DNA from: Coprothermobacterota bacterium
GTDB lineage: Bacteria; Coprothermobacterota; HKB111
Reading direction: 5' to 3'
Length of the DNA: 64,000 bases
Assembly: GCA_037440465.1 (NCBI GenBank)
Contig: JBBIUB010000001.1
Coordinates: 20,307-84,306, forward strand
Shown: positions 1-64,000 of the stretch, piece after piece
Position numbering within the stretch: position 1 is the first letter of the stretch
Layout of the letters: the number at the start of each line of letters is the position of its first letter
Made by a program: the position numbers and the translations under genes
The notes under the pieces: model-generated
Database searches by the model: none
What the model was told of the DNA's origin: nothing
Seen by the model: only the letters and a program-made list of their open reading frames with translations

Positions 1-1
1 A

Positions 2-1564
2 GTAGAGAAAGAAGAGGACTTAAAACCCGAACATAAAAAACTGATGCTAAGCGTACTTGAGCATATCCTTGCCAGACCCATGATAGCTGTAGATGCTACC
101 CTCGGACCACCCAAAACAATAGCTGCTGTGCATTGCCGCTTATATTGCGATCCCCAGTTTCCTGATATAGCCTACCGATGGAAAAATCTTAACTTCCCAG
201 CATCGTCCAACGAAAGGCCACAGGTACTTCTTTTTTGTATACCACATTATTTGAACAATCCCAATATTACTGAAACTAACGAAATGCTAAAGGTATTACG
301 ATTTCCTAATCATGATTATACTTTAGTCACAGTCAGTTCTTACCAAGGTGAATGTAAAAAAGGTTTTCTTACACATTGGATAACTAATATTTATAATAAA
401 GGTGGAACTGGCGAACATGCTTCTTTAAAGGAGTTTACAATAAAAAAAATAGATGGGCAGAATAAAAGAGTTGTGATGGCAACATGGGGACTTACAGGTA
501 GTGGAAAATCAACCCATGGCCTTTATGTATTTAATATGAATAACATAGATTCCTATGTAAATAATTTTGGTATTAATCCCTCTGAATTTGTTTCTGAACA
601 GGTTCTTAAAAATGATGACATAATTGCAGTTTTTAAAGATCGTGTATATTGTTCCGAATCAGGTAGCTGGACTAAAACTGAAGATATTGACGAAAGACAA
701 ATTGGAATATACCGTGCTGCAATGAATCCAGAAGCTCTTCATGAAAATACTGAATGGGATAAGAATGGAAATGTTAGTTTTGAAGGTAAAATCCTGCAGT
801 ATCAAGGTAAACCTAACCAGAATGCTCGTACTGTTCTACGAATGGAGGATACTGGTTACTACGACAACATTCCTTACTCAAGTGAACCCCTGAATATGGC
901 AATCTTTATTAGTCCTGGTTATAATTCAGATTTCGCTTGGTTAAAAATTAACAACAGTGCCTTTGCTGCCAAAGTATTAGCTGACGGACGGACGACTGGC
1001 CATCCAGCTCAAAGTTTAAAGGGAGTTGGAGAAGAAAAATACGAAACTCGCTATTGTTTACCTTTTACCATGGGAGTGAGTAATGCAGCTCATGTCAACA
1101 GGTTCTTTAGCTTTCTTAAAGAAAGAGAGAAGACAGATAATCCCATAGAAGTTTATCAAATTAATACAACCGGTAGAGTTGGAACTAAATTTAACTGGGT
1201 TAATATTCAAATAAATGGTGAAAAATTAGAAATACCAAAAACAGTCTTTGTAGAAAAGAAAGGAAAAATAAAACCAATTGGGGGTACTGGTCCTTCTATA
1301 GAAGAGACTGAACTTTTTCTAATGCAGGCATCCAGGGGAGTTGTGAAATATGAACCACATCCTATTTGGGGGGAAAAAATTTTGGTTCCTGTGGAAGTAC
1401 CTGGTTTAACAAAAGAAAGGCTTCAAGAGTTAAACCCATATACTTACCATTCCTATTCCGATATTGAGAAGATGCTAAAAGCACAGATTGTTATGAGTAA
1501 ATATTATCTGTCTCAACAATGTCCAGGGCTTAATCCAGAAATCGAAAAAGTTATGGATTTTTAA
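2..1564 (+). CDS. Phosphoenolpyruvate carboxykinase (ATP)-like P-loop protein, 5'-partial. The reading frame is open to the window edge
   Basis: It has a P-loop-like TWGLTGSGKST that resembles the PckA kinase-1a motif GLSGTGKTT. Downstream segments (QIGIYRAAMNPEALHENT, NQNARTVL) align loosely with the E. coli PckA C-terminal half. The frame has no stop from position 2, so the N-terminus probably lies upstream of the window. Confidence 0.45.
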   Translation, partial: VEKEEDLKPEHKKLMLSVLEHILARPMIAVDATLGPPKTIAAVHCRLYCDPQFPDIAYRWKNLNFPASSNERPQVLLFCIPHYLNNPNITETNEMLKVLRFPNHDYTLVTVSSYQGECKKGFLTHWITNIYNKGGTGEHASLKEFTIKKIDGQNKRVVMATWGLTGSGKSTHGLYVFNMNNIDSYVNNFGINPSEFVSEQVLKNDDIIAVFKDRVYCSESGSWTKTEDIDERQIGIYRAAMNPEALHENTEWDKNGNVSFEGKILQYQGKPNQNARTVLRMEDTGYYDNIPYSSEPLNMAIFISPGYNSDFAWLKINNSAFAAKVLADGRTTGHPAQSLKGVGEEKYETRYCLPFTMGVSNAAHVNRFFSFLKEREKTDNPIEVYQINTTGRVGTKFNWVNIQINGEKLEIPKTVFVEKKGKIKPIGGTGPSIEETELFLMQASRGVVKYEPHPIWGEKILVPVEVPGLTKERLQELNPYTYHSYSDIEKMLKAQIVMSKYYLSQQCPGLNPEIEKVMDF

Positions 1565-1743
1565 GTTTTTAACTTCTAATAAAACATATTTAATTTATTT
1601 AAACCGATAATTTATTTTCCAAATAGTAATAATCCTTAACATTTGAAAATTATAACACCTATAGTAACATCAACTAATTGACAAATAGTTTTTTAACATT
1701 TATAATTAAAAAAATAACAAATAAATTTAAGGAGGAAAGGTTT

Positions 1744-3852
1744 ATGAAGAAATTGTTAGCACTCATTATTGTAGGCATGTTAGTTATTCCCTTGCTGGGA
1801 ATAAACGTCACAGCTTCAACACTTCCTAAAGGGTTCTTTAAGGACACAGTTGGACACCGTTATGAATTAGAAATCAGAAAATTTGCAGAACAGGATATCC
1901 TCAAGGGCTTTCCTGATGGAACTTTTAAGCCTGATGCTGAGGTAACCAGGGCTGAAACAGCAACTATACTTGCTCTGGCAAAAAAACTTACACCAACAAA
2001 ACCAGCTGTAAGCCCCTTCAAAGATGTACCCACCACCCACTGGGCTTATGGAAACATTGTAGCTGTTAGGAATGCAGGTATAATAAAAGGTTATCCTGAT
2101 GGCACTTTTAGACCTGGGGCTAACGTATCTCGAGCTGAATTAGCTGCCTTATTAGGTCAAATAAAAGGACTTGAGAAAGAAGCAGCTAAGATTACCACGC
2201 CTCCTATAGAAGCACCAGATATCAACAAAGTTCCTAAATGGGCATTAGGTTGGGTTTCTCTTGGTTATCTTGCAGAACACAATTATCTTACCGAGAGACA
2301 TCCAGGTGGAACAATATCTGCTGGGGCATCTGCCCACAGGGGAGAAGTTGCTTATGGTGCTTATGTTGCTATAAATCCACCACGCTTTGGGGGAACTTTA
2401 AAAGCATCTGTTATTGGTAACCCATCTGCTTTAGACGCTATGGTTACTACTGCGACCATAAACCTGTATATGGGCTGGCACATGTATGAGACCCTCTTCA
2501 CATATGACAGGTTGATGGCTCCTACTCCTATGCTCGTAGACACTTATACACTTAGTGCAGACGGACTAACCTATACTTTCAACTTGAGGAAGGGTGTTAA
2601 ATTCCACAATGGAAAAGAAATGACCGCCGATGATGTACAAGCTTCTATTGCTAGATGGGGTAGAATGACTACCTTAGGAAGAGATCTGTTTAGGTTTGTA
2701 AGATCATGGACAGCTAAAGATAAATACACTGCAGTTATGGTATTAACTTCTCCTGTTGCTATTACCCCGCTTTATCTTTGTGGTGCTCAATCAGTAATTT
2801 ACCCCAAGGAAATCATTGATGTAGTTGGAGATAAAGCTCTTAGAATGGTGCCTGAAGAATTAGTGGGTACTGGACCTTATAAATTTATAGAATTTATTCC
2901 AGATCGTCATGTTAAAATGGTACGCTTTGAAGAGTATACTGTCAGAAAGAATATTCCTAATGGTCAGGGTGGAAGAAAAACCGCATATGCTGATACGATA
3001 CTATTCATGCCCGTTCCAGATAGTGGAGTCAGGGTTATGGGAGCTATAACAGGTCTATACCATATGGCTGAATGGACCTTGCCAGATGAATACGAGCGTC
3101 TAAAATACCATACCAAGCTAAGGGCAGCTGTTATAAAACCATCAGGCTGGACAACTGCTGTATTCAATAAGAGGGAAGGTATCTTCACTTCTCTAAAAAT
3201 GCGACAGGCATTTCTCGCTGCTCTGGATATGGAACCTATTATGAAGGCAGCCTATGGGCACCCTGACTTCTGGCGTCTTGACTCCAGTATAGCTTTTAAA
3301 GAACAGGCGTACTATACAACTGCTGGAAGTCACTTGTACAACCAGAAAAATATAGAAAAAGCGAAAAAACTTCTTGCAGAAGCTGGATATAAAGGCGAAC
3401 CAATTAGATGGATAACAACAACTGAATACCCCGCCTACTATACAACTGCTGTAGTCTCAAAAGATCAACTTGAGAAAGCAGGCTTTAACATCACGCTACA
3501 AGTGGTTGACTGGGCTACCCTGGTAAGAATAAGAGCAGACTCTAAACTATGGGATATATTCAGTACAGCTTTTGGTATAACCTTTGACCCGGTACTTTAT
3601 CTGTGTCTCAGTCCTGCTTGGTTTGGATGGTATGAAAGTCCCAAAATGGTAGCATATCTGGATGAGATGAGAAGAGAGTCAGACTTTAATAAACGATATG
3701 CTACCTGGGAAAAAGCTATGGAGCTATTCTACGAAGAAGTCCCGGTTATTAAGTACGGAGATTATTTCTTACTTCATGTCCATCGGAAAGAGGTTCAAGG
3801 TTATCAAGCCATGTTTAATATTTTCTGGTGGAATGTCTGGATTGAGAAATAA
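1744..3852 (+). CDS. SLH-domain-anchored ABC transporter substrate-binding protein, family 5 (peptide/nickel, DppA/OppA-like)
   Basis: A strong RBS (AAGGAGGAAAGG) lies 6 nt upstream of ATG 1744, and the product has a signal peptide (MKKLLALIIVGMLVIPLLG). Two S-layer-homology repeats follow (FKDTVGHRYELEIRKFAEQDILKGFPDGTFKPDAEVTRAETATILA, then HWAYGNIVAVRNAGIIKGYPDGTFRPGANVSRAELAALL). The remainder is a roughly 520-aa SBP_bac_5-like domain. The ORF track's earlier start at 1678 has no RBS. Confidence 0.8.
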   Translation: MKKLLALIIVGMLVIPLLGINVTASTLPKGFFKDTVGHRYELEIRKFAEQDILKGFPDGTFKPDAEVTRAETATILALAKKLTPTKPAVSPFKDVPTTHWAYGNIVAVRNAGIIKGYPDGTFRPGANVSRAELAALLGQIKGLEKEAAKITTPPIEAPDINKVPKWALGWVSLGYLAEHNYLTERHPGGTISAGASAHRGEVAYGAYVAINPPRFGGTLKASVIGNPSALDAMVTTATINLYMGWHMYETLFTYDRLMAPTPMLVDTYTLSADGLTYTFNLRKGVKFHNGKEMTADDVQASIARWGRMTTLGRDLFRFVRSWTAKDKYTAVMVLTSPVAITPLYLCGAQSVIYPKEIIDVVGDKALRMVPEELVGTGPYKFIEFIPDRHVKMVRFEEYTVRKNIPNGQGGRKTAYADTILFMPVPDSGVRVMGAITGLYHMAEWTLPDEYERLKYHTKLRAAVIKPSGWTTAVFNKREGIFTSLKMRQAFLAALDMEPIMKAAYGHPDFWRLDSSIAFKEQAYYTTAGSHLYNQKNIEKAKKLLAEAGYKGEPIRWITTTEYPAYYTTAVVSKDQLEKAGFNITLQVVDWATLVRIRADSKLWDIFSTAFGITFDPVLYLCLSPAWFGWYESPKMVAYLDEMRRESDFNKRYATWEKAMELFYEEVPVIKYGDYFLLHVHRKEVQGYQAMFNIFWWNVWIEK

Positions 3853-3875
3853 AACTAAAAACTAATATTAACCAC

Positions 3876-3913
3876 GCCGGGGTTAACCCCATGTTAACCC
3901 CGGCTATTTTTAT
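3876..3913 (+). terminator. Rho-independent terminator or intra-operon attenuator between the SBP gene and the permease genes
   Basis: There is a perfect 12-bp inverted repeat, GCCGGGGTTAAC-cccat-GTTAACCCCGGC, followed by TATTTTTAT. It sits 24 nt after the SBP stop and 15 nt before the permease start. Confidence 0.6.
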
Positions 3914-3927
3914 AACAGGAGAAAATA

Positions 3928-4872
3928 ATGAGGGAATATATACTTAAAAGAATAGCTGCTTTGATACCTGTCTTGCTAATTGTAGGTTTAATAGGTTTTA
4001 CCCTCCTCAGTTTAATACCAGGTGACCCTGCGGCAGTTATGCTTGGACCCGAAGCTTCAATGGAGGATATAATTGCTTTACGGAGTGAAATGGGCTTAGA
4101 CCTCCCAGCGCCAGTCAGGCTTTTTCGCTGGTATGTAAGATTATTTCAAGGAGACCTTGGATACTCTATTTTTCTTTATAGACCCGTCTTGCAGGCTATT
4201 ATAGAGAGACTTGAACCAACCATGCTTTTAACTTTCATGGCTTTAATAATTGCTGGAGTACTTGGAATTACAATGGGTATAACTGCTGCAATAAAACGAG
4301 GGACTTTTATCGATCAGATGGTTATGAGTCTTTCTTTATTAGGACTCTCTATTCCAAGTTTTTGGTTGGCATTAATCCTTATCGTTTTTTTTGCACTCAC
4401 ATTAGGATTGTTTCCTGTAGCAGGTTACTCCCCTATAGAAGATGGTTGGTGGAAAACCTTGCACCATTTAACCCTGCCAGCATTTACTCTTGGCTTTATC
4501 CAGTCAGCTTTTATTGCAAGAATGACACGTTCAAGTATGCTTGAGGTATTAAACCAGGACTATATTCGTACAGCCAAGGCAAAGGGATTAGGTTTTTATA
4601 AAGTTATCGTTGTTCACGCTCTGAGAAACGCATTCATTCCTATCGTGACAGTTATGGGCTTATCTCTGGGAGGCTTGATGGCAGGGGCAATTGTTGTAGA
4701 AACAGTTTTTGCTTTACCAGGCATAGGACAACTTGTATTAGCTTCAATATCACGAAGGGACTATCCGATGGTACAGGGGATTCTTCTTTTTATTGCTTCA
4801 GTGTATGTTTTGGTTAACTTTCTGGTTGACGTCCTATATGTTATTCTTGACCCCAGAATTAAATATGTATAA
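3928..4872 (+). CDS. ABC transporter permease (DppB/OppB-like)
   Basis: A 314-aa polytopic membrane protein with an ABC-permease signature region (RTAKAKGL...ALRNAFIP) and an RBS (AGGAG) upstream. Confidence 0.85.
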   Translation: MREYILKRIAALIPVLLIVGLIGFTLLSLIPGDPAAVMLGPEASMEDIIALRSEMGLDLPAPVRLFRWYVRLFQGDLGYSIFLYRPVLQAIIERLEPTMLLTFMALIIAGVLGITMGITAAIKRGTFIDQMVMSLSLLGLSIPSFWLALILIVFFALTLGLFPVAGYSPIEDGWWKTLHHLTLPAFTLGFIQSAFIARMTRSSMLEVLNQDYIRTAKAKGLGFYKVIVVHALRNAFIPIVTVMGLSLGGLMAGAIVVETVFALPGIGQLVLASISRRDYPMVQGILLFIASVYVLVNFLVDVLYVILDPRIKYV

Positions 4873-4884
4873 AGGTGATAAGTC

Positions 4885-5754
4885 GTGATAACAAATAATC
4901 AAATTGATAGTGGTAAGGTAGTAAGAAAAAGAATCTTTAGCAGAATGTTAAGAAATCGCTCTATGACTATTGGGTTTAGCTTAGTCATGCTAATGGTTGT
5001 AATAGCAATTATTGCTCCTATTGTATCTCCATTTGGACCAATGGATATAGATCCAAATTTACGCCTGAAACCTCCAAATAAAACACATATATTCGGAACT
5101 GATAACATTGGGCAGGATGTTTTCAGCAGAGCACTATGGGGTTCAAGAATATCTCTACTTACAGGTTTTCTTATTGTGCTAACAGCTGGAAGTTTAGGAA
5201 TTGTCCTGGGATTAATTGCAGGGTATTCCAGAAGTTTTGATGCTATTACCATGAGAATACTTGATGGACTCATGGCTTTCCCAACAACCCTTCTCGCTAT
5301 AGCTCTGATGGCTGTATTAGGTGCAAGATTATCTAATGTTATCATCGCCCTGGCAATTGTTTATACCCCTTCAGTAACAAGGGTAGTTCGTAGTGTTGTT
5401 TTAGTCATTAAGGAAACTGAGTATATTGAAGCTGCTCGTTCTATAGGTAACTCTAATCTACGTATTATATTGAAGCACATACTACCTAACTGCATGGCTC
5501 CCATAATAGTTCAGGGAAGTTTTATTTTCGCTCAATCCATTCTGGCTGAAGCTGCTCTGAGTTTTCTGGGCGTAGGTGTACCACCCTGGATACCTAGCTG
5601 GGGTAGCATTATGACTGGCGGAAGATTATTTATCAATGTTGCTCCCTGGATAATTTTCTTTCCAGGATTGTTTGTTCTGGTGACTGTTCTCGGGCTGAAT
5701 CTTTTTGGAGATGGGTTACGAGATGTGCTTGACCCAAGACTTAGAGGTCTTTAG
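4885..5754 (+). CDS. ABC transporter permease (DppC/OppC-like)
   Basis: A 289-aa membrane protein with N-terminal OppC-type topology and the EAA-like loop IEAARSIGNSNLRIILKHILPN. It is 12 nt downstream of the previous permease. Confidence 0.85.
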   Translation: MITNNQIDSGKVVRKRIFSRMLRNRSMTIGFSLVMLMVVIAIIAPIVSPFGPMDIDPNLRLKPPNKTHIFGTDNIGQDVFSRALWGSRISLLTGFLIVLTAGSLGIVLGLIAGYSRSFDAITMRILDGLMAFPTTLLAIALMAVLGARLSNVIIALAIVYTPSVTRVVRSVVLVIKETEYIEAARSIGNSNLRIILKHILPNCMAPIIVQGSFIFAQSILAEAALSFLGVGVPPWIPSWGSIMTGGRLFINVAPWIIFFPGLFVLVTVLGLNLFGDGLRDVLDPRLRGL

Positions 5755-6829
5755 TCGAAATTACCTTAAGGAGAAAATCACGATTTAGCTCGGCCCTTTC
5801 CATCAGGGGAGGGAGAGCACTGGAAAGTTTATCTTTAACCGAAGAACTCTCCTCCATTATTCTGGAGATTTCATATATTAGATCAGCAGGGTTAACCTTA
5901 TCCATCGGTAGGATTATCCCCGTTCCTATTTCTTCAACAAGGTTAACCAGCTTAGGGTCATATGCCAATCCGATAAAAGGTACTCCAGTTACGACAGCAG
6001 ATATTAAAGGGTGAAGTCTTGATGCCATTACTAATTTTGCCCTCCCTATAATACCCAACATTACCCTTGGAGAACAATCATTCTCCAAATAATAAGCTCT
6101 CTCTTTTAATCTTTCCTTAATCAAGTTTAAGGCTTTTCGATCAAGACGAGGGTAAAAAGGTGCCACCAGAATCTCAAGACCAAACTCTTCTTTCAAGTAA
6201 AGAACACTCTGAATAAGCGCTTCAATAGAAACTGGTTTATCAACTGCCTTGGACGGAGATAGAAAAATGTAAGGCTTGCTTCTTATTCCCGTTGAATCTA
6301 ATATTTCATCTCCCGCATCGTAATCAGGTTTCAAAAGAAAAGCCAGATCAGCAGTTAGTTGTAAATAGTCTTTAAATCCAAGGCTTCTTATCAATTCTAA
6401 AGATACTTTATCACGAACACTCACAGCTTTTACTTTCTTAAGGACTTGCGACAGAAGTTTGAGACTTAAAGGTGAAATAAAAGGCCCTATTCCCTGAGCT
6501 AAAAGAATTGTAGGAACATTAAAAATCTGAGCTAAAAAAATTAGAGCAAGATAATAATAAAGACTCCTTCTGCTGGTCACATCCTGTAGTAAACCTCCTC
6601 CTCCACTTATGAAAAGGTCGGCTTTCCTTATCTCTGAGGCAATTACTGAAAAGTCATTGCGAGATATGGCTCTAATTTTAAACCTGGAAAAGGTATTAAT
6701 AGCCCGAGCAGATAGAACAACAATTTCTACTTCTGGGGAAATATCCCTCATAAGATTCACCAGAACCTCAAGAATAGCTTCATCCCCGACATTACCAAAT
6801 CCATAATATCCTGATACTACAATTCTCAA
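5741..6829 (-). CDS. csaB: Polysaccharide pyruvyl transferase CsaB
   Basis: The N-terminus MRIVVSGYYGFGNVGDEAIL is the hallmark of the CsaB/PS_pyruv_trans family. Its 3' end overlaps the convergent permease gene by 14 nt. Confidence 0.8.
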   Translation of the reverse strand: MRIVVSGYYGFGNVGDEAILEVLVNLMRDISPEVEIVVLSARAINTFSRFKIRAISRNDFSVIASEIRKADLFISGGGGLLQDVTSRRSLYYYLALIFLAQIFNVPTILLAQGIGPFISPLSLKLLSQVLKKVKAVSVRDKVSLELIRSLGFKDYLQLTADLAFLLKPDYDAGDEILDSTGIRSKPYIFLSPSKAVDKPVSIEALIQSVLYLKEEFGLEILVAPFYPRLDRKALNLIKERLKERAYYLENDCSPRVMLGIIGRAKLVMASRLHPLISAVVTGVPFIGLAYDPKLVNLVEEIGTGIILPMDKVNPADLIYEISRIMEESSSVKDKLSSALPPLMERAELNRDFLLKVISTKDL

Positions 6830-7533
6830 GGCAATCCTCGTTTTATAAATACTGTAATCAACCTAATAATGGTTAATAATAAACGTCGTAATCTTCGGGG
6901 TTCTTTAGTTGTTCGGTACAACCACTCCAATCCAAGACTTGTGAAAAAAAAGGGTGCTCTATGAGATTCACCACTCCAGACATCTATGGACCCCCCTACA
7001 CCGATAGTGGGTAAATTCAGCTCTTTCTTATTTGTATATATCCATATCTCTTGCTTGGGGGTACCCATCCCTACTATTAATAATGAAGAATCATTATCTT
7101 TAATATCTTTAATAATATTTTCATCGTTTTCAAAATAACCATCATGAAACCCTACTATATTAACACCATATTCTTGGCTTAGACTAAGATATGCTTTTTC
7201 TACAATAGAAGGTTTTGAACCAAGTAAATAAACTTTGGTATCAGGATAATGACTTAATATCTCTTCAGTCAGCTCTATTCCAGGAATAGCTTTCATTCGA
7301 ATGCCTTTGAACAACCTAACCAGAAAAGCCACCCATCTGCCATCTGAAACTACCAGAGAAGCTTCTTTAATAACTTTAGCTAAATTATCATCAATCAGGG
7401 CTAAACTCAATATCTCAAGGTTAAGTGTGACAACCTGGTAGAAGATTCCATCTTTTGTAGCAAGATGAATATTTTCAGCTGCCTTTTCAAGAGTTATGTT
7501 GTCTACCGGGATATCCCATAGGAAACATCTCAT
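6826..7533 (-). CDS. tagA: WecB/TagA/CpsF-family glycosyltransferase (probable N-acetylmannosaminyltransferase TagA)
   Basis: It is 235 aa, which is the TagA family size, and has a central LLGSKPSIVEKAYLSLSQEYGVNIVGFHDGYF block. It overlaps csaB by 4 nt. Confidence 0.8.
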   Translation of the reverse strand: MRCFLWDIPVDNITLEKAAENIHLATKDGIFYQVVTLNLEILSLALIDDNLAKVIKEASLVVSDGRWVAFLVRLFKGIRMKAIPGIELTEEILSHYPDTKVYLLGSKPSIVEKAYLSLSQEYGVNIVGFHDGYFENDENIIKDIKDNDSSLLIVGMGTPKQEIWIYTNKKELNLPTIGVGGSIDVWSGESHRAPFFFTSLGLEWLYRTTKEPRRLRRLLLTIIRLITVFIKRGLP

Positions 7534-8816
7534 AGTGAAAAGACAGTAAACCCTTCTTTTATAAGCTCATCTGCTATAAAAAGCCCTTTAAGGTCAACGA
7601 CTAATACGCTATCACCAACTATATGCTTGAGATAAGATGGTTTTAAAGTTAAATACTCCTGCTGAATGCCTGCTATAACTATTGCTTTAGCGTTATTTAG
7701 ACACTCTATCAGGTTTTCTGCTTCTTTACCAACTCCTGTCTTCACGAGAGGATCGTATGAATAAACATTAAAACCCGCTTTTATGAGAAGTTTTTTTAGT
7801 TTATATGCTGGACTAAGCCTAAAACTTGATGAAAAATCTTTCATAGCTTGACCAAGTAAGGCTATTTTTATTTGATCATAAGGAAGATTACTAAAGTATC
7901 CTTTTAAGATTGACACGATTTTCTCAGGAATTTGAGAGTTTAACTTCCTAGCTTTTGAGGAAAGTGAAAGTTTTCGTTCTTTAGAAGAAATGTGAGCAAG
8001 ATAGTAATAGGCATAAGGTATGCAATGTCCACCCACTCCTGGGCCTGGATTAAGGATATTAACCCTCTTATGAGTATTAGCGAGTCTGATCGCTTCCCTA
8101 CCCTTTATACCCTTAGAAGTAAGAAAATAAGCTACTTCATTAGCAAAAGCAATATTAACATCCCTTTGAAGATTTTCGAGCACTTTTGATGCTTCAACTT
8201 CCTTTAAAGAACTTACATGAAAAACACCCTTTGAAATGATCAATAAACACTGTTTTGCCCTTTCTATGCTTCCCTGGTTTATACCACCAAGAACAACATC
8301 CATATCTCTAAGCTCTTCAAAAGCTTTACCTTCCTGCATTCTCTCAGAAGCATATGCCAGGAAAAAATCATCTCCGCCTTTTAACCCACTTCTTTTCTCA
8401 AGGATAGGAAGAGCTATTTCTTCAGTAAAACCTGGATACACTGTACTTCTAATTAGAACCAGATCACCTTTTTTAAGGTTCTTACTTATTCCTTCAAGGC
8501 AACGCAATATAGCTGAAGAATCCAGTTTTTCTCCTTTTACCCCAATGCCTACTGTTACGATGATATCCTTTGGTCCTTCTAATTCTGCAGGTAAAAAAGT
8601 ATTAAGCTTTAATTTTCCACTTTCATTAGCCCATGATAGAATTTCTTTTATAGTACGACCTCTATCTTCTTCTTGAAAATTAACATTATTGCTCTTAAGG
8701 TTTTTTATGTGTTTTTCATTTATATCAATTCCAATAACAGAAAAATCATTTAGAACATATGTAAGAGCCAGGGGTAAGCCGACTGCACCTAAACCAAAGA
8801 CTATTATTTTATTCAT
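7530..8816 (-). CDS. UDP-N-acetyl-D-mannosamine (nucleotide-sugar) dehydrogenase
   Basis: The N-terminus MNKIIVFGLGAVGLPLA is a Rossmann GxGxxG fold, and the protein has UDP-glucose/GDP-mannose dehydrogenase family architecture. I took the start at the internal Met, which forms an ATGA overlap with the upstream gene's stop. Confidence 0.75.
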   Translation of the reverse strand: MNKIIVFGLGAVGLPLALTYVLNDFSVIGIDINEKHIKNLKSNNVNFQEEDRGRTIKEILSWANESGKLKLNTFLPAELEGPKDIIVTVGIGVKGEKLDSSAILRCLEGISKNLKKGDLVLIRSTVYPGFTEEIALPILEKRSGLKGGDDFFLAYASERMQEGKAFEELRDMDVVLGGINQGSIERAKQCLLIISKGVFHVSSLKEVEASKVLENLQRDVNIAFANEVAYFLTSKGIKGREAIRLANTHKRVNILNPGPGVGGHCIPYAYYYLAHISSKERKLSLSSKARKLNSQIPEKIVSILKGYFSNLPYDQIKIALLGQAMKDFSSSFRLSPAYKLKKLLIKAGFNVYSYDPLVKTGVGKEAENLIECLNNAKAIVIAGIQQEYLTLKPSYLKHIVGDSVLVVDLKGLFIADELIKEGFTVFSL

Positions 8817-9925
8817 GGAATTACTACTCCTTCCATTAGTTTTTGGTAAAGCCACTCTGTACGTTCCAGCATATGTTTTAAATTAAACCTGAGTAATACT
8901 TGCTTTCTGCCATTATTTCCCAGATTTTTTCTTAATTCTTCATCTTTAAGAAGAGTCACTACCTCCTTAGCAAGACATACTGTGTCTTTACGGGAGAAAA
9001 GAACTCCAGTTTTACCATGGGCGATAACTTCTTCTATTCCACCCACCTTTGAGGCTACCACTGGGACTCCGAGTCCCATGGTTTCAACAATAGCTAAACC
9101 CATTCCTTCCATAAGAGAGGGAAAAACCCCTACAGTAAAACAGGATATCTCACTATAGACATCTTTTACCCGACCAGTAAAAACTACGTATCTGTCAACG
9201 CCAAGTTCTTTAGCTTTCTGGTAAAGCCTGTCTTTAAGAGGCCCATCACCAATAAAACGAACTTCAACCTTTCCAAATTCTCTTAATATATAAGGGAGAG
9301 CCTCAAGAAGATAAATCTGCCCTTTTACCGTTACTAACCTTCCAACAGTACCTATAATTGGAGGATTACATGGAGTTAATAGATAGTTATTTAGAAGAGT
9401 TTCGTCAATACCATTATATACAACTTCAATATTAGAAAGCTTTAATCCTCTTCTTAAAAGATGTAAAAGAACAGCCCTGGAAACAGCTACATAAACATCT
9501 GTCATAGAACGGGTAATTGTATCAGCTATAGTAGCTGCTACTCCCCAAAGAGAGTTTGCGTAATCATATAAAGGTATACTATGAACTGTGGTTACTATCT
9601 TAGGAATTTCTCCCTTTCTCCGAGAAGCCCATCGTCCATAAAAATTTGCACGAACACCATGAGTATGCAGTATATGTAAATCTTCTTTTGCTAATACTGA
9701 AGGAAGGGTATTTAAAAAACTATAACCTAAAAAAGCTTTATATGGTAAAATTAGCGTAGGAATTCCAAGAGCTTCTGCTTCCTCCACGAGTGGTCCCTCT
9801 CCAAGGGCAATTATCATTGGTGAAAATAATTCCCGATTAATATGAGAAAGAAGGGTCAACAAATGTTGTTTTGCACCACCTGTATCACCTCCACCGATTA
9901 AATGAGCTACCTTGATTTTACTCAA
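8813..9925 (-). CDS. Glycosyltransferase family 4
   Basis: It has a GT4 N-terminal domain (KVAHLIGGGDTGGAKQHLL) and the C-terminal EGMGLAIVETMGLGVPVVASKVGG motif of GT1/GT4 enzymes. Confidence 0.8.
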   Translation of the reverse strand: MSKIKVAHLIGGGDTGGAKQHLLTLLSHINRELFSPMIIALGEGPLVEEAEALGIPTLILPYKAFLGYSFLNTLPSVLAKEDLHILHTHGVRANFYGRWASRRKGEIPKIVTTVHSIPLYDYANSLWGVAATIADTITRSMTDVYVAVSRAVLLHLLRRGLKLSNIEVVYNGIDETLLNNYLLTPCNPPIIGTVGRLVTVKGQIYLLEALPYILREFGKVEVRFIGDGPLKDRLYQKAKELGVDRYVVFTGRVKDVYSEISCFTVGVFPSLMEGMGLAIVETMGLGVPVVASKVGGIEEVIAHGKTGVLFSRKDTVCLAKEVVTLLKDEELRKNLGNNGRKQVLLRFNLKHMLERTEWLYQKLMEGVVIP

Positions 9926-9928
9926 GAT

Positions 9929-11125
9929 TTATCCTACTTTTATTAAGGACTGCAAGTGTTCGCTCAACCTAAAAGTTAATATTTCTCTATCAAAACAGTC
10001 TCTTCTGAAATCCTGGTTCACATCAACGTGCATAGAAGAATTATATATTTTTACAAGCTCCTTTAAAATCTCTTCTTTTTTGTTATTATAGATAATGATG
10101 CTATTTCTATAATCTTTTAGTACCCTGTCAATAAAACCACCGACTGGTGCTAATGCCAGGATAAATTTATTGAGAAATATATAATCAAATATCTTCGTTG
10201 TTGGTTCATATATATGCTCTCCAGCTATAACAAGTCCAACTTTACCACCCTTAATATACTGTAGAGCCTCGTGGTATGGCTTATAACCAACGAGATAACA
10301 ATATGACCCGAGTGAATAAGATTCAATCATATTTACTATTAATTCTTCAGGATGGCCAACCCAGACAAATTTCATGTCTTCTGGTGAGAGAGAATGATTC
10401 ATTATAAACTGTTTAAAAGCCTTAAAAAAAGGTTTAGGGTTTCTGAAACTATCAAACTTACCGGTATATACTATATCAAAATTAGAAAAACTAATCCCTT
10501 CTCCGGCAGCTTCCAGGTCTTCCCTATCAAAGCCATTAGGTATAGTTATAAATTTCTCTTTACTATAATTACCATACCTCTCCTGATACATATTTGTAGC
10601 TTCATCAGTAACATTTATTATCAAATCAGCATTCTTGATTAGTAGAGGTTCAAGAAGAGATTCAAGGATTCTTGCTCCTTGTGAAAAAAGTGTTTTTTTT
10701 GTCTTTCTATATGGATTTAAAGACCAAGGATCTCTGAAATCTAAAACATATGGTAGTTTATAAAATTTCTTAAGAAAATAGGCAGAAACCCAATGATAGA
10801 ATGGTCCACCATTAAAATAAACAACTTGTGGCTTGAAAGATTTTATCTCCTTCAAAAGATGTAGCCAGAGTATTGGTAGCCAGTATAAACCCTCTTCATA
10901 GACAGCGGGAATAAATCTTCTTAATCTTTTTGTTTTAACAATATCTAAATGTTCGACTTCTTTCAAAAGTGAATTATTCTTAAAATTCCTGAATTTATCT
11001 TCTACAGTCAGTACTTTGACAACCCAATTCAATCTCGAAAGGTACTTTGCAAACTTAGCTACTCTTATGGCTCCCACAACTCCATCTGGGGGAAAGTGAT
11101 ATGCTACAACTAATATTTTTCTCAC
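9929..11125 (-). CDS. Glycosyltransferase (GT4-like)
   Basis: The N-terminus MRKILVVAYHFPPDGVVGAIRVAKFAKYL is typical of GT4 N-terminal domains. The gene sits in the polysaccharide operon. Confidence 0.6.
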   Translation of the reverse strand: MRKILVVAYHFPPDGVVGAIRVAKFAKYLSRLNWVVKVLTVEDKFRNFKNNSLLKEVEHLDIVKTKRLRRFIPAVYEEGLYWLPILWLHLLKEIKSFKPQVVYFNGGPFYHWVSAYFLKKFYKLPYVLDFRDPWSLNPYRKTKKTLFSQGARILESLLEPLLIKNADLIINVTDEATNMYQERYGNYSKEKFITIPNGFDREDLEAAGEGISFSNFDIVYTGKFDSFRNPKPFFKAFKQFIMNHSLSPEDMKFVWVGHPEELIVNMIESYSLGSYCYLVGYKPYHEALQYIKGGKVGLVIAGEHIYEPTTKIFDYIFLNKFILALAPVGGFIDRVLKDYRNSIIIYNNKKEEILKELVKIYNSSMHVDVNQDFRRDCFDREILTFRLSEHLQSLIKVG

Positions 11126-12735
11126 ATTTCCTCACCAAGATATACGAGCGCTGCTGCTAACATGGAAAAATACACGACCATTCCCGGGGCATCCCAGAGA
11201 TTTTCAACGCCATTATGAAGGAAAAAGGCTATCATAGAAATTAAACCTCCAAGTGTTAGGAATCTTAGAGATAAGAGCTTATTTTTATCAAGAAGAACCC
11301 AAAGACCATACCGAAAGAGAATAAGAAATAAAAGTAAAAAGGATATCCCTCCAATTAAACCTACTTCCGCGAACATTTTTAGAAGATAACTATCTACAGA
11401 TATTCCCTGAAAAAATCCATGCTTTATAGCAGGTCCACCACCAAAAGTTCCAGGTCCACTACCCAACCAAAGATTTTCTTTTATATGATCTAGAGCCATT
11501 AACCAACGAGAAAGCCTCCCTCCTGCAGTAAGACTTTTACTTATATATTCGGGAGAAAAAAGAAATAAGATTCTATGAGCCAATGTAGGTGCAACTAAAT
11601 ATGATATTCCACTGCCAAAAAGAAAAATTATAAGAATAAGTGGACCAGATAAAACAGCCAGGAAAGCTACTGCTGCCCCCAAAGCTAAAAAAGCTCCCCT
11701 GGCAAAGGTTAGGGCTATAGATACAGAATTAATCAGAAGGACAAGTCCCCATAATACCCTTTTACTCCATTGTTTTGATGCCAGTAGCAAGCTAATTGAA
11801 GTACCAATACCGAATAAAAGATAACCAGCTAGAAAGTTAGGGCTTCCAATAATAGAGAAAGCCCTGGTTCTAATAATAAGCGCTTCATAATCAACATCTA
11901 CCCATCCGACGGGCATGTCAAATCCAAGAACATATTGAAAAATACCTATAACTCCCAAAAACAAGCAGCTAACAGCAATGAAAGAAAAGACTTTTTCTGG
12001 TTTTTTGTCGATTTTTAGGAAAATGTAAATTACAAAGAAAATTAAGGTAGGTAAAGTTATACTTCTTAACCCTTCTATATTGATAAATAGAGGGTAAGGA
12101 GATAAAAAGGCGCTTAAAATGATTAAATAGTAAAACAATAACAAATAAAAACCATAGGCTGGAAACTTTACCTTATACTTAATACCTAAAATAAAAGTGA
12201 GGGATAGGAAAATTAATAGAAATATTTCATCCCAGTATCCTCTTAATGAAGTAAAACGTCTAAAAAATAAGTCAAAGAAGGGAAAGAAAGCCCAAAAAGG
12301 TACAGCAATATTCCTCATTAATTCTGTCCACCAATTTTGAAGGGTATTAATAATAACACTGTTTTTTATAGGAGATAATTCATAAAAAATATATATTAAG
12401 AAGAAAAATAAAGAAATACCAAAAATCACAAAGAAAGTAGCAAGTGATACACCCCAGTACTTTAATATTATTATGTTGCCAATAATTAAAATAAACGCAA
12501 TTATTAATGATAAATCTCTAAAAGATAATTGTACGAAATACTCATATCCTTTTAAAACCAGGGAATATATTAAAGAAGATTCTAAATATCTATTAAGTTT
12601 TGAATAATAATATTTTGATGAAGAATTATCAATAATCTCAACGAAAGGGACCTTTGGTTTTTTTCTAAACCAGTTGAGGATAATACTTCCTTTAAAAAGT
12701 TGAATAAAAAAGCTATCTCCTGAAAATATACTCAT
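11122..12735 (-). CDS. O-antigen ligase / Wzy-like polysaccharide polymerase (polytopic membrane protein)
   Basis: A 537-aa protein with at least 10 predicted TM helices and a periplasmic loop with a WLGSGPGTFG-like motif, typical of the Wzy_C/O-antigen ligase family. Confidence 0.6.
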   Translation of the reverse strand: MSIFSGDSFFIQLFKGSIILNWFRKKPKVPFVEIIDNSSSKYYYSKLNRYLESSLIYSLVLKGYEYFVQLSFRDLSLIIAFILIIGNIIILKYWGVSLATFFVIFGISLFFFLIYIFYELSPIKNSVIINTLQNWWTELMRNIAVPFWAFFPFFDLFFRRFTSLRGYWDEIFLLIFLSLTFILGIKYKVKFPAYGFYLLLFYYLIILSAFLSPYPLFINIEGLRSITLPTLIFFVIYIFLKIDKKPEKVFSFIAVSCLFLGVIGIFQYVLGFDMPVGWVDVDYEALIIRTRAFSIIGSPNFLAGYLLFGIGTSISLLLASKQWSKRVLWGLVLLINSVSIALTFARGAFLALGAAVAFLAVLSGPLILIIFLFGSGISYLVAPTLAHRILFLFSPEYISKSLTAGGRLSRWLMALDHIKENLWLGSGPGTFGGGPAIKHGFFQGISVDSYLLKMFAEVGLIGGISFLLLFLILFRYGLWVLLDKNKLLSLRFLTLGGLISMIAFFLHNGVENLWDAPGMVVYFSMLAAALVYLGEEM

Positions 12736-13597
12736 TTTTTATCCTGATTAACTCTGATTCATCAAGAACCCAATAATCAAGACCGCCGATATTCTGACCT
12801 CTGCCAGGAATTGTTTTGAATACCACATCTTCTAAAGTAATACTTCTCAATGATAAAGCAAGAGGAATAAGGTTTTTATTAGGAAGGTCTGTACGAACAT
12901 AATTGTAAAATATTCCACTCAATTGTCGTATTTGAAGTAACCTCTCAGGTTTTAAGAATTCTTTAATAAACGCTTTAAAGAATTCCTGTTGAACTTTAAT
13001 TCTGTCAATATCACCCGTAGGGTAATGCCTGAAACGCAAAACACCCAGCGATTGCTCTCCAGTTAAATTATAAGTTCCAGCTGGTACATATATATGAGGT
13101 TCTGTCAGATTATCTCTAAGTTCCTGACTAACTGTAAAAGGTACTCCCCCTAACTCATCTACTAATAACTTAAAGGCTTCAAAGTTAATCTCAGCATAAT
13201 AATCAACCTCCACATCAAGAAGTTTTCCAATTGTTTCTCTAAGAAGTGAGATTCCCCCATAAACTCTCGCATGATTTACTTTCTGAAAACCATAATCAGG
13301 TATTTCTACTCTACTATCCCTTGGTATAGATATACCATAAGCTATATCTTCCTTTGTTTGAATGGAAACAAGAAGGATAATATCTGAGCGTGCTTTCTCT
13401 AAACCATTGTGACCATCTATGCCACTAACAAGAATGTTTAAAGCAGAAGGTATCCTGCCTTCCTCGCTAATAACTCCAAGAGATTTGAAGGATAAAGAAG
13501 AGAAAAATGAATAAAAACCCCAGGTTTCATAGATTAAAAGAGTCATGCTGCAAAAAAGAAGTACTATTATTATAAAACTACGATTTAATTTTATCAT
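12713..13597 (-). CDS. LytR-CpsA-Psr (LCP) family phosphotransferase
   Basis: It has an N-terminal TM anchor and an LCP core (SDIILLVSIQTKEDIAYGISIPRDSRVEIPDYGFQKVNHA). Confidence 0.8.
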   Translation of the reverse strand: MIKLNRSFIIIVLLFCSMTLLIYETWGFYSFFSSLSFKSLGVISEEGRIPSALNILVSGIDGHNGLEKARSDIILLVSIQTKEDIAYGISIPRDSRVEIPDYGFQKVNHARVYGGISLLRETIGKLLDVEVDYYAEINFEAFKLLVDELGGVPFTVSQELRDNLTEPHIYVPAGTYNLTGEQSLGVLRFRHYPTGDIDRIKVQQEFFKAFIKEFLKPERLLQIRQLSGIFYNYVRTDLPNKNLIPLALSLRSITLEDVVFKTIPGRGQNIGGLDYWVLDESELIRIKNEYIFRR

Positions 13598-15158
13598 TAG
13601 AAGATCTCCTGATTATATGAATATATTGCTTGAGAACATCAGATTTCAATAGATAATTAGCAAAAAGGTAAATTAATACTCCGACTACAATATTACCTGA
13701 TACTTCAATCAACCTAAGCCTTAAAGAAAAAGTTTCCAATTTAAAAGTAAGGTAAGGTGAAAGAAAGTATAATGATACTCCCATAAGTAAACTACTGAAT
13801 ACAGTTTTAAGTAGTTCTTCCACTCTAATGCTCATACCAAGCCCTTTAAGTCTTGGCCTTAAAAAAACAACAAGAAGAATAAGAAGAAAGAATGCTCCCA
13901 ATGATGAACCTAAAGCCAATCCAGATACTCCCCAGATTTTTGCAAAGAAATAATACATTATAGTCTGGACAAGTATGGTAATAACACCGAGAAAGGTTGG
14001 TATTTTTGGTTCCTGAAGGGAATAAAAAGCCCTAATAAAAATACTATTTACACCATGAGCCCAAACACCGAGACTATATACTTTTAATACAGAAGCTGTT
14101 ACCAGGGCTGCTTCTCTGGTAAATTCTCCCCATTCAAAAAGGAGTCTAACTATAGGGTAACTTAATAGGAAGATTCCCACAGCAGCGGGGAGTAGGAAAA
14201 ATGAAGTTGCAGAAACACCCCAGGAAAGGTTTTTTTTCAATGTTAAATAATCTTCCTCTGCTGCACTCTTTGAAAGTGTGGGTAAAAGAACTGTAGAGAT
14301 AGCCAAACCAAAGAGCGCATAAGGAAGTTGTATAATGCGAGAAGCTACTCCCACAATTGTTATGGCACCTTCACCAATAAGTGAAGCAATTGCTTTTTCA
14401 ATGATGGGATTAATTTGATATATTGCTAATCCAAGAAGAACTGGCATGCTCATTATAACAACTTTTTTTATGCCAGGATGCTTGAAGTTTATCCCACTTC
14501 TAAAATCGTGTCTAACTAAATGTAAGGTCCATCCCAGAATAAACCATGTTGTAAGACTTCCTATAACTAATCCCCAGGAAGTGCTAACTATCCCAATTAA
14601 AGAAGCTCCTATAAGTATTGTTAGTACTATACATCCATTAAATAACAACCCGGATAGTGAAGGTGCTCGGAAATCTCCTCTACAATGAAGAGTAGCCATA
14701 AAACCTCCAGCCCCTACTAAAGGGAGAATACCTATGGATGCTATCCTTAAAAGAGATATTGTCAACTCTTTTCCTTCAGCGGACATAAAGGGAGCAAGAA
14801 TTAAAGTTAAAGTAGGAGCAAAAACAATTGAAAGAAAGGCGAGAATTCCTCCTATAATGAGAAGGCCAAGAAAAAAAGTATTAGATAGAATTTCAAAAAT
14901 TTTTCCTTTTTCTCTTGATAGAACAGGTACAAAAGATGAGGTTACAATGCCTCCAGTAAGAAGAGCATAAAGGAGAAGGGGGAATGTAAGAGCTACCATA
15001 TATGCATCAGTAAAAATAGACTTGCCATAAAGACTGGTAACAAGTAAATCTCTGAAGTAACCCAAAACCCTACCAGCAATTATTCCAAGCATTAAGAAGG
15101 TACTATTTAATACCAGAGAATGGGAAATAACATCCATTTGTGGTGATTCTTGATTCAT
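13578..15158 (-). CDS. murJ: MurJ/MviN-family lipid-linked oligosaccharide flippase
   Basis: A 526-aa protein with 14 predicted TM helices. The N-terminal signature GIIAGRVLGYFRDLLVTSLYG matches the MurJ consensus (SR-LGF-RD). Confidence 0.75.
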   Translation of the reverse strand: MNQESPQMDVISHSLVLNSTFLMLGIIAGRVLGYFRDLLVTSLYGKSIFTDAYMVALTFPLLLYALLTGGIVTSSFVPVLSREKGKIFEILSNTFFLGLLIIGGILAFLSIVFAPTLTLILAPFMSAEGKELTISLLRIASIGILPLVGAGGFMATLHCRGDFRAPSLSGLLFNGCIVLTILIGASLIGIVSTSWGLVIGSLTTWFILGWTLHLVRHDFRSGINFKHPGIKKVVIMSMPVLLGLAIYQINPIIEKAIASLIGEGAITIVGVASRIIQLPYALFGLAISTVLLPTLSKSAAEEDYLTLKKNLSWGVSATSFFLLPAAVGIFLLSYPIVRLLFEWGEFTREAALVTASVLKVYSLGVWAHGVNSIFIRAFYSLQEPKIPTFLGVITILVQTIMYYFFAKIWGVSGLALGSSLGAFFLLILLVVFLRPRLKGLGMSIRVEELLKTVFSSLLMGVSLYFLSPYLTFKLETFSLRLRLIEVSGNIVVGVLIYLFANYLLKSDVLKQYIHIIRRSSNDKIKS

Positions 15159-15199
15159 TTATAACTGATTCCGGTAAGTTATTATCTTGTTTTTGGACA

Positions 15200-15655
15200 C
15201 TACTCGACTGGTTTTACAGATAATATAGTGACTTCTATTTTACCCTTATTGGTCTCTAAGGGTACTCTCGCCCCTGCTTTTATTGAATGGCGATTGTATA
15301 CTAAAACACCAGCTGGGATTGGAACAAGGATTTTTGATTTAAACCTGACGCTCTTCATTACAGGGTGTTTACTCCAGTGAATTTTTCCATCTGCTGCGAA
15401 GACAGTTAAGTAGCTATCTTCTAAAGATAGTTCTACGATCTCCATTACCGCCCTACCTGTAGAATCAATAATCTTGTCTCCAACATGAATACTTGAAGCT
15501 ACTTCCGGGTGAAGGTGAAGAGAAAGTGATTCAACTAAATAAGGTTGAAACTGTAAAAGAGAAGATTCTTTCTTCATAAATTTCCAAGCACCAAGAGAAA
15601 TAATTCCTATGATCACACAAATAATAATCAAGTCAAAAAGATTAAATTTCTTCAT
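15200..15655 (-). CDS. Hypothetical membrane-anchored protein
   Basis: A single N-terminal TM helix (MKKFNLFDLIIICVIIGIISLGAW) precedes a soluble domain. I took the start at the internal Met to avoid overlapping murA. It has no recognisable family. Confidence 0.4.
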   Translation of the reverse strand: MKKFNLFDLIIICVIIGIISLGAWKFMKKESSLLQFQPYLVESLSLHLHPEVASSIHVGDKIIDSTGRAVMEIVELSLEDSYLTVFAADGKIHWSKHPVMKSVRFKSKILVPIPAGVLVYNRHSIKAGARVPLETNKGKIEVTILSVKPVE

Positions 15656-16922
15656 TAGCCTTAACCTCCTCTTTTGAAGAAGAAATATCTGCACCAAGGT
15701 TTTTTAGTTTGCCTATCATGTTTTCATAACCTCTATGAATATGTTCAGTACCATATATTCGAGTTTCACCTTCAGCTGATAAACCAGCAAGAACAAGAGC
15801 GCTACCTGCTCTTATGTCAGTCGCTTCTACATCAGCACTGAATAATTTATCTACTCCCTGAATAACTGCTTGTCTTCCTTCAACAGCTATCTGCGCACCC
15901 ATCTTGTTTAATTCTCTAACATGTTGAAAACGACTCTCAAAAACTGTTTCTACAACTAACGAAGTTCCTTCGGAAACAGCAAGAAGAGTAGTCATCTGGG
16001 GTTGAAGGTCAGTCGGAAAACCAGGGAAAGGTAAGGTTTTAATATTTGTTGCCATGGGTTTCTCTTTGGCAATTGCTCTGATGTGAGTACCATTCTGTAT
16101 CATTACCTGTATTCCCATCTCCTTTAGCTTATATAGTAAAGGATTTAAAAATCTTGGGTCTACATCTTTGACAGTCACATCTCCTCTCGTTAAAACTCCA
16201 CCAATCAGAAAAGTCCCTGCTTCAAGTGGATCTGAAGGAAGGGGAAAGATAACAGGAGAAAGCTTTTCTACCCCTTTAATCCTTAAAGTATGACTACCCA
16301 AACCCCAAATTTTTACACCACAAGTTTTAAGGAAATTACCAAGATCTACAACCTGGGGTTCTTGTGCAGCATTATCTATGACAACTTCTTTTGGTAAAAG
16401 AGACGCAAAAAGCATCAGGTTTTCAGTAGCTCCTACACTCGGGTAATCAAGGTAAACCCGGTTAGCCTTTTTAGCCATCACTTTAGCATGGATTAAACCA
16501 GATGAAAGGTCAAATTTAACGCCCAGAGCTTCTAAGCCTTTAATATGAAGATCTATGGGGCGTTGTCCAATATTACATCCACCAGGATAAGGTAAAAAAA
16601 CCTCTCCTTCCCTTGCAAGCATCGCACCAAGAAGGAAAATGGAGCCTCTAATTGTAGAGAAAATAGGGTTAGATATCTCTTTCTTTAATCTTCCCGGAAC
16701 TTTTATTTTTATCTGATGTTTTTCTGGTAATGCTTTTATCTTACAACCAAGTTCTTCTTGTAGCTTAAGCATAATCTGGGCATCTCCAACGTTTGGAGAA
16801 TTGGTAAATACCCAGCTACCTTCAGACAATAGAGCTCCAGCTAATACTGGTAGAGCTGTATTTTTGGCCCCAGCTGGTTTCACAACTCCACTTAGCCTTG
16901 AACCTCCAATTATTTTAATCAT
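15642..16922 (-). CDS. murA: UDP-N-acetylglucosamine 1-carboxyvinyltransferase
   Basis: It begins MIKIIGGSRLSGVVKPAGAKNTALPVLAGALL and is full length. The active-site Cys region is present (GGCNIGQRPIDLH). Confidence 0.9.
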   Translation of the reverse strand: MIKIIGGSRLSGVVKPAGAKNTALPVLAGALLSEGSWVFTNSPNVGDAQIMLKLQEELGCKIKALPEKHQIKIKVPGRLKKEISNPIFSTIRGSIFLLGAMLAREGEVFLPYPGGCNIGQRPIDLHIKGLEALGVKFDLSSGLIHAKVMAKKANRVYLDYPSVGATENLMLFASLLPKEVVIDNAAQEPQVVDLGNFLKTCGVKIWGLGSHTLRIKGVEKLSPVIFPLPSDPLEAGTFLIGGVLTRGDVTVKDVDPRFLNPLLYKLKEMGIQVMIQNGTHIRAIAKEKPMATNIKTLPFPGFPTDLQPQMTTLLAVSEGTSLVVETVFESRFQHVRELNKMGAQIAVEGRQAVIQGVDKLFSADVEATDIRAGSALVLAGLSAEGETRIYGTEHIHRGYENMIGKLKNLGADISSSKEEVKANEEI

Positions 16923-18060
16923 TATTGCAACCTCCTTTTTTAAATTCATCCGGTTTATGTGGAGAAAGCCCTAAGAACCATTTTATACCTTGAATAACTC
17001 TTTGAGAAGCCATTCCATCACCAAAAGGATTATCCCCTATTCTTGCAAATTTATCAAAGGGAATATTCAAGATTTTGACTACATTATTATATACATCTTT
17101 TCTATTTAAGCCACTTATAAAAATAAAACCTGTTTCAACACCTTCTGGTCTCTCTGTAACCCTTCTCGTTAATACAAGGGGTTTTTTAAGATAGGTCACC
17201 TCCTCCTGAATTCCACCTGAATCTGTAATTATTAAGCGTGATTTTTGTATAAGTCGAACGAAATTCTCATAACTCTGTGGTGGTACCATCTTTACCTTGG
17301 AACAGTCACTAAAAATTTCTTCAGCCACTTTTTTAACCTTTGGGTTTGGGTGAACTGGAAAGATTACTTTTATATATGGGAAACTATCAAGGACATCTTT
17401 TATACCAAGAAGAATTTCCTTCATAGGAGAACCCCAACTTTCCCTACGGTGAACTTCCAGAAGAATAAAATCATCAAATATTTCTTCTTTATCAACTTTA
17501 TCTTTAGTATTCTCAAGAATCCACTTCAAGGCATCTATAACAGTATTACCAGTAACTAATATAGATTCACCAGAAATACCTTCAGATAAGAGGTTTCTTT
17601 TAGCAATTGAAGTTGGTGCAAAGTGTAAATTTGTAAGAATACCTGTTAAAATCCTGTTAGCTTCCTCTGGGAAGGGTTCTCTAATAGAACCACTCCGTAA
17701 ACCAGCTTCTATATGAGCTAAAGGAATGTTTCGATAAAATGATGTAAGAGCTCCTGCAAAGGCAGTTGTGGTATCTCCTTGCACTACAACCATAACTGGC
17801 TTTTCATTTACCATTATACTATTTAAACCTTTAAGAGATTCTACAGTAATATCCATTAAATCCTGATTTTCCTTCATGATGTTAAGGTCTTGATTTACTG
17901 AAATACTGAATGTAGATAGAACCTGGTCTAATAAATTCCGATGCTGTGCTGTTAGAACAACAACAGGTTCAAGGTCAGGATCTTTCTTCATTGCCATAAT
18001 CACTGGAGCAAGTTTTATTGCTTCTGGTCTTGTCCCAAACACAAATAACACTTTAACCAT
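16915..18060 (-). CDS. mnaA: UDP-N-acetylglucosamine 2-epimerase (non-hydrolysing)
   Basis: It begins MVKVLFVFGTRPEAIKLAPVI and has the HIEAGLRS motif of the WecB/MnaA family. Confidence 0.9.
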   Translation of the reverse strand: MVKVLFVFGTRPEAIKLAPVIMAMKKDPDLEPVVVLTAQHRNLLDQVLSTFSISVNQDLNIMKENQDLMDITVESLKGLNSIMVNEKPVMVVVQGDTTTAFAGALTSFYRNIPLAHIEAGLRSGSIREPFPEEANRILTGILTNLHFAPTSIAKRNLLSEGISGESILVTGNTVIDALKWILENTKDKVDKEEIFDDFILLEVHRRESWGSPMKEILLGIKDVLDSFPYIKVIFPVHPNPKVKKVAEEIFSDCSKVKMVPPQSYENFVRLIQKSRLIITDSGGIQEEVTYLKKPLVLTRRVTERPEGVETGFIFISGLNRKDVYNNVVKILNIPFDKFARIGDNPFGDGMASQRVIQGIKWFLGLSPHKPDEFKKGGCNND

Positions 18061-18062
18061 TT

Positions 18063-19010
18063 CTACCTAATACCTACATATACAGCCAGATAAGCCAGAG
18101 AAGCAGAAATAATATACAGAAATATAGTTACCTGTAATGGGCTAAATCCGAGAGAAAGTAAACGGTGATGAATATGTCCTTTATCAGCCTCAAAAACAGA
18201 AACTCCTTTTAATTTTCTTCTTATTATTGCATAAGCTACATCTAATATAGGAAGCGCAAGAATAATAAGAGATGCAGCTAATACTGTTATAGTAGTTCTT
18301 TTAAGGGCTCCAAGAATGCTGATAGCACTTAATAAATATCCAAGAGTCAAAGCACCACTATCCCCTAAGAATATACGTGCTTTGGGGAAATTATATATTA
18401 AAAAACCAAGCAGAGAACCTGCGATTATTATACTCAAATAAGCAACTTCCGTTATCCCTTTACTTCTGGCAATAGTATGAAAAGCAAAGCTCGAAATAAT
18501 TACAACACCAGATGAAAGACCATCAAGACCATCTATAAAATTTATAGCATTTGATACCCCTACTACCCACAGAATAGTTAGAGGGTATTTAATTCCATCA
18601 AAAGCTAAATAACCCCAGGGAGTATTGACACCACGGATAAACACTCCACAAGCTACAAGTACTACGGCTCCTGCTATCTGTCCAATAAATTTATGTCTCG
18701 CTCTTAGGTGATATTTATCATCCAAAACACCTGTGATCCAGAAAATCAATCCTCCAGTAATGATACCGACAATCTCTAAATCCCTGATACCAAAAATTAT
18801 TAGAGTAATTATGGAAATTAAGGGGTATAAAAATAGACCTCCTGAACGAGGTAATGGTTTATTGTGGACTCTCCTTGGTGACGGAAGATCCATAAAACCC
18901 CATCGTCGTCCAAAATAAATAAAAATGGGTGTTAGTAAGATAGAAGCTAACAGTGCAATACAAAAATAGATTGAATAATTATTTAGTACCAAATAATCTA
19001 TCTCCAGCAT
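18063..19010 (-). CDS. tagO: Undecaprenyl-phosphate GlcNAc-1-phosphate transferase (WecA/TagO, MraY superfamily)
   Basis: A 315-aa polytopic membrane protein with the PSPRRVHNKPLPRSGG motif of the WecA/MraY family. Confidence 0.85.
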   Translation of the reverse strand: MLEIDYLVLNNYSIYFCIALLASILLTPIFIYFGRRWGFMDLPSPRRVHNKPLPRSGGLFLYPLISIITLIIFGIRDLEIVGIITGGLIFWITGVLDDKYHLRARHKFIGQIAGAVVLVACGVFIRGVNTPWGYLAFDGIKYPLTILWVVGVSNAINFIDGLDGLSSGVVIISSFAFHTIARSKGITEVAYLSIIIAGSLLGFLIYNFPKARIFLGDSGALTLGYLLSAISILGALKRTTITVLAASLIILALPILDVAYAIIRRKLKGVSVFEADKGHIHHRLLSLGFSPLQVTIFLYIISASLAYLAVYVGIR

Positions 19011-19608
19011 CTCCTAAACCAGGAATAATATAACCCTTTTCGTTTAAACTATCATCAACTGCTGCAGTATAAATGTCCACTTGTGGATGGGTTTCTTGAA
19101 GATTTCTTATGCCCTCTGGAGCAGCGAGTATGCAAACAAAGCTGATCTTAGCAGCTCCCCTTTGCTTTAGTAGGTTTATGGTTTCGACTGCTGAACCCCC
19201 AGTAGCAAGCATTGGATCAACCACTATGACATAAGTATCTTTGTTTAAATTCGGAGTTTTTATATAATAAGTTACTGGTTTCAAGGTTTCATGATCACGA
19301 TATATACCAACATGACCTACCTTAGCAGTGGGGAGAAGTTTTAAAATTCCTTCAGCTAAAACGGTACCAGCCCTTAATATTGGTACTACAACAACCTCTT
19401 TGAAATTAACCTGGCTTCCTTTTGTTTTAGTAAGAGGTGTTTCTATGTCTATTTCCTGGGTTTTAAAGCCACGGCTAATCTCATAAGTAAGAAACTGAGC
19501 AATTTCTGAAGTCAGTTCCCTGAATTCTTTCGGACCTGTATTTTTATCTCTTAGAATCGTTAACTTATGCTGAATAACCGGATGGTTATTGATAAAAACC
19601 CTTTTCAT
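18979..19608 (-). CDS. upp: Uracil phosphoribosyltransferase
   Basis: The whole 209-aa protein matches Upp (HPVIQHKLTILRDKNT..., PILRAG, DPMLATGGS). Confidence 0.9.
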   Translation of the reverse strand: MKRVFINNHPVIQHKLTILRDKNTGPKEFRELTSEIAQFLTYEISRGFKTQEIDIETPLTKTKGSQVNFKEVVVVPILRAGTVLAEGILKLLPTAKVGHVGIYRDHETLKPVTYYIKTPNLNKDTYVIVVDPMLATGGSAVETINLLKQRGAAKISFVCILAAPEGIRNLQETHPQVDIYTAAVDDSLNEKGYIIPGLGDAGDRLFGTK

Positions 19609-20054
19609 TTAAAATTTTCCTCCTCAATCGTTTTAATTTTTGATAACCTAACTTCATGCCTACCTCCAGAATAAGAAGACTGTAACCATTCTCTTAAAGT
19701 AATAAGAGCCAGGTCTGGCCCAATAACCCCACCCCCAAAACAAATAATATTCGTATCATTATGCTCTTTAGATAGCCTGGCAGTAAAAGGTTCATAAGCT
19801 ACAAAAGCCCTTATGTTCTTAACTTTATTGGCAGTTATGCACATGCCAATGCCAGTCCAACAAATAAGAACTCCCCTATCTGCATCTCCATTTCCTACTG
19901 CTCGTGCTACAGTTAAAGCAAAATCTATATAATCAACAGTTTCGTCAGTATTGGTTCCATAATCTGTAACATCACAACCTTCACCCTCAAGAAAGGCTTT
20001 TATTCTCTCTTTAAGATAAACACCCCTGTGATCTGAACCTAAAGCAATCTTCAC
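19605..20054 (-). CDS. rpiB: Ribose-5-phosphate isomerase B
   Basis: MKIALGSDHRGVYLKERI and an active-site Cys region (LICWTGIGM) place it in the RpiB/LacAB family. It is 149 aa. Confidence 0.85.
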   Translation of the reverse strand: MKIALGSDHRGVYLKERIKAFLEGEGCDVTDYGTNTDETVDYIDFALTVARAVGNGDADRGVLICWTGIGMCITANKVKNIRAFVAYEPFTARLSKEHNDTNIICFGGGVIGPDLALITLREWLQSSYSGGRHEVRLSKIKTIEEENFK

Positions 20055-20058
20055 GAAA

Positions 20059-20901
20059 TCAAATTAAATAGGTAAACCCAACACCTACTGTGCCTGGACC
20101 AACATGAGTACCGACAACCGGTCCAACTTCCCAGATGGGAATTTCACTACTTAAACCAGATAACTTTTCTCTTATTTGATTCGCAACCTCAAATGCTTGA
20201 ACGTGGATCACAGCAAGACGAAACTTACCAGGTGCTTCTTTTATTCCTTTCTTTGTATCATCAACCAAACGATTTATGGCTTTTTCTTTTGTCCTTACCT
20301 TATCGTAAGTCTCTACAACTTTCTTGATTGAGAGGATAGGCTTAAGCTGCAACATAGAACCAATAAGAGCTTGAGCACCACCAATCCTTCCACCTTTGTG
20401 AAGATACTCCAGAGTATCAACCAAAAATAACAATTTTGTATTATCTCTCATATAATCAAGGTGGGCTATAACATCTTCAACAGATAGTCCTTCTTTCAAT
20501 AAATTGTAGGCTTCCTCAACCTGAAATCTGAGGCCACAGGATGTATACCAGGAATCAAAAACATCAATATTCTCACTTGCTAAAATGTTTTTAGCTAACA
20601 AAGCAGATTGAACCGTACCACTTATTCCTGCTGAAATATGAATAGAAAGAATCCTATCCACACCCTGAGATAAAAGTTCTTTGTAAGTAATTTCGAATTC
20701 TCCTGCTGAAGGCTGAGAAGTTGTTGGTAATATTTTGGTAGTCTTTAACGAGGCAAAATATTCTTTCCAGTCTAACTCATCCTCGTTCACACTCTTACCA
20801 TCCGGGAATATTATTTTTAAAGGGATAACTTTCAGATTTAACTCTTTAATCTCCTGGGGTGTAAAATAACTTGTACCATCTGTAACCAAGCCAACTTTCA
20901 T
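20059..20901 (-). CDS. DegV-family fatty-acid-binding protein
   Basis: The N-terminus MKVGLVTDGTSYFTPQEIKELNLKVIPL matches the DegV family. It is 280 aa. Confidence 0.85.
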   Translation of the reverse strand: MKVGLVTDGTSYFTPQEIKELNLKVIPLKIIFPDGKSVNEDELDWKEYFASLKTTKILPTTSQPSAGEFEITYKELLSQGVDRILSIHISAGISGTVQSALLAKNILASENIDVFDSWYTSCGLRFQVEEAYNLLKEGLSVEDVIAHLDYMRDNTKLLFLVDTLEYLHKGGRIGGAQALIGSMLQLKPILSIKKVVETYDKVRTKEKAINRLVDDTKKGIKEAPGKFRLAVIHVQAFEVANQIREKLSGLSSEIPIWEVGPVVGTHVGPGTVGVGFTYLI

Positions 20902-20924
20902 TATCCTACCTCCTATTTTGTTTT

Positions 20925-21000
20925 TGGTGCGCCCGAGAGGATTCGAACCTCCAGCCTACGGCTCCGGAGGCCGTCGCTCTATCCATTGAGCTACGAGCGC
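20925..21000 (-). tRNA. tRNA-Arg (anticodon CCG)
   Basis: The minus-strand sequence is GCGCTCGTAGCTCAATGGATAGAGCGACGGCCTCCGGAGCCGTAGGCTGGAGGTTCGAATCCTCTCGGGCGCACCA. It folds as a cloverleaf with a 7-bp acceptor stem, a TTCGAAT T-loop, anticodon loop CTCCGGA, and an encoded CCA. Confidence 0.85.
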
Positions 21001-21058
21001 TTTATCCATCTTTTAATTATACCCTACTCAGTTTCTTATTAAAAACCTTTTTTATTAT

Positions 21059-22528
21059 TTAAAGAATTTCAAGTGTATTAGACTCGGGTTTAAGCTGGGG
21101 GAATAATACTACATCTCTAATAGAAGATACTCCCAGAAGTATCATAGCCAAACGGTCAATACCAATTCCCAACCCTCCTGTAGGCGGCAGTCCATGTTCC
21201 AAAGCTATGAGATAATCTTCATCGACAACATGAGCCTCTTCATCCCCTCTTTCCTTCTTTTGAAGTTGGCCCTCAAATCGCTCTCTTTGAGTGAATGGAT
21301 CGTTAAGCTCACTAAAACCATTAGCAACTTCCATCCCTCTAATAAAAAGTTCAAAGCGGTCTGTGTACTCTGGATCATCTGCTCTTTCTTTAGCTAGTGG
21401 CGACAACAAAGCAGGGTAACCTGTTACAAATGTCGGCTCTATTAAAGTAGGTTCAATTATCTCTTTGAAAATCTCATCAACAACATTTTCCCAAAGAAGA
21501 GGTTTTTTCAGTTCTATGCCTTTCTTATTAAGATAATTTTTTGCAAATACTAAATCTTTTAACGCTTCCATTTCTATACCAACCTGGTTACTGAATAGTT
21601 CACGGTATTCAACTACTACGAAATCTTTTAGTAAGTTTATCTGTTTCCCTTCCCATTCAATTGATACATCAGGCAACAGACAAGGTATTATAAAATGAAT
21701 CATATCCTGGGTAAGTTTCATCATAGCTTCAAATCCCTGAAAAGCCCAATATACTTCCAACATAGTAAACTCTGGATTATGAATCCTGGAGATGCCTTCA
21801 TTACGAAAGTTCCTACTCACCTCAAACACCTTAAAGAAGCTTCCTACTACCAATCTTTTAAGGTATAGTTCAGGTGCTATTCTCAAAAATAGATCTGTTC
21901 CTAATGCTTGATGATGTGTAATAAATGGATTTGCAATTGCTCCGCCAGCAATAGATTGAAGTACTGGTGTCTCAACTTCCAGAAAACCTTTTTCATTTAG
22001 GAATTTTCTGATTAATTCTAATAGCTTACTTCTTTTTATAAAATCTTCTTTTACTTTAGGATTAACTAGAAGGTCGAGGTATCTAAATCTATAACGCTGT
22101 TCTATGTCTTTGAGACCATGCCATTTTTCAGGCAATGGCCTGAGGGCTTTTGTAAGAAAAAACCATTTACCAACTTCCAGAGTTATCTCCCCTCTTTTTG
22201 TTTTAAAAAGAGTCCCTTCTAATCCAAGAAAATCCCCTATATCAACAACATTTTTAAAGAGTTGAAAATTTTCACTACTAAGTTTAGCTTCTTGTAAATA
22301 AGCCTGAATTTTTCCTGTATCATCCATAATGTCTAAGAAAAGCGAACCTCCATGATCCCTGATACTCATAATTCTTCCTGCTATCTTCTGATAACTACCT
22401 TCAAAAGAAACGTAGTTTTCTTTTAAGAAGCAGATTTGAAAAGCATCAGGAAAGGGTTCTCCATATGGCTTTATCCCATTTTCTTTGAGATCAGTGAGTT
22501 TCTTAATTCTCTCCTCTCTTTCTCTCAA
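21059..22528 (-). CDS. lysS: Lysine--tRNA ligase (class II)
   Basis: A 489-aa protein with an N-terminal OB-fold anticodon-binding domain and class II motifs (FRNEG, GGLGIGIDRL). Confidence 0.95.
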   Translation of the reverse strand: MREREERIKKLTDLKENGIKPYGEPFPDAFQICFLKENYVSFEGSYQKIAGRIMSIRDHGGSLFLDIMDDTGKIQAYLQEAKLSSENFQLFKNVVDIGDFLGLEGTLFKTKRGEITLEVGKWFFLTKALRPLPEKWHGLKDIEQRYRFRYLDLLVNPKVKEDFIKRSKLLELIRKFLNEKGFLEVETPVLQSIAGGAIANPFITHHQALGTDLFLRIAPELYLKRLVVGSFFKVFEVSRNFRNEGISRIHNPEFTMLEVYWAFQGFEAMMKLTQDMIHFIIPCLLPDVSIEWEGKQINLLKDFVVVEYRELFSNQVGIEMEALKDLVFAKNYLNKKGIELKKPLLWENVVDEIFKEIIEPTLIEPTFVTGYPALLSPLAKERADDPEYTDRFELFIRGMEVANGFSELNDPFTQRERFEGQLQKKERGDEEAHVVDEDYLIALEHGLPPTGGLGIGIDRLAMILLGVSSIRDVVLFPQLKPESNTLEIL

Positions 22529-22530
22529 TG

Positions 22531-23013
22531 TTACCTCACAATCTCTTTTATTCTATAGGAAATACGACCAACAAGTGCATCTATGAAGAATTCCTCAAGT
22601 GCTCTTTTTCCAAGCACCGCATGGCCTAAGGGACTTTGAGCAGAAATGTAACATTTACGAGGATCCACTTCTTCGACATTACCAACAATAACATATTCTT
22701 CCTCTTCTCCAGCAGTGATGTTTTCTAACTTTACACGGCTTCCTATTGTCACTGTTTCTGAGGGTAAATCTCTCTCTTCAAGAACAGTAGCTATCCTGAG
22801 AATTTTCTCCAATTCGAGAATTCTACCCTCAACAAAAGCTTGTTCGTTTTTTGCATCCTCATACTCTGAATTATCGGTGATGTCACCATATTCTTTAGCT
22901 TGAACTATCCTTTCTGCTACTTCTTTGCGTCTTACTGTTCGGAGATATTCAAGTTCTTCCTCCAGCTTCTTTAATCCATCTTTACTGATATATAAACGAC
23001 CAGTTTCTGCCAT
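22531..23013 (-). CDS. greA: Transcription elongation factor GreA
   Basis: It is 160 aa with a coiled-coil N-terminus and a C-terminal GreA/GreB domain (ISAQSPLGHAVLGKRALEEFFIDALVGRISYRIKEI). Confidence 0.9.
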   Translation of the reverse strand: MAETGRLYISKDGLKKLEEELEYLRTVRRKEVAERIVQAKEYGDITDNSEYEDAKNEQAFVEGRILELEKILRIATVLEERDLPSETVTIGSRVKLENITAGEEEEYVIVGNVEEVDPRKCYISAQSPLGHAVLGKRALEEFFIDALVGRISYRIKEIVR

Positions 23014-23020
23014 TGTATCT

Positions 23021-24103
23021 TCACCTCCCTGAATGAAGAGCTTTTAATTTAATTCTTTCTATTTCTTCTGGTTTCAAGACTCTTTCAAAACTTCTAAAAC
23101 CTGCCAACTTAAAACCATGCTTCTTCGCTAACTCACTTATCTCTACTACTTTAGAAATATCTAATTCCTTGCCTAATGAAAAAGTATTATATTTTCGTTC
23201 TAATGTCAGAATCATTGTTTCAGACATACAAGCATATGCCAAGCCTGGAGGAAACCCAAAATTATAATTAAAAGATGGTGTTCCAGGAACTTTAATTACA
23301 CCACCTTCAATAACCAAAACATCTTCCCTATCTCGAGATACTCTTGTAGAAACATCTCTTGGTCTTGCTACATCACATACTACAGCTCCAGGTTTTAACA
23401 TCTCAGGCTCTATTACTTGATGAACTGCGCTGGAAACAGCTACAATAGCATCTGCCCTTTTAATCCCCTTTGATATTGAAGAAGTTGATTCTACACTCAA
23501 TCCTTCTTCCATTAAAGATCTACTAATTTCATTTAGTTTCTCTTCATTCCTTCCTATTAAAACTGTGCTCTTAAATCTTGGCGCCATTAAATAAGCAGCA
23601 GCTTTACCTATTGAGCCTGTAGCACCTACTATGGCTAGCTCAGCATCTTTTGAATCAACTTCCATAAGTTTCAAAGCCTCAAAAGTCCCTTCTATTGCTG
23701 ATGCTACCGTATAACTATTTCCAGTTGTAACAGCAATTTTAAGATTTTCTTTTATAGTAATTCCACCATCTCCAACCACTGAGGTAAAAGCCCCAAGCCC
23801 AACAATGCTTGCGCCCTGACTTTCCGCAAGCTTACCAGCTTCAATTATCTTTTCATAGACATATGGCAAGGGGAGGGTTACCATCTGTTCGGAAGTTAGA
23901 GGACAAGCAATGAAGAACCCTTCAATCTCCTCACCGTTATAATCAGACTTTATACCTTTTATATAAGAACTCACAAAAGCTTTTCGTTTTTTTAAAAGAT
24001 TTAGAACGAGTGAGGGTGGAAGAAATCTTGCCCAACTTAATTTCTTAACGATGTCATTATAATTTATAGGATGGAGAATAAAAGCAAATATTTCCATGTC
24101 CAA
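23021..24103 (-). CDS. NAD(P)-dependent oxidoreductase of the cyanobacterial acyl-ACP reductase (AAR)-like family
   Basis: Similarity to Synechococcus AAR runs across the whole length: GASIVGLGAFTSVV vs HGIDISALGGFTSII; VTTGNSYTVASAIE vs FTTGNTHTAYVICR; LAIVGATGSIGKAAAYL vs VAVVGATGDIGSAVCRW; VLVIEGGVIK vs IYVLNGGVVE; AYACMSETMILTLE vs FACFAEAMLLEFE. Confidence 0.6.
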   Translation of the reverse strand: MDMEIFAFILHPINYNDIVKKLSWARFLPPSLVLNLLKKRKAFVSSYIKGIKSDYNGEEIEGFFIACPLTSEQMVTLPLPYVYEKIIEAGKLAESQGASIVGLGAFTSVVGDGGITIKENLKIAVTTGNSYTVASAIEGTFEALKLMEVDSKDAELAIVGATGSIGKAAAYLMAPRFKSTVLIGRNEEKLNEISRSLMEEGLSVESTSSISKGIKRADAIVAVSSAVHQVIEPEMLKPGAVVCDVARPRDVSTRVSRDREDVLVIEGGVIKVPGTPSFNYNFGFPPGLAYACMSETMILTLERKYNTFSLGKELDISKVVEISELAKKHGFKLAGFRSFERVLKPEEIERIKLKALHSGR

Positions 24104-24106
24104 TTC

Positions 24107-25018
24107 TCAGGGATTAAGAAAATCTATCCTTGGTCTCAAGGAGATTCTTTCCAGGAATTTCTCAGCTTCTTCATTAGTAACCTCATCAGGTGGTTTATCC
24201 AGAAAGGAAACTAACAATCCTTCAATAACATTGGTTCCAAAGGAGCGCCCTTCCCATTCTGGCGTAGTAGTTACTAGAAGTTTAACCCCTCTTTCTTTTA
24301 GGAGTTCCCGATCTTCACTCGTTACAGTATTAGTTAATATTAACTTTCCTTTCAAATCCAAGGGTGAATATCTTCTTATGAAATGAAAATCACCTGCTAT
24401 AAGATCTGCCCAATCAAAATAATGAGTAAAACGAGGTTCACTTTCATCTTGTTTTTTACCAACAGGATAAAGAAAACTCATAGGGAGGTAAGTAAGAATG
24501 GGAAGTAGCAAAGAAGCAACAATATCTACTGATTTAAGTGTCCTTAAAGGAAAAGGAAGTCCAAGAGCAAAAAGGAAGTCTCCAAATATAAGAGGACACC
24601 CGATCTGGCTTAACGCTTCACTAATGCTGTATCTATCAACAGCACTTACTACCAGTGTTTTTGTCTTATTATTAATTATTCCTTGGTTAAATAAAGTAAA
24701 AACAACCTTATTTTCCCAATTATTTTTTATTAGGGCACCATCTACAACATATGATTTCTTTACTAAATTTTTTAGTTTTAAGGCATCCTTTATGATATAT
24801 CTCTTATTTTTTGCAAATAAATATAGGCTTATACCGCCAAGGCCTATAGCATTTACCTGGCCATCTTGTTCTTTTATAAGGTCAAACATCCTGGAGAAAT
24901 TGCCATCTGTCCCTATCCTTTCAAGGCTGACTTTCTCTCCCAGAATATCTAACTCTACTCTATGATTTCTCTTAGATGAACCTAAACTAATGCTAACAAT
25001 TTTTTTCATTGACACCAC
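24107..25018 (-). CDS. Conserved hypothetical protein, possibly AroM-like (Asp/Glu racemase-like fold)
   Basis: A 303-aa soluble protein with an N-terminal IVSISLGSS...IGLGGIS block and a C-terminal LILTNTVTSEDRELLKERGVKLLVTT block, loosely resembling E. coli AroM. It is immediately downstream of the AAR-like gene with a 3-nt gap. Confidence 0.3.
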   Translation of the reverse strand: MVSMKKIVSISLGSSKRNHRVELDILGEKVSLERIGTDGNFSRMFDLIKEQDGQVNAIGLGGISLYLFAKNKRYIIKDALKLKNLVKKSYVVDGALIKNNWENKVVFTLFNQGIINNKTKTLVVSAVDRYSISEALSQIGCPLIFGDFLFALGLPFPLRTLKSVDIVASLLLPILTYLPMSFLYPVGKKQDESEPRFTHYFDWADLIAGDFHFIRRYSPLDLKGKLILTNTVTSEDRELLKERGVKLLVTTTPEWEGRSFGTNVIEGLLVSFLDKPPDEVTNEEAEKFLERISLRPRIDFLNP

Positions 25019-25119
25019 CCATTTTCTTAAGCTTGAAAATTATATCACAATAAGGTATTAAAACAAAAAAACTCTACAGAGAACCTTTTTTCTTAATATG
25101 AAAGAGCATGAAAAAATTA

Positions 25120-25194
25120 TGGAGCCGGCAGAGGGAGTTGGACCCTCAACCTGCTGATTACGATTCAGCTGCTCTACCATTGAGCTACACCGGC
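25120..25194 (-). tRNA. tRNA-Thr (anticodon CGT)
   Basis: The minus-strand sequence is GCCGGTGTAGCTCAATGGTAGAGCAGCTGAATCGTAATCAGCAGGTTGAGGGTCCAACTCCCTCTGCCGGCTCCA. It has a 7-bp acceptor stem with two G-U pairs, anticodon loop ATCGTAA, and an encoded CCA. The T-loop TCCAACT is slightly atypical. Confidence 0.75.
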
Positions 25195-25288
25195 TCCGTA
25201 AATTTTAGCACATGATTCTTGACTTTTGACCCTTCGCCCGATTAATAGTTTCCAAAATCGGATAATCTCCAAATTAGTTGTCTACATT

Positions 25289-25471
25289 AAGGATTCAAAG
25301 AGTCAATGAATATAGGACCCAAGAGGTCCAGGATTCAAGGGTTCAAGTGAATTGCATATGAATAACAAAGGAATAAAGGGTTATAGAAGTTGATTTTTTT
25401 ATTTTCTCTCGAATCCTCGAATCCTTGAATCCTCTAACCCTTCTTAGTAAACACTCGAAACCTTGAATCCT
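25289..25471. repeat. Imperfect inverted-repeat element of about 180 bp built from GGATTCAAG / CTTGAATCC units, 95 bp from tRNA-Thr
   Basis: The left arm carries AGGATTCAAAGAGTC and AGGATTCAAGGGTTCAAG. The right arm carries CTCGAATCCTTGAATCCT and CTCGAAACCTTGAATCCT, which are reverse complements of the left units and include a tandem GAATCC run. An internal palindrome GGACCCAAGAGGTCC is also present. No ORF is associated. Confidence 0.5.
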
Positions 25472-25576
25472 ATTTAGATAACCCATATAAAATTAATATC
25501 AATTCAAGTCAGTAATAGAGTAAAATATATTTGGTTTTATTAAACATACATAACTGGAATTACGGGAGGTTATTTA

Positions 25577-26581
25577 ATGCAAAAGATAGGTGTAATCTCA
25601 TACGGGTTAGGTCCTATTGGAAAAGGAATTGCCAAGACTGCTCATCAGAGGAAGGAATTAATCTTAATTGGTGGAGTAGATATTAATCCACAATTACATG
25701 GTAAAGATTTTGGAGAAGTAATTAGCATTGGTCCACTTGGTGTAAAAATAAAAAGCAGTCTTAAAGAAATCCCTGTTGAACAAGCAAAGGTTGTCTTACA
25801 TTCTACTCAATCATCATTTCCAAAGGTTTTTGATCAGCTTGAAGAAATCGCTAAATTAGGACTTAATATTATCTCAACCACAGAAGAATTATCTTACCCT
25901 TTTATCAAATATCCAGTACTTTCTGAGAAACTTGACAAGATAGCTAAAGAAAATGGTATTACCATACTCGGGACAGGAGTAAACCCGGGTTTTTTAATGG
26001 ATTCTTTTCCTCTATTCATCACATCAGTATCTAATAAAGTTAAGAGAATCCATATACTACGTTTGATGGACGCATCCAAAAGAAGAGGACCATTCCAAGT
26101 TAAGATTGGTTCAGGACTTACTACCCATGAATTTCATAACCTGGTTAAAAATGGAAAACTGGGTCATGTCGGACTTGAAGAATCAATTCAGTTTATCACT
26201 ACCTCCTTAAAGGTAGAGTTAGGAGACTACAAAGAATCTATCAAACCTGTACTTGCTGAAGAAAATATTAAAACAGATTATTTAGAAGTTTCTGCTGGTA
26301 TGGTAAGAGGTATTGATCAGGTTGGCATTGGATTTGATAAAGAAGGTAATGAAATAGTACGATTAGAGTTCAAGGCTTATCTTGAAGCTAAGAATCCACA
26401 TGATTTAATTGAAATTGAGGGTGATCCTTCTTTAACAGTTGTTATCCCTGGTGGAGTTCCGGGTGACATTGCTACTTCTTCTATAGTAACAAATGCCATA
26501 CCAAGAGTACTAAATGCATCTCCAGGTCTTCTTACAATGAAAGATATCCCAATAACTCATAATTTTGGAAGTTTTAAGTAG
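25577..26581 (+). CDS. DapB-like NAD(P)H-dependent amine dehydrogenase family protein (2,4-diaminopentanoate dehydrogenase-like)
   Basis: It has an N-terminal Rossmann fold (MQKIGVISYGLGPIGKGIAKTA) and a C-terminal DapB_C-like region, and its 334-aa length matches the Ord/native-AmDH family. An RBS (GGGAGG) is upstream. Confidence 0.5.
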   Translation: MQKIGVISYGLGPIGKGIAKTAHQRKELILIGGVDINPQLHGKDFGEVISIGPLGVKIKSSLKEIPVEQAKVVLHSTQSSFPKVFDQLEEIAKLGLNIISTTEELSYPFIKYPVLSEKLDKIAKENGITILGTGVNPGFLMDSFPLFITSVSNKVKRIHILRLMDASKRRGPFQVKIGSGLTTHEFHNLVKNGKLGHVGLEESIQFITTSLKVELGDYKESIKPVLAEENIKTDYLEVSAGMVRGIDQVGIGFDKEGNEIVRLEFKAYLEAKNPHDLIEIEGDPSLTVVIPGGVPGDIATSSIVTNAIPRVLNASPGLLTMKDIPITHNFGSFK

Positions 26582-26595
26582 CGAGAGACTTAGAA

Positions 26596-27624
26596 ATGAA
26601 AGCAATTGTTAAGAAAACTTTAGAAAAGGGAGTCTCTCTTGAGGAGGTTGGAATACCCCAACCAAGAGAAGGAGAGGTACTTATTAAAGTAAAATATTCT
26701 TCTATTTGCGGCACAGATCTTCATATTTACCTCTCAGACAACTGGGCTACCAATAGGATTCATCCACCTCTCATAATTGGACACGAAATGGGTGGAGAGG
26801 TTGTAGAACTTGGACCCAAAGTATCCCATATCAAGTTAGGAGATAGAGTTGGTGTTGAAACTCACATAGTTAACTGGAAAACTCGAGAATCAAGAACAGG
26901 TAAAGCACATCTATGTTCCAGCACAAAAATCCTTGGTGTAGACATGGATGGATCTTTTGCTGAGTATGTGGTATTACCAGAAGTAAATGTAATACCCAAC
27001 CCAACATCAATACCAGATGAATTCTTATCGATTGAAGAACCACTTGGTAACGCTGTTCATGCAGCCACAACCGTTAGTGTTCCTGGTAAAAATGTACTCG
27101 TTGTGGGAAGTGGCCCAGTAGGGCTTCTACTTATTGCTGTTTTAAAATGTTTTGGCACAACGAGAGTATTTGTCTCTGAGATAAATCGTTATCGACTTGA
27201 TTTAGCTCAGAAGGTTGGTGCAGACAGAGCTATTAACCCTAAAGAGTTAGACCTTTTAGAAATCATCCGTGAGGAAACAGGAGGAGAAGGTTTAGATATT
27301 GCATTTGACATGTCTGGAAATAGCTCGGGAATAAACCAAGCTATTAAATCATTAAGACCGGGTGGAGATATGGTTTTCTTTGGTTTACCCAGGATGCCTG
27401 TGAATATAAATATCGCAGATGACATTATTTTTAGAGGATTAACTCTACATGGAATAATAGGACGAAAAATGTTTGACACCTGGTATGAGGTATTAGACCT
27501 CCTTGAGAACAAAAAGATAGATTTAGGACCTATCATTACCCACCGTTTCCCATATGAAGAGATAGACAAAGCCATGGATTTAATGGACAGAGGAGAATCC
27601 GGGAAAATTCTTCTCTTCCCTTAG
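26596..27624 (+). CDS. tdh: L-threonine 3-dehydrogenase (Zn-dependent MDR family)
   Basis: A catalytic zinc site (CGTDLH) and a structural zinc region are present, with a GSGPVGLL Rossmann fold. It is 342 aa and adjacent to kbl. Confidence 0.8.
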   Translation: MKAIVKKTLEKGVSLEEVGIPQPREGEVLIKVKYSSICGTDLHIYLSDNWATNRIHPPLIIGHEMGGEVVELGPKVSHIKLGDRVGVETHIVNWKTRESRTGKAHLCSSTKILGVDMDGSFAEYVVLPEVNVIPNPTSIPDEFLSIEEPLGNAVHAATTVSVPGKNVLVVGSGPVGLLLIAVLKCFGTTRVFVSEINRYRLDLAQKVGADRAINPKELDLLEIIREETGGEGLDIAFDMSGNSSGINQAIKSLRPGGDMVFFGLPRMPVNINIADDIIFRGLTLHGIIGRKMFDTWYEVLDLLENKKIDLGPIITHRFPYEEIDKAMDLMDRGESGKILLFP

Positions 27625-27628
27625 GAGG

Positions 27629-28828
27629 ATGAAAATGAAACCATTTATTGAAGAAATCCTTAGAAACAACTTGAAGAAGTTAGAAGATGAACACTTACTT
27701 ATCACTTTAAAAATTCTCTCATCTTCTCAAGGACCCTGGGTTGAGATGGGAGGAAGAAGGGTTTTAAATCTTTCTTCAAATAATTATCTTGGATTCAACT
27801 CACACCCATCACTTATAAAAGCTTCCATTGAAGCAACAGAAAAATGGGGAGTTGGTTCAGGTGCAGTTCGTACGATAGTAGGTACACAAGAAATTCATAT
27901 GGAGTTGGAACACGAGCTTGCTTCCTTCAAGAAGGTTGGTGCATGCCTGGTTTTTCAATCAGGTTATGCCACTAACCTTGGCGTTATTCAAGCACTCATG
28001 ACAGAGGGAGATGTAATTATCTCAGATGAACTGAACCACGCTTCTATAATTGATGGTGCCCGTCTTTCTAAAGCAAAGATTCATGTTTACCGCCATGTTG
28101 ATATGAATCACTTAGAAGAAAAACTAAAGGAAGCCAGAGATTTAAAACCTGGAAAAATCCTTTTAGTTACCGATGGTGTCTTCAGCATGGACGGGGACAT
28201 TGCTCCACTACCACAGATTACAGAGCTTGCTGAAAGATATGAAGCTATCTTGATGGTAGACGATGCTCACGCATCTGGAGTTCTTGGAAGAAATGGAAGA
28301 GGTACTGTTGACCATTTCAATCTTCACGGTAGAGTTGACATCCAAGTTGGTACACTTTCAAAAGCACTTGGTACCATGGGAGGTTATGTAGCAAGTAGTC
28401 AAACATTTGTAACATTCTTGATACAAAAAGGGCGTCCAATCCTCTTCTCTACTTCCCACCCTCCAGGAGTTGTAGCTGCTACTTTAGTTTCACTAAAAAT
28501 CATCAATTCACTTGAAGGAGAAGAATTGATTAAGAAACTCTGGGAGAACACAGGTTATTTCAAAGATAACCTTAAAAACGCCGGGTTTAATATTGGTGTT
28601 TCCCAGACTCCAATTACTCCTATAATGGTAGGAGATGCTGAAGTTGCCCAGAAATACAGTTCCCTGCTTTTAGAAGATGGTGTCCTTGCTCTGGGAATTG
28701 GTTATCCTACTGTAGCTCTCGGTAAAGCTCGGATTAGAACTATAGTCACATCTTCTCATACAAAAAAAGACCTGGACCTCGCCCTGAAAACTCTCTGTAA
28801 AATAGGGAGAAAAATAGGTATCATCTAA
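27629..28828 (+). CDS. kbl: 2-amino-3-ketobutyrate CoA ligase (glycine C-acetyltransferase)
   Basis: A 399-aa fold-type I aminotransferase of the 8-amino-7-oxononanoate synthase family (SNNYLGF, DDAHASGVLG, the TLSKALG PLP-Lys region). It is paired with tdh. Confidence 0.85.
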   Translation: MKMKPFIEEILRNNLKKLEDEHLLITLKILSSSQGPWVEMGGRRVLNLSSNNYLGFNSHPSLIKASIEATEKWGVGSGAVRTIVGTQEIHMELEHELASFKKVGACLVFQSGYATNLGVIQALMTEGDVIISDELNHASIIDGARLSKAKIHVYRHVDMNHLEEKLKEARDLKPGKILLVTDGVFSMDGDIAPLPQITELAERYEAILMVDDAHASGVLGRNGRGTVDHFNLHGRVDIQVGTLSKALGTMGGYVASSQTFVTFLIQKGRPILFSTSHPPGVVAATLVSLKIINSLEGEELIKKLWENTGYFKDNLKNAGFNIGVSQTPITPIMVGDAEVAQKYSSLLLEDGVLALGIGYPTVALGKARIRTIVTSSHTKKDLDLALKTLCKIGRKIGII

Positions 28829-28831
28829 TAA

Positions 28832-29722
28832 ATGCTGTATAATAGCAATTTGAACCCCTCAACCTTTTCCGGGGTGAGTAAGCTTTTATCTATATTGAAT
28901 ATAACTCCTAATAAAAGGAAAGGTCAAAATTTTCTAATAGATCAGAACCTGGCAAACAAAATCACTTCTACTTTGAACATGGAAACCCATGAAACAATAC
29001 TTGAAGTAGGAGGTGGACTTTTATCTCTTAGTATGCCTCTCATAAGAGAGGGTAAAAAGCTAATAACTGTTGAGGTAGACCCTTCTTTCGTCCCATGGTA
29101 TGTGAAAGTTAAAAAAGTATATACAAACTTTGATTACTTAATAGCTGATATAAGAGATGTACTTGATAATGTTGATAATTATTTTAAAGAGAATCCCCCA
29201 AGTCTTTTGCTTGGAAACCTTCCCTACTATTTAAGTACTCATTTATTATTTATTCTCTTTCCTTTAAGATGGTGGAAAGTAGCTGTTTTTACACTTCAAA
29301 AAGAAGTTGTAGAAAGGTTAATGGCAATACCTGGCTCAAAAAATAGGTCACCGCTGACATTAATGAGAGAAGAATATGCAGGAATTGAACCCATTTCAGA
29401 ATTACCCCCATCTGTATTCTATCCAAAACCCGGAGTTTCTTCCTTAGCTGTAAAATTTACCAAAACAGAACCAATGGTTTCTTCAGAAAAAGAAGAAGCA
29501 GTTTTAAGAAAGATTATTTTCTACAGCTTCACAAAAAAAAGAAAGACAATTCTTAACAGTCTAAGTATGTCCACCTTGAATTTAGGTAAAGAAAAGGTGT
29601 TTTATCTTCTGAAAGAAACGAATATTGACCCCCAATTAAGAGCGGAAGATTTAAGTTTTAATGACTTCCTCAACCTCACTCATACTTTTCTAAGACATGA
29701 CTTTTCCATCACTGACTCTTAA
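28832..29722 (+). CDS. rsmA: 16S rRNA (adenine1518/1519-N6)-dimethyltransferase
   Basis: The KsgA motifs GQNFLIDQNLANKI and LEVGGG are present, with an NLPY region. Confidence 0.9.
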   Translation: MLYNSNLNPSTFSGVSKLLSILNITPNKRKGQNFLIDQNLANKITSTLNMETHETILEVGGGLLSLSMPLIREGKKLITVEVDPSFVPWYVKVKKVYTNFDYLIADIRDVLDNVDNYFKENPPSLLLGNLPYYLSTHLLFILFPLRWWKVAVFTLQKEVVERLMAIPGSKNRSPLTLMREEYAGIEPISELPPSVFYPKPGVSSLAVKFTKTEPMVSSEKEEAVLRKIIFYSFTKKRKTILNSLSMSTLNLGKEKVFYLLKETNIDPQLRAEDLSFNDFLNLTHTFLRHDFSITDS

Positions 29723-30560
29723 ATCTCCTGCTAAGATAAACTTAACTCTTGATATAAAAGGACTCAGGAATGATGGGTTTCACAATATTGACTCCTTAAT
29801 AACATTATTGTCATTACATGACGAAATAATATTTACACCTGGTAAAAGAGGTGTCGAGTTTACCTTTTTATATGATTCTGGACAATGGGATCATTCATTA
29901 TCAACAGTTCACCAAGCACTAATACTTTTTAATGAATATTTCAAAATGACTAAAGATATTAAAATAAAGGTTATCAAAAGAATACCTCCTAAAAGTGGTC
30001 TTGGAGGAGGAAGCAGTAACGGTGCTACTGTTCTTAGGGGATTAAACATTTTACACAATAACCCTTTAAGTATAGATAATCTACATAAATTGGCTATGCA
30101 AATAGGTTCTGATGTTCCTCTCTTTGTTAGAAAAGGTGGTTGGATGAGGATTACTGGTAGAGGAGAAATAATTGAAGAGTTACCCCTTGATCTTTCACTT
30201 TTCCTTGTAATTGTTCTAACCAGAATAAATATATCTACTAAACAAGCATACAGTTTTTGGGATGAAAAAGTGAATGAATATACTTCCTACACTGAAAATT
30301 TTTTATCTTCGTTAACGATAAATGATTTGGGTAACTCCTTCTTCCCAATAGTTGAAAAAAGGTTTCCCGAAATTCAATCTCTAAAAGGAATTCTATTAAA
30401 TGAAGGTGCTCCTGCTATTGGATTGAGCGGAAGTGGTGGAACTCTTTTTGTTCCTTTCAGTAATATTATAGAAGCAAACTCGTTTTATAAAAAAATATAT
30501 CCATTAATGGGGAAAAAAGGAGTTAAGACATTATTTGAAACTGTTCCAAATTACTTATAA
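29697..30560 (+). CDS. ispE: 4-diphosphocytidyl-2-C-methyl-D-erythritol kinase
   Basis: PAKINLTLDIKG and the GHMP kinase motif PPKSGLGGGSSNGA are present. It overlaps rsmA by 26 nt. Confidence 0.9.
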   Translation: MTFPSLTLKSPAKINLTLDIKGLRNDGFHNIDSLITLLSLHDEIIFTPGKRGVEFTFLYDSGQWDHSLSTVHQALILFNEYFKMTKDIKIKVIKRIPPKSGLGGGSSNGATVLRGLNILHNNPLSIDNLHKLAMQIGSDVPLFVRKGGWMRITGRGEIIEELPLDLSLFLVIVLTRINISTKQAYSFWDEKVNEYTSYTENFLSSLTINDLGNSFFPIVEKRFPEIQSLKGILLNEGAPAIGLSGSGGTLFVPFSNIIEANSFYKKIYPLMGKKGVKTLFETVPNYL

Positions 30561-31428
30561 AAAAACTGGTTACCTGATGATCTTCTTAGCAGCATCAATA
30601 TGGGGTTCCCTGGGAGTCCTGGGTAAGATAGCTTATCAGGAGGGATTTGCTCCTTTAGAACTCATGATTTACAGAAGTATCCTGGCTTCACTAGTATTAG
30701 CCATTATTCTCTTGATTTACAAACCAGGGCTTTACATAATTGACATCAGAGATATACCCTTCTTTTTGGTCTATGGTACCCTGAGCGTGGGAATTTTTTA
30801 TCTCCTCTACTTCTCTTCCCTTCTCTACCTGAAGGTAGGAGTGGCCAGTGCTCTTCTTTACACGGCTCCATTTTTCGTGGTAATCATGTCAAGAATTATC
30901 TTTAAAGAACCAATTAGCTTTTTAAAAATATTTGCTCTAATAAGCACAATAACCGGGGTAATTCTACTGGGGAAAGTATTTCCTCTGGATAATCTAAACA
31001 TTCTTATGTTTAAAGGTTTAATGTATGGACTTGGCTCAGGATTTACCTATGCCCTGTACACCATTTTTGGCAAAAAGGCTCTGACTAAATATTCTCCTGC
31101 TACTCTTATATTTTACACCCTCATATCTGGGTCATTAACTTTAGTACTTTTTCTGATTCTTAAGAGAGAACCACTGAATTTCCTCCTTACTCCAAAAGCC
31201 ATCCTATCAGTAGTTCTGTTGAGCCTGATAACCACTCTTTTAGCCTATTATCTTTATGTAGAAGGTTTAAAGAGAGTGGAAGCAGGTAGGGCCTCTATCC
31301 TGTCCACAATAGAACCTGTGGTGGCCTGGGGATTGGGATTTATCTTTTTAGGAGAACAACTAACATTATTAGAAGGCTTTGGCCTTTTTATGATTTTAAT
31401 AGGGGCCAGCATAGTCGTATCAAACTAA
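30535..31428 (+). CDS. EamA/DMT-family transporter
   Basis: It has 10 predicted TM helices and two EamA repeats. The true start may be the internal ATG at 30577 (MIFLAASIWGS...), which would remove the overlap with ispE. Confidence 0.8.
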   Translation: MKLFQITYKKTGYLMIFLAASIWGSLGVLGKIAYQEGFAPLELMIYRSILASLVLAIILLIYKPGLYIIDIRDIPFFLVYGTLSVGIFYLLYFSSLLYLKVGVASALLYTAPFFVVIMSRIIFKEPISFLKIFALISTITGVILLGKVFPLDNLNILMFKGLMYGLGSGFTYALYTIFGKKALTKYSPATLIFYTLISGSLTLVLFLILKREPLNFLLTPKAILSVVLLSLITTLLAYYLYVEGLKRVEAGRASILSTIEPVVAWGLGFIFLGEQLTLLEGFGLFMILIGASIVVSN

Positions 31429-31470
31429 ATAAAAGGTATAATTTATAAAAATTTACTAACTCTGGAAAAT

Positions 31471-32910
31471 ATGATAAACAATAAAAAATTAGAATATTTG
31501 AAAATTAAATTAGCAAAGGCTATTAAGAAAGAAAGTGTCTCTCTTAATAAATTATATACTGCAAGATTAAAAAAAGACGGTGGAAATTCCTACCAGAAAA
31601 TTCCTGAAGAAGAGCTGTCAAAAGACACATCCAGGGTTATTGAAGCTCACATCGCAATCCTTGAGAGAAATGACTGGAGTATTATTGAAGAATTTTCTGA
31701 TTATATCACTGTTAAATTTGAAGAAGGATTTTCTTCCAAAGAAATATACCAGATATTCACAACAAGTGGAGTTGTTCTTAAAACCTTTATTAAAGACGGA
31801 TTCTACCCTGAAGAAGCCTGTGAACTAATATCTATATTATGGGAGCAGGTAGAAAAAATCTACGAATTTGCTGACAAAAAATTAGATGAACTTGCTTCAG
31901 AAAGATATCAGGAAAAAATGCTGCATTTAACAACTATTTATAAAACAAGCATTGCTTGTAGTTCCACCATTAGACTTGAAGAAATAGCTGCAACTGCTTT
32001 TAATAAGCTCAAGGAATTTTTACCGATGGAAAGTTTTTACCTGGCAATTTTCAAGGAAGATACTAATACTCTAAACTTTGACTATATTGTGGACCAGGGG
32101 AATGTACTACCAAGTTTTTCCAGAAAATTAGAAGAGGGAGTAGAAACAATCTCTACCTGGGTTTTAAAGAATAAAACGCCTTTACTAATAAGGGATTTGG
32201 AAAAAGAGACTTTACCAACAGGAATAGTTTTAGTGGGTACTCCACCAAACCCCCGTTCTATTCTCATTGTACCTCTTATACTTAAAAATAAACCTTTAGG
32301 AATTATTTCTCTTCAAGCATTCTCTCCCAATGCTTACGATGAGAAAATATTAGAACTTATAAAAATGATTGCTAATAATTTAGCTTTAGCTATTGATAAT
32401 GCTTTTTTATATGAAAATACTTATGAATCTTCTATTACTGATTATCTTACTGGATTATACAATAGACTTCATTTCACAAATATTTTAAACCTGGAAATAA
32501 ACCGCTCTAACAGGTATAAAACTAAATTTACCTTACTTATGGGTGATGTAGATGATTTTAAAATTTACAATGATAACCTTGGCTATTTAAAGGGAGATGA
32601 GATTCTAAAAGAAATTTCAAATGTCTTAAAAGAAAATGTTAGGTCATCCGATATCGTATTTCGCTTTGGTGGCGATGAATTCGTGATTCTTCTACCCTCT
32701 AATGAGAGAGAATCAGCTAGGCCATTAATCAAAAGAATAAAGGAGGGGCTTTCAAGAATGAGTCCACTAGTATCTATGACCTGGAGTGTACTCTGTTATC
32801 CTGAAGACGCTCCGGATAAGGATGTCTTGATCTCTATGGCTGACACCATTCTCAAAGAAGGGAAAAGGATGCGAAATCACAACTTATTGGAACCGCCTCC
32901 TTTAAAATAA
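31471..32910 (+). CDS. Diguanylate cyclase (GGDEF) with a GAF-like sensor and an uncharacterised N-terminal domain
   Basis: The C-terminal GGDEF domain has an intact active site (RFGGDEFVILLP). The central region is GAF-like (IRDLEKETLPTG...ISLQAF), and the first roughly 160 aa match no family. Confidence 0.85.
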   Translation: MINNKKLEYLKIKLAKAIKKESVSLNKLYTARLKKDGGNSYQKIPEEELSKDTSRVIEAHIAILERNDWSIIEEFSDYITVKFEEGFSSKEIYQIFTTSGVVLKTFIKDGFYPEEACELISILWEQVEKIYEFADKKLDELASERYQEKMLHLTTIYKTSIACSSTIRLEEIAATAFNKLKEFLPMESFYLAIFKEDTNTLNFDYIVDQGNVLPSFSRKLEEGVETISTWVLKNKTPLLIRDLEKETLPTGIVLVGTPPNPRSILIVPLILKNKPLGIISLQAFSPNAYDEKILELIKMIANNLALAIDNAFLYENTYESSITDYLTGLYNRLHFTNILNLEINRSNRYKTKFTLLMGDVDDFKIYNDNLGYLKGDEILKEISNVLKENVRSSDIVFRFGGDEFVILLPSNERESARPLIKRIKEGLSRMSPLVSMTWSVLCYPEDAPDKDVLISMADTILKEGKRMRNHNLLEPPPLK

Positions 32911-32923
32911 ATAAAATTAGCTT

Positions 32924-33139
32924 TTACTTATTTTCTTTTATATAATAACTATTACCTTCAATAAGAGCTCCAAAAAGCCCTACTTCATTTCCCCAATTAT
33001 CTAACACTTTAACCTTACCTTTTAGAGCTTGTTTATAAACCTCTTCACTATATGCAAGGAGGGCATGTCTAACCTCCATCTTAGTAAAAAGATGAATCTC
33101 CACGCCCTCCACATAAACTAAAATTGTTTCTTTTTCCAA
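32924..33139 (-). CDS. Small hypothetical protein (71 aa)
   Basis: Its start abuts the stop of the upstream nucleotidase gene, and its codon usage is consistent with neighbouring genes. No homology is recognised. Confidence 0.3.
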   Translation of the reverse strand: MEKETILVYVEGVEIHLFTKMEVRHALLAYSEEVYKQALKGKVKVLDNWGNEVGLFGALIEGNSYYIKENK

Positions 33140-35167
33140 CTATGGTTTAACTTTAATCCTTCCTTCTATGGTTGGGTTCAAGGTTTTTACTCTCTCAACA
33201 TATCTGATAAAGGCATCTCTCAGGTAATCACCAGTATGTATTAGAAGCTTTCCTTTTGCAAAGACAGTATAACCATCCCCACCAACAGCCAAGAAGTCAT
33301 TTGTAGCCACTTTGTAGGTCCTGGTTGAAACTATAGGCTTGTCACCAACAAAAATCTCTTCTACTCTGCTGTTTACAGGCTTCTTAGGGTCAAAGACAAA
33401 GGATATACCAGAAACCTGGAGAAAACCTCCTAATTCTGCAGGATATCTTGAAACAGATAATTCTAAAGCTTCTCTAATCTGAGCTCCTGTAAGTTCAATC
33501 ACAACAAGATAATTATCAAAGGGTAAAACAGTGAAAACATGGTCCACCTTGATAAGTCCAGCTGGGATAGAAGCCCTAATTCCACCGCCATTTTGTAAAG
33601 CTATTTCAGCTCCTGACTCTATCCTCATAACATCAGCTACTAAATTACCCAGATTGGTTTCTCTTGTTCTTACGAAAGCCCGTGTCCCATCTAAGAGAAC
33701 ATTAGCTGCTCCTATAACTCGATCCATCTGAGTTTTTACCGCATCACTATAAGGCTTGATTAGAGAAGTTACTTGTGGATCTACTAATACATCATTAGAA
33801 GTTGGAATAAGAGCACCTTTAACAAAAAGGTTCTCTTTTACTTTTGGAGTAGGGCTGTCTTTTTCGTAAATAATTTCTCCTTTTCTTACAGCAACTGAAA
33901 CACGACCAAGATTTCTGGTATGCTCGCCTGCCTGCACAATGAAAGTATTTCCAATTTTCTTAGGTTCTTCAACAACTGTATGTGAATGCCCCCCTATTAT
34001 TAAATGAATTCCCTCCACAGATTCAGCTAACTTAACATCCTCAGAAAAACCTATATGTGTAAGAGCAACTATAATCTGAGCTTTTTGCTCTCTCAAGACC
34101 TTCACCATTTTTTTAGCTGTTTCTACTGGATCAAGAATTTTCAAGCCTTTAACATTATCAGGGTGAGTAACATAAGGAAGCTCCGTAGCTATCAAACCAA
34201 AGAACCCTACTTTTTGTCCCATCACATCTACAATACGGTAAGGAACAGCAAAGTACTCTTCCCTATTTTCATAAACCACATTACTGAGGATGTATGGGAA
34301 TGTTGTCTCTAAAAACCTATCTTTTAAGGTACTTTGACCATAATTGAAATCATGATTGCCCAGAGTTGCTACATTAACCCCAATAAGATTCATAGCTTCT
34401 ATGGCAGGTTTTCCCTTAAACAGATTTACCAGATTAGTACCATGAATAGTATCTCCAAGGTCTGCAACTAAAGTCAAGGTAGGGTTTTTTGCTTTCTCAG
34501 TAGATATAAGTGTAGCAATCCTCCCAAAACCACCAATAGCAGGAAGTCCTGTGCCAGGAACAAACGGCTCAAGCCTACCATGGCTATCGTTTAAGTGTAG
34601 GAAGGTTATCGGTCCCCTTATTTTGTAAAGAAGTGCCCATATTTCAGCTTGGGTAAGCACAGAACGAGGTTTCAGTGATTTATCTGGATAACCTGTGATT
34701 ATCTTCTCTTTAACAGCTACAGCTATAGATTTAATGAATAAAGGATTTATCTGGTCATAATCTTTATAAGGAGAAAGAATGGTATCTGCTTCTTTTAGTG
34801 ACATTATTTTTGCCAATAGACGACGATTAGCTATTCTGATAATAATTGTTATAGCTTCTTCACGAGTGATGAAGTCTTCCGGTCTGAACGGTTCTCGGAG
34901 AATGAGATCAAGTTTTCTTCCCTGAGCTTCAAGCAACCATGTCTCTTCCTTCACTTCCACAGGATAAAGCTTTAAAGAAATCTTAAGAAACTCCTGATGT
35001 GTTACCCAATCGTAAGGTTTTAAAGGTTCTACAAAGTCCCCTGTTTCTGTAAAGAATTCTACAGCCTCTTTAATCCAAGCAGGTGTTATTTTTTCCTGGG
35101 AAAATAGAACTTGAGGAGAGAGAAAAATAGCCAATACAAGAGTTATTACCAGCAACTTTTTAAACAT
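33140..35167 (-). CDS. SLH-domain-anchored bifunctional metallophosphatase / 5'-nucleotidase
   Basis: A signal peptide is followed by SLH-like repeats in the first roughly 150 aa (...FRPEDFITREEAITIIIRIANRRLL). Then come a calcineurin-like phosphoesterase domain (HLNDSHGRLEP, GNHDFNYG, GGHSH) and a 5'-nucleotidase C-terminal domain. Confidence 0.8.
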   Translation of the reverse strand: MFKKLLVITLVLAIFLSPQVLFSQEKITPAWIKEAVEFFTETGDFVEPLKPYDWVTHQEFLKISLKLYPVEVKEETWLLEAQGRKLDLILREPFRPEDFITREEAITIIIRIANRRLLAKIMSLKEADTILSPYKDYDQINPLFIKSIAVAVKEKIITGYPDKSLKPRSVLTQAEIWALLYKIRGPITFLHLNDSHGRLEPFVPGTGLPAIGGFGRIATLISTEKAKNPTLTLVADLGDTIHGTNLVNLFKGKPAIEAMNLIGVNVATLGNHDFNYGQSTLKDRFLETTFPYILSNVVYENREEYFAVPYRIVDVMGQKVGFFGLIATELPYVTHPDNVKGLKILDPVETAKKMVKVLREQKAQIIVALTHIGFSEDVKLAESVEGIHLIIGGHSHTVVEEPKKIGNTFIVQAGEHTRNLGRVSVAVRKGEIIYEKDSPTPKVKENLFVKGALIPTSNDVLVDPQVTSLIKPYSDAVKTQMDRVIGAANVLLDGTRAFVRTRETNLGNLVADVMRIESGAEIALQNGGGIRASIPAGLIKVDHVFTVLPFDNYLVVIELTGAQIREALELSVSRYPAELGGFLQVSGISFVFDPKKPVNSRVEEIFVGDKPIVSTRTYKVATNDFLAVGGDGYTVFAKGKLLIHTGDYLRDAFIRYVERVKTLNPTIEGRIKVKP

Positions 35168-35293
35168 AAAAACCTCCTATTATATATATTCATAAATATT
35201 TTATCACGCTGGTAATTAAATATATTGTTAAGATTATTTAGATACACTTTTAAACAGATAGAGTTGATCTTTGGAAGGGTGCAATAAATTCTG

Positions 35294-35302
35294 TGGTATA
35301 AT
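35294..35302 (+). promoter_or_regulatory. Putative extended -10 promoter element (TGgTATAAT) for ahcY
   Basis: TGGTATAAT lies 26 nt upstream of the ahcY ATG, with a GAGGTAA RBS between them. No well-spaced -35 element is evident. Confidence 0.25.
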
Positions 35303-35327
35303 CAGAGAAAAATGAGGTAATAACAAG

Positions 35328-36554
35328 ATGGAACTCCAAAAAGAGGACAACGGTAAACTGAAAATTGAGTGGGTAAAAACCCGTATGCCAGTTTTAAAGA
35401 AGATCGAAGAAGGATTTCAGAAAGAAAAGCCTTTCTCGGGTATAAGAATTGGAATGACAATTCACCTGGAAGCAAAAACGGCCTATTTAGCTTTAGTTTT
35501 TAAATCTGGTGGGGCAGAAGTTGCTTTATCGGGAAGTAATCCCCTTTCTACTCAAGACGATGTAGCCGAAGCACTTAAGAAAAATAGTGTTCATATATAT
35601 GGACATTGGGGAGTTACCAATCAGGAATTCAAAGAAAACCTGAATCAGGTTCTAAACTATAAGCCTCAAATAATCATAGATGATGGTGGTGACCTAACTT
35701 TGTTATTACATAAAGAGCGTCGGGAACTACTACCTGGGGTGTTCGGATGTTGCGAAGAAACCACAACTGGTATCACCCGGATAAAAGCTTTAGAAAGAGA
35801 GGGAAAACTTTCATTCCCTGTTATTGGAGTTAATGATGCGCTATGCAAACATCTTTTTGATAATCGCTATGGAACTGGTCAATCTACCTGGGATGGGATA
35901 CTCAGGACGACTAACATAAATATAGCTGGGAAAATTGTTGTTATTGCAGGTTATGGCTGGGTAGGAAAAGGGGTAGCCTTAAGAGGAAAAGGTTTGGGAG
36001 CAAAGATAATAATCACTGAAGTAAATCCTGTAAAAGCCCTTGAAGCTCAAATGGAAGGATATGAAGTAATGACCATGAAAGAAGCTGCCAGAGTTGGAGA
36101 CATCTTCATAACTGCTACTGGAAATATCCGGGTAATAGACAGGAATCATATAGGTATTATGAAAGATGGTGCTATTTTATGTAATACCGGTCACTTTGAT
36201 GTTGAAATTGATATACCTGCTCTTAGAGAACTCAGTAAGGAGATAAAACCTGTAAGAAAAAATATCAACCAATATACCCTTAAAGATGGTCGAAGAATTT
36301 ACCTTCTTGGTGAGGGAAGATTGGTAAACTTAGCCTGTGCTGATGGACATCCTATTGAGATTATGGATCTTTCCTTTGGGCTACAGGCTTTATCTGCTCT
36401 TTATCTCCTAAAGTTTTACAGAACTCTTGAACCAAAGTTATACGGAGTACCTGAAGACATTGATAGAGAAATAGCAAATTTGTGCTTAAAAGCCCAAAAA
36501 ATAGAAATAGATAGCCTAACTACTGAGCAAAAAACTTACATAAATAAAATTTAG
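35328..36554 (+). CDS. ahcY: Adenosylhomocysteinase
   Basis: A 408-aa short-form SAH hydrolase with an NAD-binding motif (GYGWVGKG) and the catalytic region HFDVEID. Confidence 0.95.
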   Translation: MELQKEDNGKLKIEWVKTRMPVLKKIEEGFQKEKPFSGIRIGMTIHLEAKTAYLALVFKSGGAEVALSGSNPLSTQDDVAEALKKNSVHIYGHWGVTNQEFKENLNQVLNYKPQIIIDDGGDLTLLLHKERRELLPGVFGCCEETTTGITRIKALEREGKLSFPVIGVNDALCKHLFDNRYGTGQSTWDGILRTTNINIAGKIVVIAGYGWVGKGVALRGKGLGAKIIITEVNPVKALEAQMEGYEVMTMKEAARVGDIFITATGNIRVIDRNHIGIMKDGAILCNTGHFDVEIDIPALRELSKEIKPVRKNINQYTLKDGRRIYLLGEGRLVNLACADGHPIEIMDLSFGLQALSALYLLKFYRTLEPKLYGVPEDIDREIANLCLKAQKIEIDSLTTEQKTYINKI

Positions 36555-36650
36555 CTCTTAGGCAGTAAGGTGATAATTTCTCAATACAGATCAACTAATA
36601 TAAAACCATTTCTTGGAAAAACTAATTTTATATACTAATAGAGGTGATAA

Positions 36651-37241
36651 ATGATGATAGAAACCCTTAAACTTGGTCCTTATCAAACTAATTGCTATAT
36701 ATTATATGAGGAAGGTCAGGCCATAGTAATAGACCCGGGTGCGAGTGATGAAGTCCTGGATTTTCTTAACAGGAATAAGTTAAAACTTCTTTATATATTA
36801 AACACCCATAGTCATGGAGATCATACAGGGGGAAATTACGCTCTAAAAAACAATATTGGAGCTCAAATATTGATTCACGAGAAAGATAACTTGGTAGAAG
36901 CAGATGGTTTCCTAAAGGACAAAGATGTTATTAATATTCCTCTTAATAATGATGAAATGACATTTAAGGTCATTCACACTCCAGGACATACTCCGGGGAG
37001 CATAGCTTTTTTAAGTAAATTCGGATTATTTTCTGGAGATACCATATTTAAAAGAGCTATAGGAAGGTTTGACCTTCCTTTCGCTTCTGCGAAAGAACTT
37101 AAAACTTCTCTTGAAAAAATCCTGTCAATTGTACCGCTTGACACAATAATATACCCTGGTCATGGACCTTCTACAATATTAAGAGATGAGGAGGTTTTTC
37201 TCAGGAGAATCATTAAGGAGCTATCTTCATATGAAACTTAA
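36651..37241 (+). CDS. MBL-fold metallo-hydrolase (glyoxalase II-like)
   Basis: The HxHxDH motif LNTHSHGDHTGGN is present, with downstream His/Asp ligands (HTPGHTPGS, GDT). Confidence 0.8.
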   Translation: MMIETLKLGPYQTNCYILYEEGQAIVIDPGASDEVLDFLNRNKLKLLYILNTHSHGDHTGGNYALKNNIGAQILIHEKDNLVEADGFLKDKDVINIPLNNDEMTFKVIHTPGHTPGSIAFLSKFGLFSGDTIFKRAIGRFDLPFASAKELKTSLEKILSIVPLDTIIYPGHGPSTILRDEEVFLRRIIKELSSYET

Positions 37242-38529
37242 CCCTAATCTAAGGGAAGATGCTTCCTTTATAATTAGCTCTATTCTTAAATCAATAAATC
37301 CTGAAAAGCTCATTAGAGAAAGGTTGACTTTAGAACTTCTTCAGGAAATAAACGGTTACAAAAGAGTTCTGGTCTTTGGTGCTGGAAAAGCCAGTTCACT
37401 AATGGCTATAGCTTTAGAAAAAATGTTAGGTGAAAAAGTTGCAGGTGGAATCCTGGTAGTTCCTGATGGTTATAAGTTACCCACTGGAGTAATTTCCATA
37501 AAGGAAGCATCTCATCCAATTCCTGACAAAAGAGGTTTACAAGCAGCCCAGGAGATAAGAAAGGCTGTTATAGATTCCCAGGAAGATGACCTTCTCATTT
37601 TTTTATTTTCAGGTGGTGGATCAGCCCTTCTACCTCTACCCTTCCCTCCTCTTACTTTGAGAGATTTACAGGAAACAACTAAGGAACTTCTTAAAGCTGG
37701 AGCCAATATAAAGGAGATAAATACTGTAAGAAAGCACATCTCACTTCTTCAAGGTGGTAGACTTGCCCAGATGGTCCGTGGACATTCCCTAACCTTTCTG
37801 TTATCTGATGTAGTAGGAGACGACCCAGGCACCATAGCCTCAGGACCCACCATACCGGATCTCAGCACCTTCCAGCAGGCAGAAGAGGTTTTAAAAAAGT
37901 ACAATATCTTTGAAAAATTATCCAGCACTTTAAAGAACTTCTTAGAAGATGGCAAGAAAGGAACAATCCCAGAAACTCCTAAAGAGCTTCCTTCTACCCA
38001 TAAACACATCCTCATAGGGTCAAACATTATCCCTCTCCAGGAAGCCTCAAAAACTGCTTCTTCTCTTGGCTATAAAACTTTAATCCTATCAGGTTTACTT
38101 GAGGGAGAAGCAAGTCTCGTGGGAAAAATCCTGGTTATTATAGGTAAAGAGATAAAGAGGTCAGGCAACCCTTTAGAACCCCCTGCCTGTCTTCTTATAG
38201 CTGGAGAGACAACAGTTAACGTGAAGGGTAAAGGAAAGGGAGGACGGAACCAGGAGGTAGTTTTAGGCGCTGGGGCTGAACTTGCATCTGACTCGGGGAT
38301 TCTGATAGCCAGTTTTTCTACTGATGGGAAGGATGGTCCCACAAATTCTGCCGGTGCTATGGTGGATTCCGGTATAATGGAAAATGCTGCAAAGATAAAG
38401 CTGGATACCAGGAAACACCTTGAGGAAAATAACTCCTTTAACTTCTTCCTTAGAGCTGGCGGACTCCTTATAACGGGTCCAACATACACTAATGTAGGTG
38501 ACATCATGGTGATACTAGTAGGAGATTAA
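37231..38529 (+). CDS. Glycerate kinase (MOFRL family, glycerate 2-kinase)
   Basis: It has a DUF4147 N-terminal region (VLVFGAGKASSLMA) and a MOFRL C-terminal region (LIAGGETTVNVKGKGKGGRNQE). I took the start at ATG 37231, which overlaps the stop of the upstream gene. The ORF track's start at 37186 lies inside that gene. Confidence 0.8.
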   Translation: MKLNPNLREDASFIISSILKSINPEKLIRERLTLELLQEINGYKRVLVFGAGKASSLMAIALEKMLGEKVAGGILVVPDGYKLPTGVISIKEASHPIPDKRGLQAAQEIRKAVIDSQEDDLLIFLFSGGGSALLPLPFPPLTLRDLQETTKELLKAGANIKEINTVRKHISLLQGGRLAQMVRGHSLTFLLSDVVGDDPGTIASGPTIPDLSTFQQAEEVLKKYNIFEKLSSTLKNFLEDGKKGTIPETPKELPSTHKHILIGSNIIPLQEASKTASSLGYKTLILSGLLEGEASLVGKILVIIGKEIKRSGNPLEPPACLLIAGETTVNVKGKGKGGRNQEVVLGAGAELASDSGILIASFSTDGKDGPTNSAGAMVDSGIMENAAKIKLDTRKHLEENNSFNFFLRAGGLLITGPTYTNVGDIMVILVGD

Positions 38530-38531
38530 AA

Positions 38532-39362
38532 ATGGAAGTATTAGCTGTAGGCGGCGCTCTGTGGGATATACTTGTAGAACTTAAAATTCCTTTCAAAGGA
38601 GACGACTGCTACCCCTCAATTATGAGAACCATACCTGGAGGAACAACGCGAAACTTTTCAGAGGCTATGGCTCGCCTGGGAGTTGAAATAACTCTTATCT
38701 CCTCACTCGCCTTAGACGGACTGGAACAGACTGTTCCCCTACCAGGCAAAACAGTCTTTGTTGATAGAAATAGGTCAGCTCGCTTTATAGCTGTTCTAAA
38801 CCATAAAAAAAAGAGACTATTTTCATTTAACGACACCACTCCGCTGGATGAACTCACAATAGAAGAGATTATTCCACTCTTACCTTTAAAAGCCCCACCT
38901 TTTGTTTTTCTGGACACGAACATACCACTTGAAGTTATGAGTTTTCTCCTGTCATGGTGTAAAGAATTCAGGTCAACAACGATGGTAGATCCAATTGCTC
39001 CCTCAAAAGTAAATAAAATTACAACTATGCTTCCCCTTATAGACATCCTATCGCTATCTGAAAGAGAATATGAAGTACTTGATTCTAAGCCAGACTCCTG
39101 GGAAAGTATATTATTAGTTAAAAAAGGTGCTGATGGAATTGATTTAATAACCCCTAAAGATAAACTGAACTTTCCATCTCTTCATAGAGGACCAGTAATA
39201 AGCGATAACGGAGCAGGTGATTCCTTTAATGCCGGTTATCTTTTTGGTCACCTGAGAGGATATACCCTGGAGGAAAGAATTCTTCTGGGATTGAAGGCTG
39301 CTTCTCTTACCTTATCATCCCATTTGAATGTAAATCCACTAATTCAAAATATACTTAAATGA
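38532..39362 (+). CDS. PfkB-family carbohydrate/nucleoside kinase
   Basis: The C-terminal ribokinase-family anion hole/ATP motif DNGAGDSFNAGYLFG is present. It is 276 aa. Confidence 0.7.
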   Translation: MEVLAVGGALWDILVELKIPFKGDDCYPSIMRTIPGGTTRNFSEAMARLGVEITLISSLALDGLEQTVPLPGKTVFVDRNRSARFIAVLNHKKKRLFSFNDTTPLDELTIEEIIPLLPLKAPPFVFLDTNIPLEVMSFLLSWCKEFRSTTMVDPIAPSKVNKITTMLPLIDILSLSEREYEVLDSKPDSWESILLVKKGADGIDLITPKDKLNFPSLHRGPVISDNGAGDSFNAGYLFGHLRGYTLEERILLGLKAASLTLSSHLNVNPLIQNILK

Positions 39363-39380
39363 AATGAGGTATAGTAAGCC

Positions 39381-40178
39381 ATGAGTTTAACTATAAGAAT
39401 GCACCAATTATCTTTTTCTTCTGTTAAAAAAGATAATCTTAATAAATTGCTCAATTTAATGGATGAATCCGATGCCAATCTGGATATCTTTCCAGAATAT
39501 GCCATGGGTGTACCTTCTACAGGACTCAACAAGGAGTATGTTCATGAAAATGCTGAATCACTTGAAGGTGAATTTGTAAACAATATACTAAAAAAAACCT
39601 ATAAAAAGAACTCTGTTGTTGTTTTTACTACTTATCTAAAGGAAGAAGAAAAAATATTTAACGCAGCAATTCTTGCCGGAAGAGGAGAAGTAAAAGTAGT
39701 ATATAAAAAAATCCACTTATTTGATGCCTTTGGCTATAAAGAATCTGATCTTTTCACTGCAGGTAGTGAGTTAGCTATGACAGAGTTCAAAGGGTTTAAT
39801 ATTGGTTTAGCAGTATGTTTTGACCTTAGATTTCCTGAGTTGTTCCGGATTATGGCTTATAAAGGCGTTAATCTTTTCATCTTACCTTCAGCCTGGTATG
39901 CAGGAAAATATAAGTTAGAACAGTGGAAGTCTTTATTAATGGCAAGAGCCCATGAAAACACTTCTTATTTTATCGGAGTCAATCAAGTTAAACCAACTTT
40001 CGTAGGTCATAGTATCATAACATCCCCACTTTGTTATGTCATTAAGGAAATGGGAGAAGAAGAAAAGAGTACAACAGTGACGCTGGATTACAAAGAGATA
40101 GAAGAAGCAAGAAATATAGTACCTACAATAGAATTATCTAAACCAGAACTTTACGAAAAGTTCAAGAAAATTATCTGA
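39381..40178 (+). CDS. Carbon-nitrogen hydrolase family protein (nitrilase/omega-amidase-like)
   Basis: A catalytic E-K-C triad region with the Cys in GLAVCFDLRFPELFR. It is 265 aa. Confidence 0.8.
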   Translation: MSLTIRMHQLSFSSVKKDNLNKLLNLMDESDANLDIFPEYAMGVPSTGLNKEYVHENAESLEGEFVNNILKKTYKKNSVVVFTTYLKEEEKIFNAAILAGRGEVKVVYKKIHLFDAFGYKESDLFTAGSELAMTEFKGFNIGLAVCFDLRFPELFRIMAYKGVNLFILPSAWYAGKYKLEQWKSLLMARAHENTSYFIGVNQVKPTFVGHSIITSPLCYVIKEMGEEEKSTTVTLDYKEIEEARNIVPTIELSKPELYEKFKKII

Positions 40179-40215
40179 CAAAACTAAACCTGATAATTGT
40201 GGTTGTTACAACCGT

Positions 40216-41424
40216 TTATTGATGTTTTGTCCTCTCTAATTTGTAGAATAAGAGGTAAAAAAGACTTATTGAAGCTGAGTACAAAACAATAGCATAATAG
40301 AAAATATTACTATAACCATATGTTTCAATAATTGTTCCTCCTATCCTCATACTTATAGCTCTTGCAAGAGAATCTGTCATATTAGCTACACTGTTCACTA
40401 CAGGTCTTTCAACAGATGTGGTTATTTCCATTGCAAAGTTCTGATTCGCTGGTCCAGACATATTCATCAAAGCTTGCCTGATAAGAAAAGAAGGAATCAC
40501 CAGCATTAAGCTTCGACTTGAACCAAGAATATACATAAAAGGTAAGGAACAGAGTTCTGTAACAACTACTGTGCCCACAAGACCCAATTTCCTGACCAGA
40601 CGGGGTGTTGTAAGGATAGCTAAAAATGTACTGAATTGAGCAAGGGTGAAAAGGATACCGATATTATTAGACGACAATAAGTGAACAGATTTAAAATATA
40701 AATTTAAAAAAGGTACGAATAATCCTGCTCCTAATCCGATTAACAACCTCGGAAGAAGAAGACGAAGTATCAAGCTATACCTTACCTTGCCCCATAATTT
40801 CAAAAAACCTCCATCTATTTCAATCTTTTTAAATGGAAGTTTTGAAAGAAAAGGTATACATAATAATCCCACGCTCAATCCGATGAACATTGTCCATTGA
40901 TAACGTAGCCCCAGATTTATTCCTTGAGAAAACATCTGTGGTAAATAACCACCAGTAAGACTACCAATTGCGTGGGAAAGTAGGTGGGCTCCTGAAACAA
41001 GACTGAATATGTAGGGCCTTTCCTCTTTTTCAGAATTATCCATAAGATACGGAGGAGTTGCCACCACAAAAACCATTTCAGAAAAACCAATGATTAAAGA
41101 GAGACCAGCTAAAATTTCCTGCTTAGGAAAAATAACCATCGTAAGTTGTAGAAGAAAAGAAATCAAAAAAGAACCAGAAAAAGCAATCTTAGATGGAAGT
41201 CTATGGACCAAAGCTGCAGCAGGTATAGCAAAAATAACATTACCCATAGCTCTATAACTCAGTATTGAACCAATCGCCCTTTCTCCCAAGCCTGCTTCTT
41301 TTAGAAATAGGTTAAACACCAGTGAAAAATATGCCCCGCCCAACCCAAAAAAAAGAAGGGCAAACAGAAGTAGCTTTATCTCTCTTTTAAAATTCTTTAA
41401 TTGGTTGATATATTCAATAATCAA
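40216..41424 (-). CDS. MFS transporter
   Basis: It has 12 predicted TM helices and MFS-like loops. Confidence 0.8.
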   Translation of the reverse strand: MIIEYINQLKNFKREIKLLLFALLFFGLGGAYFSLVFNLFLKEAGLGERAIGSILSYRAMGNVIFAIPAAALVHRLPSKIAFSGSFLISFLLQLTMVIFPKQEILAGLSLIIGFSEMVFVVATPPYLMDNSEKEERPYIFSLVSGAHLLSHAIGSLTGGYLPQMFSQGINLGLRYQWTMFIGLSVGLLCIPFLSKLPFKKIEIDGGFLKLWGKVRYSLILRLLLPRLLIGLGAGLFVPFLNLYFKSVHLLSSNNIGILFTLAQFSTFLAILTTPRLVRKLGLVGTVVVTELCSLPFMYILGSSRSLMLVIPSFLIRQALMNMSGPANQNFAMEITTSVERPVVNSVANMTDSLARAISMRIGGTIIETYGYSNIFYYAIVLYSASISLFYLLFYKLERTKHQ

Positions 41425-41637
41425 TCTTCATCCTCGAATATTTCGTTAATATAAATAGATATTATAACTTATTAACGACCGTTATAATAACCAAATATTT
41501 TAAGAGCTTATAAAAGAAGGGAAACATTAACTTAAATACTTTTAGAAAATAAAATATATTAGTCATTTCTATTTTAGGCTTGATTAGTTTAAAATAATAT
41601 TAAATAATTATGATTCTATCATTACAGGAGTTGAAAA

Positions 41638-42038
41638 ATGAATATAGTAGCCTTCAATGGAAGTCTGATAGTTGAAGGAAATACCGAAATTCTTCTCAAA
41701 GAAACATTGAAACCTGTACAAAAAGGACTACACGAAATCATATTTTTCAAGTTAAATGAAATGAATATTAAGCCCTACCAGAACTGTGGTGGCTGCGAGA
41801 GAACAGCGCTCAAGCTAAAATTATGATAGATAGATGTCAGTGTTTATGGTGTGAAAAGTACCTTCTTTAAAAACCAGTTATAGCAGGTACTGATGGTAGA
41901 AAAGGCGAACACAAAACCTTGGGTTTCCTGGGAATTGATGCCAAGGGTGATATCTTAAACCACCCAACAGCGTTAATAGAGTCCTTTCAAGAGGGAGAAA
42001 AGCTGATAACTATTAGAACAAAATAAGGAGGAGTTTAT
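41638..42038 (+). pseudogene. Degraded iron-sulfur flavoprotein (Isf)/NADPH-dependent FMN reductase-like gene
   Basis: The 62-aa ORF MNIVAFNGSLIVEGNTEILLKETL... matches the Isf N-terminus (MKI-GISGSPRKGGNTE-LLKEAL, NIKPC-GC). Stops at 41824-41832 interrupt it, and the downstream frame carries flavodoxin-like remnants (KPVIAGTDGRKGEHKTLGFLGIDAKG) up to a stop at 42026. Confidence 0.5.
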
Positions 42039-43259
42039 ATGAAGATTGGGATATTAGCCTTAACTTCCGGAGAAGAATGGAAGAATGAAAAAAATGAACT
42101 TTTAAATCAACTAAAAGATGTTTTATTCAAACAAGGATTTGATTCAGATGAGGTAACAAATAACTTTCCTGAATTTGATTATGTATTAACCTTTGTGATA
42201 ACTGGTGGTACAGAAGGTAAGTTTAGAGAAAACTTAAGATTTCTGAAACCTCCATATATAATTGTTGCTCATCCTTACTACAATTCTCTTCCTGCATCCC
42301 TGGAAATAAAAGCCTTTTTAGGTAAAAAGGGGGGTATCTTTCTTTTTGAAAAAGAAAAAGTTGAAAATGAACTTACAAAGATGCTTAAGGTCATAAAAAT
42401 AAAAAAAACTCTTAATAGTAAAACTATTGCACTTATTGGAAACCCATCTTTCTGGCTCATAGCATCTTCTCCTCCCCTCCAACTTATAAAAGAAAGATTC
42501 GGTTTAGAAGTAAAACAAGTACCACTTGAAGAGCTAATTAGTGAGTATGAAAGGTTGAAAGAAGAAGATGTATTAGACGAAGCAGAAAGTATTCTCAAAA
42601 GAACTTCTGAGATAATAAAAATAGATATAAAAGATATAGTAAAAGCCCTAAAACTTAAAAAATCCATTGAGTCTATCAGGGAAAAAGAATATTTTGATTA
42701 CCTTTCTCTTGAATGTTTCAGCTTAATCAAGCCTCTTGATACAACAGGCTGCCTTGCCCTTTCCTTATTCAATGATATTGATCTCGTTTCAGGATGCGAA
42801 GGTGATTTACCTTCAACCTTGACTATGATAATTTTAAAGGAGATTAGTGGTTCTCCCAATTTCTTAGGTAACATAAGCTGGGTAAAACAGAAGGGAGATA
42901 TTTCTGAAGTTACTCTTACTCACTGCACAATAGCTACATCCATTTTATCTTACTTCCAACTTACTACTCACTTTGAGACAGGAAAAGGAGTCGGAATTAA
43001 GGGTTTCCTTCCTGAAAACATTGGAACTTTAGCAAGAATTGGAGGAGAAAGGCTGGAAAAGATTTTCTTCAGGAAGGCTCAAATCACTAATAACCTAAAC
43101 CAGGATAATCTTTGTAGAACACAATTATTGTTGGAAGTTGAAAACTCTAAACAATACTTTTTAAAAGAACCCCTCGGAAATCACCATATCTGGACCTCAG
43201 GAAACCTTCAAAATGAACTTAAAATATTCGCTGAGATATTCAATTTAGAAAAAATTTAA
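42039..43259 (+). CDS. Putative sugar isomerase, L-fucose/L-arabinose isomerase-like (COG2407-type); assignment uncertain
   Basis: It has an N-terminal flavodoxin-like fold (MKIGILALTSG), a central GCEGDLPSTLTM motif and a C-terminal NHHIWTSGNLQNELKIFAEIFNLE, which resemble the FucI/AraA catalytic-domain Glu and His metal ligands. A strong RBS (AAGGAGGAG) is upstream. Confidence 0.35.
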   Translation: MKIGILALTSGEEWKNEKNELLNQLKDVLFKQGFDSDEVTNNFPEFDYVLTFVITGGTEGKFRENLRFLKPPYIIVAHPYYNSLPASLEIKAFLGKKGGIFLFEKEKVENELTKMLKVIKIKKTLNSKTIALIGNPSFWLIASSPPLQLIKERFGLEVKQVPLEELISEYERLKEEDVLDEAESILKRTSEIIKIDIKDIVKALKLKKSIESIREKEYFDYLSLECFSLIKPLDTTGCLALSLFNDIDLVSGCEGDLPSTLTMIILKEISGSPNFLGNISWVKQKGDISEVTLTHCTIATSILSYFQLTTHFETGKGVGIKGFLPENIGTLARIGGERLEKIFFRKAQITNNLNQDNLCRTQLLLEVENSKQYFLKEPLGNHHIWTSGNLQNELKIFAEIFNLEKI

Positions 43260-43282
43260 TAAACTAAGCTAAGGGGATTAGA

Positions 43283-44608
43283 TTAATTTGAATGGTAATC
43301 TTGAAGCTTCTTACTACCCTTTAAACGATGAAGACGTCGATTTCTCTCGTCAACCTCTTTTTTTATTTCATCAAGATCAACCGATAATATCTTCCTGTTT
43401 TTCACTACCAACTCACCATTCACTATCACTGAATCTACATCCCCCTCCTGTATAGAGTAAAGGATATGTGCAAAGAGATGGTCTTCTGGAATAAGAGAAG
43501 GTGAGTTTTTCTTTATCAGAATAATATCAGCTTTGAATCCTTCCTGGATTTCTCCAAGGTCTGATAAACCCAACACATTAGCGCCTTTTACAGCCATAAG
43601 AGGTAAAACCTCTTCTATCTTTATTATTTCCGGGTTTCGGGCAACGACTTTACCCATTAAAGCTCCCATTCTTGCTGCCTCTATAATACTTAGAGAATTC
43701 CCAGAAGTAGTACCATCCGTACCCAAACCTACTTTTACTCCTCCCCTTATAGCTCTTTCCAGAAAGTTATTGGAATCGCCAAACTTCATATAGGTTTTAG
43801 GACAATGAGCGATACCTCCTCCCATGGTTTTTATCAGTTTAAAATCCTCATCTGTCGCATAAAGGGCGTGGGCAAGTATCGTTCCTTCTCTTAAAATACC
43901 CATTTCCCGTATAACCTCAACAGGTGTTTTTCCATTCCTGTTTAAACTTATTGCTACTTCCTTTTTTGTCTCTGAAACATGAATATGACTTTTAAGCCCT
44001 GTTTGTTTACTAATATCCGCAACTCTTCTTAAAAAATCTTCAGGACAGGTGTAAGGAGAGTGAGGACCGAGAGAAATATTAAGGCGGGTGTTCAAACCAA
44101 CATAACTCTCATTAAACTTCATGGCTTGTTTGAATTTACTTTCCCAGTTTTCACCCAGACCAAAAATGGCATAAGCCAGATCAGCCCTCATGCCTATCTC
44201 ATCGTAAGCCTGAAAAGCCTTCTCCATAAAGAAATAGTGGTCGGTAACTGTTGTTACGCCATTTAGCAACATCTCACATGCACCAAGAAGTGTTCCCCAG
44301 TAGACATCGTCAGGCTCAAGGTTAGCTTCTAATTTCCAGATTCCTTCATTAAACCAGACCTCCGGTGTCACATCCTCAACAGCTCCCCTTAGAAGAGTCA
44401 TAGCTACATGAGAGTGAGTATTAATCAATCCTGGTAGAGCATAGAATATACTTCCATCAATTACCTCCTCGTTTTCACGAGTTGGAGTAGAGGTTGTCCC
44501 TGCTGTTTCTACGATATTGGTAATTCTTCCATTTTCTATAATAATATCTTTATTATTAAAAACCTTAAGTTGAGAAAGGTTAATGATATCAATATTCTTA
44601 ATTAACAT
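43283..44608 (-). CDS. Amidohydrolase, 5-methylthioadenosine/S-adenosylhomocysteine deaminase-like (MtaD/TRZ-ATZ family)
   Basis: The metal-binding HxH motif is in GLINTHSHVAMTLLRG, with later HIHVSET and GLGTDG motifs. It is 441 aa. Confidence 0.8.
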   Translation of the reverse strand: MLIKNIDIINLSQLKVFNNKDIIIENGRITNIVETAGTTSTPTRENEEVIDGSIFYALPGLINTHSHVAMTLLRGAVEDVTPEVWFNEGIWKLEANLEPDDVYWGTLLGACEMLLNGVTTVTDHYFFMEKAFQAYDEIGMRADLAYAIFGLGENWESKFKQAMKFNESYVGLNTRLNISLGPHSPYTCPEDFLRRVADISKQTGLKSHIHVSETKKEVAISLNRNGKTPVEVIREMGILREGTILAHALYATDEDFKLIKTMGGGIAHCPKTYMKFGDSNNFLERAIRGGVKVGLGTDGTTSGNSLSIIEAARMGALMGKVVARNPEIIKIEEVLPLMAVKGANVLGLSDLGEIQEGFKADIILIKKNSPSLIPEDHLFAHILYSIQEGDVDSVIVNGELVVKNRKILSVDLDEIKKEVDERNRRLHRLKGSKKLQDYHSN

Positions 44609-45553
44609 TTACCCTCCTGATCTCTTATCAAGATTAGCAATTGCAAAGAAAACCATCTCCTTAAAATGTGGTAGATTCAAATCAAATGCCACATCCACGT
44701 TAGCTTTTTCTCCAGTGATACCATATACATCCACCACTGTTCTTCCTCTAGTAAACTCCCCCGATGTTTCAATCTTTACAGCTAACTTCCTTGTTTTAAC
44801 TATTCCCTCTTCAATGACTTCAGCCACTGCAAGAGCATCATGAAGTGGAGCACCATTAAAGGAGAAAACTTCTCTGTAAGTAGAAATGTAAAATGATAGG
44901 AGATCAGCCACCTTCTTAGAAACCATACCGTTCATCATTCTAAATTTTTCCACATCTTCATTAATAAAAACAGCTTTATGAGTGGCATCCAGGCTCACCA
45001 TGGTAATGGGAAGTCCCGACTCAAAAACAATCTTAGCTGCTTCCGGATCTACAAAAATATTGAATTCCGATGCAGGAGTAATGTTACTCTCAAAAACTGC
45101 TCCACCCATAAGAACTATTCGCTCAATTTTCTGTTTGATTTCTGGTTCTTTAACCAAGGCAATTGCTATATTGGTTAGAGGACCTGTGGGTATTAAAAAT
45201 ACTTTTTCTTCTGAAGATCTGCAGGTCTCAATTATTAAGTCCACTGCATGGATTGGTTGAGGTGTAATGTCCGGTTTAGGAAGATCTACTCCTTCAAGCC
45301 CAGAAACTCCATGAATCTCTGGAGCTGTTCTAAGTTCTCTGAGAATAGGTTTTGAAAATCCAGCTGCTACCTTAACTATCCTTTCATTTATAAGAGTCAA
45401 TATTCTTAAAGTATTATCAAGGGTTTTATTAAGGGTTTGGTTGCCTGCTACTACCGTAACACATTGAACATTCAATATATTAGAACCAAACGCCAACATT
45501 AGAGCGATGGCATCATCGTGACCTGGATCGCAATCAATAATAACCTTTTTCAT
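44609..45553 (-). CDS. iunH: Nucleoside hydrolase (inosine-uridine preferring type)
   Basis: The N-terminal Ca-binding DxDxxxDD motif is in MKKVIIDCDPGHDDAIAL. It is 314 aa. Confidence 0.9.
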   Translation of the reverse strand: MKKVIIDCDPGHDDAIALMLAFGSNILNVQCVTVVAGNQTLNKTLDNTLRILTLINERIVKVAAGFSKPILRELRTAPEIHGVSGLEGVDLPKPDITPQPIHAVDLIIETCRSSEEKVFLIPTGPLTNIAIALVKEPEIKQKIERIVLMGGAVFESNITPASEFNIFVDPEAAKIVFESGLPITMVSLDATHKAVFINEDVEKFRMMNGMVSKKVADLLSFYISTYREVFSFNGAPLHDALAVAEVIEEGIVKTRKLAVKIETSGEFTRGRTVVDVYGITGEKANVDVAFDLNLPHFKEMVFFAIANLDKRSGG

Positions 45554-46479
45554 TTATCCTCCTTGGTTCTAAGAGAATAAAACACCAGAAAAACTATAGT
45601 GGCTAAATAAGGAATCAGTTCTATGAACTCTGAAGGCACTCTTAATGACTTGAAGTAAATTGCCAGAGCATTAGTAAGACCGAAAAGTATAGAAGCTAAT
45701 AAGACACCTATGGGCTTATGTCCTCCTATTGTAGAAGCAGCGATGGCTATGAAACCTCTACCAGCAACCATGTCTCTACCAAACCAGGTAACATATCCCA
45801 TTGAAAGGTACAACCCACCAAGGGCACCAAAAAATCCACTCAAAGCTAAAGCTAACATCTTTGTCTTAAAAACACTAATACCTACTGAAGATGCAGCATT
45901 AGGGTTTTGACCCACTGCTCTAATCCTTAAGCCTATTGGAGTCTTGTAGATGAGAATATAAAAAATAATCACAGATAAGAAGGATAAGTAAGTAAGTAAA
46001 TTATGCCCACTAAGCGCTTTACCTATATATGGTAATTCTTTTATTAAAGGAATATGAACTACAGGAAAAGCTAAGCTGTTGAGAGAACTGGAAACTCCTT
46101 TATCACCCGATGCCAGATAGAGAAGAAAAACTGTCAAGCCTGAAGCAAGCATATTCAGGGCAATACCAGAAAGGATGATGTTAGCTTTAAGTTTCATACT
46201 AAAATAACCAAGGAGTAGGGCAAAAGAAATTCCTGCCAGACTACCAATCAGGAAAGAAATAATTAAATTTTTAGTAAGCGCACTAACCAGTACACCAATA
46301 AATGCGGAAAAAAGCATTATCCCTTCCAGGGCAATGTTAACTGTTCCACTCTGATTGGATATGGCTACTCCTATGCTGGCATATAATAAAGGTGTAGTGA
46401 CTCTTAATATAGTAAAAACAAATCCTATAGAGAAAATACTCTTAAGAACTGCTTCCATCTTTTGCTGCCTCCTTAACAA
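45550..46479 (-). CDS. ABC transporter permease (BMP/nucleoside-system, BPD_transp_2 family)
   Basis: A 309-aa polytopic membrane protein in an operon with the BMP substrate-binding protein and a dual-domain ATPase. Confidence 0.8.
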   Translation of the reverse strand: MLRRQQKMEAVLKSIFSIGFVFTILRVTTPLLYASIGVAISNQSGTVNIALEGIMLFSAFIGVLVSALTKNLIISFLIGSLAGISFALLLGYFSMKLKANIILSGIALNMLASGLTVFLLYLASGDKGVSSSLNSLAFPVVHIPLIKELPYIGKALSGHNLLTYLSFLSVIIFYILIYKTPIGLRIRAVGQNPNAASSVGISVFKTKMLALALSGFFGALGGLYLSMGYVTWFGRDMVAGRGFIAIAASTIGGHKPIGVLLASILFGLTNALAIYFKSLRVPSEFIELIPYLATIVFLVFYSLRTKEDK

Positions 46480-47506
46480 TCAAACGATGTCTCCAGAACT
46501 CAAGAAAAGCCTGAGAAGTCACTAGTAGAATAATAATTGCCTGGATTACTGTTACCATTTCTGCAGGGATATCAGTCACTAAATTAACAATTTGAGCACC
46601 AGTGATAAGATAAGAAATAAAAAGAGATGTCACGATTATTAAAAGTGGGTGGTTACCAGCAATAATGGCAGCCATAATTCCATTCCAACCATATCCAGGA
46701 GACGCTTGCCAGTTAAATCTCCCATGGATACCCATAACTTCTATCATTCCTCCCATTGCTGCTAAAGCACCACCAAGAACAATAGAATAAAGGATGACTC
46801 TTTTCACATTTATCCCGCCATACTTAGCAAAGCTTAAGTTCGCACCAACCATTCTTATCTCATATCCCCATTTAGTATGAAAAAGAAAGATGTAAACAAG
46901 AAAAGCAGCAATAAGAGCAAAGATTATACCAAGATGGATTCGTGTACGTGGGATAAATTGAGCCAACAGTACAGTTTTAGGAATAGCATTGGAAACGAGG
47001 TAGCCAGCAGCTTGATCCCTGAAGTGAAAATTAATAATATAAAGACCTGAATAATAGAGGATAAAATTAAACATCAAGCTTGTTACAAACTCATTTATCT
47101 TAAGACGGGTTTTCAGAAGAGCTGGTATTAAACCAACAAACATCCCTACGATAAACACAAATGCAAGAAGAAGAAAGTGATGTAAACCAGAAGGGAACCT
47201 TGTAAGAAGAGCAAAAGCAGTGCCAAGAGTACCACCAAAGTAAAGAGCGCCTTCAGCTCCAACCCAAAACTGTTTTGCTTGAAAAGGAATGGATGCAGCA
47301 AGACCGCAGAATATTAATGGTGTTGCTGTTTCAAATATAAAGCTTAACCTGCTTCTTGAAGCAAGAGGACCGATAAGCAGACTTCTTATCGAAAGAAGAG
47401 GGTTATCGCTGACCAGAAACATAATAATAAAAGCCAGCGTCAGTCCAATTGAAATTGAGAGAAGGACTCTTATTAAATCAAAATATTTTAGAATAAAACC
47501 TCTCAC
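46442..47506 (-). CDS. ABC transporter permease (BMP/nucleoside-system)
   Basis: A 354-aa polytopic membrane protein that overlaps its neighbours by a few nt. Confidence 0.8.
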   Translation of the reverse strand: MRGFILKYFDLIRVLLSISIGLTLAFIIMFLVSDNPLLSIRSLLIGPLASRSRLSFIFETATPLIFCGLAASIPFQAKQFWVGAEGALYFGGTLGTAFALLTRFPSGLHHFLLLAFVFIVGMFVGLIPALLKTRLKINEFVTSLMFNFILYYSGLYIINFHFRDQAAGYLVSNAIPKTVLLAQFIPRTRIHLGIIFALIAAFLVYIFLFHTKWGYEIRMVGANLSFAKYGGINVKRVILYSIVLGGALAAMGGMIEVMGIHGRFNWQASPGYGWNGIMAAIIAGNHPLLIIVTSLFISYLITGAQIVNLVTDIPAEMVTVIQAIIILLVTSQAFLEFWRHRLIVKEAAKDGSSS

Positions 47507-49032
47507 TACATAACCTCCTTCTTTTTAATACCCAACATATAAGGTCCCAGGTCTTTCCCATTCAAATCAGGCGTATTAACAAACTCACCTACGATTTCTC
47601 CTGAATAAATAACCAGGATTCTTGTAGATAACTTAAGAACTTCTTCAAGATCTGCAGAAATAAGCAAGATGGCAGCTCCTTTGTTACGAAATTCAATAAG
47701 AAGACGATGAACGGTATCGGTAGCAGAAACATCAATACCCATAGTAGGTTGATCAGCAATAATAAGTTCTGGGCTGGAAGATAACTCTCTGGCCACAACT
47801 ACTCTTTGAATGTTACCCCCAGAGAGTGAGCCTACCCGAGCATGAGCATTAGGGGTAGCTATAGAAAAACTTTTAATCAATTCCTTTGCATATTGATTAA
47901 TATTTTTCCAATTAAGAAACAGTATATTAGAGAAGGGTTTTTTCTGATACCTATCCACTATCAAATTTTCTTGAGTAGAGATATCAAGAGCAGCTCCGTG
48001 TTTCATCCTATCTTCAGGTATGTGGGCTACACCTTTCTCCCTTATTTTCCGTGGAAGATGACCAAGAATATTATCCCCCTTAAAGATAATTTCTCCGTAA
48101 CTACTGGTTCTCAAGCCAGTAATAATCTCAGCGAGCTCAGTTTGACCATTCCCTTCTATTCCAGCAATACCGAGAATCTCACCTTTTTTTAATTCAAAAT
48201 TAATCTTATTTAAAACAGGCCTTCTTTCTAAATTCATATATGAGAGATCCTTGACTATAAGAGATGATTCCCCCACTTTAAGAGATTGCTCCACTTTCTC
48301 AAAAGAAAGATCTCTCCCAACCATAAGATAGGCCATATCTTTCTCCGTTGTATTTTCAACCATTTGAGTGGCTACAACCTTTCCATCCCTCATGACAGTT
48401 ACAAGATCAGCTACTGCTTTAACTTCTTTTAGTTTATGAGAAATAAATACTATTGTTTTACCTATCTTCTTTAAGCCCTTAAGTGTTTCAAATAACACTT
48501 CAGTCTCTTGGGGAGTTAGGATAGAGGTTGGTTCATCAAGAATCAAAAGTTCTACTTCTCTAACCAAAGCCTTAAGGATTTCTACCCTTTGTTGAACACC
48601 AATGGGTAAATCCTTTATCTTTAAGCGGGAAGGCACTGAAAGACTGTAATATTTTGATGCATCTTCAGCAGATTTCAGAGTTTTTTTAATATCCAGGAAG
48701 ACTCCTTTTCTTGGTTCTATCCCGAGAAATAAGTTCTCAGCCACTGTTAAGTCAGGGGCTAACATAAGATGTTGATGAACCATGCCTATTCCCAGCTTAA
48801 TAGCTTCGTGGGAATCAAAAATTTTTACTTTCTTACCTTTAAAGTAAATCTCACCCTCGTCGGGTCTTTCAAGACCAAAAACAATTTTCATAAGGGTACT
48901 CTTCCCAGCACCATTTTCACCAACTAATGCATGAATAGTGCCAGGTTCAACCTTCAAGGAAACACCTCTGTTAGCTACAACACCATTTGGATATACTTTG
49001 ACTATGTCTTTTACTTCAAGAATTGGATTCAT
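47506..49032 (-). CDS. ABC transporter ATP-binding protein with two fused ABC domains
   Basis: Two Walker A motifs (GENGAGKST; GIAGIEGNGQT-like) and two signature motifs (LSGGNIQRV). Confidence 0.9.
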   Translation of the reverse strand: MNPILEVKDIVKVYPNGVVANRGVSLKVEPGTIHALVGENGAGKSTLMKIVFGLERPDEGEIYFKGKKVKIFDSHEAIKLGIGMVHQHLMLAPDLTVAENLFLGIEPRKGVFLDIKKTLKSAEDASKYYSLSVPSRLKIKDLPIGVQQRVEILKALVREVELLILDEPTSILTPQETEVLFETLKGLKKIGKTIVFISHKLKEVKAVADLVTVMRDGKVVATQMVENTTEKDMAYLMVGRDLSFEKVEQSLKVGESSLIVKDLSYMNLERRPVLNKINFELKKGEILGIAGIEGNGQTELAEIITGLRTSSYGEIIFKGDNILGHLPRKIREKGVAHIPEDRMKHGAALDISTQENLIVDRYQKKPFSNILFLNWKNINQYAKELIKSFSIATPNAHARVGSLSGGNIQRVVVARELSSSPELIIADQPTMGIDVSATDTVHRLLIEFRNKGAAILLISADLEEVLKLSTRILVIYSGEIVGEFVNTPDLNGKDLGPYMLGIKKKEVM

Positions 49033-49083
49033 CTATACTCCTGAAAGAATAGGGGGAGGTTGAGAACCTCCCCCCACCAGGTC

Positions 49084-50151
49084 TTAACCACTGACGAAAG
49101 CGGTATCGACCTTAATTTCACCGTCTAAAATTTTCTTCTCCAGTTCCTTTATAAAATCTATAAATTCCTGGGAAACCAATTTTCTATAAATTTCGTTATT
49201 GGCTACTCCAACGCCTTCCTCTTTAATACCCAGAGCTTCAGCTTGACCTAAAGGCATCTTATTTTCTTTATAAAGTCTAATTGCTCTATATAAAGACTTA
49301 TCAACATTTTTAAGCATGGAGGTTACAATAAGATTGGCTTTTGCAGGATCGCTTTCAGCGAAGAGAAGGGACTGGTCAGAGTCAACGCCAATGGCATATT
49401 TATTGGCTTCTTTAGCTGCATCCATTAAACCAAGACCTGTCATACCTGCCACATTAAAAATAATATCTGCTCCCTGAGCATACTGGGCAATACAGAGTTC
49501 CTTCCCCTTGGCAGGGTCAGCAAATGTGCCTGCATAAGATACAAGAACGTTTATGGTTGGATCAACTTGTTTGGCACCCTGAATATAACCTACTTTAAAG
49601 TCGTTTATTACAGGGATATCCATGCCACCGAGAAAGCCTATTGTCTTAGTAGCATTAGCAAGTGGCATTGTAGAAGTAGTAATTTTAGCTGCCAGTGCAC
49701 CCACCAAGAATGAGCCTTCATTCTGCTTGTAAAGGATGGAGTAAACATTACTGAGGTTACCTTTACTGTAATCTACTGTAGTATCAAAGATAATATATTT
49801 TTTATCTGGATACATCTGAGCAACCTTTTCCAGGTTCTCTTGCATCTGCCAGGTTCCTACAATAATAATATCCCAATCTTGCTCCGATAGTTGGACTAAA
49901 TCTGGTTCCCATTTGGCAGGGTCATAACCACCTTCAATGGTTTTTCCTTCCACATCAAGATCCTGGATAGCCATCTTTAAACCACGATCAGCGGAATCAA
50001 AGAATGACTTGTCGCCGAGAGTTCCATTAATATAGAGAACTACCTTTAACTTGTCCACTACTTCTGGTTCCTCTACCTTGGGTCTTGAAACATAATAAAC
50101 AACTCCGCCAATTACTACTATGGCTACTAAAATCCATACCCAATTTTTCAC
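49084..50151 (-). CDS. BMP-family (PnrA-like) nucleoside-binding ABC substrate-binding protein
   Basis: An N-terminal TM/signal anchor precedes a BMP/Med periplasmic-binding fold (KVVLYINGTLGDKSFFDS...). It heads the transporter operon. Confidence 0.85.
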   Translation of the reverse strand: MKNWVWILVAIVVIGGVVYYVSRPKVEEPEVVDKLKVVLYINGTLGDKSFFDSADRGLKMAIQDLDVEGKTIEGGYDPAKWEPDLVQLSEQDWDIIIVGTWQMQENLEKVAQMYPDKKYIIFDTTVDYSKGNLSNVYSILYKQNEGSFLVGALAAKITTSTMPLANATKTIGFLGGMDIPVINDFKVGYIQGAKQVDPTINVLVSYAGTFADPAKGKELCIAQYAQGADIIFNVAGMTGLGLMDAAKEANKYAIGVDSDQSLLFAESDPAKANLIVTSMLKNVDKSLYRAIRLYKENKMPLGQAEALGIKEEGVGVANNEIYRKLVSQEFIDFIKELEKKILDGEIKVDTAFVSG

Positions 50152-50316
50152 TTTCCTTTTCCTCCTTACAAGAATTACTTAGAAATTTTACTTTCTTTCT
50201 AAGTTTAACAAAAAACTATTCTTCGCACTGAATCTTTACTATAAAACAACCTCCTTTCTTTCTTAATTTTTCAACTATAAACTTTTTCTTTACAATCTCA
50301 CACATTACTATTTATT

Positions 50317-51234
50317 TTAACTAATTTTTTTACTCTTTAGACTTTTTTCAAGAATATTCCTGAATAAATCTCTATCAATCTCAGTTACAATCTCAAGTCT
50401 TTCTCCTTCCTTTAAAACACTCATTCCCCTCATCGTTGTGTAATTTAATTCCATCTCCAGACCAGCAATAATCTTACCCTTAATAACCTCAGGATACAAA
50501 TAAGCAGCCATAGCTATTGGGTCAGGAAGTGTCAACTTCTCTAAGCCATAGAATTTATGGACAAATCTAATTGGAGTAGCTGCTAATTCCAAAAAAAGAT
50601 TACCGAGTCTACCTTTTCCTGCAGCAATTTCATTTACTTCTTTTTTTGAAAAAGGTATTTTAACGATAGGATCCCAGGGAACAATTAGAAAGGGTATATC
50701 AAGGTTTAACAAGTATTGCGCTGATTCGGGATCTGCAAAGAAATTAAATTCTGCGAACTTTGTAACATTACCTCTTTCAATTGCTCCTCCCATAGCCACA
50801 ATGCTCTTGACCTTTTTCTTTACTTCAGGAAATAGATTAAATGTTATAGCAAGGTTAGTCAGTGGTCCAAGTGTTATAATATCTATATTATCTTCCTTGA
50901 TGAGTAAGTCTTTTAATCCCTGAGGAGCTGAAACACTTTCTTCCATCTTTGAACCCAGAGGAAGAGAAACGTTACCAAGACCATCTTCTCCATGAACTCC
51001 TTCAGCACGAATTAACTTCTGAATTAGGGGAGCAGAAGCACCTTTATAAACAGGAATCTCTTCTCTTCCCATGAAATGGAGAAGGCGAAGGACATTACGC
51101 GTTGCTTTCTCTATAGAAACATTACCGTTGACAGTTGATATACCTATTACTTTTATATCCTTAGTTTGAAGTGCCATAATAATAGCTATGGCATCGTCTA
51201 TGCCACAATCAGTATCAATAATAATCTTCTTCAT
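50317..51234 (-). CDS. Nucleoside hydrolase (second paralog)
   Basis: It begins MKKIIIDTDCGIDDAIAIIMAL and is 305 aa. Confidence 0.9.
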   Translation of the reverse strand: MKKIIIDTDCGIDDAIAIIMALQTKDIKVIGISTVNGNVSIEKATRNVLRLLHFMGREEIPVYKGASAPLIQKLIRAEGVHGEDGLGNVSLPLGSKMEESVSAPQGLKDLLIKEDNIDIITLGPLTNLAITFNLFPEVKKKVKSIVAMGGAIERGNVTKFAEFNFFADPESAQYLLNLDIPFLIVPWDPIVKIPFSKKEVNEIAAGKGRLGNLFLELAATPIRFVHKFYGLEKLTLPDPIAMAAYLYPEVIKGKIIAGLEMELNYTTMRGMSVLKEGERLEIVTEIDRDLFRNILEKSLKSKKIS

Positions 51235-52126
51235 TTCTCTCCTTTAGGAAATCTAATATTTCTTGTTTCTCTGGTGCAGACTGAGAAGCACCCGGCCGGG
51301 TTACTGAGATGGCAGCTGCTGCGCAGGCAAAGGTAATTGCTTTATTAAAACTATATCTCTCACTAAGAGCTACCGCTAATGTACCATTAAAGACGTCTCC
51401 AGCTGCAGTGGAATCAAGTGCATCAACCTTGAAAGCTGGAAAGTGGAAACTATTATTCTCATCAACATAGTAACAACCTTTATTACCTAATTTGACCAGA
51501 ATCTTTTTCGCTCCCATTTCTTTTAAGATTTCCACACCTTCTAAATAATGAGGAACATTTGTGAGTTGTTGCAGCTCTACCTTATTAGGAGTAATAAGAT
51601 CGGGGAGATTAACAAATTCTTTCATTGATGAAGAAAAGGGTGCTGGGTCAAATATAGAGAAGACTTTCTTTTCCCTTGCTACCTTCAAGGCTTCTACAGT
51701 GGTTTCTATGGGAATTTCTCCCTGTAAAAGGAGAATGTCACCGGGAGAAGAAAGATTGCTAAAGATTCCCACATCATCAACGGATACAAGCTGGTTAGTT
51801 CCTTTTATAATTACTATTTTGTTTTCCCCAGTTTCTGATACATTTATAAGTGCAGTGCCTGTAGATGTTCTTTCATCCTTTACAAATTGAAGATTAAGCT
51901 TCTTGCTCTTAAGTTCCTGAATCAAGACATCACCAAAAAAGTCTGCACCGACCCTTCCTATAAAGGTTACTTCTCCCCCAGCCAGCTTAGCAGCGACAGC
52001 CTGGTTCGCCCCTTTTCCTCCCTGGTTCATAATAAACCTGGTACCTACAATGGTTTCCCCAACCTCAGGAAACTTATCCGAGAAAACCACCAGATCCATA
52101 TTCACCGAACCCAAGACAAAAATCAC
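51215..52126 (-). CDS. rbsK: Ribokinase
   Basis: The PfkB-family N-terminus has GG (NQGGKGANQA), and the C-terminal motif is DSTAAGDVFNGTLAVAL. Confidence 0.85.
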   Translation of the reverse strand: MIFVLGSVNMDLVVFSDKFPEVGETIVGTRFIMNQGGKGANQAVAAKLAGGEVTFIGRVGADFFGDVLIQELKSKKLNLQFVKDERTSTGTALINVSETGENKIVIIKGTNQLVSVDDVGIFSNLSSPGDILLLQGEIPIETTVEALKVAREKKVFSIFDPAPFSSSMKEFVNLPDLITPNKVELQQLTNVPHYLEGVEILKEMGAKKILVKLGNKGCYYVDENNSFHFPAFKVDALDSTAAGDVFNGTLAVALSERYSFNKAITFACAAAAISVTRPGASQSAPEKQEILDFLKERNEEDYY

Positions 52127-52408
52127 ATCTGCCTTCTAAGAAAATACATAGTCATAATCTTACAATTATTCCAATACCTAAAAGATTCACCCTTTCCACT
52201 CTTAAAAACAACTTTTTTACTTTTTATAAACTTAACCTCTGCTATTCAAATGTATATATATTGTGTATATTCTATACCAAAAATTAACACAGTCAACTAT
52301 TTTGGGTGATTATTTTATACACTTATATTAAAATAGAGTATAAATAATTATATTTATAAAAATCTTAAACAGAGAAGAATTTATTGGGGAGGTATTCAAA
52401 AAAAGAGG

Positions 52409-53752
52409 ATGAAAGTCCAGGATTATATCAAAAGATTATTTTACGACTCCGAAATCGTAGAAAAGGATCCAGAGTGGGAAGTAATAAAATCTCAGGATAA
52501 TATCAGAACAACATACCTTACAATGCTCTGGAATAGTAGGGTTCCTTACTCCAATGCACCAGAATCTCTGGTAGCCAGTTCCATACAGTCTTTAGAAAAT
52601 CAAGGGTTTGATATGGCTAGAAGGGAAAAGCTGTTTAAAGAAGGGTTAAAAGCATTGGAAGAAAAGGATGTAAAAAAGCTGGAACTATTTACTCCTAAAA
52701 TATTTTCCACCAATTATTTAAGGAGAATAAAAAATCATCCTTACCTGAAATTTTCACGACCTTCAAGCTTTGAGGAAGTATCTAAGGATTTCCCTATTAT
52801 AAGTAAAGAAAAAATCAAATCCAGAGAAAGGGTCTATGGGGGCTTACTCGGAAGCATTATTGGTGGAGCTTATGGTACTCCCATAGAGGGTTATACATAC
52901 TGGCAACTGGAAAAAAGATATGATAAATTTGACTACTATTTAAGACCTGTGAACACAATCAATGATGATATATGCTTTCAAATAGTCTTTCTATTAAAAT
53001 ACCTTAAAAAGGGTGATAAAATAACCTCTCGAGATGTAGCATATGGCTGGTTAAAATATATACCTTTTGGATGGTCAGCGGAGTTAATAGCGCTGGAGAA
53101 TTTAAGAAGAGGCATCTTTCCACCTCAATCTGCAACACTCAATAATCCATTTGGCGAATGGATAGGTGCAGCCATGCGTGGAACTATGCCAGGTCTTATC
53201 TCCGCAGGTGACCCAAATAAAGCAGTTAGGTTGGCCTACACGGATGCTACTGTATCCCATTATCTTAATGGTGTATATGGAGAGATGTTTATATCAGCAC
53301 TGACTTCTCTAGCTTTTATCTGTAATAATATTGAGGAAATAATTAACACTGGTAAAAAATTTGTACCGCATAATACTGAGCTATACTCGGTTATTGATGA
53401 AATTTTAAGTGAAATAAATAGGGATAGGAATTTTTTCAGACTGAGAGATTACATATACAGAAGATTTCAGGATTACAACTGGATTCATCTTTATCCTAAT
53501 ATAGCAGTGGTTTTAGTATCTCTTTTATTGGGAAAAGAAGATTTTCAAAAAACCTTAGAAATGATTGGCAAGTCAGGTTTTGATGTAGATTGCAATGGTG
53601 GTATGGCATTGAGTATCCTGGGCGTTTTAAATCCAGAAAGTATTCCACAAGCTTTAATAAAACCAATTACCAACAAGATAAATACTTACCTGAGAGGTAT
53701 GGAAGAGATACAGGTAGATTACCTTGTAGATGAGATTATGAAAGCACAATAA
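52409..53752 (+). CDS. ADP-ribosylglycohydrolase (ARH/DraG) family protein with an approximately 130-aa N-terminal extension
   Basis: The ARH-domain onset is RERVYGGLLGSIIGGAYGTPIEG. Later Asp-rich metal-binding segments are present (GFDVDCNGG). Confidence 0.7.
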   Translation: MKVQDYIKRLFYDSEIVEKDPEWEVIKSQDNIRTTYLTMLWNSRVPYSNAPESLVASSIQSLENQGFDMARREKLFKEGLKALEEKDVKKLELFTPKIFSTNYLRRIKNHPYLKFSRPSSFEEVSKDFPIISKEKIKSRERVYGGLLGSIIGGAYGTPIEGYTYWQLEKRYDKFDYYLRPVNTINDDICFQIVFLLKYLKKGDKITSRDVAYGWLKYIPFGWSAELIALENLRRGIFPPQSATLNNPFGEWIGAAMRGTMPGLISAGDPNKAVRLAYTDATVSHYLNGVYGEMFISALTSLAFICNNIEEIINTGKKFVPHNTELYSVIDEILSEINRDRNFFRLRDYIYRRFQDYNWIHLYPNIAVVLVSLLLGKEDFQKTLEMIGKSGFDVDCNGGMALSILGVLNPESIPQALIKPITNKINTYLRGMEEIQVDYLVDEIMKAQ

Positions 53753-53764
53753 CATGAGTTACTT

Positions 53765-54424
53765 ATGACAGTTAGCGAAAACAGAAAAAACCTGATCTGG
53801 ATATATAATCAACTTTACCAATTCTTTGGTCCCCAGCACTGGTGGCCAGCAAGAACTCCTTTTGAAGTAATGATAGGTGCGATACTAACTCAGAACACTT
53901 CCTGGTTAAATGTTGAGAAGGCAATAAATAACCTTAAAAGGGATAACTTATTGGAGATAGAAAAGATAAAACATCTAAATACTGACAAACTGGCTTCAAT
54001 AATCAAACCTGCTGGTTATTATAATATTAAAGCCAGAAGAATTAAAAACCTTGTAAAATTATTATGTTCAATATACTCAAGTGATTTTGATAAGATGTCT
54101 GACCTAGACCTTTCAAAACTAAGGACAGAACTCCTTTCTATAAATGGGATAGGACCCGAAACGGCAGACTCAATACTTCTTTATGCTCTTAATAAACCTG
54201 TATTTGTGATTGATGCTTACACCAGAAGGGTATTAGCCCGACACAATATTTTAGATGAAGAAGCTACTTATGAATGTTTTCAAATCTATTTCATGAACAA
54301 CCTTCCTCATGACATAAGGCTCTTTAAAGAATTTCATGCCTTACTGGTTCAACTTGGAAAAAACATCTGCAGGAAGGTTCCTGCTTGTGATGTCTGTCCA
54401 CTTAAAACCCTGAAAAACATATGA
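53765..54424 (+). CDS. HhH-GPD (endonuclease III-like) DNA glycosylase family protein
   Basis: It has a helix-hairpin-helix region (LLSINGIGPETADSILLYAL) followed by a catalytic Asp, and a C-terminal Cys cluster C-x6-C-x2-C in which only 3 Cys are visible. Confidence 0.7.
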   Translation: MTVSENRKNLIWIYNQLYQFFGPQHWWPARTPFEVMIGAILTQNTSWLNVEKAINNLKRDNLLEIEKIKHLNTDKLASIIKPAGYYNIKARRIKNLVKLLCSIYSSDFDKMSDLDLSKLRTELLSINGIGPETADSILLYALNKPVFVIDAYTRRVLARHNILDEEATYECFQIYFMNNLPHDIRLFKEFHALLVQLGKNICRKVPACDVCPLKTLKNI

Positions 54425-54457
54425 TAGTGGTAAAATTCTAACTGGTAGGGATAGTCA

Positions 54458-55045
54458 ATGATCCATAATATGAAGAAAAACAGTAATAAGAAAATAAATA
54501 ACCTGTCGGTTTTTGATAAAAACTTTAAAGAAATACTAACTTCACAACTGGTTTCTATATCAGGTGGACTCATAGCAGGAATCGTTCTCGCTGTATACAC
54601 TGATAAGATTTTCCTTATACCAGGAATGCTTATTCTACTTCCAGGATTTCTGGAAATGCGTGGAAATATTAGTGGCTCTCTTGCCTCAAGAATAAGCTCC
54701 GGTTTATTCTTAGGGGTGATTAAAACAGACAAGATCAATACCCCACTGATTAGAGGTAATATCCTAGCTTCCTTCCTGCTGGCTGTACTGGTATCCTTTG
54801 CTCTCGGTACTGTAACTTTTCTGTTAAATTTTTTGGCCTTTCGAATATTCACTCCGGAAATCATAATCATAGCTATTATTGCTGGATGTCTCGCTAATCT
54901 TGTGGAAATCCCTCTTACCCTTTTAACCACTCTCTACATCTTCAAGAAAGGGTACGATCCTAATAACATAATGGGTCCTTTTGTAACATCTACAGGAGAT
55001 ATAATCAGCATACTATCTCTCCTGATTGCGTTGGTGATAGTATGA
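54458..55045 (+). CDS. MgtE-type transmembrane domain protein (half 1 of a split SLC41/MgtE-like divalent cation transporter)
   Basis: It has 5 predicted TM helices and the motif LLPGFLEMRGNISGSLASRIS, which is typical of MgtE TM domains. It lacks the MgtE_N and CBS domains. Confidence 0.5.
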   Translation: MIHNMKKNSNKKINNLSVFDKNFKEILTSQLVSISGGLIAGIVLAVYTDKIFLIPGMLILLPGFLEMRGNISGSLASRISSGLFLGVIKTDKINTPLIRGNILASFLLAVLVSFALGTVTFLLNFLAFRIFTPEIIIIAIIAGCLANLVEIPLTLLTTLYIFKKGYDPNNIMGPFVTSTGDIISILSLLIALVIV

Positions 55046-55737
55046 AAAAGGTTACTGAACACCTTGAAAAGCTGAAAGGAACACCAAGGAAAAAACATCA
55101 TTCTCTAATAGATGAGATTCATACTGAACATAGGATTTCCAAGAAGACCCTCTTTTATATAAAAGAATATGGACCAAAATCCAATGTTCCCAGAACCATC
55201 ATCAGGGAAAGCGTCCTTATACTTCTACTGGCTTCGGCGGTTAGTTCTCTGGGAGGCTTCGCACTGGAAAGAATAAAAGTCACTTTTATCTCCCTCATGC
55301 CTTTAGTAGTCTTGTTACCTGCCTTAAATGACATGATAGGAGATTACGGAGTAATAGTATCTTCCAGGGTTTCTACTATGCTACACCAGGGTAAAATGAG
55401 GAAAAACTGGTGGTTGGATAAAGAGTTAAGGAAATTATTTCTTCAGATTTTGATTATTGCACTAATTACTACTGTTTTAAGTGTTCTTGTGGCCTTTTTT
55501 GCTTCCAAGTTTTCAGGTTATTCCACCAGCATATACACTACACTTAAGATTTTCTTTATAGCAATCCTTGATGTCTTGATAATTGTAAACATTTTATTTT
55601 TCACAAGTCTTAAAGCTGGATGGTATTTATATAAAAAGGAAGAGGATCCTAATAACTTTCTTATTCCTATTACCACCTCTATAGCAGATTTTGGTAATAT
55701 GGTTCTTTTATGGGTTCTGGTAAGACTGCTTTTTTAA
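55042..55737 (+). CDS. MgtE-type transmembrane domain protein (half 2)
   Basis: Its start overlaps the previous stop by 4 nt. It carries the paralogous motif LLPALNDMIGDYGVIVSSRVS and has 5 TM helices. Confidence 0.5.
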   Translation: MKKVTEHLEKLKGTPRKKHHSLIDEIHTEHRISKKTLFYIKEYGPKSNVPRTIIRESVLILLLASAVSSLGGFALERIKVTFISLMPLVVLLPALNDMIGDYGVIVSSRVSTMLHQGKMRKNWWLDKELRKLFLQILIIALITTVLSVLVAFFASKFSGYSTSIYTTLKIFFIAILDVLIIVNILFFTSLKAGWYLYKKEEDPNNFLIPITTSIADFGNMVLLWVLVRLLF

Positions 55738-55771
55738 AAAAGAAGGCCCACTAACCTGTGCTTCAGAAAGC

Positions 55772-57055
55772 CTACCTTTTTATGAACTGGTCTCTTTCTG
55801 GTCCTACAGACACTGCTTTAATGGGTATATTTATAAGATTTTCTAAGTAATTTACATACTCCTTAGCTTCAAAAGGTAGGTCTTTAAAAGAGCGACAACT
55901 CACCAAGTTTCCTTCCCAACCAGGTAAGGTATCGTAAACAGGCAATAATCTTAAGAATTCGGTTATTGAAGCAGGAGGATGCTCTATCACTTTACCATCC
56001 AGGTTATAAGAGCTTGCTACCTTGATCTCTTTTAAACCACTTAAAACATCAAGCTTGGTTAGGATTATCTCCGTAGTCCCGCTTACAAAAGCAGTGTACC
56101 TTGCCAGAACACCATCAAACCACCCACATCTGCGAGGACGACCAGTAGTAGCCCCAAACTCCTTACCTTTCTGTCTTAGGTACTCTCCTGTTTCATTAAC
56201 CTGCTCGGTGGGCAAGGGACCACCACCTACACGACTGATATAGGTTTTATACACCCCTATTACTCTATTAATGGATTTTAATGGTAAGCCAGTGCCAACA
56301 AGAGCTCCTCCTGTCATTGTATGGGATGAGGTTACAAAGGGGTAAGTCCCAAAATCAAGATCCAAAAGAGCGCCCTGGGCACCTTCTAATAAAATTTTCT
56401 TCCCGGAAGTGAGAGCTTCCTGCCAGAATGCAATTGAGTCAACAATGAGATCTTTTACTTCAGCAGTTTCCAATATCAAGTTAGATATAATATCATCAGC
56501 ATTCAATAATGGTTTATTCAAAACCTGCAACAATAGATTAACCTCTTTTACTCTGTTAATAATGACATCTGCTAACTCATCTGGTTTCTTAAGAAGAGCG
56601 ATCACAACTCCATCTCTTCTTGCCTTATCTCCATAAGCAGGACCTATACCTCTTCTGGTAGTTCCAATTTTTTTAGTACGTATTTCTTCTTCAATGTCTT
56701 CCAAAACAGGGTGATATGGTAAAACTAAATGCGCACGCTCACTTATATAAAGTTGTGGTTGAAAACCCATTTTCTTAAGATTATTTAACTCTTTTATGAG
56801 TTGTCCAAGGTCAATAACAACACCATTTCCTATCAAACCAACCACACCTTCATGAAGTAGGCCAGAAGGTAAGAGGTGAAAAATATATGTTTTGTCTTTT
56901 ATTTTAACAGTGTGGCCAGCATTACTACCACCATTAAAACGAGCAACTATTTCATAATCTGCTGCAAGAAGGTCAATTATGCGACCCTTACCTTCATCTC
57001 CAAATTGCATACCTATTACTATATCAACCATTTTCTGATGCTCTTTTTCTTCCAT
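55772..57055 (-). CDS. purA: Adenylosuccinate synthetase
   Basis: The P-loop GMQFGDEGKGRIIDLL is present, with GHTV and TTGRGIGPAY motifs. The true start may be the Met at 57031 (MVDIVIG...). Confidence 0.95.
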   Translation of the reverse strand: MEEKEHQKMVDIVIGMQFGDEGKGRIIDLLAADYEIVARFNGGSNAGHTVKIKDKTYIFHLLPSGLLHEGVVGLIGNGVVIDLGQLIKELNNLKKMGFQPQLYISERAHLVLPYHPVLEDIEEEIRTKKIGTTRRGIGPAYGDKARRDGVVIALLKKPDELADVIINRVKEVNLLLQVLNKPLLNADDIISNLILETAEVKDLIVDSIAFWQEALTSGKKILLEGAQGALLDLDFGTYPFVTSSHTMTGGALVGTGLPLKSINRVIGVYKTYISRVGGGPLPTEQVNETGEYLRQKGKEFGATTGRPRRCGWFDGVLARYTAFVSGTTEIILTKLDVLSGLKEIKVASSYNLDGKVIEHPPASITEFLRLLPVYDTLPGWEGNLVSCRSFKDLPFEAKEYVNYLENLINIPIKAVSVGPERDQFIKR

Positions 57056-57064
57056 GAATAATAA

Positions 57065-58363
57065 TTACTCCTGACACCGTGCGAAAATATCTTCTACATT
57101 GGATAAATAAATATCAGGTTTACCAAGTTCATCCAGCTCTTGCCCACTTATAATAGAGACAAGATCGGGGTTATGTTTAATAGCATCTTTTAAATCAATT
57201 CCTTCATCCATAGCAGTATTAACCAAGCCCTGAACAATTTGATAAGCCTTACCTCTTCTAAGTCCTTTCTTTTGAAGAAGTACCAATAGCTCCTCTGAGT
57301 AAATATAACCATCAAGAAGTTTCAGGTTCTTCTCTATAAGGCTGGTATTTATCTCAAGGTTATTAACCACTTCAAAGAGAGTAAGATACATGTAATCAAG
57401 TAAAATAAATATTTCAGGAATAACAAATCTTTCAACCGAAGAATGGCTAATATCACGTTCATACCAAAGACTAACGTTTTCAAGTACCGGAGTAACTCTT
57501 GAGCGTATTAACCTGCTAATCCCGCATAATCGTTCGCACAAAATAGGATTTCTCTTGTGGGGCATAGCTGAAGAACCTTTTTGTCCTTTATAAAAAGGTT
57601 CGCTGGCTTCACCTACTTCAGTTTGTTGAAACAACCTAATCTGAAGAGCTATCCTCTCAATATTTGCAGTTGCCACAGCTGCTGTAGTTACAAGAAATGC
57701 TATCCTGTCCCGTGGAACTATCTGAGTTGATACAGGTTCAATTTCTAACCCTAATTCATCAAGAATTTCTTTTTCTAATGCAGGTGTTATGAAAGCATAA
57801 TTTCCAACGGCTCCTGAAATTTTTCCAAAAGAAACTCCTTTAAGCGCATAAGATAGACGCTCCCTATCCCTCTTTAGGGAACTGAACCAACCTAGAATTC
57901 TCACTCCCAAGCTCAATGGCTCAGCATGCACACCATGAGTTCTGCCAATAGCCAATTGCTTTTTATACTGAGTTGCCTTACTTCTTAATGCACCAGAAGC
58001 CTTATTAAGACTATCCAGAAGAAGCTCACCTGCCTGCTTGAATAACAAGCCAAGTGCTGAATCTTCTATATCGTAGGAAGTAAGACCAAGATGTAAGTAC
58101 TGTGATAAGTCTCCTATTTGTTCTTCAACACTTTGAACAAAGGCTAATAGGTCATGTCGTGAAGATTTTTCCAGCTCTTTGATTCGGTCAGTGTTGATGC
58201 TTGACAGGTTCCTTATTTTTTCAAAAACTCCTGTAGGAATCAGTTGGTGTCTTTCTCTAACCTTTAAGACAGCTAATTCTACCTCAAGCCAGCGATTTAA
58301 CTTTGACTCTTCGGTAAATAAATCAAGCATCTCTTTTCTACTGTATCTTTTTAAAGCGTTCAT
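57065..58363 (-). CDS. purB: Adenylosuccinate lyase
   Basis: A 432-aa fumarate-lyase superfamily protein with the signature GSSAMPHKRNP. An RBS (GGAGGA) is upstream. Confidence 0.95.
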   Translation of the reverse strand: MNALKRYSRKEMLDLFTEESKLNRWLEVELAVLKVRERHQLIPTGVFEKIRNLSSINTDRIKELEKSSRHDLLAFVQSVEEQIGDLSQYLHLGLTSYDIEDSALGLLFKQAGELLLDSLNKASGALRSKATQYKKQLAIGRTHGVHAEPLSLGVRILGWFSSLKRDRERLSYALKGVSFGKISGAVGNYAFITPALEKEILDELGLEIEPVSTQIVPRDRIAFLVTTAAVATANIERIALQIRLFQQTEVGEASEPFYKGQKGSSAMPHKRNPILCERLCGISRLIRSRVTPVLENVSLWYERDISHSSVERFVIPEIFILLDYMYLTLFEVVNNLEINTSLIEKNLKLLDGYIYSEELLVLLQKKGLRRGKAYQIVQGLVNTAMDEGIDLKDAIKHNPDLVSIISGQELDELGKPDIYLSNVEDIFARCQE

Positions 58364-58868
58364 GTATTATCCTCCGCTTATTATTCTACCAGATAAAGTA
58401 ATTTCCCCTGAATTCTTCAACCAAATAAGGCATTTGCTAAATAACTATAACTATAAGAGAGGTTAGCAAAGTTAATAAGATTATAACTATATATGAATTA
58501 TGCACTCTTTCTTGCTAATGAAAAGAAGTAATCTTCAATCAATTTATCAATTCTTCTTTGGTAATAGAGGAAGTGTCTTTTCCAGGTTCAGGGTAGTAAC
58601 TATATTTCTGGCAATAAGCTTCACTTCTCGTTTGCTCAATTGGTATTTTCCAGGCATAATCAGGAGTAAGAAAATATCCACAACAGAACCAACCAGAACA
58701 ATAAAGTTAAAAAAGAGCCACCGTAAAAGTAATTAAAGCCACAGTATAGAGATAGACTTTTGGAACGGTCCAGTTACTCAATTGTATCCTCCAAAATATT
58801 TCTATTTTTTGTTCTTTATTATTACTAAAAGAATGGTAATATTAACAATTGAAAGGAGAAAGCTCAAA

Positions 58869-59666
58869 ATGCTGGAAATATCTTCAGAGAGTATTGATAT
58901 CTTAAGATTTGTTAAAGACTATCATTTTTCTAAAATAACCCTGGATATAGAAACCCTTGACACAAGCAAACCAGCTATGTGGGATGAACCTATGGTTTCC
59001 TTTGCCATCTCTTTCATTCCGGATAATCTTATTCCTTTAGTAGTAGATATGCCTACTTTTGCATGGTGCATAGAAGATACTGAAGAAGAGGGGAAACTTT
59101 TATTAAGGTTAAAAGAAATATTTAATTATCTTAAAATAAGCACTCTCATAATCGGTCATAATGTAGCTTATGAACTTCAATGTAAGAAGTTAGAAGAATG
59201 GAATAATAAAACAGGATATGATATCCCTAAGATTATAAAAAGAGGAAAGGTTTGGGGACTTGACTTTAATTTTATAAAAGAATTCCCAACATATGATACT
59301 ATTGATGTAGCTTATTTCAAACTTAATCATATAGAACATGGAATATTTGGGAATTATGGTCTAAAAAAAATATTGAAAAGTGAAGAATTAGAATCGTTTT
59401 TTAAAATTAAACGACCTTCAGGCTTACCAAAATTAGGGCCTGCTGTTAGTGAATACTTTAAAGATGGAAGATACAAGGAGATAATTCTATATAACTGCTC
59501 TGATGTCATTGTCCAATCCCTTTTTTATCGTTTTATGGAACATAAATTAACTGTTTGTCCGGAAAAAAATGGATTGATTTCAATTAAAAAAAACTGTGAA
59601 CATATTCCCATTATTATTAAATTAGATGAAATTGAGACCTGGAAAAGTCTTATTAAGGAGGTTTAA
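58869..59666 (+). CDS. Predicted 3'-5' exonuclease of the DEDD/RNase H-like superfamily (related to the PolB exonuclease domain)
   Basis: Exo I is LDIETLD, Exo II is IGHNVAYEL and Exo III is YNCSDV. I took the start at ATG 58869 behind an AAAGGAGAAAG RBS. The upstream 29 codons of the ORF-track call are AT-rich read-through. Confidence 0.6.
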   Translation: MLEISSESIDILRFVKDYHFSKITLDIETLDTSKPAMWDEPMVSFAISFIPDNLIPLVVDMPTFAWCIEDTEEEGKLLLRLKEIFNYLKISTLIIGHNVAYELQCKKLEEWNNKTGYDIPKIIKRGKVWGLDFNFIKEFPTYDTIDVAYFKLNHIEHGIFGNYGLKKILKSEELESFFKIKRPSGLPKLGPAVSEYFKDGRYKEIILYNCSDVIVQSLFYRFMEHKLTVCPEKNGLISIKKNCEHIPIIIKLDEIETWKSLIKEV

Positions 59667-60410
59667 ATGAAGGCTATTATTGCTCTAAAACCTGAGGATA
59701 GTAAAAGACTTATCGCCAGAGGAGTGGTTTCTCTTCCTGAAGTTCATCAGGCTTTGGAAAAAGGTATTATCCACATTGCCCGTGGTACAACCTGTGCTTA
59801 CGTCTTTGAAGAACTTACAGGAAGAAAAATTGATATTAATAAATATGTTGCAGGTTATATCGGAAATGGTGGACTAAGAGTTCTGCCAGCAAATGAGAGG
59901 TTAAAACCTTTTACCTTGAAAAAGGGGGAAGTACTGGAGATTGAACCAAACGAAGTGCTATCTGAGATGGGTTATGGTGATGTTTTTATTAAAGGAGGTA
60001 ATGCTCTTGACTTTGAAGGAAGAGTTGGTGTTTTGTGTGCGAACAGAGAAGGTGGAACTATTGGAGGAGCAATAGGTACAATAACCGCTCGGGGTATCCA
60101 CCTTATTATGCCTATAAGCCTTAGAAAGCTGGTTCCCAACATACCTAAGGGTGCAAATCTTGGTGGTATTGATGAGTGTGACTACACTATGGGAGAAAAA
60201 GTAGCCTTATTCCCTGTTATCAATGGCAAAGTAATAACAGAGATTGATGCCTTCAAGCATCTATTTGACGTAGAAGCTACTCTTATAGCACAGGGTGGTC
60301 TGGGAGATATGGAAGGAGCTTTAATATTTGGATTAGTTGGAGAAAAAAATCAAGTCAACAGAGTCATTGAAAACCTTTGTCTTCCAAAAATCTATCATGG
60401 ACAAACTTAA
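59667..60410 (+). CDS. Conserved hypothetical protein (Gly-rich, 247 aa)
   Basis: Its ATG directly follows the exonuclease TAA. It is Gly-rich (YIGNGGLRV, REGGTIGGAIGTITARG, AQGGLGDMEG), and I recognise no family. Confidence 0.5.
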   Translation: MKAIIALKPEDSKRLIARGVVSLPEVHQALEKGIIHIARGTTCAYVFEELTGRKIDINKYVAGYIGNGGLRVLPANERLKPFTLKKGEVLEIEPNEVLSEMGYGDVFIKGGNALDFEGRVGVLCANREGGTIGGAIGTITARGIHLIMPISLRKLVPNIPKGANLGGIDECDYTMGEKVALFPVINGKVITEIDAFKHLFDVEATLIAQGGLGDMEGALIFGLVGEKNQVNRVIENLCLPKIYHGQT

Positions 60411-61173
60411 TCTTTCTGAAAAAGTAGTTGTTATAACGGGTGTTTCTTCAGGTCTTGGGAAAGAACTATTGCGTGTTTTTCTTGAGAACAAGACTAAAGT
60501 AGCAGGTATTGTAAGGAGAGAAGAAAGCTTAGCTATCCTATCAGAAGAATCCAGAGGGTACAAGATAAAACCTCTATTACTTCATGGTGACATTAGCAAT
60601 CCTGGGAAGATTAAAAATATGGTTGAGAAAGTGGTAGATTACTTTGGAGGTATTAATATCCTTATCAATAACTCAGCAATTAATTTTCCGAGTCCGGCTA
60701 TGAAATATACTATCCATGAATGGAAAGAGACATTGAATGTAAATCTCACTGCACCATTCTTACTTGCTCGCGAGTCATATGAATATATGAAAAAAAGAGG
60801 TGGTGGTTTAATTATTAATATTACCTCTGTAGAAGGAATTCTTCCTACAAATAATCCCCCTTCTATCGCTTATAGTGTTTCCAAAGCTGGATTAATTCAA
60901 CTTACTAGAGCTCTAGCAATAGAGTGGGGAAAAGATAATATAAGAGTTATTGCTGTAGCGCCAGGACCTTTCCCTTCTTTGATGACAGAAGAATTTTTCA
61001 ATGATGAACAATTTTCTCAACTAAAGGAAAATTGGCTTAAGAAAATACCTTTAGGAAGGACAACTACTACCTATGAGATAGCACAGTCTATTGTAGCCTT
61101 AGCCACTCCTGCCTTCAGTTATGCCACAGGAACAGTTTTCGTTCTTGATGGTGGATTAACGGCAGGATTGTAA
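60397..61173 (+). CDS. SDR-family oxidoreductase
   Basis: TGVSSGLGKEL is the TGxxxGxG motif, NNSAI is present, and the catalytic YSVSK is a YxxxK. I took the start at the internal ATG, which overlaps the upstream gene by 14 nt. Confidence 0.8.
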   Translation: MDKLNLSEKVVVITGVSSGLGKELLRVFLENKTKVAGIVRREESLAILSEESRGYKIKPLLLHGDISNPGKIKNMVEKVVDYFGGINILINNSAINFPSPAMKYTIHEWKETLNVNLTAPFLLARESYEYMKKRGGGLIINITSVEGILPTNNPPSIAYSVSKAGLIQLTRALAIEWGKDNIRVIAVAPGPFPSLMTEEFFNDEQFSQLKENWLKKIPLGRTTTTYEIAQSIVALATPAFSYATGTVFVLDGGLTAGL

Positions 61174-61176
61174 ATT

Positions 61177-62436
61177 CTATCTTTTTATCTTATCTATTCC
61201 CATATATTTTCTTAGCACTTCCGGAATGAGAATACTCCCATCAGATTGCTGGTAATTTTCCATTATAGCGATGAGGGTTCTTTCTATGGCAACAGCTGTA
61301 CCATTCAAGGTATGAACAAACTCAACTTTATTCTTTCCTTCTCTGTATCTAATATTAAGTCTTCTGGCTTGAAAATCTGTGCAGTTAGAAGTAGAATGAG
61401 TCTCACGATATCTCCCCTGACCTGGCAACCAGACTTCAATATCATACTTTTTCGCTACAGGAAAACCTAAGTCACCAGTACACATTAATACTACCCGATA
61501 AGGGATCTCCAAACTCTGCATAATCTTCTCTTCTAATGAGAGAAGAAATTCATGCTCATTTATAGACTCCTCCTTCTTACAAAAACTGAACATCTCAACT
61601 TTATCAAATTGATGAACTCGAAAAATACCCTTTACATCTTTTCCGTAAGAACCTGCCTCTCTCCTAAAACAGGTCGAAAATCCAGCATATCTCAAAGGAA
61701 GTGTATTTCCATCAAGAATCTCGTCTTTAAGCATTGGTCCTATAGTCTGTTCTGAAGTAGCTGCTAATCTTAGTTCGTCTGAAGGTACCTTATACATCTC
61801 CTGATCCATTTGAGGTAGATAACCCATACCTATAAAGATATCCTCCTTGGCTAGAACAGGGGGTATAAGTGGAATAAAACCTTCGCTTACAAGAATTTCC
61901 ATAGCATACATTATTAGAGCAAACTGAAGGAGAACAGACTCTCTTTTAAGATAATAAAAACGAGAACCAGAGATCCTGGAGGCCCTCTTAAGATCAATTA
62001 AATCCAGGCTTTCTCCAAGTTGAATATGGTCTTTGACTTGAAAACTAAAATCGAATAGTTCTCCCCATTTTCTAAGAACAATATTTCCATTTTCATCTTT
62101 CCCTTCTGGCACATCATCTTGAGGTAAGTTAGGAAGCTCCATAAGAAGTTTATTAAGAATTTCATCAACTTCTTTTAAGTCAACCTCAATCTTTCTTACA
62201 GTGTCAGAAAGCTCTCTTGCCTTTAATATGCTTTTTTCTTTATCTTCTCCCTTTAGAGTAGCGATTTCCTGAGATACTTTCTTCAGATCAGCTCTTAAAA
62301 TCTCCAGTTCTGCTACAATCTTTCTTCTATCTTTATCTTTATTAAGAATCATGTCTAAATCAATAAATAATTGCTTCTTCCTGATCCCTTCCTTTACTTT
62401 TCCTGCATTTTCTCTGATATATTTAAGGTCAAGCAT
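61177..62436 (-). CDS. serS: Serine--tRNA ligase
   Basis: It has an N-terminal coiled coil and a class II core (FRREAGS, GQGRYRE). It is 419 aa. Confidence 0.95.
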   Translation of the reverse strand: MLDLKYIRENAGKVKEGIRKKQLFIDLDMILNKDKDRRKIVAELEILRADLKKVSQEIATLKGEDKEKSILKARELSDTVRKIEVDLKEVDEILNKLLMELPNLPQDDVPEGKDENGNIVLRKWGELFDFSFQVKDHIQLGESLDLIDLKRASRISGSRFYYLKRESVLLQFALIMYAMEILVSEGFIPLIPPVLAKEDIFIGMGYLPQMDQEMYKVPSDELRLAATSEQTIGPMLKDEILDGNTLPLRYAGFSTCFRREAGSYGKDVKGIFRVHQFDKVEMFSFCKKEESINEHEFLLSLEEKIMQSLEIPYRVVLMCTGDLGFPVAKKYDIEVWLPGQGRYRETHSTSNCTDFQARRLNIRYREGKNKVEFVHTLNGTAVAIERTLIAIMENYQQSDGSILIPEVLRKYMGIDKIKR

Positions 62437-62661
62437 AAATCCTCCTTAATACTACACACTATTTTCATAATATCTACTTTTTATTTTATATCATCTATAG
62501 AGATAATGTTCAGATTTGACCAAGATATGATTTATAAAAGAGTAACACTAATAATAATAATAGAGTTATAATTATTAATGTCTTGACTGTACTCAAGCAG
62601 AAATCTAAAAAAAAAGTGTTTAACTAAAGCTACCTAAAAAAGTATTAAGGAGGTAAATATT

Positions 62662-63534
62662 ATGATTTTGATTGGAGAGAACATCCATATCCTGTCAAAG
62701 GCTGTATCAGATGCCATAAAAGAAAAGAATACCAAGTATTTGCAGGATTTGGCTGTTAAACAGGCAGAAGCAGGTGTAGATTACATTGACTTAAATATTG
62801 GGCCAGCTCGAAAAGATCCTGAAATAATGCTCTGGATTGTAGAATCTATTCAAGAGGTTGTAAACCTGCCATTATCCCTGGATACTACTAACCCTAAAGC
62901 CATGGAAGCAGGACTTTCAGTATGTAAAATTAAGCCATTGATTAACTCTGCTTCAGGTAAGGAAGAAAGTAAATTGGAAATGCTTCCTTTAGCCCAAAAG
63001 TACAACTGTGATGTTATAGTATCTGTATTGACAGATAGAGGAATACCCACTGATGCTACCTCCAGAGCTGAGGCTATTATGGAAACAGTAGCTTATGCTA
63101 ATGAGCTTGGTATTCCAAATGAAAACATCTGGGTAGACCCCATAATGATGCCTATCTCAGTAGACCAGCAGCAAGTAGTAGAACTAATAGAGTTCATGCA
63201 GATGTTACCTGAAATTGCACCTGGGATAAAATCTTCTATTGGTCTATCAAATCTATCTAATGGTACGCCACATCATTTAAGGGCAATCCTTAATAGGATT
63301 GAGCTTATAATTCTTCAGAGATACGGTCTCTACTCTTCTATCGTGGACAGTTTTGACCATGAGCTGGTTGATTTAATGAAAGGTAGGTTACCTAAAATAG
63401 TTGACATTATCTACAAAACTATGGATGACGAAATAGACCTTTCCAGTCTCAGTATAAATGAATTAAATATAGCAAAAACAGTCAATGTTCTGATGGGAAA
63501 GACTCTATATTCCCACTCCTGGCTGGAAATCTAA
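62662..63534 (+). CDS. acsE: Methyltetrahydrofolate:corrinoid/iron-sulfur protein methyltransferase (pterin-binding, MeTr)
   Basis: It is co-linear with Moorella AcsE: MILIGENIH vs MLIIGERIN; DLNIGPA vs DLNVGPA; SLDTTNPKAMEAGL vs CLDSTNIKAIEAGL; LINSASG vs MINSTNA; IGLSNLSNG vs LGLSNVSQN. A strong RBS (AAGGAGG) is upstream. Confidence 0.8.
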   Translation: MILIGENIHILSKAVSDAIKEKNTKYLQDLAVKQAEAGVDYIDLNIGPARKDPEIMLWIVESIQEVVNLPLSLDTTNPKAMEAGLSVCKIKPLINSASGKEESKLEMLPLAQKYNCDVIVSVLTDRGIPTDATSRAEAIMETVAYANELGIPNENIWVDPIMMPISVDQQQVVELIEFMQMLPEIAPGIKSSIGLSNLSNGTPHHLRAILNRIELIILQRYGLYSSIVDSFDHELVDLMKGRLPKIVDIIYKTMDDEIDLSSLSINELNIAKTVNVLMGKTLYSHSWLEI

Positions 63535-63555
63535 TCGAAAGGTAGGTATTAAAAA

Positions 63556-64000
63556 AGGTGAAAGAATTCTTAGAATCCTATAAAGGAGAAATAAAAGAAG
63601 TCGTCCTGGGGAAAGAAGGTAAATCACTGATTATAGGTGGAGAAAATACCCTTCCATTTCACACTTTTGAGGGTAAAATGCCCCATCTACCTGTCCTGGC
63701 TTTAGAAGTATGGGACAAAGAACCAGAAAATTGGCCAGAACATCTCTTGAGCAATTTCTCTGATGTAATTTCCTCACCCTTAAAATGGGCTAAAAAGTGT
63801 GTGGATGTATTCAAAGCCGATCTGGTATCCTTATACCTTGCTTCCACAGATTCAGATGAGTTCGACTCTACAAAGGTAGCATTAATGGTAAAAGAGATAG
63901 CTGAATCTCTTCCTGTACCTTTAACTGTTCAGGGTATCGGAGATAAAGATAAAGATGTTATTGTGCTAAAAGAAGTTGCCAAAGTGTGCGCTGGCGAAAG
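63556..64000 (+). CDS. acsD: Corrinoid iron-sulfur protein small subunit (AcsD/CdhD), 3'-partial at the window end
   Basis: It has a GTG start with an upstream AGGTAGG. It aligns with Moorella AcsD: VVLGKEGKSLIIGGENTLPFHTFEG vs VVLGATKDQ...IVVGGDAALPFHHFEG; WAKKCVDVFKADLV vs WAQKCVAEYGADLI; VPLTVQGIGD vs VPLVVVGCGD. The frame is open to the end of the window. Confidence 0.7.

Follow-up and report, generated by a model that had tools for sequence, protein, structure and literature searches.

[quoted passage not shown] An earlier note on this DNA had proposed a pyruvylated polymer anchoring SLH proteins, and this was the reading that fitted best. Every family named there was found by profile search, although two products of the string, MurA and DUF4330, had been left undescribed. 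The features discussed below were the following:

1744..3852 (alternative start 1678), plus strand: SLH-domain solute-binding protein (SBP_bac_5), predicted polymer client; SLH 85.1 bits (2 repeats), SBP_bac_5 209 bits
5741..6829, minus strand: csaB, ketal-pyruvyl transferase; PS_pyruv_trans PF04230, 173.7 bits; TIGR03609
6826..7533, minus strand: tagA, putative GT26 TagA-like beta-ManNAc transferase; Glyco_tran_WecG/TagA PF03808, 164.9 bits, full length
7530..8816 (or to 8855), minus strand: NDP-N-acetylhexosamine 6-dehydrogenase; three UDPG_MGDP_dh domains
8813..9925, minus strand: GT4 retaining-type glycosyltransferase (GT4a); Glycos_transf_1 125.7 bits, Glyco_transf_4 73.8 bits
9929..11125, minus strand: GT4-like glycosyltransferase (GT4b); PF13439, 49.3 bits, residues 21-202, N-terminal domain only
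11122..12735, minus strand: Wzy_C-family polytopic membrane protein, predicted repeat-unit polymerase; PF04932, 35.1 bits (cut-off 31.7)
12713..13597, minus strand: LCP (LytR-CpsA-Psr) glycopolymer-to-peptidoglycan transferase; LytR_cpsA_psr PF03816, 129.3 bits
13578..15158, minus strand: MurJ-family MOP flippase; MurJ PF03023, 275.9 bits
15200..15655, minus strand: DUF4330 protein, N-terminal membrane helix and a domain of ~120 aa; PF14221, 47.6 bits
15642..16922, minus strand: murA, UDP-GlcNAc 1-carboxyvinyltransferase; TIGR01072 equivalog, 466.7 vs. 392.7
16915..18060, minus strand: mnaA/wecB, non-hydrolysing UDP-GlcNAc 2-epimerase, UDP-ManNAc supply; Epimerase_2 PF02350, 326.7 bits
18063..19010, minus strand: tagO/wecA-like polyprenyl-phosphate HexNAc-1-phosphate transferase, predicted initiating enzyme; Glycos_transf_4 PF00953, 134.6 bits
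18979..20901, minus strand: upp, rpiB and degV; Pfam; gaps -32, -4 and +4 nt
20925..21000, minus strand: tRNA-Arg(CCG), 23 nt upstream of degV
33140..35167, minus strand: SLH-domain 5'-nucleotidase, predicted polymer client; SLH 37.7 bits, Metallophos and 5_nucleotid_C

The csaB product passed the CsaB equivalog TIGR03609 (260.7 vs. a cut-off of 213.1), and its AF2 model (pLDDT 89.7) showed a GT-B-like fold. Residues R139, H273 and K293 were invariant, in a pattern matching the PEP-binding residues R148/H308/K328 of Paenibacillus alvei CsaB (PMC10435577), with an H-K spacing of 20 residues in both proteins. The proposed CsaB and TagA fell within their expected families rather than in unrelated ones. 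The dehydrogenase passed the generic NDP-sugar subfamily model TIGR03026 (281 vs. 190), yet remained below the cut-offs of the ManNAc-specific equivalogs (236 < 750 and 174 < 459). Its nearest solved relatives were UDP-ManNAc(A) dehydrogenases (4R16, 199 bits; Cap5O, 179 bits), UDP-Glc dehydrogenases scoring at most 80; judged by these homologues, it is most likely the UDP-ManNAc dehydrogenase it had been taken for, a call that holds for the family and not at the equivalog level. The roles given to TagO/WecA in initiation and to MnaA in ManNAc supply were supported by the PF00953 match of the former, whose top NCBIfam match was wecA (117 bits, below the cut-off of 326) followed by MraY (80), and by the latter passing the wecB equivalog TIGR00236 (420.4 vs. 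210). MurA, for which the start giving 426 aa was used by gene callers, is a peptidoglycan precursor enzyme and lies outside the SCWP route.

The two GT4 genes, the Wzy-like polymerase and the LCP gene were likewise matched by profiles, GT4b in its N-terminal domain only: its C-terminal part had no Pfam match even at E ≤ 1, and a recognisable donor-binding domain was absent. Homologues of GT4b adjoined the dehydrogenase gene in two other CsaB loci (L049 and L051), and GT4b is possibly a uronic-acid transferase. The Wzy_C family also includes ligases; no solved sequence relative was found for the Wzy_C protein of the window, and its gene had the lowest G+C of the region (0.308). The LCP product passed TIGR00350 (113.6 vs. 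62.3), with MsrR, TagT and TagU as the nearest solved proteins. A further 80 CsaB loci were surveyed with 10-kb flanks and scored for 10 functions. DUF4330 homologues were present in 14 of the 15 loci that carried Wzy vs. none of the 65 without it (the assignment in L051 was confirmed by Pfam), which makes DUF4330 a candidate accessory of the Wzy-like polymerase. No chain-length regulator of known family was found at the locus.

Both SLH proteins called in the window were true by profile. The solute-binding protein carried a signal peptide and TRAE and SRAE motifs, its third repeat being degenerate, and the genes for its permease (3928-5754) are convergent with csaB. In the 5'-nucleotidase, inspection by eye gave a single clear repeat and two that are degenerate. 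No further SLH proteins were found in the 64 kb.

The tight packing reported for the twelve genes, their coordinates and their common strand were all borne out, with overlaps at 8 of the 11 junctions and a widest gap of 41 nt. The description as a single self-contained operon was not. The housekeeping genes degV, rpiB and upp, unrelated to the SCWP, continue the tight string on its upstream side: upp and the start of tagO share 32 nt, and no gap from degV to csaB exceeds 41 nt. The order degV-rpiB-upp was identical in three loci of other assemblies (L085, L086 and L087). A perfect TATAAT at 21017-21022, ~16 nt upstream of tRNA-Arg(CCG), may mark where the transcription unit begins, although promoter and terminator scans of the string gave no signal above chance level. 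Since upp overlaps tagO, no wider gap interrupts the string and murA lies inside it, the putative transcription unit would be larger than twelve genes and mixed. The SCWP-specific part, from the murJ-like gene to csaB, is attached to the housekeeping string degV-rpiB-upp-tagO-mnaA-murA, and therefore a mixed envelope-precursor super-operon fits better than a self-contained module.

At least three further assemblies from this lineage share the gene order (their CsaB is 60-67% identical), which is conserved in L083/L085, L084 and L086 and partly in L087; the named members are Ca. Lithacetigena glycinireducens. As the order was kept at only 54-67% protein identity, the arrangement is not due to chance. 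These are also the named relatives closest to the window and belong to the phylum Ca. Lithacetigenota; the source lineage is uncultured and related to that candidate phylum. The suggestion that it is Wood-Ljungdahl-capable found one hint in the window, a single methyltransferase-like gene below its cut-off.

In the proposed pathway, undecaprenyl phosphate would receive GlcNAc-1-P via TagO, UDP-ManNAc would be provided by MnaA, and beta-ManNAc would be added by the GT26 TagA-like enzyme, upon which CsaB would set a 4,6-pyruvate ketal from PEP on the lipid-linked ManNAc, as in P. alvei. The dehydrogenase would yield a UDP-HexNAc uronic acid, probably UDP-ManNAcA, and the repeat would be lengthened by the two GT4-like enzymes, the uronic acid probably being added by GT4b. 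The lipid-linked repeat would then be flipped by the MurJ-family protein, polymerized by the Wzy_C protein, probably together with the small membrane protein DUF4330, and transferred to peptidoglycan by the LCP enzyme; the SLH solute-binding protein and 5'-nucleotidase would dock on the pyruvylated ManNAc.

This scheme can be questioned at the flippase step, given that the MurJ-like protein, confirmed in its family, could flip the lipid-linked SCWP repeat as had been claimed, lipid II, or both. It is somewhat unlikely, though a real possibility, that tagO-mnaA-murA-DUF4330-murJ is a general envelope-precursor string whose MurJ is the lipid II flippase of the cell, with only lcp-wzy-GT4-GT4-DH-tagA-csaB being SCWP-specific; the polymer flippase or exporter would then be encoded elsewhere, and the locus would not be a complete pathway. 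Consistent with this, the product passed the MurJ equivalog TIGR01695, of lipid II type (304 vs. 235.6), as the nearby MurA passed its own; its nearest solved relatives were lipid II flippases, and equivalents of R18, R24, D39 and R270 were kept (three of the four essential arginines). Moreover, upp-tagO-mnaA sit tightly among housekeeping genes of unrelated function, and the SCWP core of Tissierella praeacuta has no tagO, mnaA, flippase or lcp nearby. However, a Wzy-type polymerase requires a MOP flippase and the cluster holds no other; DUF4330, elsewhere beside Wzy, here lies directly upstream of murJ; and MurJ-like genes recur within CsaB/Wzy loci (17 of the 80, with a CsaB::MurJ fusion in locus L065), all with F or Y at the site equivalent to R52 of E. 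coli, where the window protein has Tyr. The sugar chemistry might also differ, in that GT26 would transfer ManNAcA in the manner of WecG, supplied by the dehydrogenase, and CsaB would pyruvylate another, GT4-added sugar, giving a polymer like enterobacterial common antigen (ECA) or teichuronic acid. We consider this improbable: ManNAcA has no 6-OH and cannot bear the 4,6-ketal bound by SLH domains, CsaB passed an SLH-associated equivalog, and the nearest solved relative of the GT26 product was TagA (7MPK, 138 bits), even though the dehydrogenase and GT26 genes overlap by 4 nt, the WecA/WecB/WecC-like/GT26/MOP/Wzy set mirrors the ECA core, and the NCBIfam scores for TarA (154 bits) and WecG (125 bits) were both below cut-off. 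Furthermore, as tagA adjoined csaB in 30 of the 80 loci and was fused to it in 2, whereas the dehydrogenase occurred in only 3, GT26 is associated with CsaB and not with the dehydrogenase.

The remaining alternatives concern the use of the polymer. Diderm Terrabacteria use CsaB/SLH tethering of the outer membrane (PMC10628300), Ca. Lithacetigenota lies phylogenetically close to Dictyoglomi and Coprothermobacterota (PMC9751293), and CsaB has homologues in Negativicutes, Sericytochromatia and Atribacterota, so that the lineage might be diderm and the polymer might mainly anchor an SLH-bearing OmpM-type porin instead of S-layer or wall proteins. This is unlikely, as OmpM, BAM and LPS genes were absent from the 64-kb window and the SLH clients seen there, the solute-binding protein and the 5'-nucleotidase, have ordinary signal peptides; this reading would in any case be compatible with the biosynthetic pathway itself. 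A capsule or exopolysaccharide locus without any tie to SLH anchoring is very hard to credit. GT4, Wzy, MOP and pyruvyl transferase genes do co-occur in xanthan and succinoglycan clusters (PMC6801904), but here the pyruvyl transferase matched CsaB at equivalog level and is unlike WcaK or GumL, TagO, TagA and LCP point to a polymer attached to peptidoglycan, genes for SLH proteins lie close by, and genes for a tyrosine kinase or PCP export were not found.

The favored reading, a pyruvylated SCWP anchoring SLH proteins, has close parallels. The earlier view that these functions are scattered in Bacillus and Paenibacillus held for Bacillus anthracis (four clusters; PMC6801904) but not for P. alvei, where csaB-tagA-tagO are co-transcribed beside the SLH-protein genes slhA/spaA, MnaA being encoded elsewhere (PMC6030368). 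The window resembles P. alvei in the linkage of TagO, TagA and CsaB next to SLH-protein genes, and in the proposed pyruvylation of beta-ManNAc on a lipid-PP-GlcNAc-ManNAc intermediate (PMC6030368, PMC6801904), TagO, TagA and CsaB of P. alvei acting on a lipid-linked disaccharide (PMC6030368). It differs in adding mnaA, a MurJ-family flippase, Wzy_C, LCP, two GT4-like genes and a dehydrogenase, and in its order of tagA then csaB, the usual order being csaB then tagA (30 of 80 loci); the export and polymerisation route of P. alvei is stated to be unknown. The B. anthracis SCWP (csaB, tagO, tagA1/2, wpaA/B, lcp and a MATE-like flippase), for which a Wzx/Wzy-type model has been proposed, shares the functional categories and the SLH-pyruvate anchoring logic, yet only its terminal repeat is pyruvylated (PMC6801904), while the window has one string and a uronic-acid dehydrogenase. 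Claims of rarity held for the full set, with none of the 80 other CsaB loci exceeding 6 of the 10 functions (a 10-kb flank being too short to reach tagO and mnaA in a layout like that of the window), and not for its parts: full co-location is uncommon, sub-modules are common, and the SCWP-specific core recurs in Clostridia. Contiguous wall-polymer loci are also known, such as the Clostridioides difficile AP locus (PSII), with a MurJ/MviN homologue, LCP and glycosyltransferases beside anchored wall-protein genes (PMC4973711). That locus is without TagO, CsaB and pyruvate, and its clients carry CWB2 instead of SLH. The wec cluster of ECA (WecA, WecB, WecC, WecG, WzxE, WzyE) shares enzyme families with the window, namely HexNAc-1-P transferase, 2-epimerase, a UDP-ManNAc dehydrogenase type, GT26, MOP flippase and Wzy; it is without CsaB or LCP and its product is lipid- or LPS-linked, whereas the window is without WzzE and Fuc4NAc genes. 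An orthologous core that includes GT4b and GT4a was found in uncharacterised loci, in T. praeacuta DSM 18095 (L051; order DH-GT4-DUF4330x2-Wzy-GT4-CsaB-TagA) and in MAG L049, in both cases with csaB before tagA, the reverse of the window, and with no TagO, MnaA, MurJ-like or LCP gene within 10 kb. The locus is thus of a known kind, although unusually complete for a single site, and comes from an uncultured lineage.

Protein families in the window were assigned by profile search, using Pfam and the curated cut-offs of NCBIfam. Twelve co-directional ORFs on the minus strand occupied positions 5741-19010, and their families agreed with what the earlier note had claimed for this region; the ten functions listed there were all found, while murA and a DUF4330 gene, both within the same series, had been left out. 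Neighboring ORFs overlapped at eight of the 11 junctions, and the widest gap was 41 nt.

Genes between 5741 and 19010, with profile scores and, where given, curated cut-offs
18063-19010, minus strand: tagO/wecA-like; PF00953, 134.6 bits; WecA model 117 bits (below its cut-off of 326) vs. MraY 80
16915-18060, minus strand: mnaA/WecB 2-epimerase; equivalog TIGR00236, 420 (cut-off 210)
15642-16922, minus strand: murA; TIGR01072, 467 (393)
15200-15655, minus strand: DUF4330 (PF14221) protein; Pfam
13578-15158, minus strand: MurJ-family protein; equivalog TIGR01695, 304 (235.6)
12713-13597, minus strand: LCP transferase; PF03816, 129 bits, catalytic domain; TIGR00350, 113.6 (62.3); solved relatives TagT, TagU and MsrR
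11122-12735, minus strand: Wzy_C polytopic membrane protein; PF04932, 35.1 (31.7), marginal
9929-11125, minus strand: GT4b, GT4-like, N-terminal domain alone recognized; Pfam
8813-9925, minus strand: GT4a, complete GT4; Pfam
7530-8816, minus strand: three-domain NDP-sugar dehydrogenase; PF03721, PF00984 and PF03720; TIGR03026, 281 (190)
6826-7533, minus strand: GT26 TagA-like transferase; PF03808, 164.9 bits over 1-167 of 168; TIGR00696, 140 (69)
5741-6829, minus strand: csaB; equivalog TIGR03609, 260.7 (213.1); PF04230, 173.7 bits, full length

The TagO-like protein was thus nearer to WecA than to MraY in the NCBIfam models. The Wzy_C protein, for which a PDB profile search returned no solved sequence relative, would on its marginal match fit a polymerase or a ligase equally well. 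The G+C content fell to 0.308 at 12001-14000 (wzy and lcp), compared to approximately 0.36 in the rest of the window. Antisense ORFs within the gene region (8236-8676, 10394-10642, 14446-14688 and 17245-17559) were taken as spurious.

The strongest assignment in the locus was that of CsaB, whose family membership, as proposed, was borne out by the equivalog score; a confident GT-B-like model and conserved Arg, His and Lys residues are consistent with it. The AF2 model (pLDDT 89.7) showed a GT-B-like fold of two Rossmann domains, and the best PDB fold matches were generic GT-B enzymes (TM 0.6-0.7), a result consistent with the family but not discriminating; no solved sequence relative was found by PDB profile search. 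R139, H273, K293 and F11 did not vary among the 20 aligned homologues, and Y9 was nearly invariant. In the Paenibacillus alvei enzyme, R148, H308 and K328 bind PEP, and Y14 and F16 belong to the acceptor site (PMC10435577); the His-Lys spacing of 20 residues was the same in both proteins, the residues being mapped by motif and spacing only.

The ORFs of 80 csaB loci from species-representative genomes were searched with profiles derived iteratively from the window proteins. The contig scan behind this set did not return the lineage of the window, its best CsaB match being 35% identical. Several natural fusions were found in other taxa, the examples given here by coordinates being confirmed by Pfam, namely two CsaB::TagA ORFs of 666 and 588 aa (L008:9830-11827 and L082:1104-2867), GT4::CsaB ORFs of approximately 750 aa in about 15 loci (e.g., L025:8702-11059), and a single 885-residue ORF joining CsaB to a MurJ domain in an Oscillibacter MAG (L065:3043-5697); such fusions tie CsaB to partners in its pathway in the manner of Rosetta-stone links. 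In two unrelated loci, L038 and L054, csaB and tagA were separated by a murA gene in the opposite orientation, and proximity of murA and csaB therefore recurs occasionally elsewhere. Both MurA and CsaB use PEP.

The GT26 protein carried a full-length WecG/TagA/CpsF domain and its nearest solved protein was TagA (7MPK, 138 bits), in agreement with the proposed TagA family, although it remained below the cut-offs of the more specific TarA (NF041710, 154 vs. 350) and WecG (125 vs. 323) models. A tagA gene directly followed csaB in 30 of the 80 loci, the two being fused in a further layout seen twice, and a dehydrogenase gene was present in only three; the GT26 protein therefore belongs with CsaB rather than with the dehydrogenase. 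Biochemical work in P. alvei has established that a beta-ManNAc transferase provides the CsaB acceptor (PMC6030368). The GT26 protein fits this role, the assignment of ManNAc as its donor resting on the linkage to CsaB. As for the dehydrogenase, it passed the generic subfamily model but fell below the ManNAc-specific equivalogs (NF040825, 236 vs. 750; NF008286, 174 vs. 459); its nearest solved proteins were the UDP-ManNAcA dehydrogenase 4R16 (199 bits) and Cap5O (179 bits), whereas UDP-glucose dehydrogenases scored 80 bits or less. A UDP-ManNAc dehydrogenase is thus a reasonable inference from these similarities, yet the claim of a defined ManNAcA chemistry exceeds the evidence. Outside the lineage, GT4b homologues adjoined a dehydrogenase gene both in L049, a MAG locus, and in L051, from Tissierella praeacuta DSM 18095, and GT4b may be a uronic-acid transferase.

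The MurJ-family protein could be the lipid II flippase of the cell or could export the secondary cell wall polymer (SCWP), alone or in addition. A lipid II role is favored by the MurJ equivalog score and by the neighboring murA gene. Alignment with solved MurJ showed that the equivalents of R18, R24, D39 and R270 (E. coli numbering) were kept, while position 52 was occupied by Tyr; R18, R24, R52 and R270 are the essential cavity residues of the E. coli protein. Tyr was also found at this position in three of the four lineage orthologues, the fourth, from locus L087, having His. In favor of a polymer role, 17 of the 80 loci had a MurJ-like gene no more than 10 kb from csaB, usually in the layout murJ-wzy-GT4-DUF4330-DUF4330-(GT4::csaB), and these CsaB-linked proteins (loci L003-L082 and the window) had Phe or Tyr at position 52 in nearly all cases, several of them without Arg270; this may mark a non-lipid-II subgroup of MurJ. 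The natural CsaB::MurJ fusion and the MurJ homologue inside the PSII locus of Clostridioides difficile (PMC4973711) point in the same direction. On balance, a role in SCWP export, or a dual role, appears somewhat better supported than lipid II transport alone; the family named in the earlier note was confirmed, but to call the protein a dedicated flippase of the polymer goes beyond the evidence.

The DUF4330 protein was associated with the polymerase candidate in other loci. Scored within CsaB-centered loci only, 14 of 15 loci with this type of Wzy had a DUF4330 homologue, and none of the 65 without Wzy did. The genes were often found as a tandem pair beside Wzy, the two copies in L051 being confirmed by Pfam.

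DUF4330 genes in other csaB loci
L051:6258-7228, T. praeacuta DSM 18095
L049:6072-7112, MAG locus

The protein has a single membrane helix at its N-terminus, together with a domain of some 120 residues. No mention of it was found in the literature searched, nor was any significant match to the PDB obtained with its profile (best E-value 0.04); a word-indexed homologue search recovered six members, all from the lineage, and an AF2 model based on six close homologues was of low quality (pLDDT 56). From its distribution we infer that DUF4330 could be an accessory of the polymerase. A more tentative proposal, which we regard as rather unlikely, is that two unrecognized parts of Wzy-dependent assembly are present, DUF4330 as an obligate partner of this Wzy type (e.g., a co-polymerase or chain-length factor) and the aromatic-52 MurJ subgroup as a dedicated flippase for pyruvylated repeats, the latter being supported by the CsaB::MurJ fusion. 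If this were true, no earlier route to a pyruvylated SCWP would have been fully specified in silico before that of this string.

Regarding the extent of the transcription unit, the minus-strand ORFs ran without a break from 25018 to 5741. The upp and tagO genes overlapped by 32 nt, with rpiB and degV directly upstream (junctions of -4 and +4 nt), and two tRNA genes, the only hits of the Rfam scan, which returned no riboswitch or leader, were embedded within the run of protein genes.

tRNA genes in the minus-strand run (Rfam)
20925-21000, minus strand: tRNA-Arg(CCG), 23 nt upstream of degV, inside the 157-nt lysS-degV space
25120-25194, minus strand: tRNA-Thr(CGU), heading the entire co-directional string

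Stated conservatively, a minimum of 15 protein genes, degV through csaB, make up a single tight string in which housekeeping, peptidoglycan and SCWP functions are mixed. Their spacing supports a probable co-transcription, and a perfect TATAAT approximately 16 nt upstream of tRNA-Arg(CCG) makes this a possible start of the unit. Consensus scans for promoters and terminators over 5.5-25.5 kb yielded 68 and 20 sites, respectively, compared to 60 and 13 expected, i.e., the level of shuffled sequence. The tight spacing of the proposed self-contained operon was recovered, but the string continues upstream of tagO through upp, rpiB and degV to the tRNA-Arg gene, and the claim of one self-contained operon exceeds the evidence.

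The same CsaB sequence was found on contig CAZLUH010000001.1 of MAG GCA_964562715.1. Its nearest homologues shared 60-67% identity with it and included a protein annotated as candidate division WS2 / Candidatus Lithacetigena glycinireducens; the next were at about 36%. The NCBI taxonomy assigns this genus to Ca. Lithacetigenota, a phylum without cultured members whose description came from hyperalkaline serpentinite springs (PMC9751293). Exact-protein look-ups showed the entire gene order (hypothetical, dehydrogenase-like, greA, lysS, degV, rpiB, upp, tagO, mnaA, murA, DUF4330, murJ, lcp, wzy, GT4, GT4, dehydrogenase, tagA, csaB) to be kept in two further loci of the lineage, L085 (Logan) and L086 (GCA_037446255.1), with part of it also present in L084 and L087; the arrangement is therefore inherited rather than a chance juxtaposition. 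An ORF of 303 aa (24107-25018, minus strand) without Pfam match, which heads the string, had conserved counterparts in the same position in L085-L087, likewise without Pfam match. Another ORF of 406 aa (42039-43259, plus strand) also had no Pfam match.

Both SLH-domain proteins claimed for the window were confirmed, and no third was found among all window ORFs.

SLH-domain proteins and the methyltransferase-like gene
1744-3852, plus strand: SLH and SBP_bac_5 solute-binding protein; signal peptide; two Pfam SLH repeats (TRAE, SRAE)
33140-35167, minus strand: SLH and 5'-nucleotidase; one Pfam SLH repeat
62662-63534, plus strand: methyl-THF:corrinoid/iron-sulfur protein methyltransferase-like; 218 bits vs. 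259; CODH/ACS methyltransferase model 187 vs. 370

Further repeats, all degenerate, were judged by eye: a third in the binding protein and two in the nucleotidase. The permease genes of the solute-binding protein converge on csaB. The SLH tags suggest retention of nutrient-scavenging proteins at the wall, and the predicted wall-anchored 5'-nucleotidase could feed the nucleoside-scavenging block at 43283-52126 (minus strand), which comprises an amidohydrolase, two inosine-uridine nucleoside hydrolases, a PnrA/Bmp-type ABC transporter and a ribokinase-type PfkB. Beyond the polymer locus, the window carried nucleoside salvage genes, a threonine dehydrogenase / 2-amino-3-ketobutyrate ligase-type pair, an S-adenosylhomocysteine hydrolase and other housekeeping genes. 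At 25577-28828 (plus strand), divergent from the long string and kept in L085 and L086, a 2,4-diaminopentanoate-dehydrogenase-like gene and a zinc alcohol/threonine-dehydrogenase-type gene were followed by a class I/II (Kbl-type) aminotransferase gene; these genes may form a unit of amino-acid catabolism that yields glycine, and relatives of the lineage reduce glycine. The MeTr/AcsE-like gene was the sole Wood-Ljungdahl-related gene in the window and scored below cut-off; it is the one hint in the window of the apparent Wood-Ljungdahl capability asserted earlier, and that context was set aside for the locus.

Taken by gene families, the reading of the locus as a pathway for a pyruvylated, ManNAc-containing SCWP with SLH clients nearby is largely right. 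Its logic is textbook and does not overturn current understanding; the locus is notable chiefly because it is so complete within one string and because its host is uncultured and deep-branching. It offers a concrete candidate gene for every step from initiation to wall attachment, and gives a first view of the envelope chemistry of relatives of Ca. Lithacetigenota. One may speculate that a polymer bearing carboxylates from both pyruvate and uronic acid would suit life under alkaline conditions; in an alkaliphilic Bacillus, mutation of csaB causes alkali sensitivity (PMC5938343).

As for rarity, csaB stood alone or with one other function in 56 of the 80 loci, the richest (L031, L034, L049 and L051) reached six functions and none held all ten, so that full co-location of SCWP genes looks uncommon, bearing in mind that the 10-kb flanks are too short to reach tagO or mnaA in a window-like layout and that GT4 counts are upper bounds, because the iterated GT4a profile drifted onto CsaB via the GT4::CsaB fusions. 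The arrangement had been called unusual, which applies to the full set; the SCWP-specific core is not unique, as T. praeacuta DSM 18095 has DH-GT4b-DUF4330-DUF4330-Wzy-GT4a-CsaB-TagA (DH, the dehydrogenase) with unrelated genes on both sides. The asserted scattering in Bacillus and Paenibacillus is half right: the SCWP genes of B. anthracis lie in four clusters (PMC6801904), but in P. alvei csaB-tagA-tagO are co-transcribed next to SLH-protein genes, with mnaA elsewhere (PMC6030368), and the wall-polymer locus of C. difficile is contiguous (PMC4973711). In the P. alvei model, the export and polymerization steps, for which the present string holds candidates, are still described as unknown (PMC6030368, PMC6801904).

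Follow-up and report, generated by a model that had tools for sequence, protein, structure and literature searches.

P303, a conserved protein family paired with predicted AAR/PigE-type thioester reductases in Coprothermobacterota and other bacteria

The stretch of 64,000 nucleotides analysed here (called the window), from a contig of the uncultured anaerobe Coprothermobacterota bacterium, was found to contain two adjoining genes on the minus strand. [quoted passage not shown] The partnership of the two is real but not obligate, and the system is distinct from the alkane pathway of cyanobacteria. The window pair fits a two-module family in which P303 is followed by the reductase, the two adjoining and each carrying its family motifs.

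The locus and the 360-aa reductase

The two open reading frames were confirmed at the places given by the first-pass annotation, and both are genuine genes. Strong homologs number in the hundreds for P303 and for the reductase, and the MAG GCA_964562715.1 was found to carry identical copies of both proteins (E 1e-194 and 1e-227). The features of the locus are as follows.

25120..25194, minus strand: tRNA-Thr(CGU), about 110 nt ahead of ATG 25009, the likely P303 start
25047-25039, between tRNA-Thr(CGU) and the P303 start: extended -10 element of the TGnTATAAT type, read by eye
24107..25018, minus strand: P303 gene (303-aa longest open reading frame, GTG start 25018), upstream gene of the pair
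23021..24103, minus strand: reductase gene (360-aa longest open reading frame, TTG start 24103), predicted AAR/PigE-type NADPH-dependent thioester reductase, downstream gene
22531..23013, minus strand: greA, next after the reductase gene with 7 nt between them
21059..22528, minus strand: lysS (class II lysyl-tRNA synthetase), 2 nt after greA

The order on the minus strand was P303, reductase, greA and lysS; the 303-aa gene had been described as following the reductase, but with both genes on the minus strand it lies upstream. The likely start of P303 was ATG 25009 (300 aa), as in database protein P0001, and that of the reductase was ATG 24097 (358 aa), as in database protein P0121. The 3-nt gap annotated between the genes therefore holds for the longest open reading frames, and becomes 9 nt with the likely starts. 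The greA gene was found to be part of a tightly packed co-directional gene string with the reductase gene, and both greA and lysS were conserved neighbours of the pair in relatives. The extended -10 element was not reported by the promoter consensus scan, and no riboswitch, T-box or other leader RNA was found upstream of the operon, Rfam giving two tRNAs only.

In the profile search, the 360-aa reductase scored 204.7 bits against the PigE model NF053554 and 97.6 bits against the AAR model TIGR04058. The AAR score was lower than the PigE score and lay below the TIGR04058 equivalog cutoff of 449.7 bits, so the protein is not an AAR equivalog; the PigE score in turn lay below the cutoff of 850 bits for a full PigE equivalog. 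The NF053554 match covered profile positions 45-354 of 837, which is the N-terminal thioester-reductase region of PigE, and no class-III aminotransferase domain was found in the reductase with Pfam and NCBIfam profiles. The TIGR04058 match spanned positions 50-335 of 339. The PDB matches were 4ppm_A (PigE; E 4e-34) and 6jzq_A (AAR; E 1.4e-19), and a weak hemA profile match of 31.8 bits was also found. The whole-length match to AAR claimed earlier was thus borne out over residues 56-332, which aligned to AAR 51-335 of about 340 (PDB 6jzq), but the PigE region was the better profile match.

The catalytic Cys and the GxTGxIG loop, which the first-pass annotation had proposed to check, were both found to be intact. 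Cys292, the equivalent of AAR Cys294, sits in the motif AYACMSETM and aligned with the Cys of FACFAEAM in 6jzq. The NADPH loop was G160-ATGSIG-166, with VGATGSIG (159-166) aligned with VGATGDIG of AAR, accompanied by the TTGN motif at residues 126-129; as in AAR, the second Rossmann strand is followed by Arg-Asn, here Arg184-Asn185. Cys292, GATGSIG and TTGN were invariant in 26 aligned reductase homologs and were also kept in the 32 full-length intact P303-adjoining reductases aligned. At the superfamily level, the 360-aa protein therefore combines homology, Cys, TTGN and NADPH loop.

The AAR homologs outside cyanobacteria had been regarded as essentially uncharacterised, which overlooks two cases. 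The thioester-reductase domain of PigE, with a conserved Cys296, has been characterised (PMC8341465), and the carmabin TAD structure (CarI, PDB 9e4s) keeps the invariant Cys and binds NAD (bioRxiv 10.1101/2024.10.28.620694). The Cys/NADPH mechanism with aldehyde channelling is known for AAR, GluTR and PigE (PMC8341465; bioRxiv 10.1101/2024.10.28.620694), and the aldehyde is handed over from AAR to ADO, from GluTR to GSAM, and from the reductase domain of PigE to its aminotransferase domain (PMC8341465).

AAR (TIGR04058; PDB 6jzq/6jzu) and the reductase share the superfamily, the fold, the Cys at a helix start and the GATGxIG, TTGN and Arg-Asn motifs, and each stands beside a dedicated partner protein. 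The AAR partner is the ferritin-like oxygenase ADO, whereas the reductase partner P303 resembles a second, rewired AAR-fold protein. The absence of an adjacent ADO was confirmed, none of the Pfam-annotated genes within about 6 kb being ferritin-like; unlike those of AAR/ADO, the hosts of the P303 pair are anaerobes, where an O2-dependent deformylase makes no sense. [quoted passage not shown] Glutamyl-tRNA reductase (HemA) with GSA aminomutase has the Cys-thioester/NADPH chemistry and the principle of aldehyde hand-over in common with the predicted pair, but HemA is only distantly similar to the reductase, and no sign of a tRNA-bound substrate was found despite the adjacent lysS. Lysyl-tRNA as the substrate had been considered from that adjacency and was rejected, as synteny alone stood behind it and greA-lysS is part of a conserved block.

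The P303 family

Clustering at 90% identity gave more than 4,000 clusters for the P303 family, and 885 representatives were left at 50% identity; about 50% identity is kept across phyla. About 20 polar residues were conserved over 338 split, distant and fused members. None of the Pfam and NCBIfam models was matched by the family, and no significant solved relative was found in the PDB by phmmer and profile search. The designation of P303 as AroM-like did not hold: Pfam AroM (PF07302) was matched neither by the window P303 nor by any of 28 family members, and the comparison with E. coli AroM gave a probability of 0.3% over 18 columns in hhalign and E 2.8 in BLASTP. P303 is named 'quinate 5-dehydrogenase' in NCBI and UniRef, and its fusions are named 'serine carboxypeptidase'. 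Neither name was supported by the searches run: for a quinate 5-dehydrogenase or shikimate dehydrogenase there was no Pfam/NCBIfam match (Shikimate_DH, AroE) and no dinucleotide-binding glycine motif. The Streptomyces TabE reductase is of the ALDH type and unrelated. A full-text literature search found no published work on the P303-reductase pair or on the P303 family.

The AF2 model of P303 had a pLDDT of 92.7. AAR was the closest solved fold, with the highest Foldseek TM-score (0.46); no TM-score reached 0.5, and the E-value of AAR was similar to those of glutamate dehydrogenases and periplasmic binding proteins. The profile-profile comparison of the P303 and reductase families was not significant (E 0.22), so a common ancestry of the two rests on predicted structure and motif order. 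Going by these, P303 resembles a rewired copy of the AAR fold and is probably a paralog of the reductase. The colinear motif pairs of P303 and reductase were VSAVDRFG/VGATGSIG and GTNVxE/ACMxET in the profile alignment, together with GLGG/GLGA and VDGS/TTGN by eye.

P303 was found to contain Asn263 at the place of the catalytic Cys, SAVDRY (family consensus SAVDRFG) at the place of the Gly-rich NADPH loop, and VDG at that of TTGN. With other residues at these three catalytic places, P303 cannot be a Cys-dependent reductase. The colinear catalytic places were instead occupied by the invariant polar residues Asn263-x-x-Glu266, Asp128-Arg129 and Asp93-Gly94, and Asp147, Lys98 and Glu102 were also invariant. 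The TAD of CarI differs from P303 in having the Cys and NAD binding, whereas P303 has neither the Cys nor the Gly-rich loop; it is also the terminal domain of an NRPS, whereas P303 stands alone or is joined to a reductase.

Pairing, fusion and decay across relatives

The pair was surveyed in 80 species-representative loci. An intact reductase was found directly downstream of P303 in 33 of them, spanning Bacillota, Sumerlaeota, Lithacetigena and unclassified MAGs. Thermoanaerobacter, Moorella and Heliomicrobium are examples of organisms in which the pair is intact. Natural fusions with P303 at the N-terminus and the reductase at the C-terminus formed more than 100 clusters at 90% identity in Anaerolineae, Riflebacteria, Wallbacteria and others, with chains of 675-746 aa, and metagenomes yielded 35 loci of the fused form and about 28 of the split form. 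Both the adjoining loci and the fusion clusters uphold the earlier suggestion of a conserved, novel partner. The AF2 model of one natural fusion had both domains confident and a pTM of 0.57, which predicts no confident interface between the modules.

In about half of the 80 loci, P303 was found without an intact adjacent reductase, which was degenerate, absent or unlinked; in Desulfofundulus and Desulfotomaculum copahuensis both genes were present and unlinked, a joint presence that was counted in favour of coupling. Conservation of the pair, set beforehand as a test, was therefore seen in many relatives but not in these. The degenerate reductase copies contained neither the Cys nor the Gly-rich loop and evolve much faster than P303, which scored 420-530 bits against its profile even where the reductase was degenerate or absent. 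P303 is thus not strictly dependent on the reductase product.

In Bacillota, the pair was found inside a housekeeping block of the order birA-bioY-coaX-dusB-HTH-P303-reductase-greA-lysS, which says little about function. The coaX, dusB and HTH genes were absent from the 64-kb window, yet the P303-reductase adjacency is kept in its lineage. The neighbourhoods of the fused form were heterogeneous. They included a wax-ester synthase, a PlsC-type acyltransferase, an epimerase-type reductase and alpha/beta hydrolases, which point to lipids, and an ornithine/DAP decarboxylase, aminotransferases and an APC permease, which point to amines, and lipid and amine chemistry are both candidate roles on these grounds. 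A 150-aa neighbour of some fused genes was considered as SCP2-like and rejected, with no Pfam match and no BLAST similarity to a true SCP2 neighbour.

Two further fusions were found. In locus L006, the gene after P303 encodes a class-III aminotransferase and the reductase in one chain, an arrangement that is like PigE except for the reversed domain order. In P0307, P303 is joined to an alpha-oxoamine synthase of the BioF/Kbl type. The carbonyl/thioester logic of these two fusions was counted in favour of the explanation proposed below. In view of the oxoamine-synthase fusion, a link of P303 to a nearby kbl gene was also considered; no recurrent BioF/Kbl-type neighbour cluster was found in the 80 genome loci, and the proximity of kbl was therefore treated as coincidence.

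Proposed roles of the pair and their alternatives

The reading favoured here, to which we give an even chance, is a two-module enzyme system composed of a Cys/NADPH thioester reductase and of P303 as its coupled partner for the carbonyl product. The two modules would be separate subunits in the window and one chain in many other bacteria. Judging from the conserved motifs and homology, the acyl group of a thioester (acyl-ACP or acyl-CoA) would be transferred to Cys292 of the reductase, followed by NADPH reduction of the acyl-enzyme and release of an aldehyde. P303 may then accept or further convert this carbonyl product; every characterised relative passes its reactive aldehyde straight to a partner, and we infer the coupled role of P303 by that analogy, which is the weakest step of the argument. 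P303 also has a role for which the catalysis of the reductase is not needed, because it stays whole in loci whose reductase is decayed or absent.

The order of events may also be the reverse, with P303 acting before the reductase and making or delivering an activated acyl substrate (for example an acyl-phosphate, or a thioester on a protein or on CoA). This reading is less probable, and its logic is like that of the kinase-reductase pairs ProB-ProA (fused as P5CS), ArgB-ArgC and LuxE-LuxC. P303 is N-terminal and the reductase C-terminal in all fusions, and P303 is upstream in the operons; the synthase part of P0307 likewise uses up an acyl thioester, and in L006 an aldehyde acceptor for the reductase is already there in the aminotransferase fused to it. 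The conserved Ser/Gly/Lys/Arg and Asp motifs at strand ends would suit nucleotide or phosphate binding, as would Asp147 after the second Rossmann strand. P303 may instead lack catalysis and be a pseudo-reductase that senses a ligand or serves as a scaffold, and in this way regulates or stabilises the active enzyme. We consider this unlikely, as the conservation of P303 equals or exceeds that of the reductase, with its roughly 20 near-invariant polar residues, and its persistence beside decayed or absent reductases is the opposite of what is expected for a mere regulator.

The original proposal, in which a true long-chain acyl-ACP reductase like that of the alkane pathway would have an AroM-like protein as its partner, agrees with the significant AAR similarity over most of the length and with the conserved Cys and NADPH motifs, but the TIGR04058 score falls far short of its cutoff (97.6 against 449.7 bits), PigE scores higher, no ADO was found among the called neighbours and the AroM part was refuted; it is now highly improbable. 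Slightly less credible still is the view that the two genes are functionally unrelated and adjoin only because a housekeeping region has passed down its gene order. It would account for the synteny that Bacillota keep over a long block containing dusB, greA and lysS and for the pair being split or incomplete in many genomes, but not for more than 100 independent fusion clusters in phyla without that block, nor for the adjacency kept in the window's lineage, where coaX, dusB and the HTH gene are absent from the window.

As a wider and more tentative extension of the two-module system, P303 may found an enzyme class on the AAR scaffold with Cys-independent carbonyl/acyl chemistry. With its reductase paralog it would form a widespread and unrecognised pathway from acyl thioester through aldehyde to lipid or amine, and in some lineages the reductase copy would persist only as a non-catalytic pseudoenzyme partner. 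The range given for this pathway comprises anaerobic Bacillota, Lithacetigena-like bacteria, Anaerolineae and several candidate phyla.

The lineages with a decayed reductase offer a natural experiment in the passage from enzyme to pseudoenzyme. Should the pair turn out to produce fatty aldehydes, alcohols or amines without oxygen, it would matter for the membrane-lipid biology of thermophilic and syntrophic anaerobes and also for biocatalysis, which seeks aldehyde-forming reductases with a channelling partner. The tie of P303 to an AAR/PigE-type thioester reductase offers biochemistry a concrete place to start, and the P303-reductase pair is a solid lead for enzyme discovery.

Gene layout of the P303-reductase pair

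The two ORFs were found exactly where the first-pass annotation had placed them. Both lie on the minus strand, so the gene of the 303-aa protein (P303) precedes that of the 360-aa reductase, the reverse of the order first given, and the region reads as follows in transcription order:

25120-25194, tRNA-Thr(CGU), first
24107-25018, minus strand, P303 gene (ORF, 303 aa)
23021-24103, minus strand, reductase gene (ORF, 360 aa)
22531-23013, greA
21059-22528, lysS
20925-21000, tRNA-Arg(CCG), last

The longest ORFs from P303 through the reductase and greA to lysS were separated by gaps of 3, 7 and 2 nt. The identical database proteins start at internal ATG codons (25009 and 24097); with these starts the products have 300 and 358 aa and the genes lie 9 nt apart. 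A Shine-Dalgarno sequence, GGGTGG, was found ahead of ATG 25009. Contig CAZLUH010000001.1 (MAG GCA_964562715.1) was identical to the window across the gene-pair region, and the nearest relatives of both proteins were found in 'candidate division WS2' and Candidatus Lithacetigena (61-73% identity). No leader RNA or riboswitch was found upstream of P303, and the 64-kb window contained no coaX, dusB, birA or HTH gene (Bacillota block), no SCP2 and no wax-ester synthase.

At 24097-24109 (minus strand) the two ORFs were found to share one frame, with nothing but a TGA and a single GAA codon ahead of the TTG/ATG starts, which is noteworthy in light of the many natural P303-reductase fusions. The shared frame is probably due to chance, because TGA is an ordinary stop nearby (the reductase gene also ends in TGA) and because the gaps in other split loci are not multiples of three.

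Three divergent genes lie beyond tRNA-Thr:

25577-28828, plus strand, 2,4-diaminopentanoate-dehydrogenase-like (Ord-like) protein, L-threonine 3-dehydrogenase (tdh) and Kbl/BioF-family acyltransferase (kbl)

The first product matched NF040740 with 260 bits, under the cutoff of 400. An Ord-like amine dehydrogenase ahead of tdh-kbl is an unusual combination, and the adjoining tRNA is tRNA-Thr. The spacer between (25290-25471) was found to contain a cluster of the decamer GGATTC(A/G)AGG, one on the plus and three on the minus strand, with degenerate copies forming several imperfect inverted repeats. All four exact matches in the window (0.27 expected) fell within this spacer, and the cluster may represent an operator array.

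Identity of the reductase and of P303

In Pfam the reductase was found to contain the generic Rossmann region alone (Shikimate_DH). The top NCBIfam match was the PigE N-terminal region (NF053554, 204.7 bits, profile positions 45-354 of 837), followed by AAR (TIGR04058) with 97.6 bits against a cutoff of 449.7, and the PDB ranking was likewise PigE (4ppm_A, E 4e-34) and then AAR (6jzq_A, E 1.4e-19, residues 56-332). In the residue-level alignment with AAR, the catalytic cysteine (YACMSETM vs FACFAEAM), the NADPH loop (VGATGSIG vs VGATGDIG) and the TTGN motif were all present; they were invariant in 26 diverse homologs and kept in 32 aligned full-length intact neighbours of related loci. [quoted passage not shown]

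From these matches and kept motifs, the reductase is therefore, as judged by sequence, a thioester reductase and a new member of the AAR/PigE superfamily, and it appears fully equipped to turn a thioester into an aldehyde by Cys/NADPH-dependent reduction. It differs from AAR proper in its score below the cutoff and in having no ADO (the aldehyde-deformylating oxygenase partner of AAR) nearby, and from PigE in the absence of an aminotransferase domain. The first assignment to AAR thus stood for the superfamily, the cysteine and the NADPH loop but was too strong, as PigE scores higher.

Searches of Pfam, NCBIfam and PDB sequences gave no match to P303, whether the query was the single protein or the profile of its family. 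P303 had been labelled AroM-like, and this label was rejected: Pfam AroM was matched by 0 of 28 family members, hhalign of the family profile with E. coli AroM gave Prob 0.3% over 18 columns, and BLASTP gave E 2.8. The family contained more than 4,000 matching clusters at 90% identity and 885 matching representatives at 50%. Between phyla its members shared about 50% identity, and 57 columns were invariant in 28 diverse sequences.

The hhalign comparison of the P303 and reductase families was not significant (E 0.22) and was found to be colinear with functional motifs paired: VSAVDRFG opposite VGATGSIG, and GTNVxE opposite ACMxET, so that Asn263 stands where the reductase has Cys292. GLGG and VDGS of P303 were paired by eye with GLGA and TTGN. 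Because of the predicted structure and the motif order, the AAR fold is probably present in P303 as a diverged copy. P303 contains neither the catalytic cysteine nor the glycine-rich loop, and polar residues were found at the corresponding places (Ser9, Ser11, Arg17, Arg34, Asp52, Asp93, Lys98, Glu102, Asp128, Arg129, Asp147, Asp210, Asn263 and Glu266), all 14 conserved in 338 split, distant and fused members. Such residues strongly imply that P303 would be incapable of Cys/NADPH thioester reduction.

Database names were 'quinate 5-dehydrogenase' for P303 homologs, 'serine carboxypeptidase' and 'predicted amino acid dehydrogenase' for fusions, and 'shikimate dehydrogenase', 'saccharopine dehydrogenase NADP-binding domain-containing protein', 'polysaccharide biosynthesis protein' and 'Aminotransferase PigE' for reductases; none was supported by the searches made.

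Fusion and conservation of the pair

Natural fusions of an N-terminal P303 with a C-terminal reductase were found in more than 100 clusters (675-746 aa) from Anaerolineae, Riflebacteria, Wallbacteria and unclassified bacteria, and the metagenome scan contained a further 35 fused and about 28 split loci. An AF2 model of a natural fusion predicted both halves confidently (pLDDT 88) but, at pTM 0.57, gave no confident interface between the modules. These fusions are the decisive evidence for a functional link, and it is strongly implied that the two modules belong together. In a 762-aa database protein (P0307), a BioF/Kbl-type alpha-oxoamine synthase was fused to P303. In locus L006 (6985-9507), directly downstream of P303, a class-III aminotransferase was fused N-terminally to the reductase, the reverse of the PigE domain order.

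The locus survey covered one genome per species and confirmed at least 597 loci; the figures below concern the best 80.

State of the reductase downstream of P303 in the best 80 of at least 597 loci
Intact reductase (Cys and GATGSIG) immediately downstream: 33/80, including L078, cut by the contig end
Near-full-length copy, Cys to Trp, loop degenerate: 1/80 (L069)
Full-length fast-evolving relic, weak reductase-profile match, no Cys or NADPH loop: 8/80
No reductase in locus: remaining loci
SCP2/APC genes downstream of P303: L033, L037, L053, L054, L057, L059, L067, L068, L072

The pairing was borne out by the 33 intact loci and the fusions; in the other loci the reductase was degenerate or absent, or the sequence was too short to judge. 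Among the loci with no reductase, P303 directly adjoined greA in about seven and the downstream sequence was too short to judge in about four. In nine Peptococcaceae loci the place of the reductase after P303 was taken by genes for a 117-aa SCP2-domain protein and an APC-family permease of about 455 aa (amino-acid/polyamine-type). In Peptococcaceae the reductase remains in the ancestral block birA-bioY-coaX-dusB-HTH-reductase-greA-lysS and P303 has been relocated; in Desulfotomaculum copahuensis the two genes were found on different contigs.

Relics evolve much faster than P303, with identities of 40% vs 70%, 34% vs 76% and 58% vs 88% in matching genome pairs. Copies without the cysteine and NADPH loop beside an intact P303 (L011, L012, L015, L016, L020, L049, L056, L069, L073) are candidate pseudoenzymes; one relic contains MILWEEGNLG in place of IVGATGSIG.

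The product of the HTH gene is conserved, 175-182 aa long, and combines an N-terminal helix-turn-helix with an unassigned C-terminal alpha/beta domain. The gene lay immediately ahead of P303 (position -1) in 40 of these best 80 loci (L005-L080) and, where P303 had moved away, directly upstream of the reductase (L083, 6445-6969; L085, 6436-6963). Split pairs in the greA-lysS context were also found in contigs labelled human gut metagenome (L103, L124), so the system extends beyond thermophilic and subsurface anaerobes.

Possible role of P303

P303 stays conserved even in loci whose reductase has decayed or is lacking, which strongly implies a role independent of reductase catalysis. In all characterised relatives the aldehyde passes to a bound partner, from AAR to ADO, from GluTR to GSAM and from the PigE reductase to its own aminotransferase (PMC8341465). 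By this analogy, the simplest model is that P303 would be a coupled partner acting on the carbonyl product of the reductase, and the oxoamine-synthase fusion fits it, since that enzyme also releases a reactive carbonyl. The same fusion suits equally well the main rival, in which P303 supplies the acyl thioester, because both fused enzymes consume one.

Some fused genes had wax-ester synthase, PlsC-type acyltransferase, epimerase-type reductase, alpha/beta hydrolases and phasins in their vicinity, and others had ornithine/DAP decarboxylase or aminotransferases there. The Bacillota block consists of housekeeping genes and gives no clue to the substrate.

Full-text literature searches found neither the pair nor the P303 family described. 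The first proposal holds in its core, namely that outside cyanobacteria an AAR-family reductase has a novel partner. The novelty appears to lie in the partner: its large, unmodelled family resembles the AAR fold but with the active site rebuilt, and its fusion to the reductase recurs. The pair is a good, testable lead for enzyme discovery and would not surprise specialists.

Follow-up and report, generated by a model that had tools for sequence, protein, structure and literature searches.

The inverted repeat that lies between a tRNA-Thr gene and a threonine-catabolic operon in the window (the whole 64,000-nt stretch of DNA that was analysed) is probably a degenerate copy, lacking its gene, from a dispersed family of cassettes. 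This family, in which arrays of octamers bracket a PF05635 gene, was defined in this analysis. The assignment draws on observed family membership, architecture, co-orientation with host genes, a series of deletion derivatives and absence of the element from relatives. The window copy itself is most likely an inert relic that does nothing for the tRNA gene or the operon.

Location and architecture of the repeat

The gap between the two genes (25195-25576) is 382 nt long and non-coding, and its repeat block (25290-25471) spans 182 nt. The element reaches past this block, with an outer hairpin at 25258-25289 and a second remnant at about 25473-25485, for a total of approximately 230-240 nt. The inverted repeat of units and reverse complements described in the initial annotation is real, and all of its described features were found in the sequence. 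Its placement at the 3′ flank of the tRNA gene was mistaken: because tRNA-Thr is on the minus strand, the element lies in a divergent intergenic region, on the promoter (5′) side of that gene. There it is flanked by two promoter-proximal blocks, both of which are conserved in relatives. The block next to the tRNA gene contains TGCTAAAAT (25201-25209, minus strand), which looks like the extended −10 of the tRNA-Thr gene, and the block with GTAAAATATA on the other side may be the promoter of the downstream operon. After its first gene, this operon continues with a Zn-ADH (tdh-like), a class I/II aminotransferase (kbl-like) and KsgA. The features of the locus are as follows.

25120-25194, minus strand: tRNA-Thr (anticodon CGT), neighbour outside the element (ARAGORN; Rfam tRNA, 62.8 bits)
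25201-25217, minus strand: tRNA-adjacent conserved block, outside the element (16/17 bases identical to positions 5873-5889 of the related locus L122)
25258-25289, no strand: left outer hairpin motif "H", TCGGATAATCTCCAAATTAGTTGTCTACATTA, second half degenerate (nhmmer, 25349-25258, minus strand)
25291-25314, plus strand: outer left arm F1, GGATTCAA AGAGTCAA TGAATATA, degenerate (direct-repeat families D2/D3; inverted pairs I5/I17)
25315-25349, plus strand: inner left arm F2, G-rich, GGACCCAA GAGGTCCA GGATTCAA GGGTTCAA followed by GTG (nhmmer, 25307-25371; regular-expression array, 25331-25346)
25350-25372, plus strand: remnant of the 5′ end of a PF05635 four-helix-bundle gene (nhmmer alignment)
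25373-25408, no strand: AT-rich loop with no recognisable gene remnant (profile match ends at 25371)
25409-25440, plus strand: right arm R1, C-rich, TCGAATCC TCGAATCC TTGAATCC TCTAACCC (TRF; direct-repeat family D1; nhmmer)
25449-25470, plus strand: gene-end junction AAACAC, then right arm R2, TCGAAACC TTGAATCC (inverted pair I4)
25473-25485, no strand: probable right outer hairpin remnant, TTTAGATAACCCA against the consensus TTAGATCATCGCCA (weak, by-eye comparison)
25513-25529, plus strand: operon-side conserved block with the −10-like GTAAAATATA, outside the element (15/17 bases identical to L122 5959-5975)
25577-26581, plus strand: first gene of the operon, DapB_N/DAP_DH_C, 2,4-diaminopentanoate-dehydrogenase-like (Pfam)

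Each arm is an in-phase tandem array of 8-nt units, GGRKTCRA in one orientation and TYGAMYCC in the other. The left side reads GGATTCAA AGAGTCAA TGAATATA GGACCCAA GAGGTCCA GGATTCAA GGGTTCAA GTG. The right side is made up of two arms, one of four units (25409-25440) and one of two (25455-25470), and the tandem repeat noted there previously was confirmed as an 8-nt array (TRF period 8, 3.4 copies). The internal GGACC..GGTCC palindrome is likewise present, at 25315-25329, and corresponds to two degenerate octamer units of F2. R2 and F2 form inverted pair I4 (25330-25349 and 25452-25471), with 90% pairing over 20 nt. Allowing at most one mismatch, AGGATTCAAGG matches at 25290 and 25330 on the plus strand and at 25415, 25423 and 25461 on the minus strand, such that five of its seven matches in the 64-kb window fall in the gap (2.18 expected). 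The 18-mer CTCGAATCCTTGAATCCT, with up to three mismatches, has four matches, all within the gap, against 0.09 expected. Promoter and terminator scans gave nothing over shuffled expectation except the GGACC..GGTCC hairpin inside the left arm. By resemblance, TCGAATCC is similar to a tRNA T-arm and CCCTTGAA to a sigma-32 −35 box; neither reading is necessary, because the distribution of the family accounts for the repeats.

The window copy is probably a decayed member of a cassette family

In its intact form, the cassette consists of an outer hairpin, four G-rich octamers, the junction GTGAA-ATG, a PF05635/TIGR02436 gene, AAACAC, four C-rich octamers and an outer hairpin. The start-side junctions read GTGAAATGCTAAAAAATTACAAAGA, and on the stop side AAACAC lies directly before the arm (..ENKHLNP*). 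The gene product is a four-helix-bundle, Avd-like protein ("23S rRNA IVS protein").

An nhmmer DNA profile was built from 40 cassettes that had been seeded by protein similarity alone. In the window, 25307-25371 matches profile positions 42-106 (E 5.7e-9), covering the left arm and the first ~7 codons, and 25349-25258 on the minus strand matches positions 444-508 (E 1e-6), covering an arm and the outer hairpin, including aactaatttggaga. Further matches overlie R1 (25407-25450 and 25453-25404). A weak match at 1459-1488 (E 0.049) was dismissed, as it is inside a PEPCK_ATP-like ORF. The 64-kb window holds one copy.

The order of parts in this copy is that of the family. A G-rich GGRKTCRA arm ending in GTG (25315-25349) is followed distally by CAC and C-rich TYGAMYCC arms (25409-25440 and 25452-25470). 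Both inner junctions are gene-derived, with GTGAA on the start side and AAACAC at 25449-25454 just before R2. The outer hairpin of the family is matched on the left (25258-25289), and a weak remnant is present on the right. GTGAATTGCATATGAATAACAAAGG aligns to the gene start of the profile, where the remnant GTGAA-TTG CAT ATG AAT AAC AAA GG is found against the consensus GTGAA-ATG CTT AAG AAT TAT AAA GA. The start codon is mutated, and an in-frame stop is found at 25391-25393. An intact PF05635/TIGR02436 gene is missing: the loop keeps ~7 codons, and no PF05635-like ORF was detected across the 64-kb window (best E 2.8). This ORF-less state is common to most family members. The presence of extra solo arm pieces (F1 and R1) indicates that the window copy is compound and decayed; its units are degenerate, with GGG in only some. 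In the proposed history, nearly the whole gene would have been lost by internal deletion, leaving the left outer hairpin, the arms, ~7 codons and the stop-side junction.

Cassettes in host operons and their probable hairpin derivatives

A genome scan with the 18-mer, for which ~100 chance matches are expected in 596 Gb, yielded 119 loci, which include a minority of chance matches inside genes (e.g. L005, L038 and L081). The modal arm at these loci has four units, and pairs of arms within 800 nt are ordered G-rich then C-rich in 68 cases and the reverse in 4. Long loops carry the PF05635/TIGR02436 gene and intermediate loops carry fragments of it. Where both inner ends of a short-loop copy could be classified, one start-type and one end-type junction were found in 14 copies and two of the same type in 1. 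As both gene termini are retained, the short-loop copies are internal deletions. ORF-less hairpins would arise from cassettes by deletion, and appear to far outnumber them. From the protein side, among 80 protein-seeded metagenome loci, both arms are present in 54 and both are missing in only 2.

Both neighbours share the orientation of the cassette gene in 29 cases and both oppose it in 1, and the host operons with a co-oriented gene include CRISPR-Cas and parAB operons. Cassettes would be carried inside host operons in the host orientation and read through from host promoters. Family copies are packed tightly between genes, with a median distance of 17 nt to the upstream gene and 25 nt to the next start, and some other genomes contain several copies per 8 kb. 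The family crosses phyla, being found mostly in Desulfobacterota and Nitrospirota but also in viral contigs and one WS2-related MAG.

In 21 of 220 arrays the H motif is found 14-19 nt beyond an arm end, relative to a background of 0.9%. The flanks of H-terminated copies are TTA/TAA-rich, and no target-site duplication was demonstrated among these copies. No transposase or recombinase is linked to the cassettes. In the predicted RNA fold of an intact cassette, the arms pair across the whole ORF; by analogy with the stems of rRNA intervening sequences, the two arms may zip into an imperfect stem of ~35 bp that brackets it. A telomerase-like reading of the G-rich to C-rich polarity, with both 3′ ends extended with G-rich repeats, was set aside as pure speculation. 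A simpler reason would be that the purine-rich, Shine-Dalgarno-like upstream arm helps the gene inside to be translated.

The element is absent from relatives

The tRNA-Thr(CGT) gene and the operon are kept without an array in L122 (74% amino acid identity) and in the candidate-division-WS2 loci L238-L243, and the array is also absent in L123. The position of tRNA-Thr(CGT) is conserved in L122 and L238, and operon synteny is retained in L122 and L238-L243. The spacing between the two conserved blocks is 295 nt in the window and 69 nt in L122. An initial MAFFT alignment of the gap with relatives was unreliable at its 3′ end and was replaced by an affine-gap pairwise alignment, in which only the two end blocks are trustworthy and the short internal blocks look spurious. 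L122, the nearest empty site, is too diverged for placing exact boundaries or a target-site duplication. These comparisons suggest that the element was acquired by insertion only in the lineage of the window; loss of the array in the relatives is a less likely explanation.

Alternative explanations

Whatever its origin, the imperfect palindrome could have been exapted to insulate or modulate the tRNA-Thr and operon promoters, in the form of a cruciform, a hairpin or a G-quadruplex-type structure. Its location between the two promoter-proximal conserved blocks would suit such a role, both strands are predicted to fold more stably than shuffled sequence (z −3.6 and −3.5), and G-rich heptamer arrays of a similar kind fold into G4 structures in vitro and change the expression of reporters (PMC4692102; bioRxiv 10.1101/2022.06.06.494920). 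This possibility is nevertheless unlikely. Relatives have the same gene arrangement without the element, and the decayed window copy has degenerate units with GGG in only some of them. In addition, the neighbour context of family copies (co-directional, convergent or divergent) equals the background gene-pair mix, with no preference for divergent or convergent contexts, which indicates neither a terminator nor a promoter role.

The repeat could also have arisen in situ as a microsatellite, without mobility, an 8-nt unit having expanded by local replication slippage to either side of a small palindrome and the four-helix-bundle genes elsewhere being secondary guests. The tandem arms pair equally well in registers 0, +8 and +16, array length is highly variable in some genomes (L035 and L229), and Xanthomonas has ~186 arrays (PMC4692102), far more than its four-helix-bundle genes. 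Slippage is quite improbable here, as it does not provide for the non-repeat cassette parts that the window copy has in the right order (outer hairpin, gene-start junction and stop-side junction), nor for the pairing of one start-type with one end-type junction in short-loop copies (14 versus 1). Unlike fresh slippage products, the units differ from one another and the arms have a fixed size close to four units, and essentially the same octamer consensus is found in several phyla and in viral contigs.

A structured ncRNA or riboswitch-like leader transcribed from the gap, one of three options offered originally, is very unlikely, even though the predicted folds are stabler than shuffles. An Rfam search of the gap with E up to 10 returned only the tRNA and chance miRNA matches, and at gathering thresholds nothing but tRNAs and chance matches was obtained for 18 family loci. 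Compensatory change between arms was absent in two independent sets, in which real and re-partnered arms scored 21.5 versus 21.5 of 32 and 0.795 versus 0.786. This result implies that the stem may not be a selected feature, and the arms may be arrays of a recognised 8-nt motif rather than a stem selected for base pairing. An excess of G-U over A-C was also absent on the transcribed strand of intergenic copies (107 versus 130); in gene-bearing cassettes the marginal values of 85 versus 59 were not relied on. Finally, the element is not conserved at orthologous loci, and the conserved −10-like block of the operon lies downstream of it.

A second of those options, that the octamers are an operator array for a dimeric or cooperative regulator of the threonine-catabolic operon, is highly improbable. 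The 8-bp tandem units, in both orientations and upstream of the operon, do recall the 8-bp met boxes of MetJ. However, no array is present upstream of the orthologous operon in L122, L123 or the six WS2 loci, the array in the window lies upstream of the conserved −10-like block, and the same arrays are found in phage gene clusters and, at well over 100 loci, between genes that are unrelated. Chance low-complexity sequence has next to no probability: uniqueness in the window and lack of conservation in relatives, which the initial annotation would have taken as its mark, both hold and are misleading, since four 18-mer matches stand against 0.09 expected and the profile match has an E value of 5.7e-9.

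Comparison with known systems

The remaining option of the initial annotation, a MITE-like mobile remnant, was the closest. The degenerate cassette copy preferred here is lineage-specific, ORF-less, internally deleted and part of a dispersed inverted-repeat family, and it has the terminal inverted repeats, small size and lack of a transposase ORF expected of a MITE. It is not a classical MITE, being a single copy in the window on the 5′ side of the tRNA gene and having no transposase-encoding parent; the full-length relatives encode only the PF05635 four-helix-bundle protein. The family hairpins resemble both MITEs and REP/BIME elements in being small, intergenic, ORF-less inverted repeats, closely packed between genes, in a multi-copy family related to or derived from a longer protein-coding element. 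In contrast to these elements, each of their arms repeats a degenerate 8-mer in tandem instead of being a unique terminal inverted repeat, and the parent encodes a four-helix-bundle protein rather than a DDE transposase or RAYT. REPs are species-specific, whereas the cross-phylum octamer consensus argues against species specificity.

ORF-bearing 23S rRNA intervening sequences of the Leptospira and Coxiella type were reportedly described by Ralph and McClelland in 1993, and STRR heptamers are said to have been described in the cyanobacterium Calothrix by Mazel in 1990. Like the cassettes, 23S rRNA intervening sequences have a PF05635 ORF within complementary flanks able to form a stem (Pfam PF05635 description) and are embedded in a host transcription unit and co-transcribed. 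Unlike them, cassettes lie between protein-coding genes. The window copy is intergenic, between divergent promoters, and not in an rRNA helix such as helix 25 or 45 of 23S rRNA.

G-rich heptamer arrays were reported for Xanthomonas (GGGAATC) and Nostoc (GGGGAYT) by Rehm et al. 2015 (PMC4692102), and TAACTGA repeats for Beggiatoaceae (PMC4679880). The Xanthomonas and Nostoc heptamers share with the octamer arrays short G-rich tandem units, an intergenic location, a modal number of four units, frequent convergent inverted pairs (70 in Xcc; PMC4692102) and a mixture of conserved and free unit positions; most are transcribed, with no assigned function. They differ in unit length, which is 7 nt rather than the 8 nt of GGRKTCRA, and in that the octamer hosts are mainly Desulfobacterota, Nitrospirota and a WS2-related MAG. 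The published heptamer work makes no connection to PF05635 genes or deletion derivatives and judged the arrays not to be associated with mobile elements. Literature text queries with 10-mer and 13-mer strings of the repeat returned unrelated primer sequences only.

The cassette protein belongs to the fold family of Avd, the accessory protein of diversity-generating retroelements, a relationship described in PMC10053308. It gives weak matches to bAvd (PF22296) and NF033474 and scores far below the Avd cut-offs (22.6 versus 80 bits), and the window contains no gene of this kind.

Distant PF05635 genes and a possible two-component system

Analogous inverted arrays accompany distant PF05635 genes in cyanobacteria, Gemmatimonadota, Azospirillum, Xanthomonas, plasmids and viral contigs. 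Inverted tandem arrays flank 24 of 35 such genes, compared to 0 of 32 control ORFs, with a period of 7 nt in 22 and 8 nt in 2, and the upstream arm is G-rich in all 24. In Xanthomonas, the published repeat #15 (PMC4692102 supplement) consists of four GGGAATC-type units and overlaps the start codon of XCC0516. XCC0516 is itself a PF05635 protein and the nearest solved homologue of the cassette protein (PDB 2GSC).

Tentatively, PF05635 genes and G-rich 7-8-nt tandem arrays could together form one two-component selfish system across bacteria and phages. The autonomous form would be a promoter-less gene that rides in host operons between a G-rich array on its 5′ side and a C-rich one on its 3′ side, and the much more numerous non-autonomous hairpins would be derived from it by deletion. 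The protein, whose relative Avd is a pentamer, would recognise its own arrays of four to five units, in the form of RNA, single-stranded DNA or G-quadruplex, and would then promote their processing, persistence or spread.

To our knowledge, intergenic tandem heptamers have been reported repeatedly (in Calothrix, in Xanthomonas and Nostoc, and in Beggiatoaceae) without a function or binding partner, and we know of no function for PF05635 proteins since their discovery inside rRNA intervening sequences. The family-level link between PF05635 genes and 7-8-nt tandem repeats appears to be unreported. The almost constant bracketing by arrays, operon co-orientation and deletion-derived hairpins merge these two open questions into one testable hypothesis, for which culturable models and a solved structure (2GSC) already exist.

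For the locus in the window, the conspicuous palindrome is neither a regulator site nor an RNA gene and is unfit for inferring control of the threonine-catabolic operon. For annotation more generally, such hairpins interrupt assemblies, look like terminators or miRNA-like folds and extend ORFs with repeat-encoded tails. If the two-component system is real, it would give a common explanation for the cyanobacterial STRR/heptamers, the Xanthomonas GGGAATC arrays and the ORF-bearing rRNA intervening sequences.

An octamer repeat in the tRNA-Thr gap

The intergenic gap separates a tRNA-Thr gene from an operon encoding a DapB_N/DAP_DH_C protein, a Zn-dependent dehydrogenase, a class I/II aminotransferase and KsgA. 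The relevant features are as follows.

25120-25194, minus strand: tRNA-Thr(CGT), left border of the gap
25195-25576: intergenic gap, 382 nt
about 25258-25490: whole element, between two likely promoters and outside both
25291-25346: left arm, seven octamers in phase, then GTG
25409-25440: right side, first arm, four octamers, then AAACAC
25455-25470: right side, second arm, two octamers, after AAACAC
from 25577, plus strand: first gene of the downstream operon, right border of the gap

With the tRNA on the minus strand and the operon on the plus strand, the gap forms a divergent promoter region, which puts the element on the 5′ side of tRNA-Thr, not at the 3′ flank where an insertion had been proposed. 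The repeat itself is real. With at most one mismatch, AGGATTCAAGG has seven matches in the 64-kb window (2.18 expected), five of them inside the gap, and the 18-mer CTCGAATCCTTGAATCCT with at most three mismatches has four (0.09 expected), all within the gap. The basic unit is an octamer, GGRKTCRA in G-rich arms and TYGAMYCC in C-rich arms, and a search across the 64-kb window found no octamer arrays besides the element. The GGACC..GGTCC palindrome of the initial annotation is present, as two degenerate left-arm octamers rather than a separate feature. At the element's right end, CTTGAA-N14-CCCATATA (25462-25487) is directed at the operon and resembles a sigma-32-type promoter (CTTGAA / CCCCATNT); the CTTGAA −35-like hexamer is generally present in C-rich arm units (CCCTTGAA).

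The array is absent from relatives

Gene order, including tRNA-Thr(CGT), is the same in a syntenic relative (L122, first operon gene 74% identical at the amino acid level) and is kept in six loci of Candidatus Psychracetigena formicireducens (candidate division WS2, 61%). No octamer array is present in any of these seven loci, so the repeat is not conserved in relatives, and the proposal that it is an operator array of a threonine-catabolic operon was rejected, since the relatives keep the operon gene order without it. Two blocks of the gap are shared with L122: 25201-25217 (16/17 bases identical), which includes TGCTAAAAT on the tRNA strand, and 25513-25529 (15/17), which includes GTAAAATATA. 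The distance separating them is 295 nt in the window versus 69 nt in L122, which places the element between, and outside, two likely promoters. The simplest reading is that the element was gained in the window lineage. Beside the tRNA, a 303-aa ORF without a Pfam match (24107-25018, minus strand) has counterparts of 299-300 aa at the same position in L122 and the WS2 loci. In the WS2 loci, a DUF6485 gene of 66 aa separates tRNA-Thr from the operon (L238 2249-2449; also L239-L243); this gene is absent from both the window and L122.

The octamer family and its arms

A genome scan with CTYGAAHCCTTGAATCCT, using one genome per species, returned at least 119 loci. By our own arithmetic, uniform sequence totalling 596 Gb would yield about 100 matches by chance, so this count by itself does not prove a family. 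The matches listed are concentrated in few groups rather than scattered over bacteria (84 with Desulfobacterota or 'Deltaproteobacteria'-type names, 10 Nitrospirota, 4 Aminicenantes, 2 Acidobacteriota), and they share a common anatomy: an A-rich lead, GGRKTCRA usually in four copies, GTG, a loop of 11-551 nt, CAC, and four copies of TYGAMYCC. Octamer positions 1, 2, 6 and 8 are 90-95% conserved; positions 3, 4, 5 and 7 are variable. In 833 kb, 116 G-rich and 111 C-rich arrays were counted, with adjacent arrays running from G-rich to C-rich in 68 cases and the reverse in 4. Most elements (129/140) are intergenic and occupy most of the spacer, at a median of 17 nt from the upstream gene and 25 nt to the next start; the orientation of their neighbours (67 co-directional, 15 convergent, 12 divergent) is the same as the background mix.

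Viral contigs also carry the family (25 stretches), some as dense minimal hairpins with 9-10-nt loops immediately 5′ of the next gene's ribosome-binding site. In four IMG/VR contigs (L148 4321-6799, L142 299-1598, L141 and L136), a hairpin of 4+4 units with a 9-10-nt loop stands behind nearly every gene and ends ~15-20 nt 5′ of the next GGAGG-ATG. The units of L148 and L142 are GGGGCCAA/GGAGTCAA in the 5′ arms and TTGAATCC/TCGAACCC in the 3′ arms, such that a G-A mismatch would recur systematically at octamer position 4. Another layout is seen in a Desulfohalobiaceae MAG (L027 5917-6176, L034 6312-6520), where 4-5 direct repeats of G-rich four-unit arms are spaced by an identical ~30-nt gtggcggaagtggagagaggggagaagaga, giving a ~60-nt tandem arm-plus-spacer repeat with no inverted pair.

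Both strands of the window element are predicted to fold more strongly than shuffles (z about −3.6), as the suggestion of a structured ncRNA would have it. However, an Rfam search of the gap gave no match, and across the family the arms are no more complementary to their true partners than to randomly assigned ones: true pairs match at 21.5/32 positions versus 21.5 ± 0.4 for random re-partnering, and a second test gave 0.795 versus 0.786 ± 0.008, with 59/500 shuffles scoring as high as the true pairs or higher. Pairing is similar across registers (0, 0.795; +8, 0.793; +16, 0.786). On the transcribed strand, intergenic copies have no excess of G-U over A-C (107 vs 130), and gene-bearing cassettes have a marginal G-U preference (85 vs 59). 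The complementarity thus stems from arrays of one common motif. The lack of any sign of base-pair-level selection in these comparisons argues against a classical structured RNA, and that candidate was rejected. Two readings are left: the octamers are recognised as units, or a register-free 'zipper' stem is enough.

Gene-bearing cassettes and their deletion series

Loops of about 290-380 nt contain an ORF of ~120 aa whose ATG directly follows the left-arm GTGAA and whose stop codon lies within the right arm, where AAACACTTGAACCCTTGA encodes the C-terminus ..ENKHLNP*. The product belongs to PF05635 (23S_rRNA_IVP, E 3e-37) and TIGR02436 ('four helix bundle protein', E 2e-37) and matches Avd models weakly; its closest solved structure is 2GSC, Xanthomonas XCC0516. 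When metagenome contigs were searched with the protein alone (80 loci, 60-97% identity), 54/80 loci had arrays on both sides, the G-rich one no more than 80 nt upstream of the ATG and the C-rich one at the stop, and only 2/80 had neither, indicating that arms and gene form one unit. Fold prediction for the RNA of an intact cassette pairs the arms with each other around the entire ORF. In one otherwise intact cassette (L009 2686-2690), ATA stands where the ATG is expected; this copy may have become a pseudogene recently, or its translation may begin at a non-canonical codon.

Intermediate loops carry pieces of the gene (aa 1-64, 56-123, 79-123, 93-123 and 101-123, among others). Where both inner junctions could be typed, 14 elements, 11 of them with loops below 200 nt, combine a start-type with an end-type junction and one has junctions of the same type. 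Taken together, the fragments and junctions indicate that ORF-less hairpins derive from gene-bearing cassettes by internal deletion.

The cassette gene points the same way as the upstream neighbour in 46/57 loci and as the downstream neighbour in 54/62. Both neighbours are co-oriented with it in 29 loci and opposite in 1; random insertion would give equal numbers, so cassettes sit in host operons in sense orientation. This orientation fits a model in which the promoter-less gene would be expressed through read-through of the host operon.

A small hairpin motif (TTTCTCCCAACTAATTGGGAGAAGAACC or TTAGATCATCGCCAACTCTTTGGGAGATGATCC) lies 14-19 nt outside ~10% of arms, versus 0.9% of background, and is found at both sides of intact cassettes. 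A variant, GGATCATCTCC...loop...GGAGATGATCC, occurs at L016 ~103-134, in the outer flanks of L025, L030, L041 and L051, and at 25258-25289 in the window. Its first half resembles the 16S rRNA 3′ end (GGATCACCTCC), and the second would amount to an almost perfect extended Shine-Dalgarno complement. The likeness may be coincidence or may have relevance to translation.

The window copy is a decayed cassette

A DNA profile made from 40 protein-seeded cassettes matches the window at the element alone. One match (25307-25371, E 5.7e-9) covers an arm plus GTGAATTGCATATGAATAACAAAGG, corresponding to gtgaaaTgcTtaagAatTatAaaGA in the consensus, and the other (25349-25258, minus strand, E 1e-6) covers an arm plus the outer hairpin motif. 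Still present in the window copy, therefore, are the outer hairpin on the left, the arms, some seven codons of the gene and, on the stop side, the AAACAC junction. The rest of the gene is lost, its start is mutated from ATG to TTG, and no PF05635-like ORF was found throughout the 64 kb (best E 2.8). Because the outer left-arm units (25291-25314) and the four-unit right arm (25409-25440) are additional pieces, the copy is compound as well as decayed. The element is best described as the remnant of a hairpin cassette of the operon-riding kind, probably inert at the tRNA-Thr/operon site. The idea of a MITE-like mobile remnant thus holds in that this is a relic of a dispersed cassette; the MITE label as such is only partly right.

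Short-unit arrays bracket distant PF05635 genes

More distant PF05635 genes (29-54% identity; cyanobacterial plasmids, Gemmatirosa, Azospirillum and 26 viral contigs) are bracketed by inverted arrays of other short units, among them GGGAGTA, AAAGGGA, AGAAGGC, GGCGTTC, TAGGGTG and GTTGGCT. Of these genes, 24/35 are flanked by an inverted repeat with a score of 14 or more, versus 0/32 control ORFs from the same loci. All 24 have a G-rich upstream arm; the units repeat every 7 nt in 22 of them and every 8 nt in the other 2. Median protein identity is 72% between genes with a common unit type versus 41% between those with different unit types. The cyanobacterial plasmid genes are found in other operons (L229 1501-1860, L233 592-948, L231 1492-1854, L237 595-963), at cas6/cas4, cas10/cmr2-cmr3 and parA-like ATPase/parB sites, and one is anti-oriented between ribonucleotide reductase beta and alpha genes. 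In Pseudanabaena galeata pPg_01 (L229 1381-1500 and 1861-1965), ~14 AAAAGCT copies reach the ATG of the four-helix-bundle gene; the upstream AAAAGCT and downstream AAAAGCC arrays have the same orientation, and an inverted partner (AGCTTTT units) lies farther upstream at 1309-1350, a layout more complex than a simple bracket.

Comparable heptamers have been described. Xanthomonas campestris has about 186 GGGAATC arrays, most with four units and 70 in convergent inverted pairs; they form G4 in vitro and the majority are transcribed, with no function assigned, and they were judged unassociated with mobile elements (Rehm et al. 2015, PMC4692102). Related arrays occur in Beggiatoaceae, cyanobacteria and Bacteroidetes (PMC4679880), and for those of Nostoc an 'unidentified interacting partner' was invoked (bioRxiv 10.1101/2022.06.06.494920). 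The searchable papers contain no link between heptamer arrays and PF05635. In a table of Rehm et al., however, a four-unit array overlaps the XCC0516 start codon, in the gene for the 2GSC protein (PMC4692102). The main interest of the result lies at the level of the family, in a link, suggested by these sequence comparisons, between PF05635 genes and tandem arrays of 7-8-nt units.
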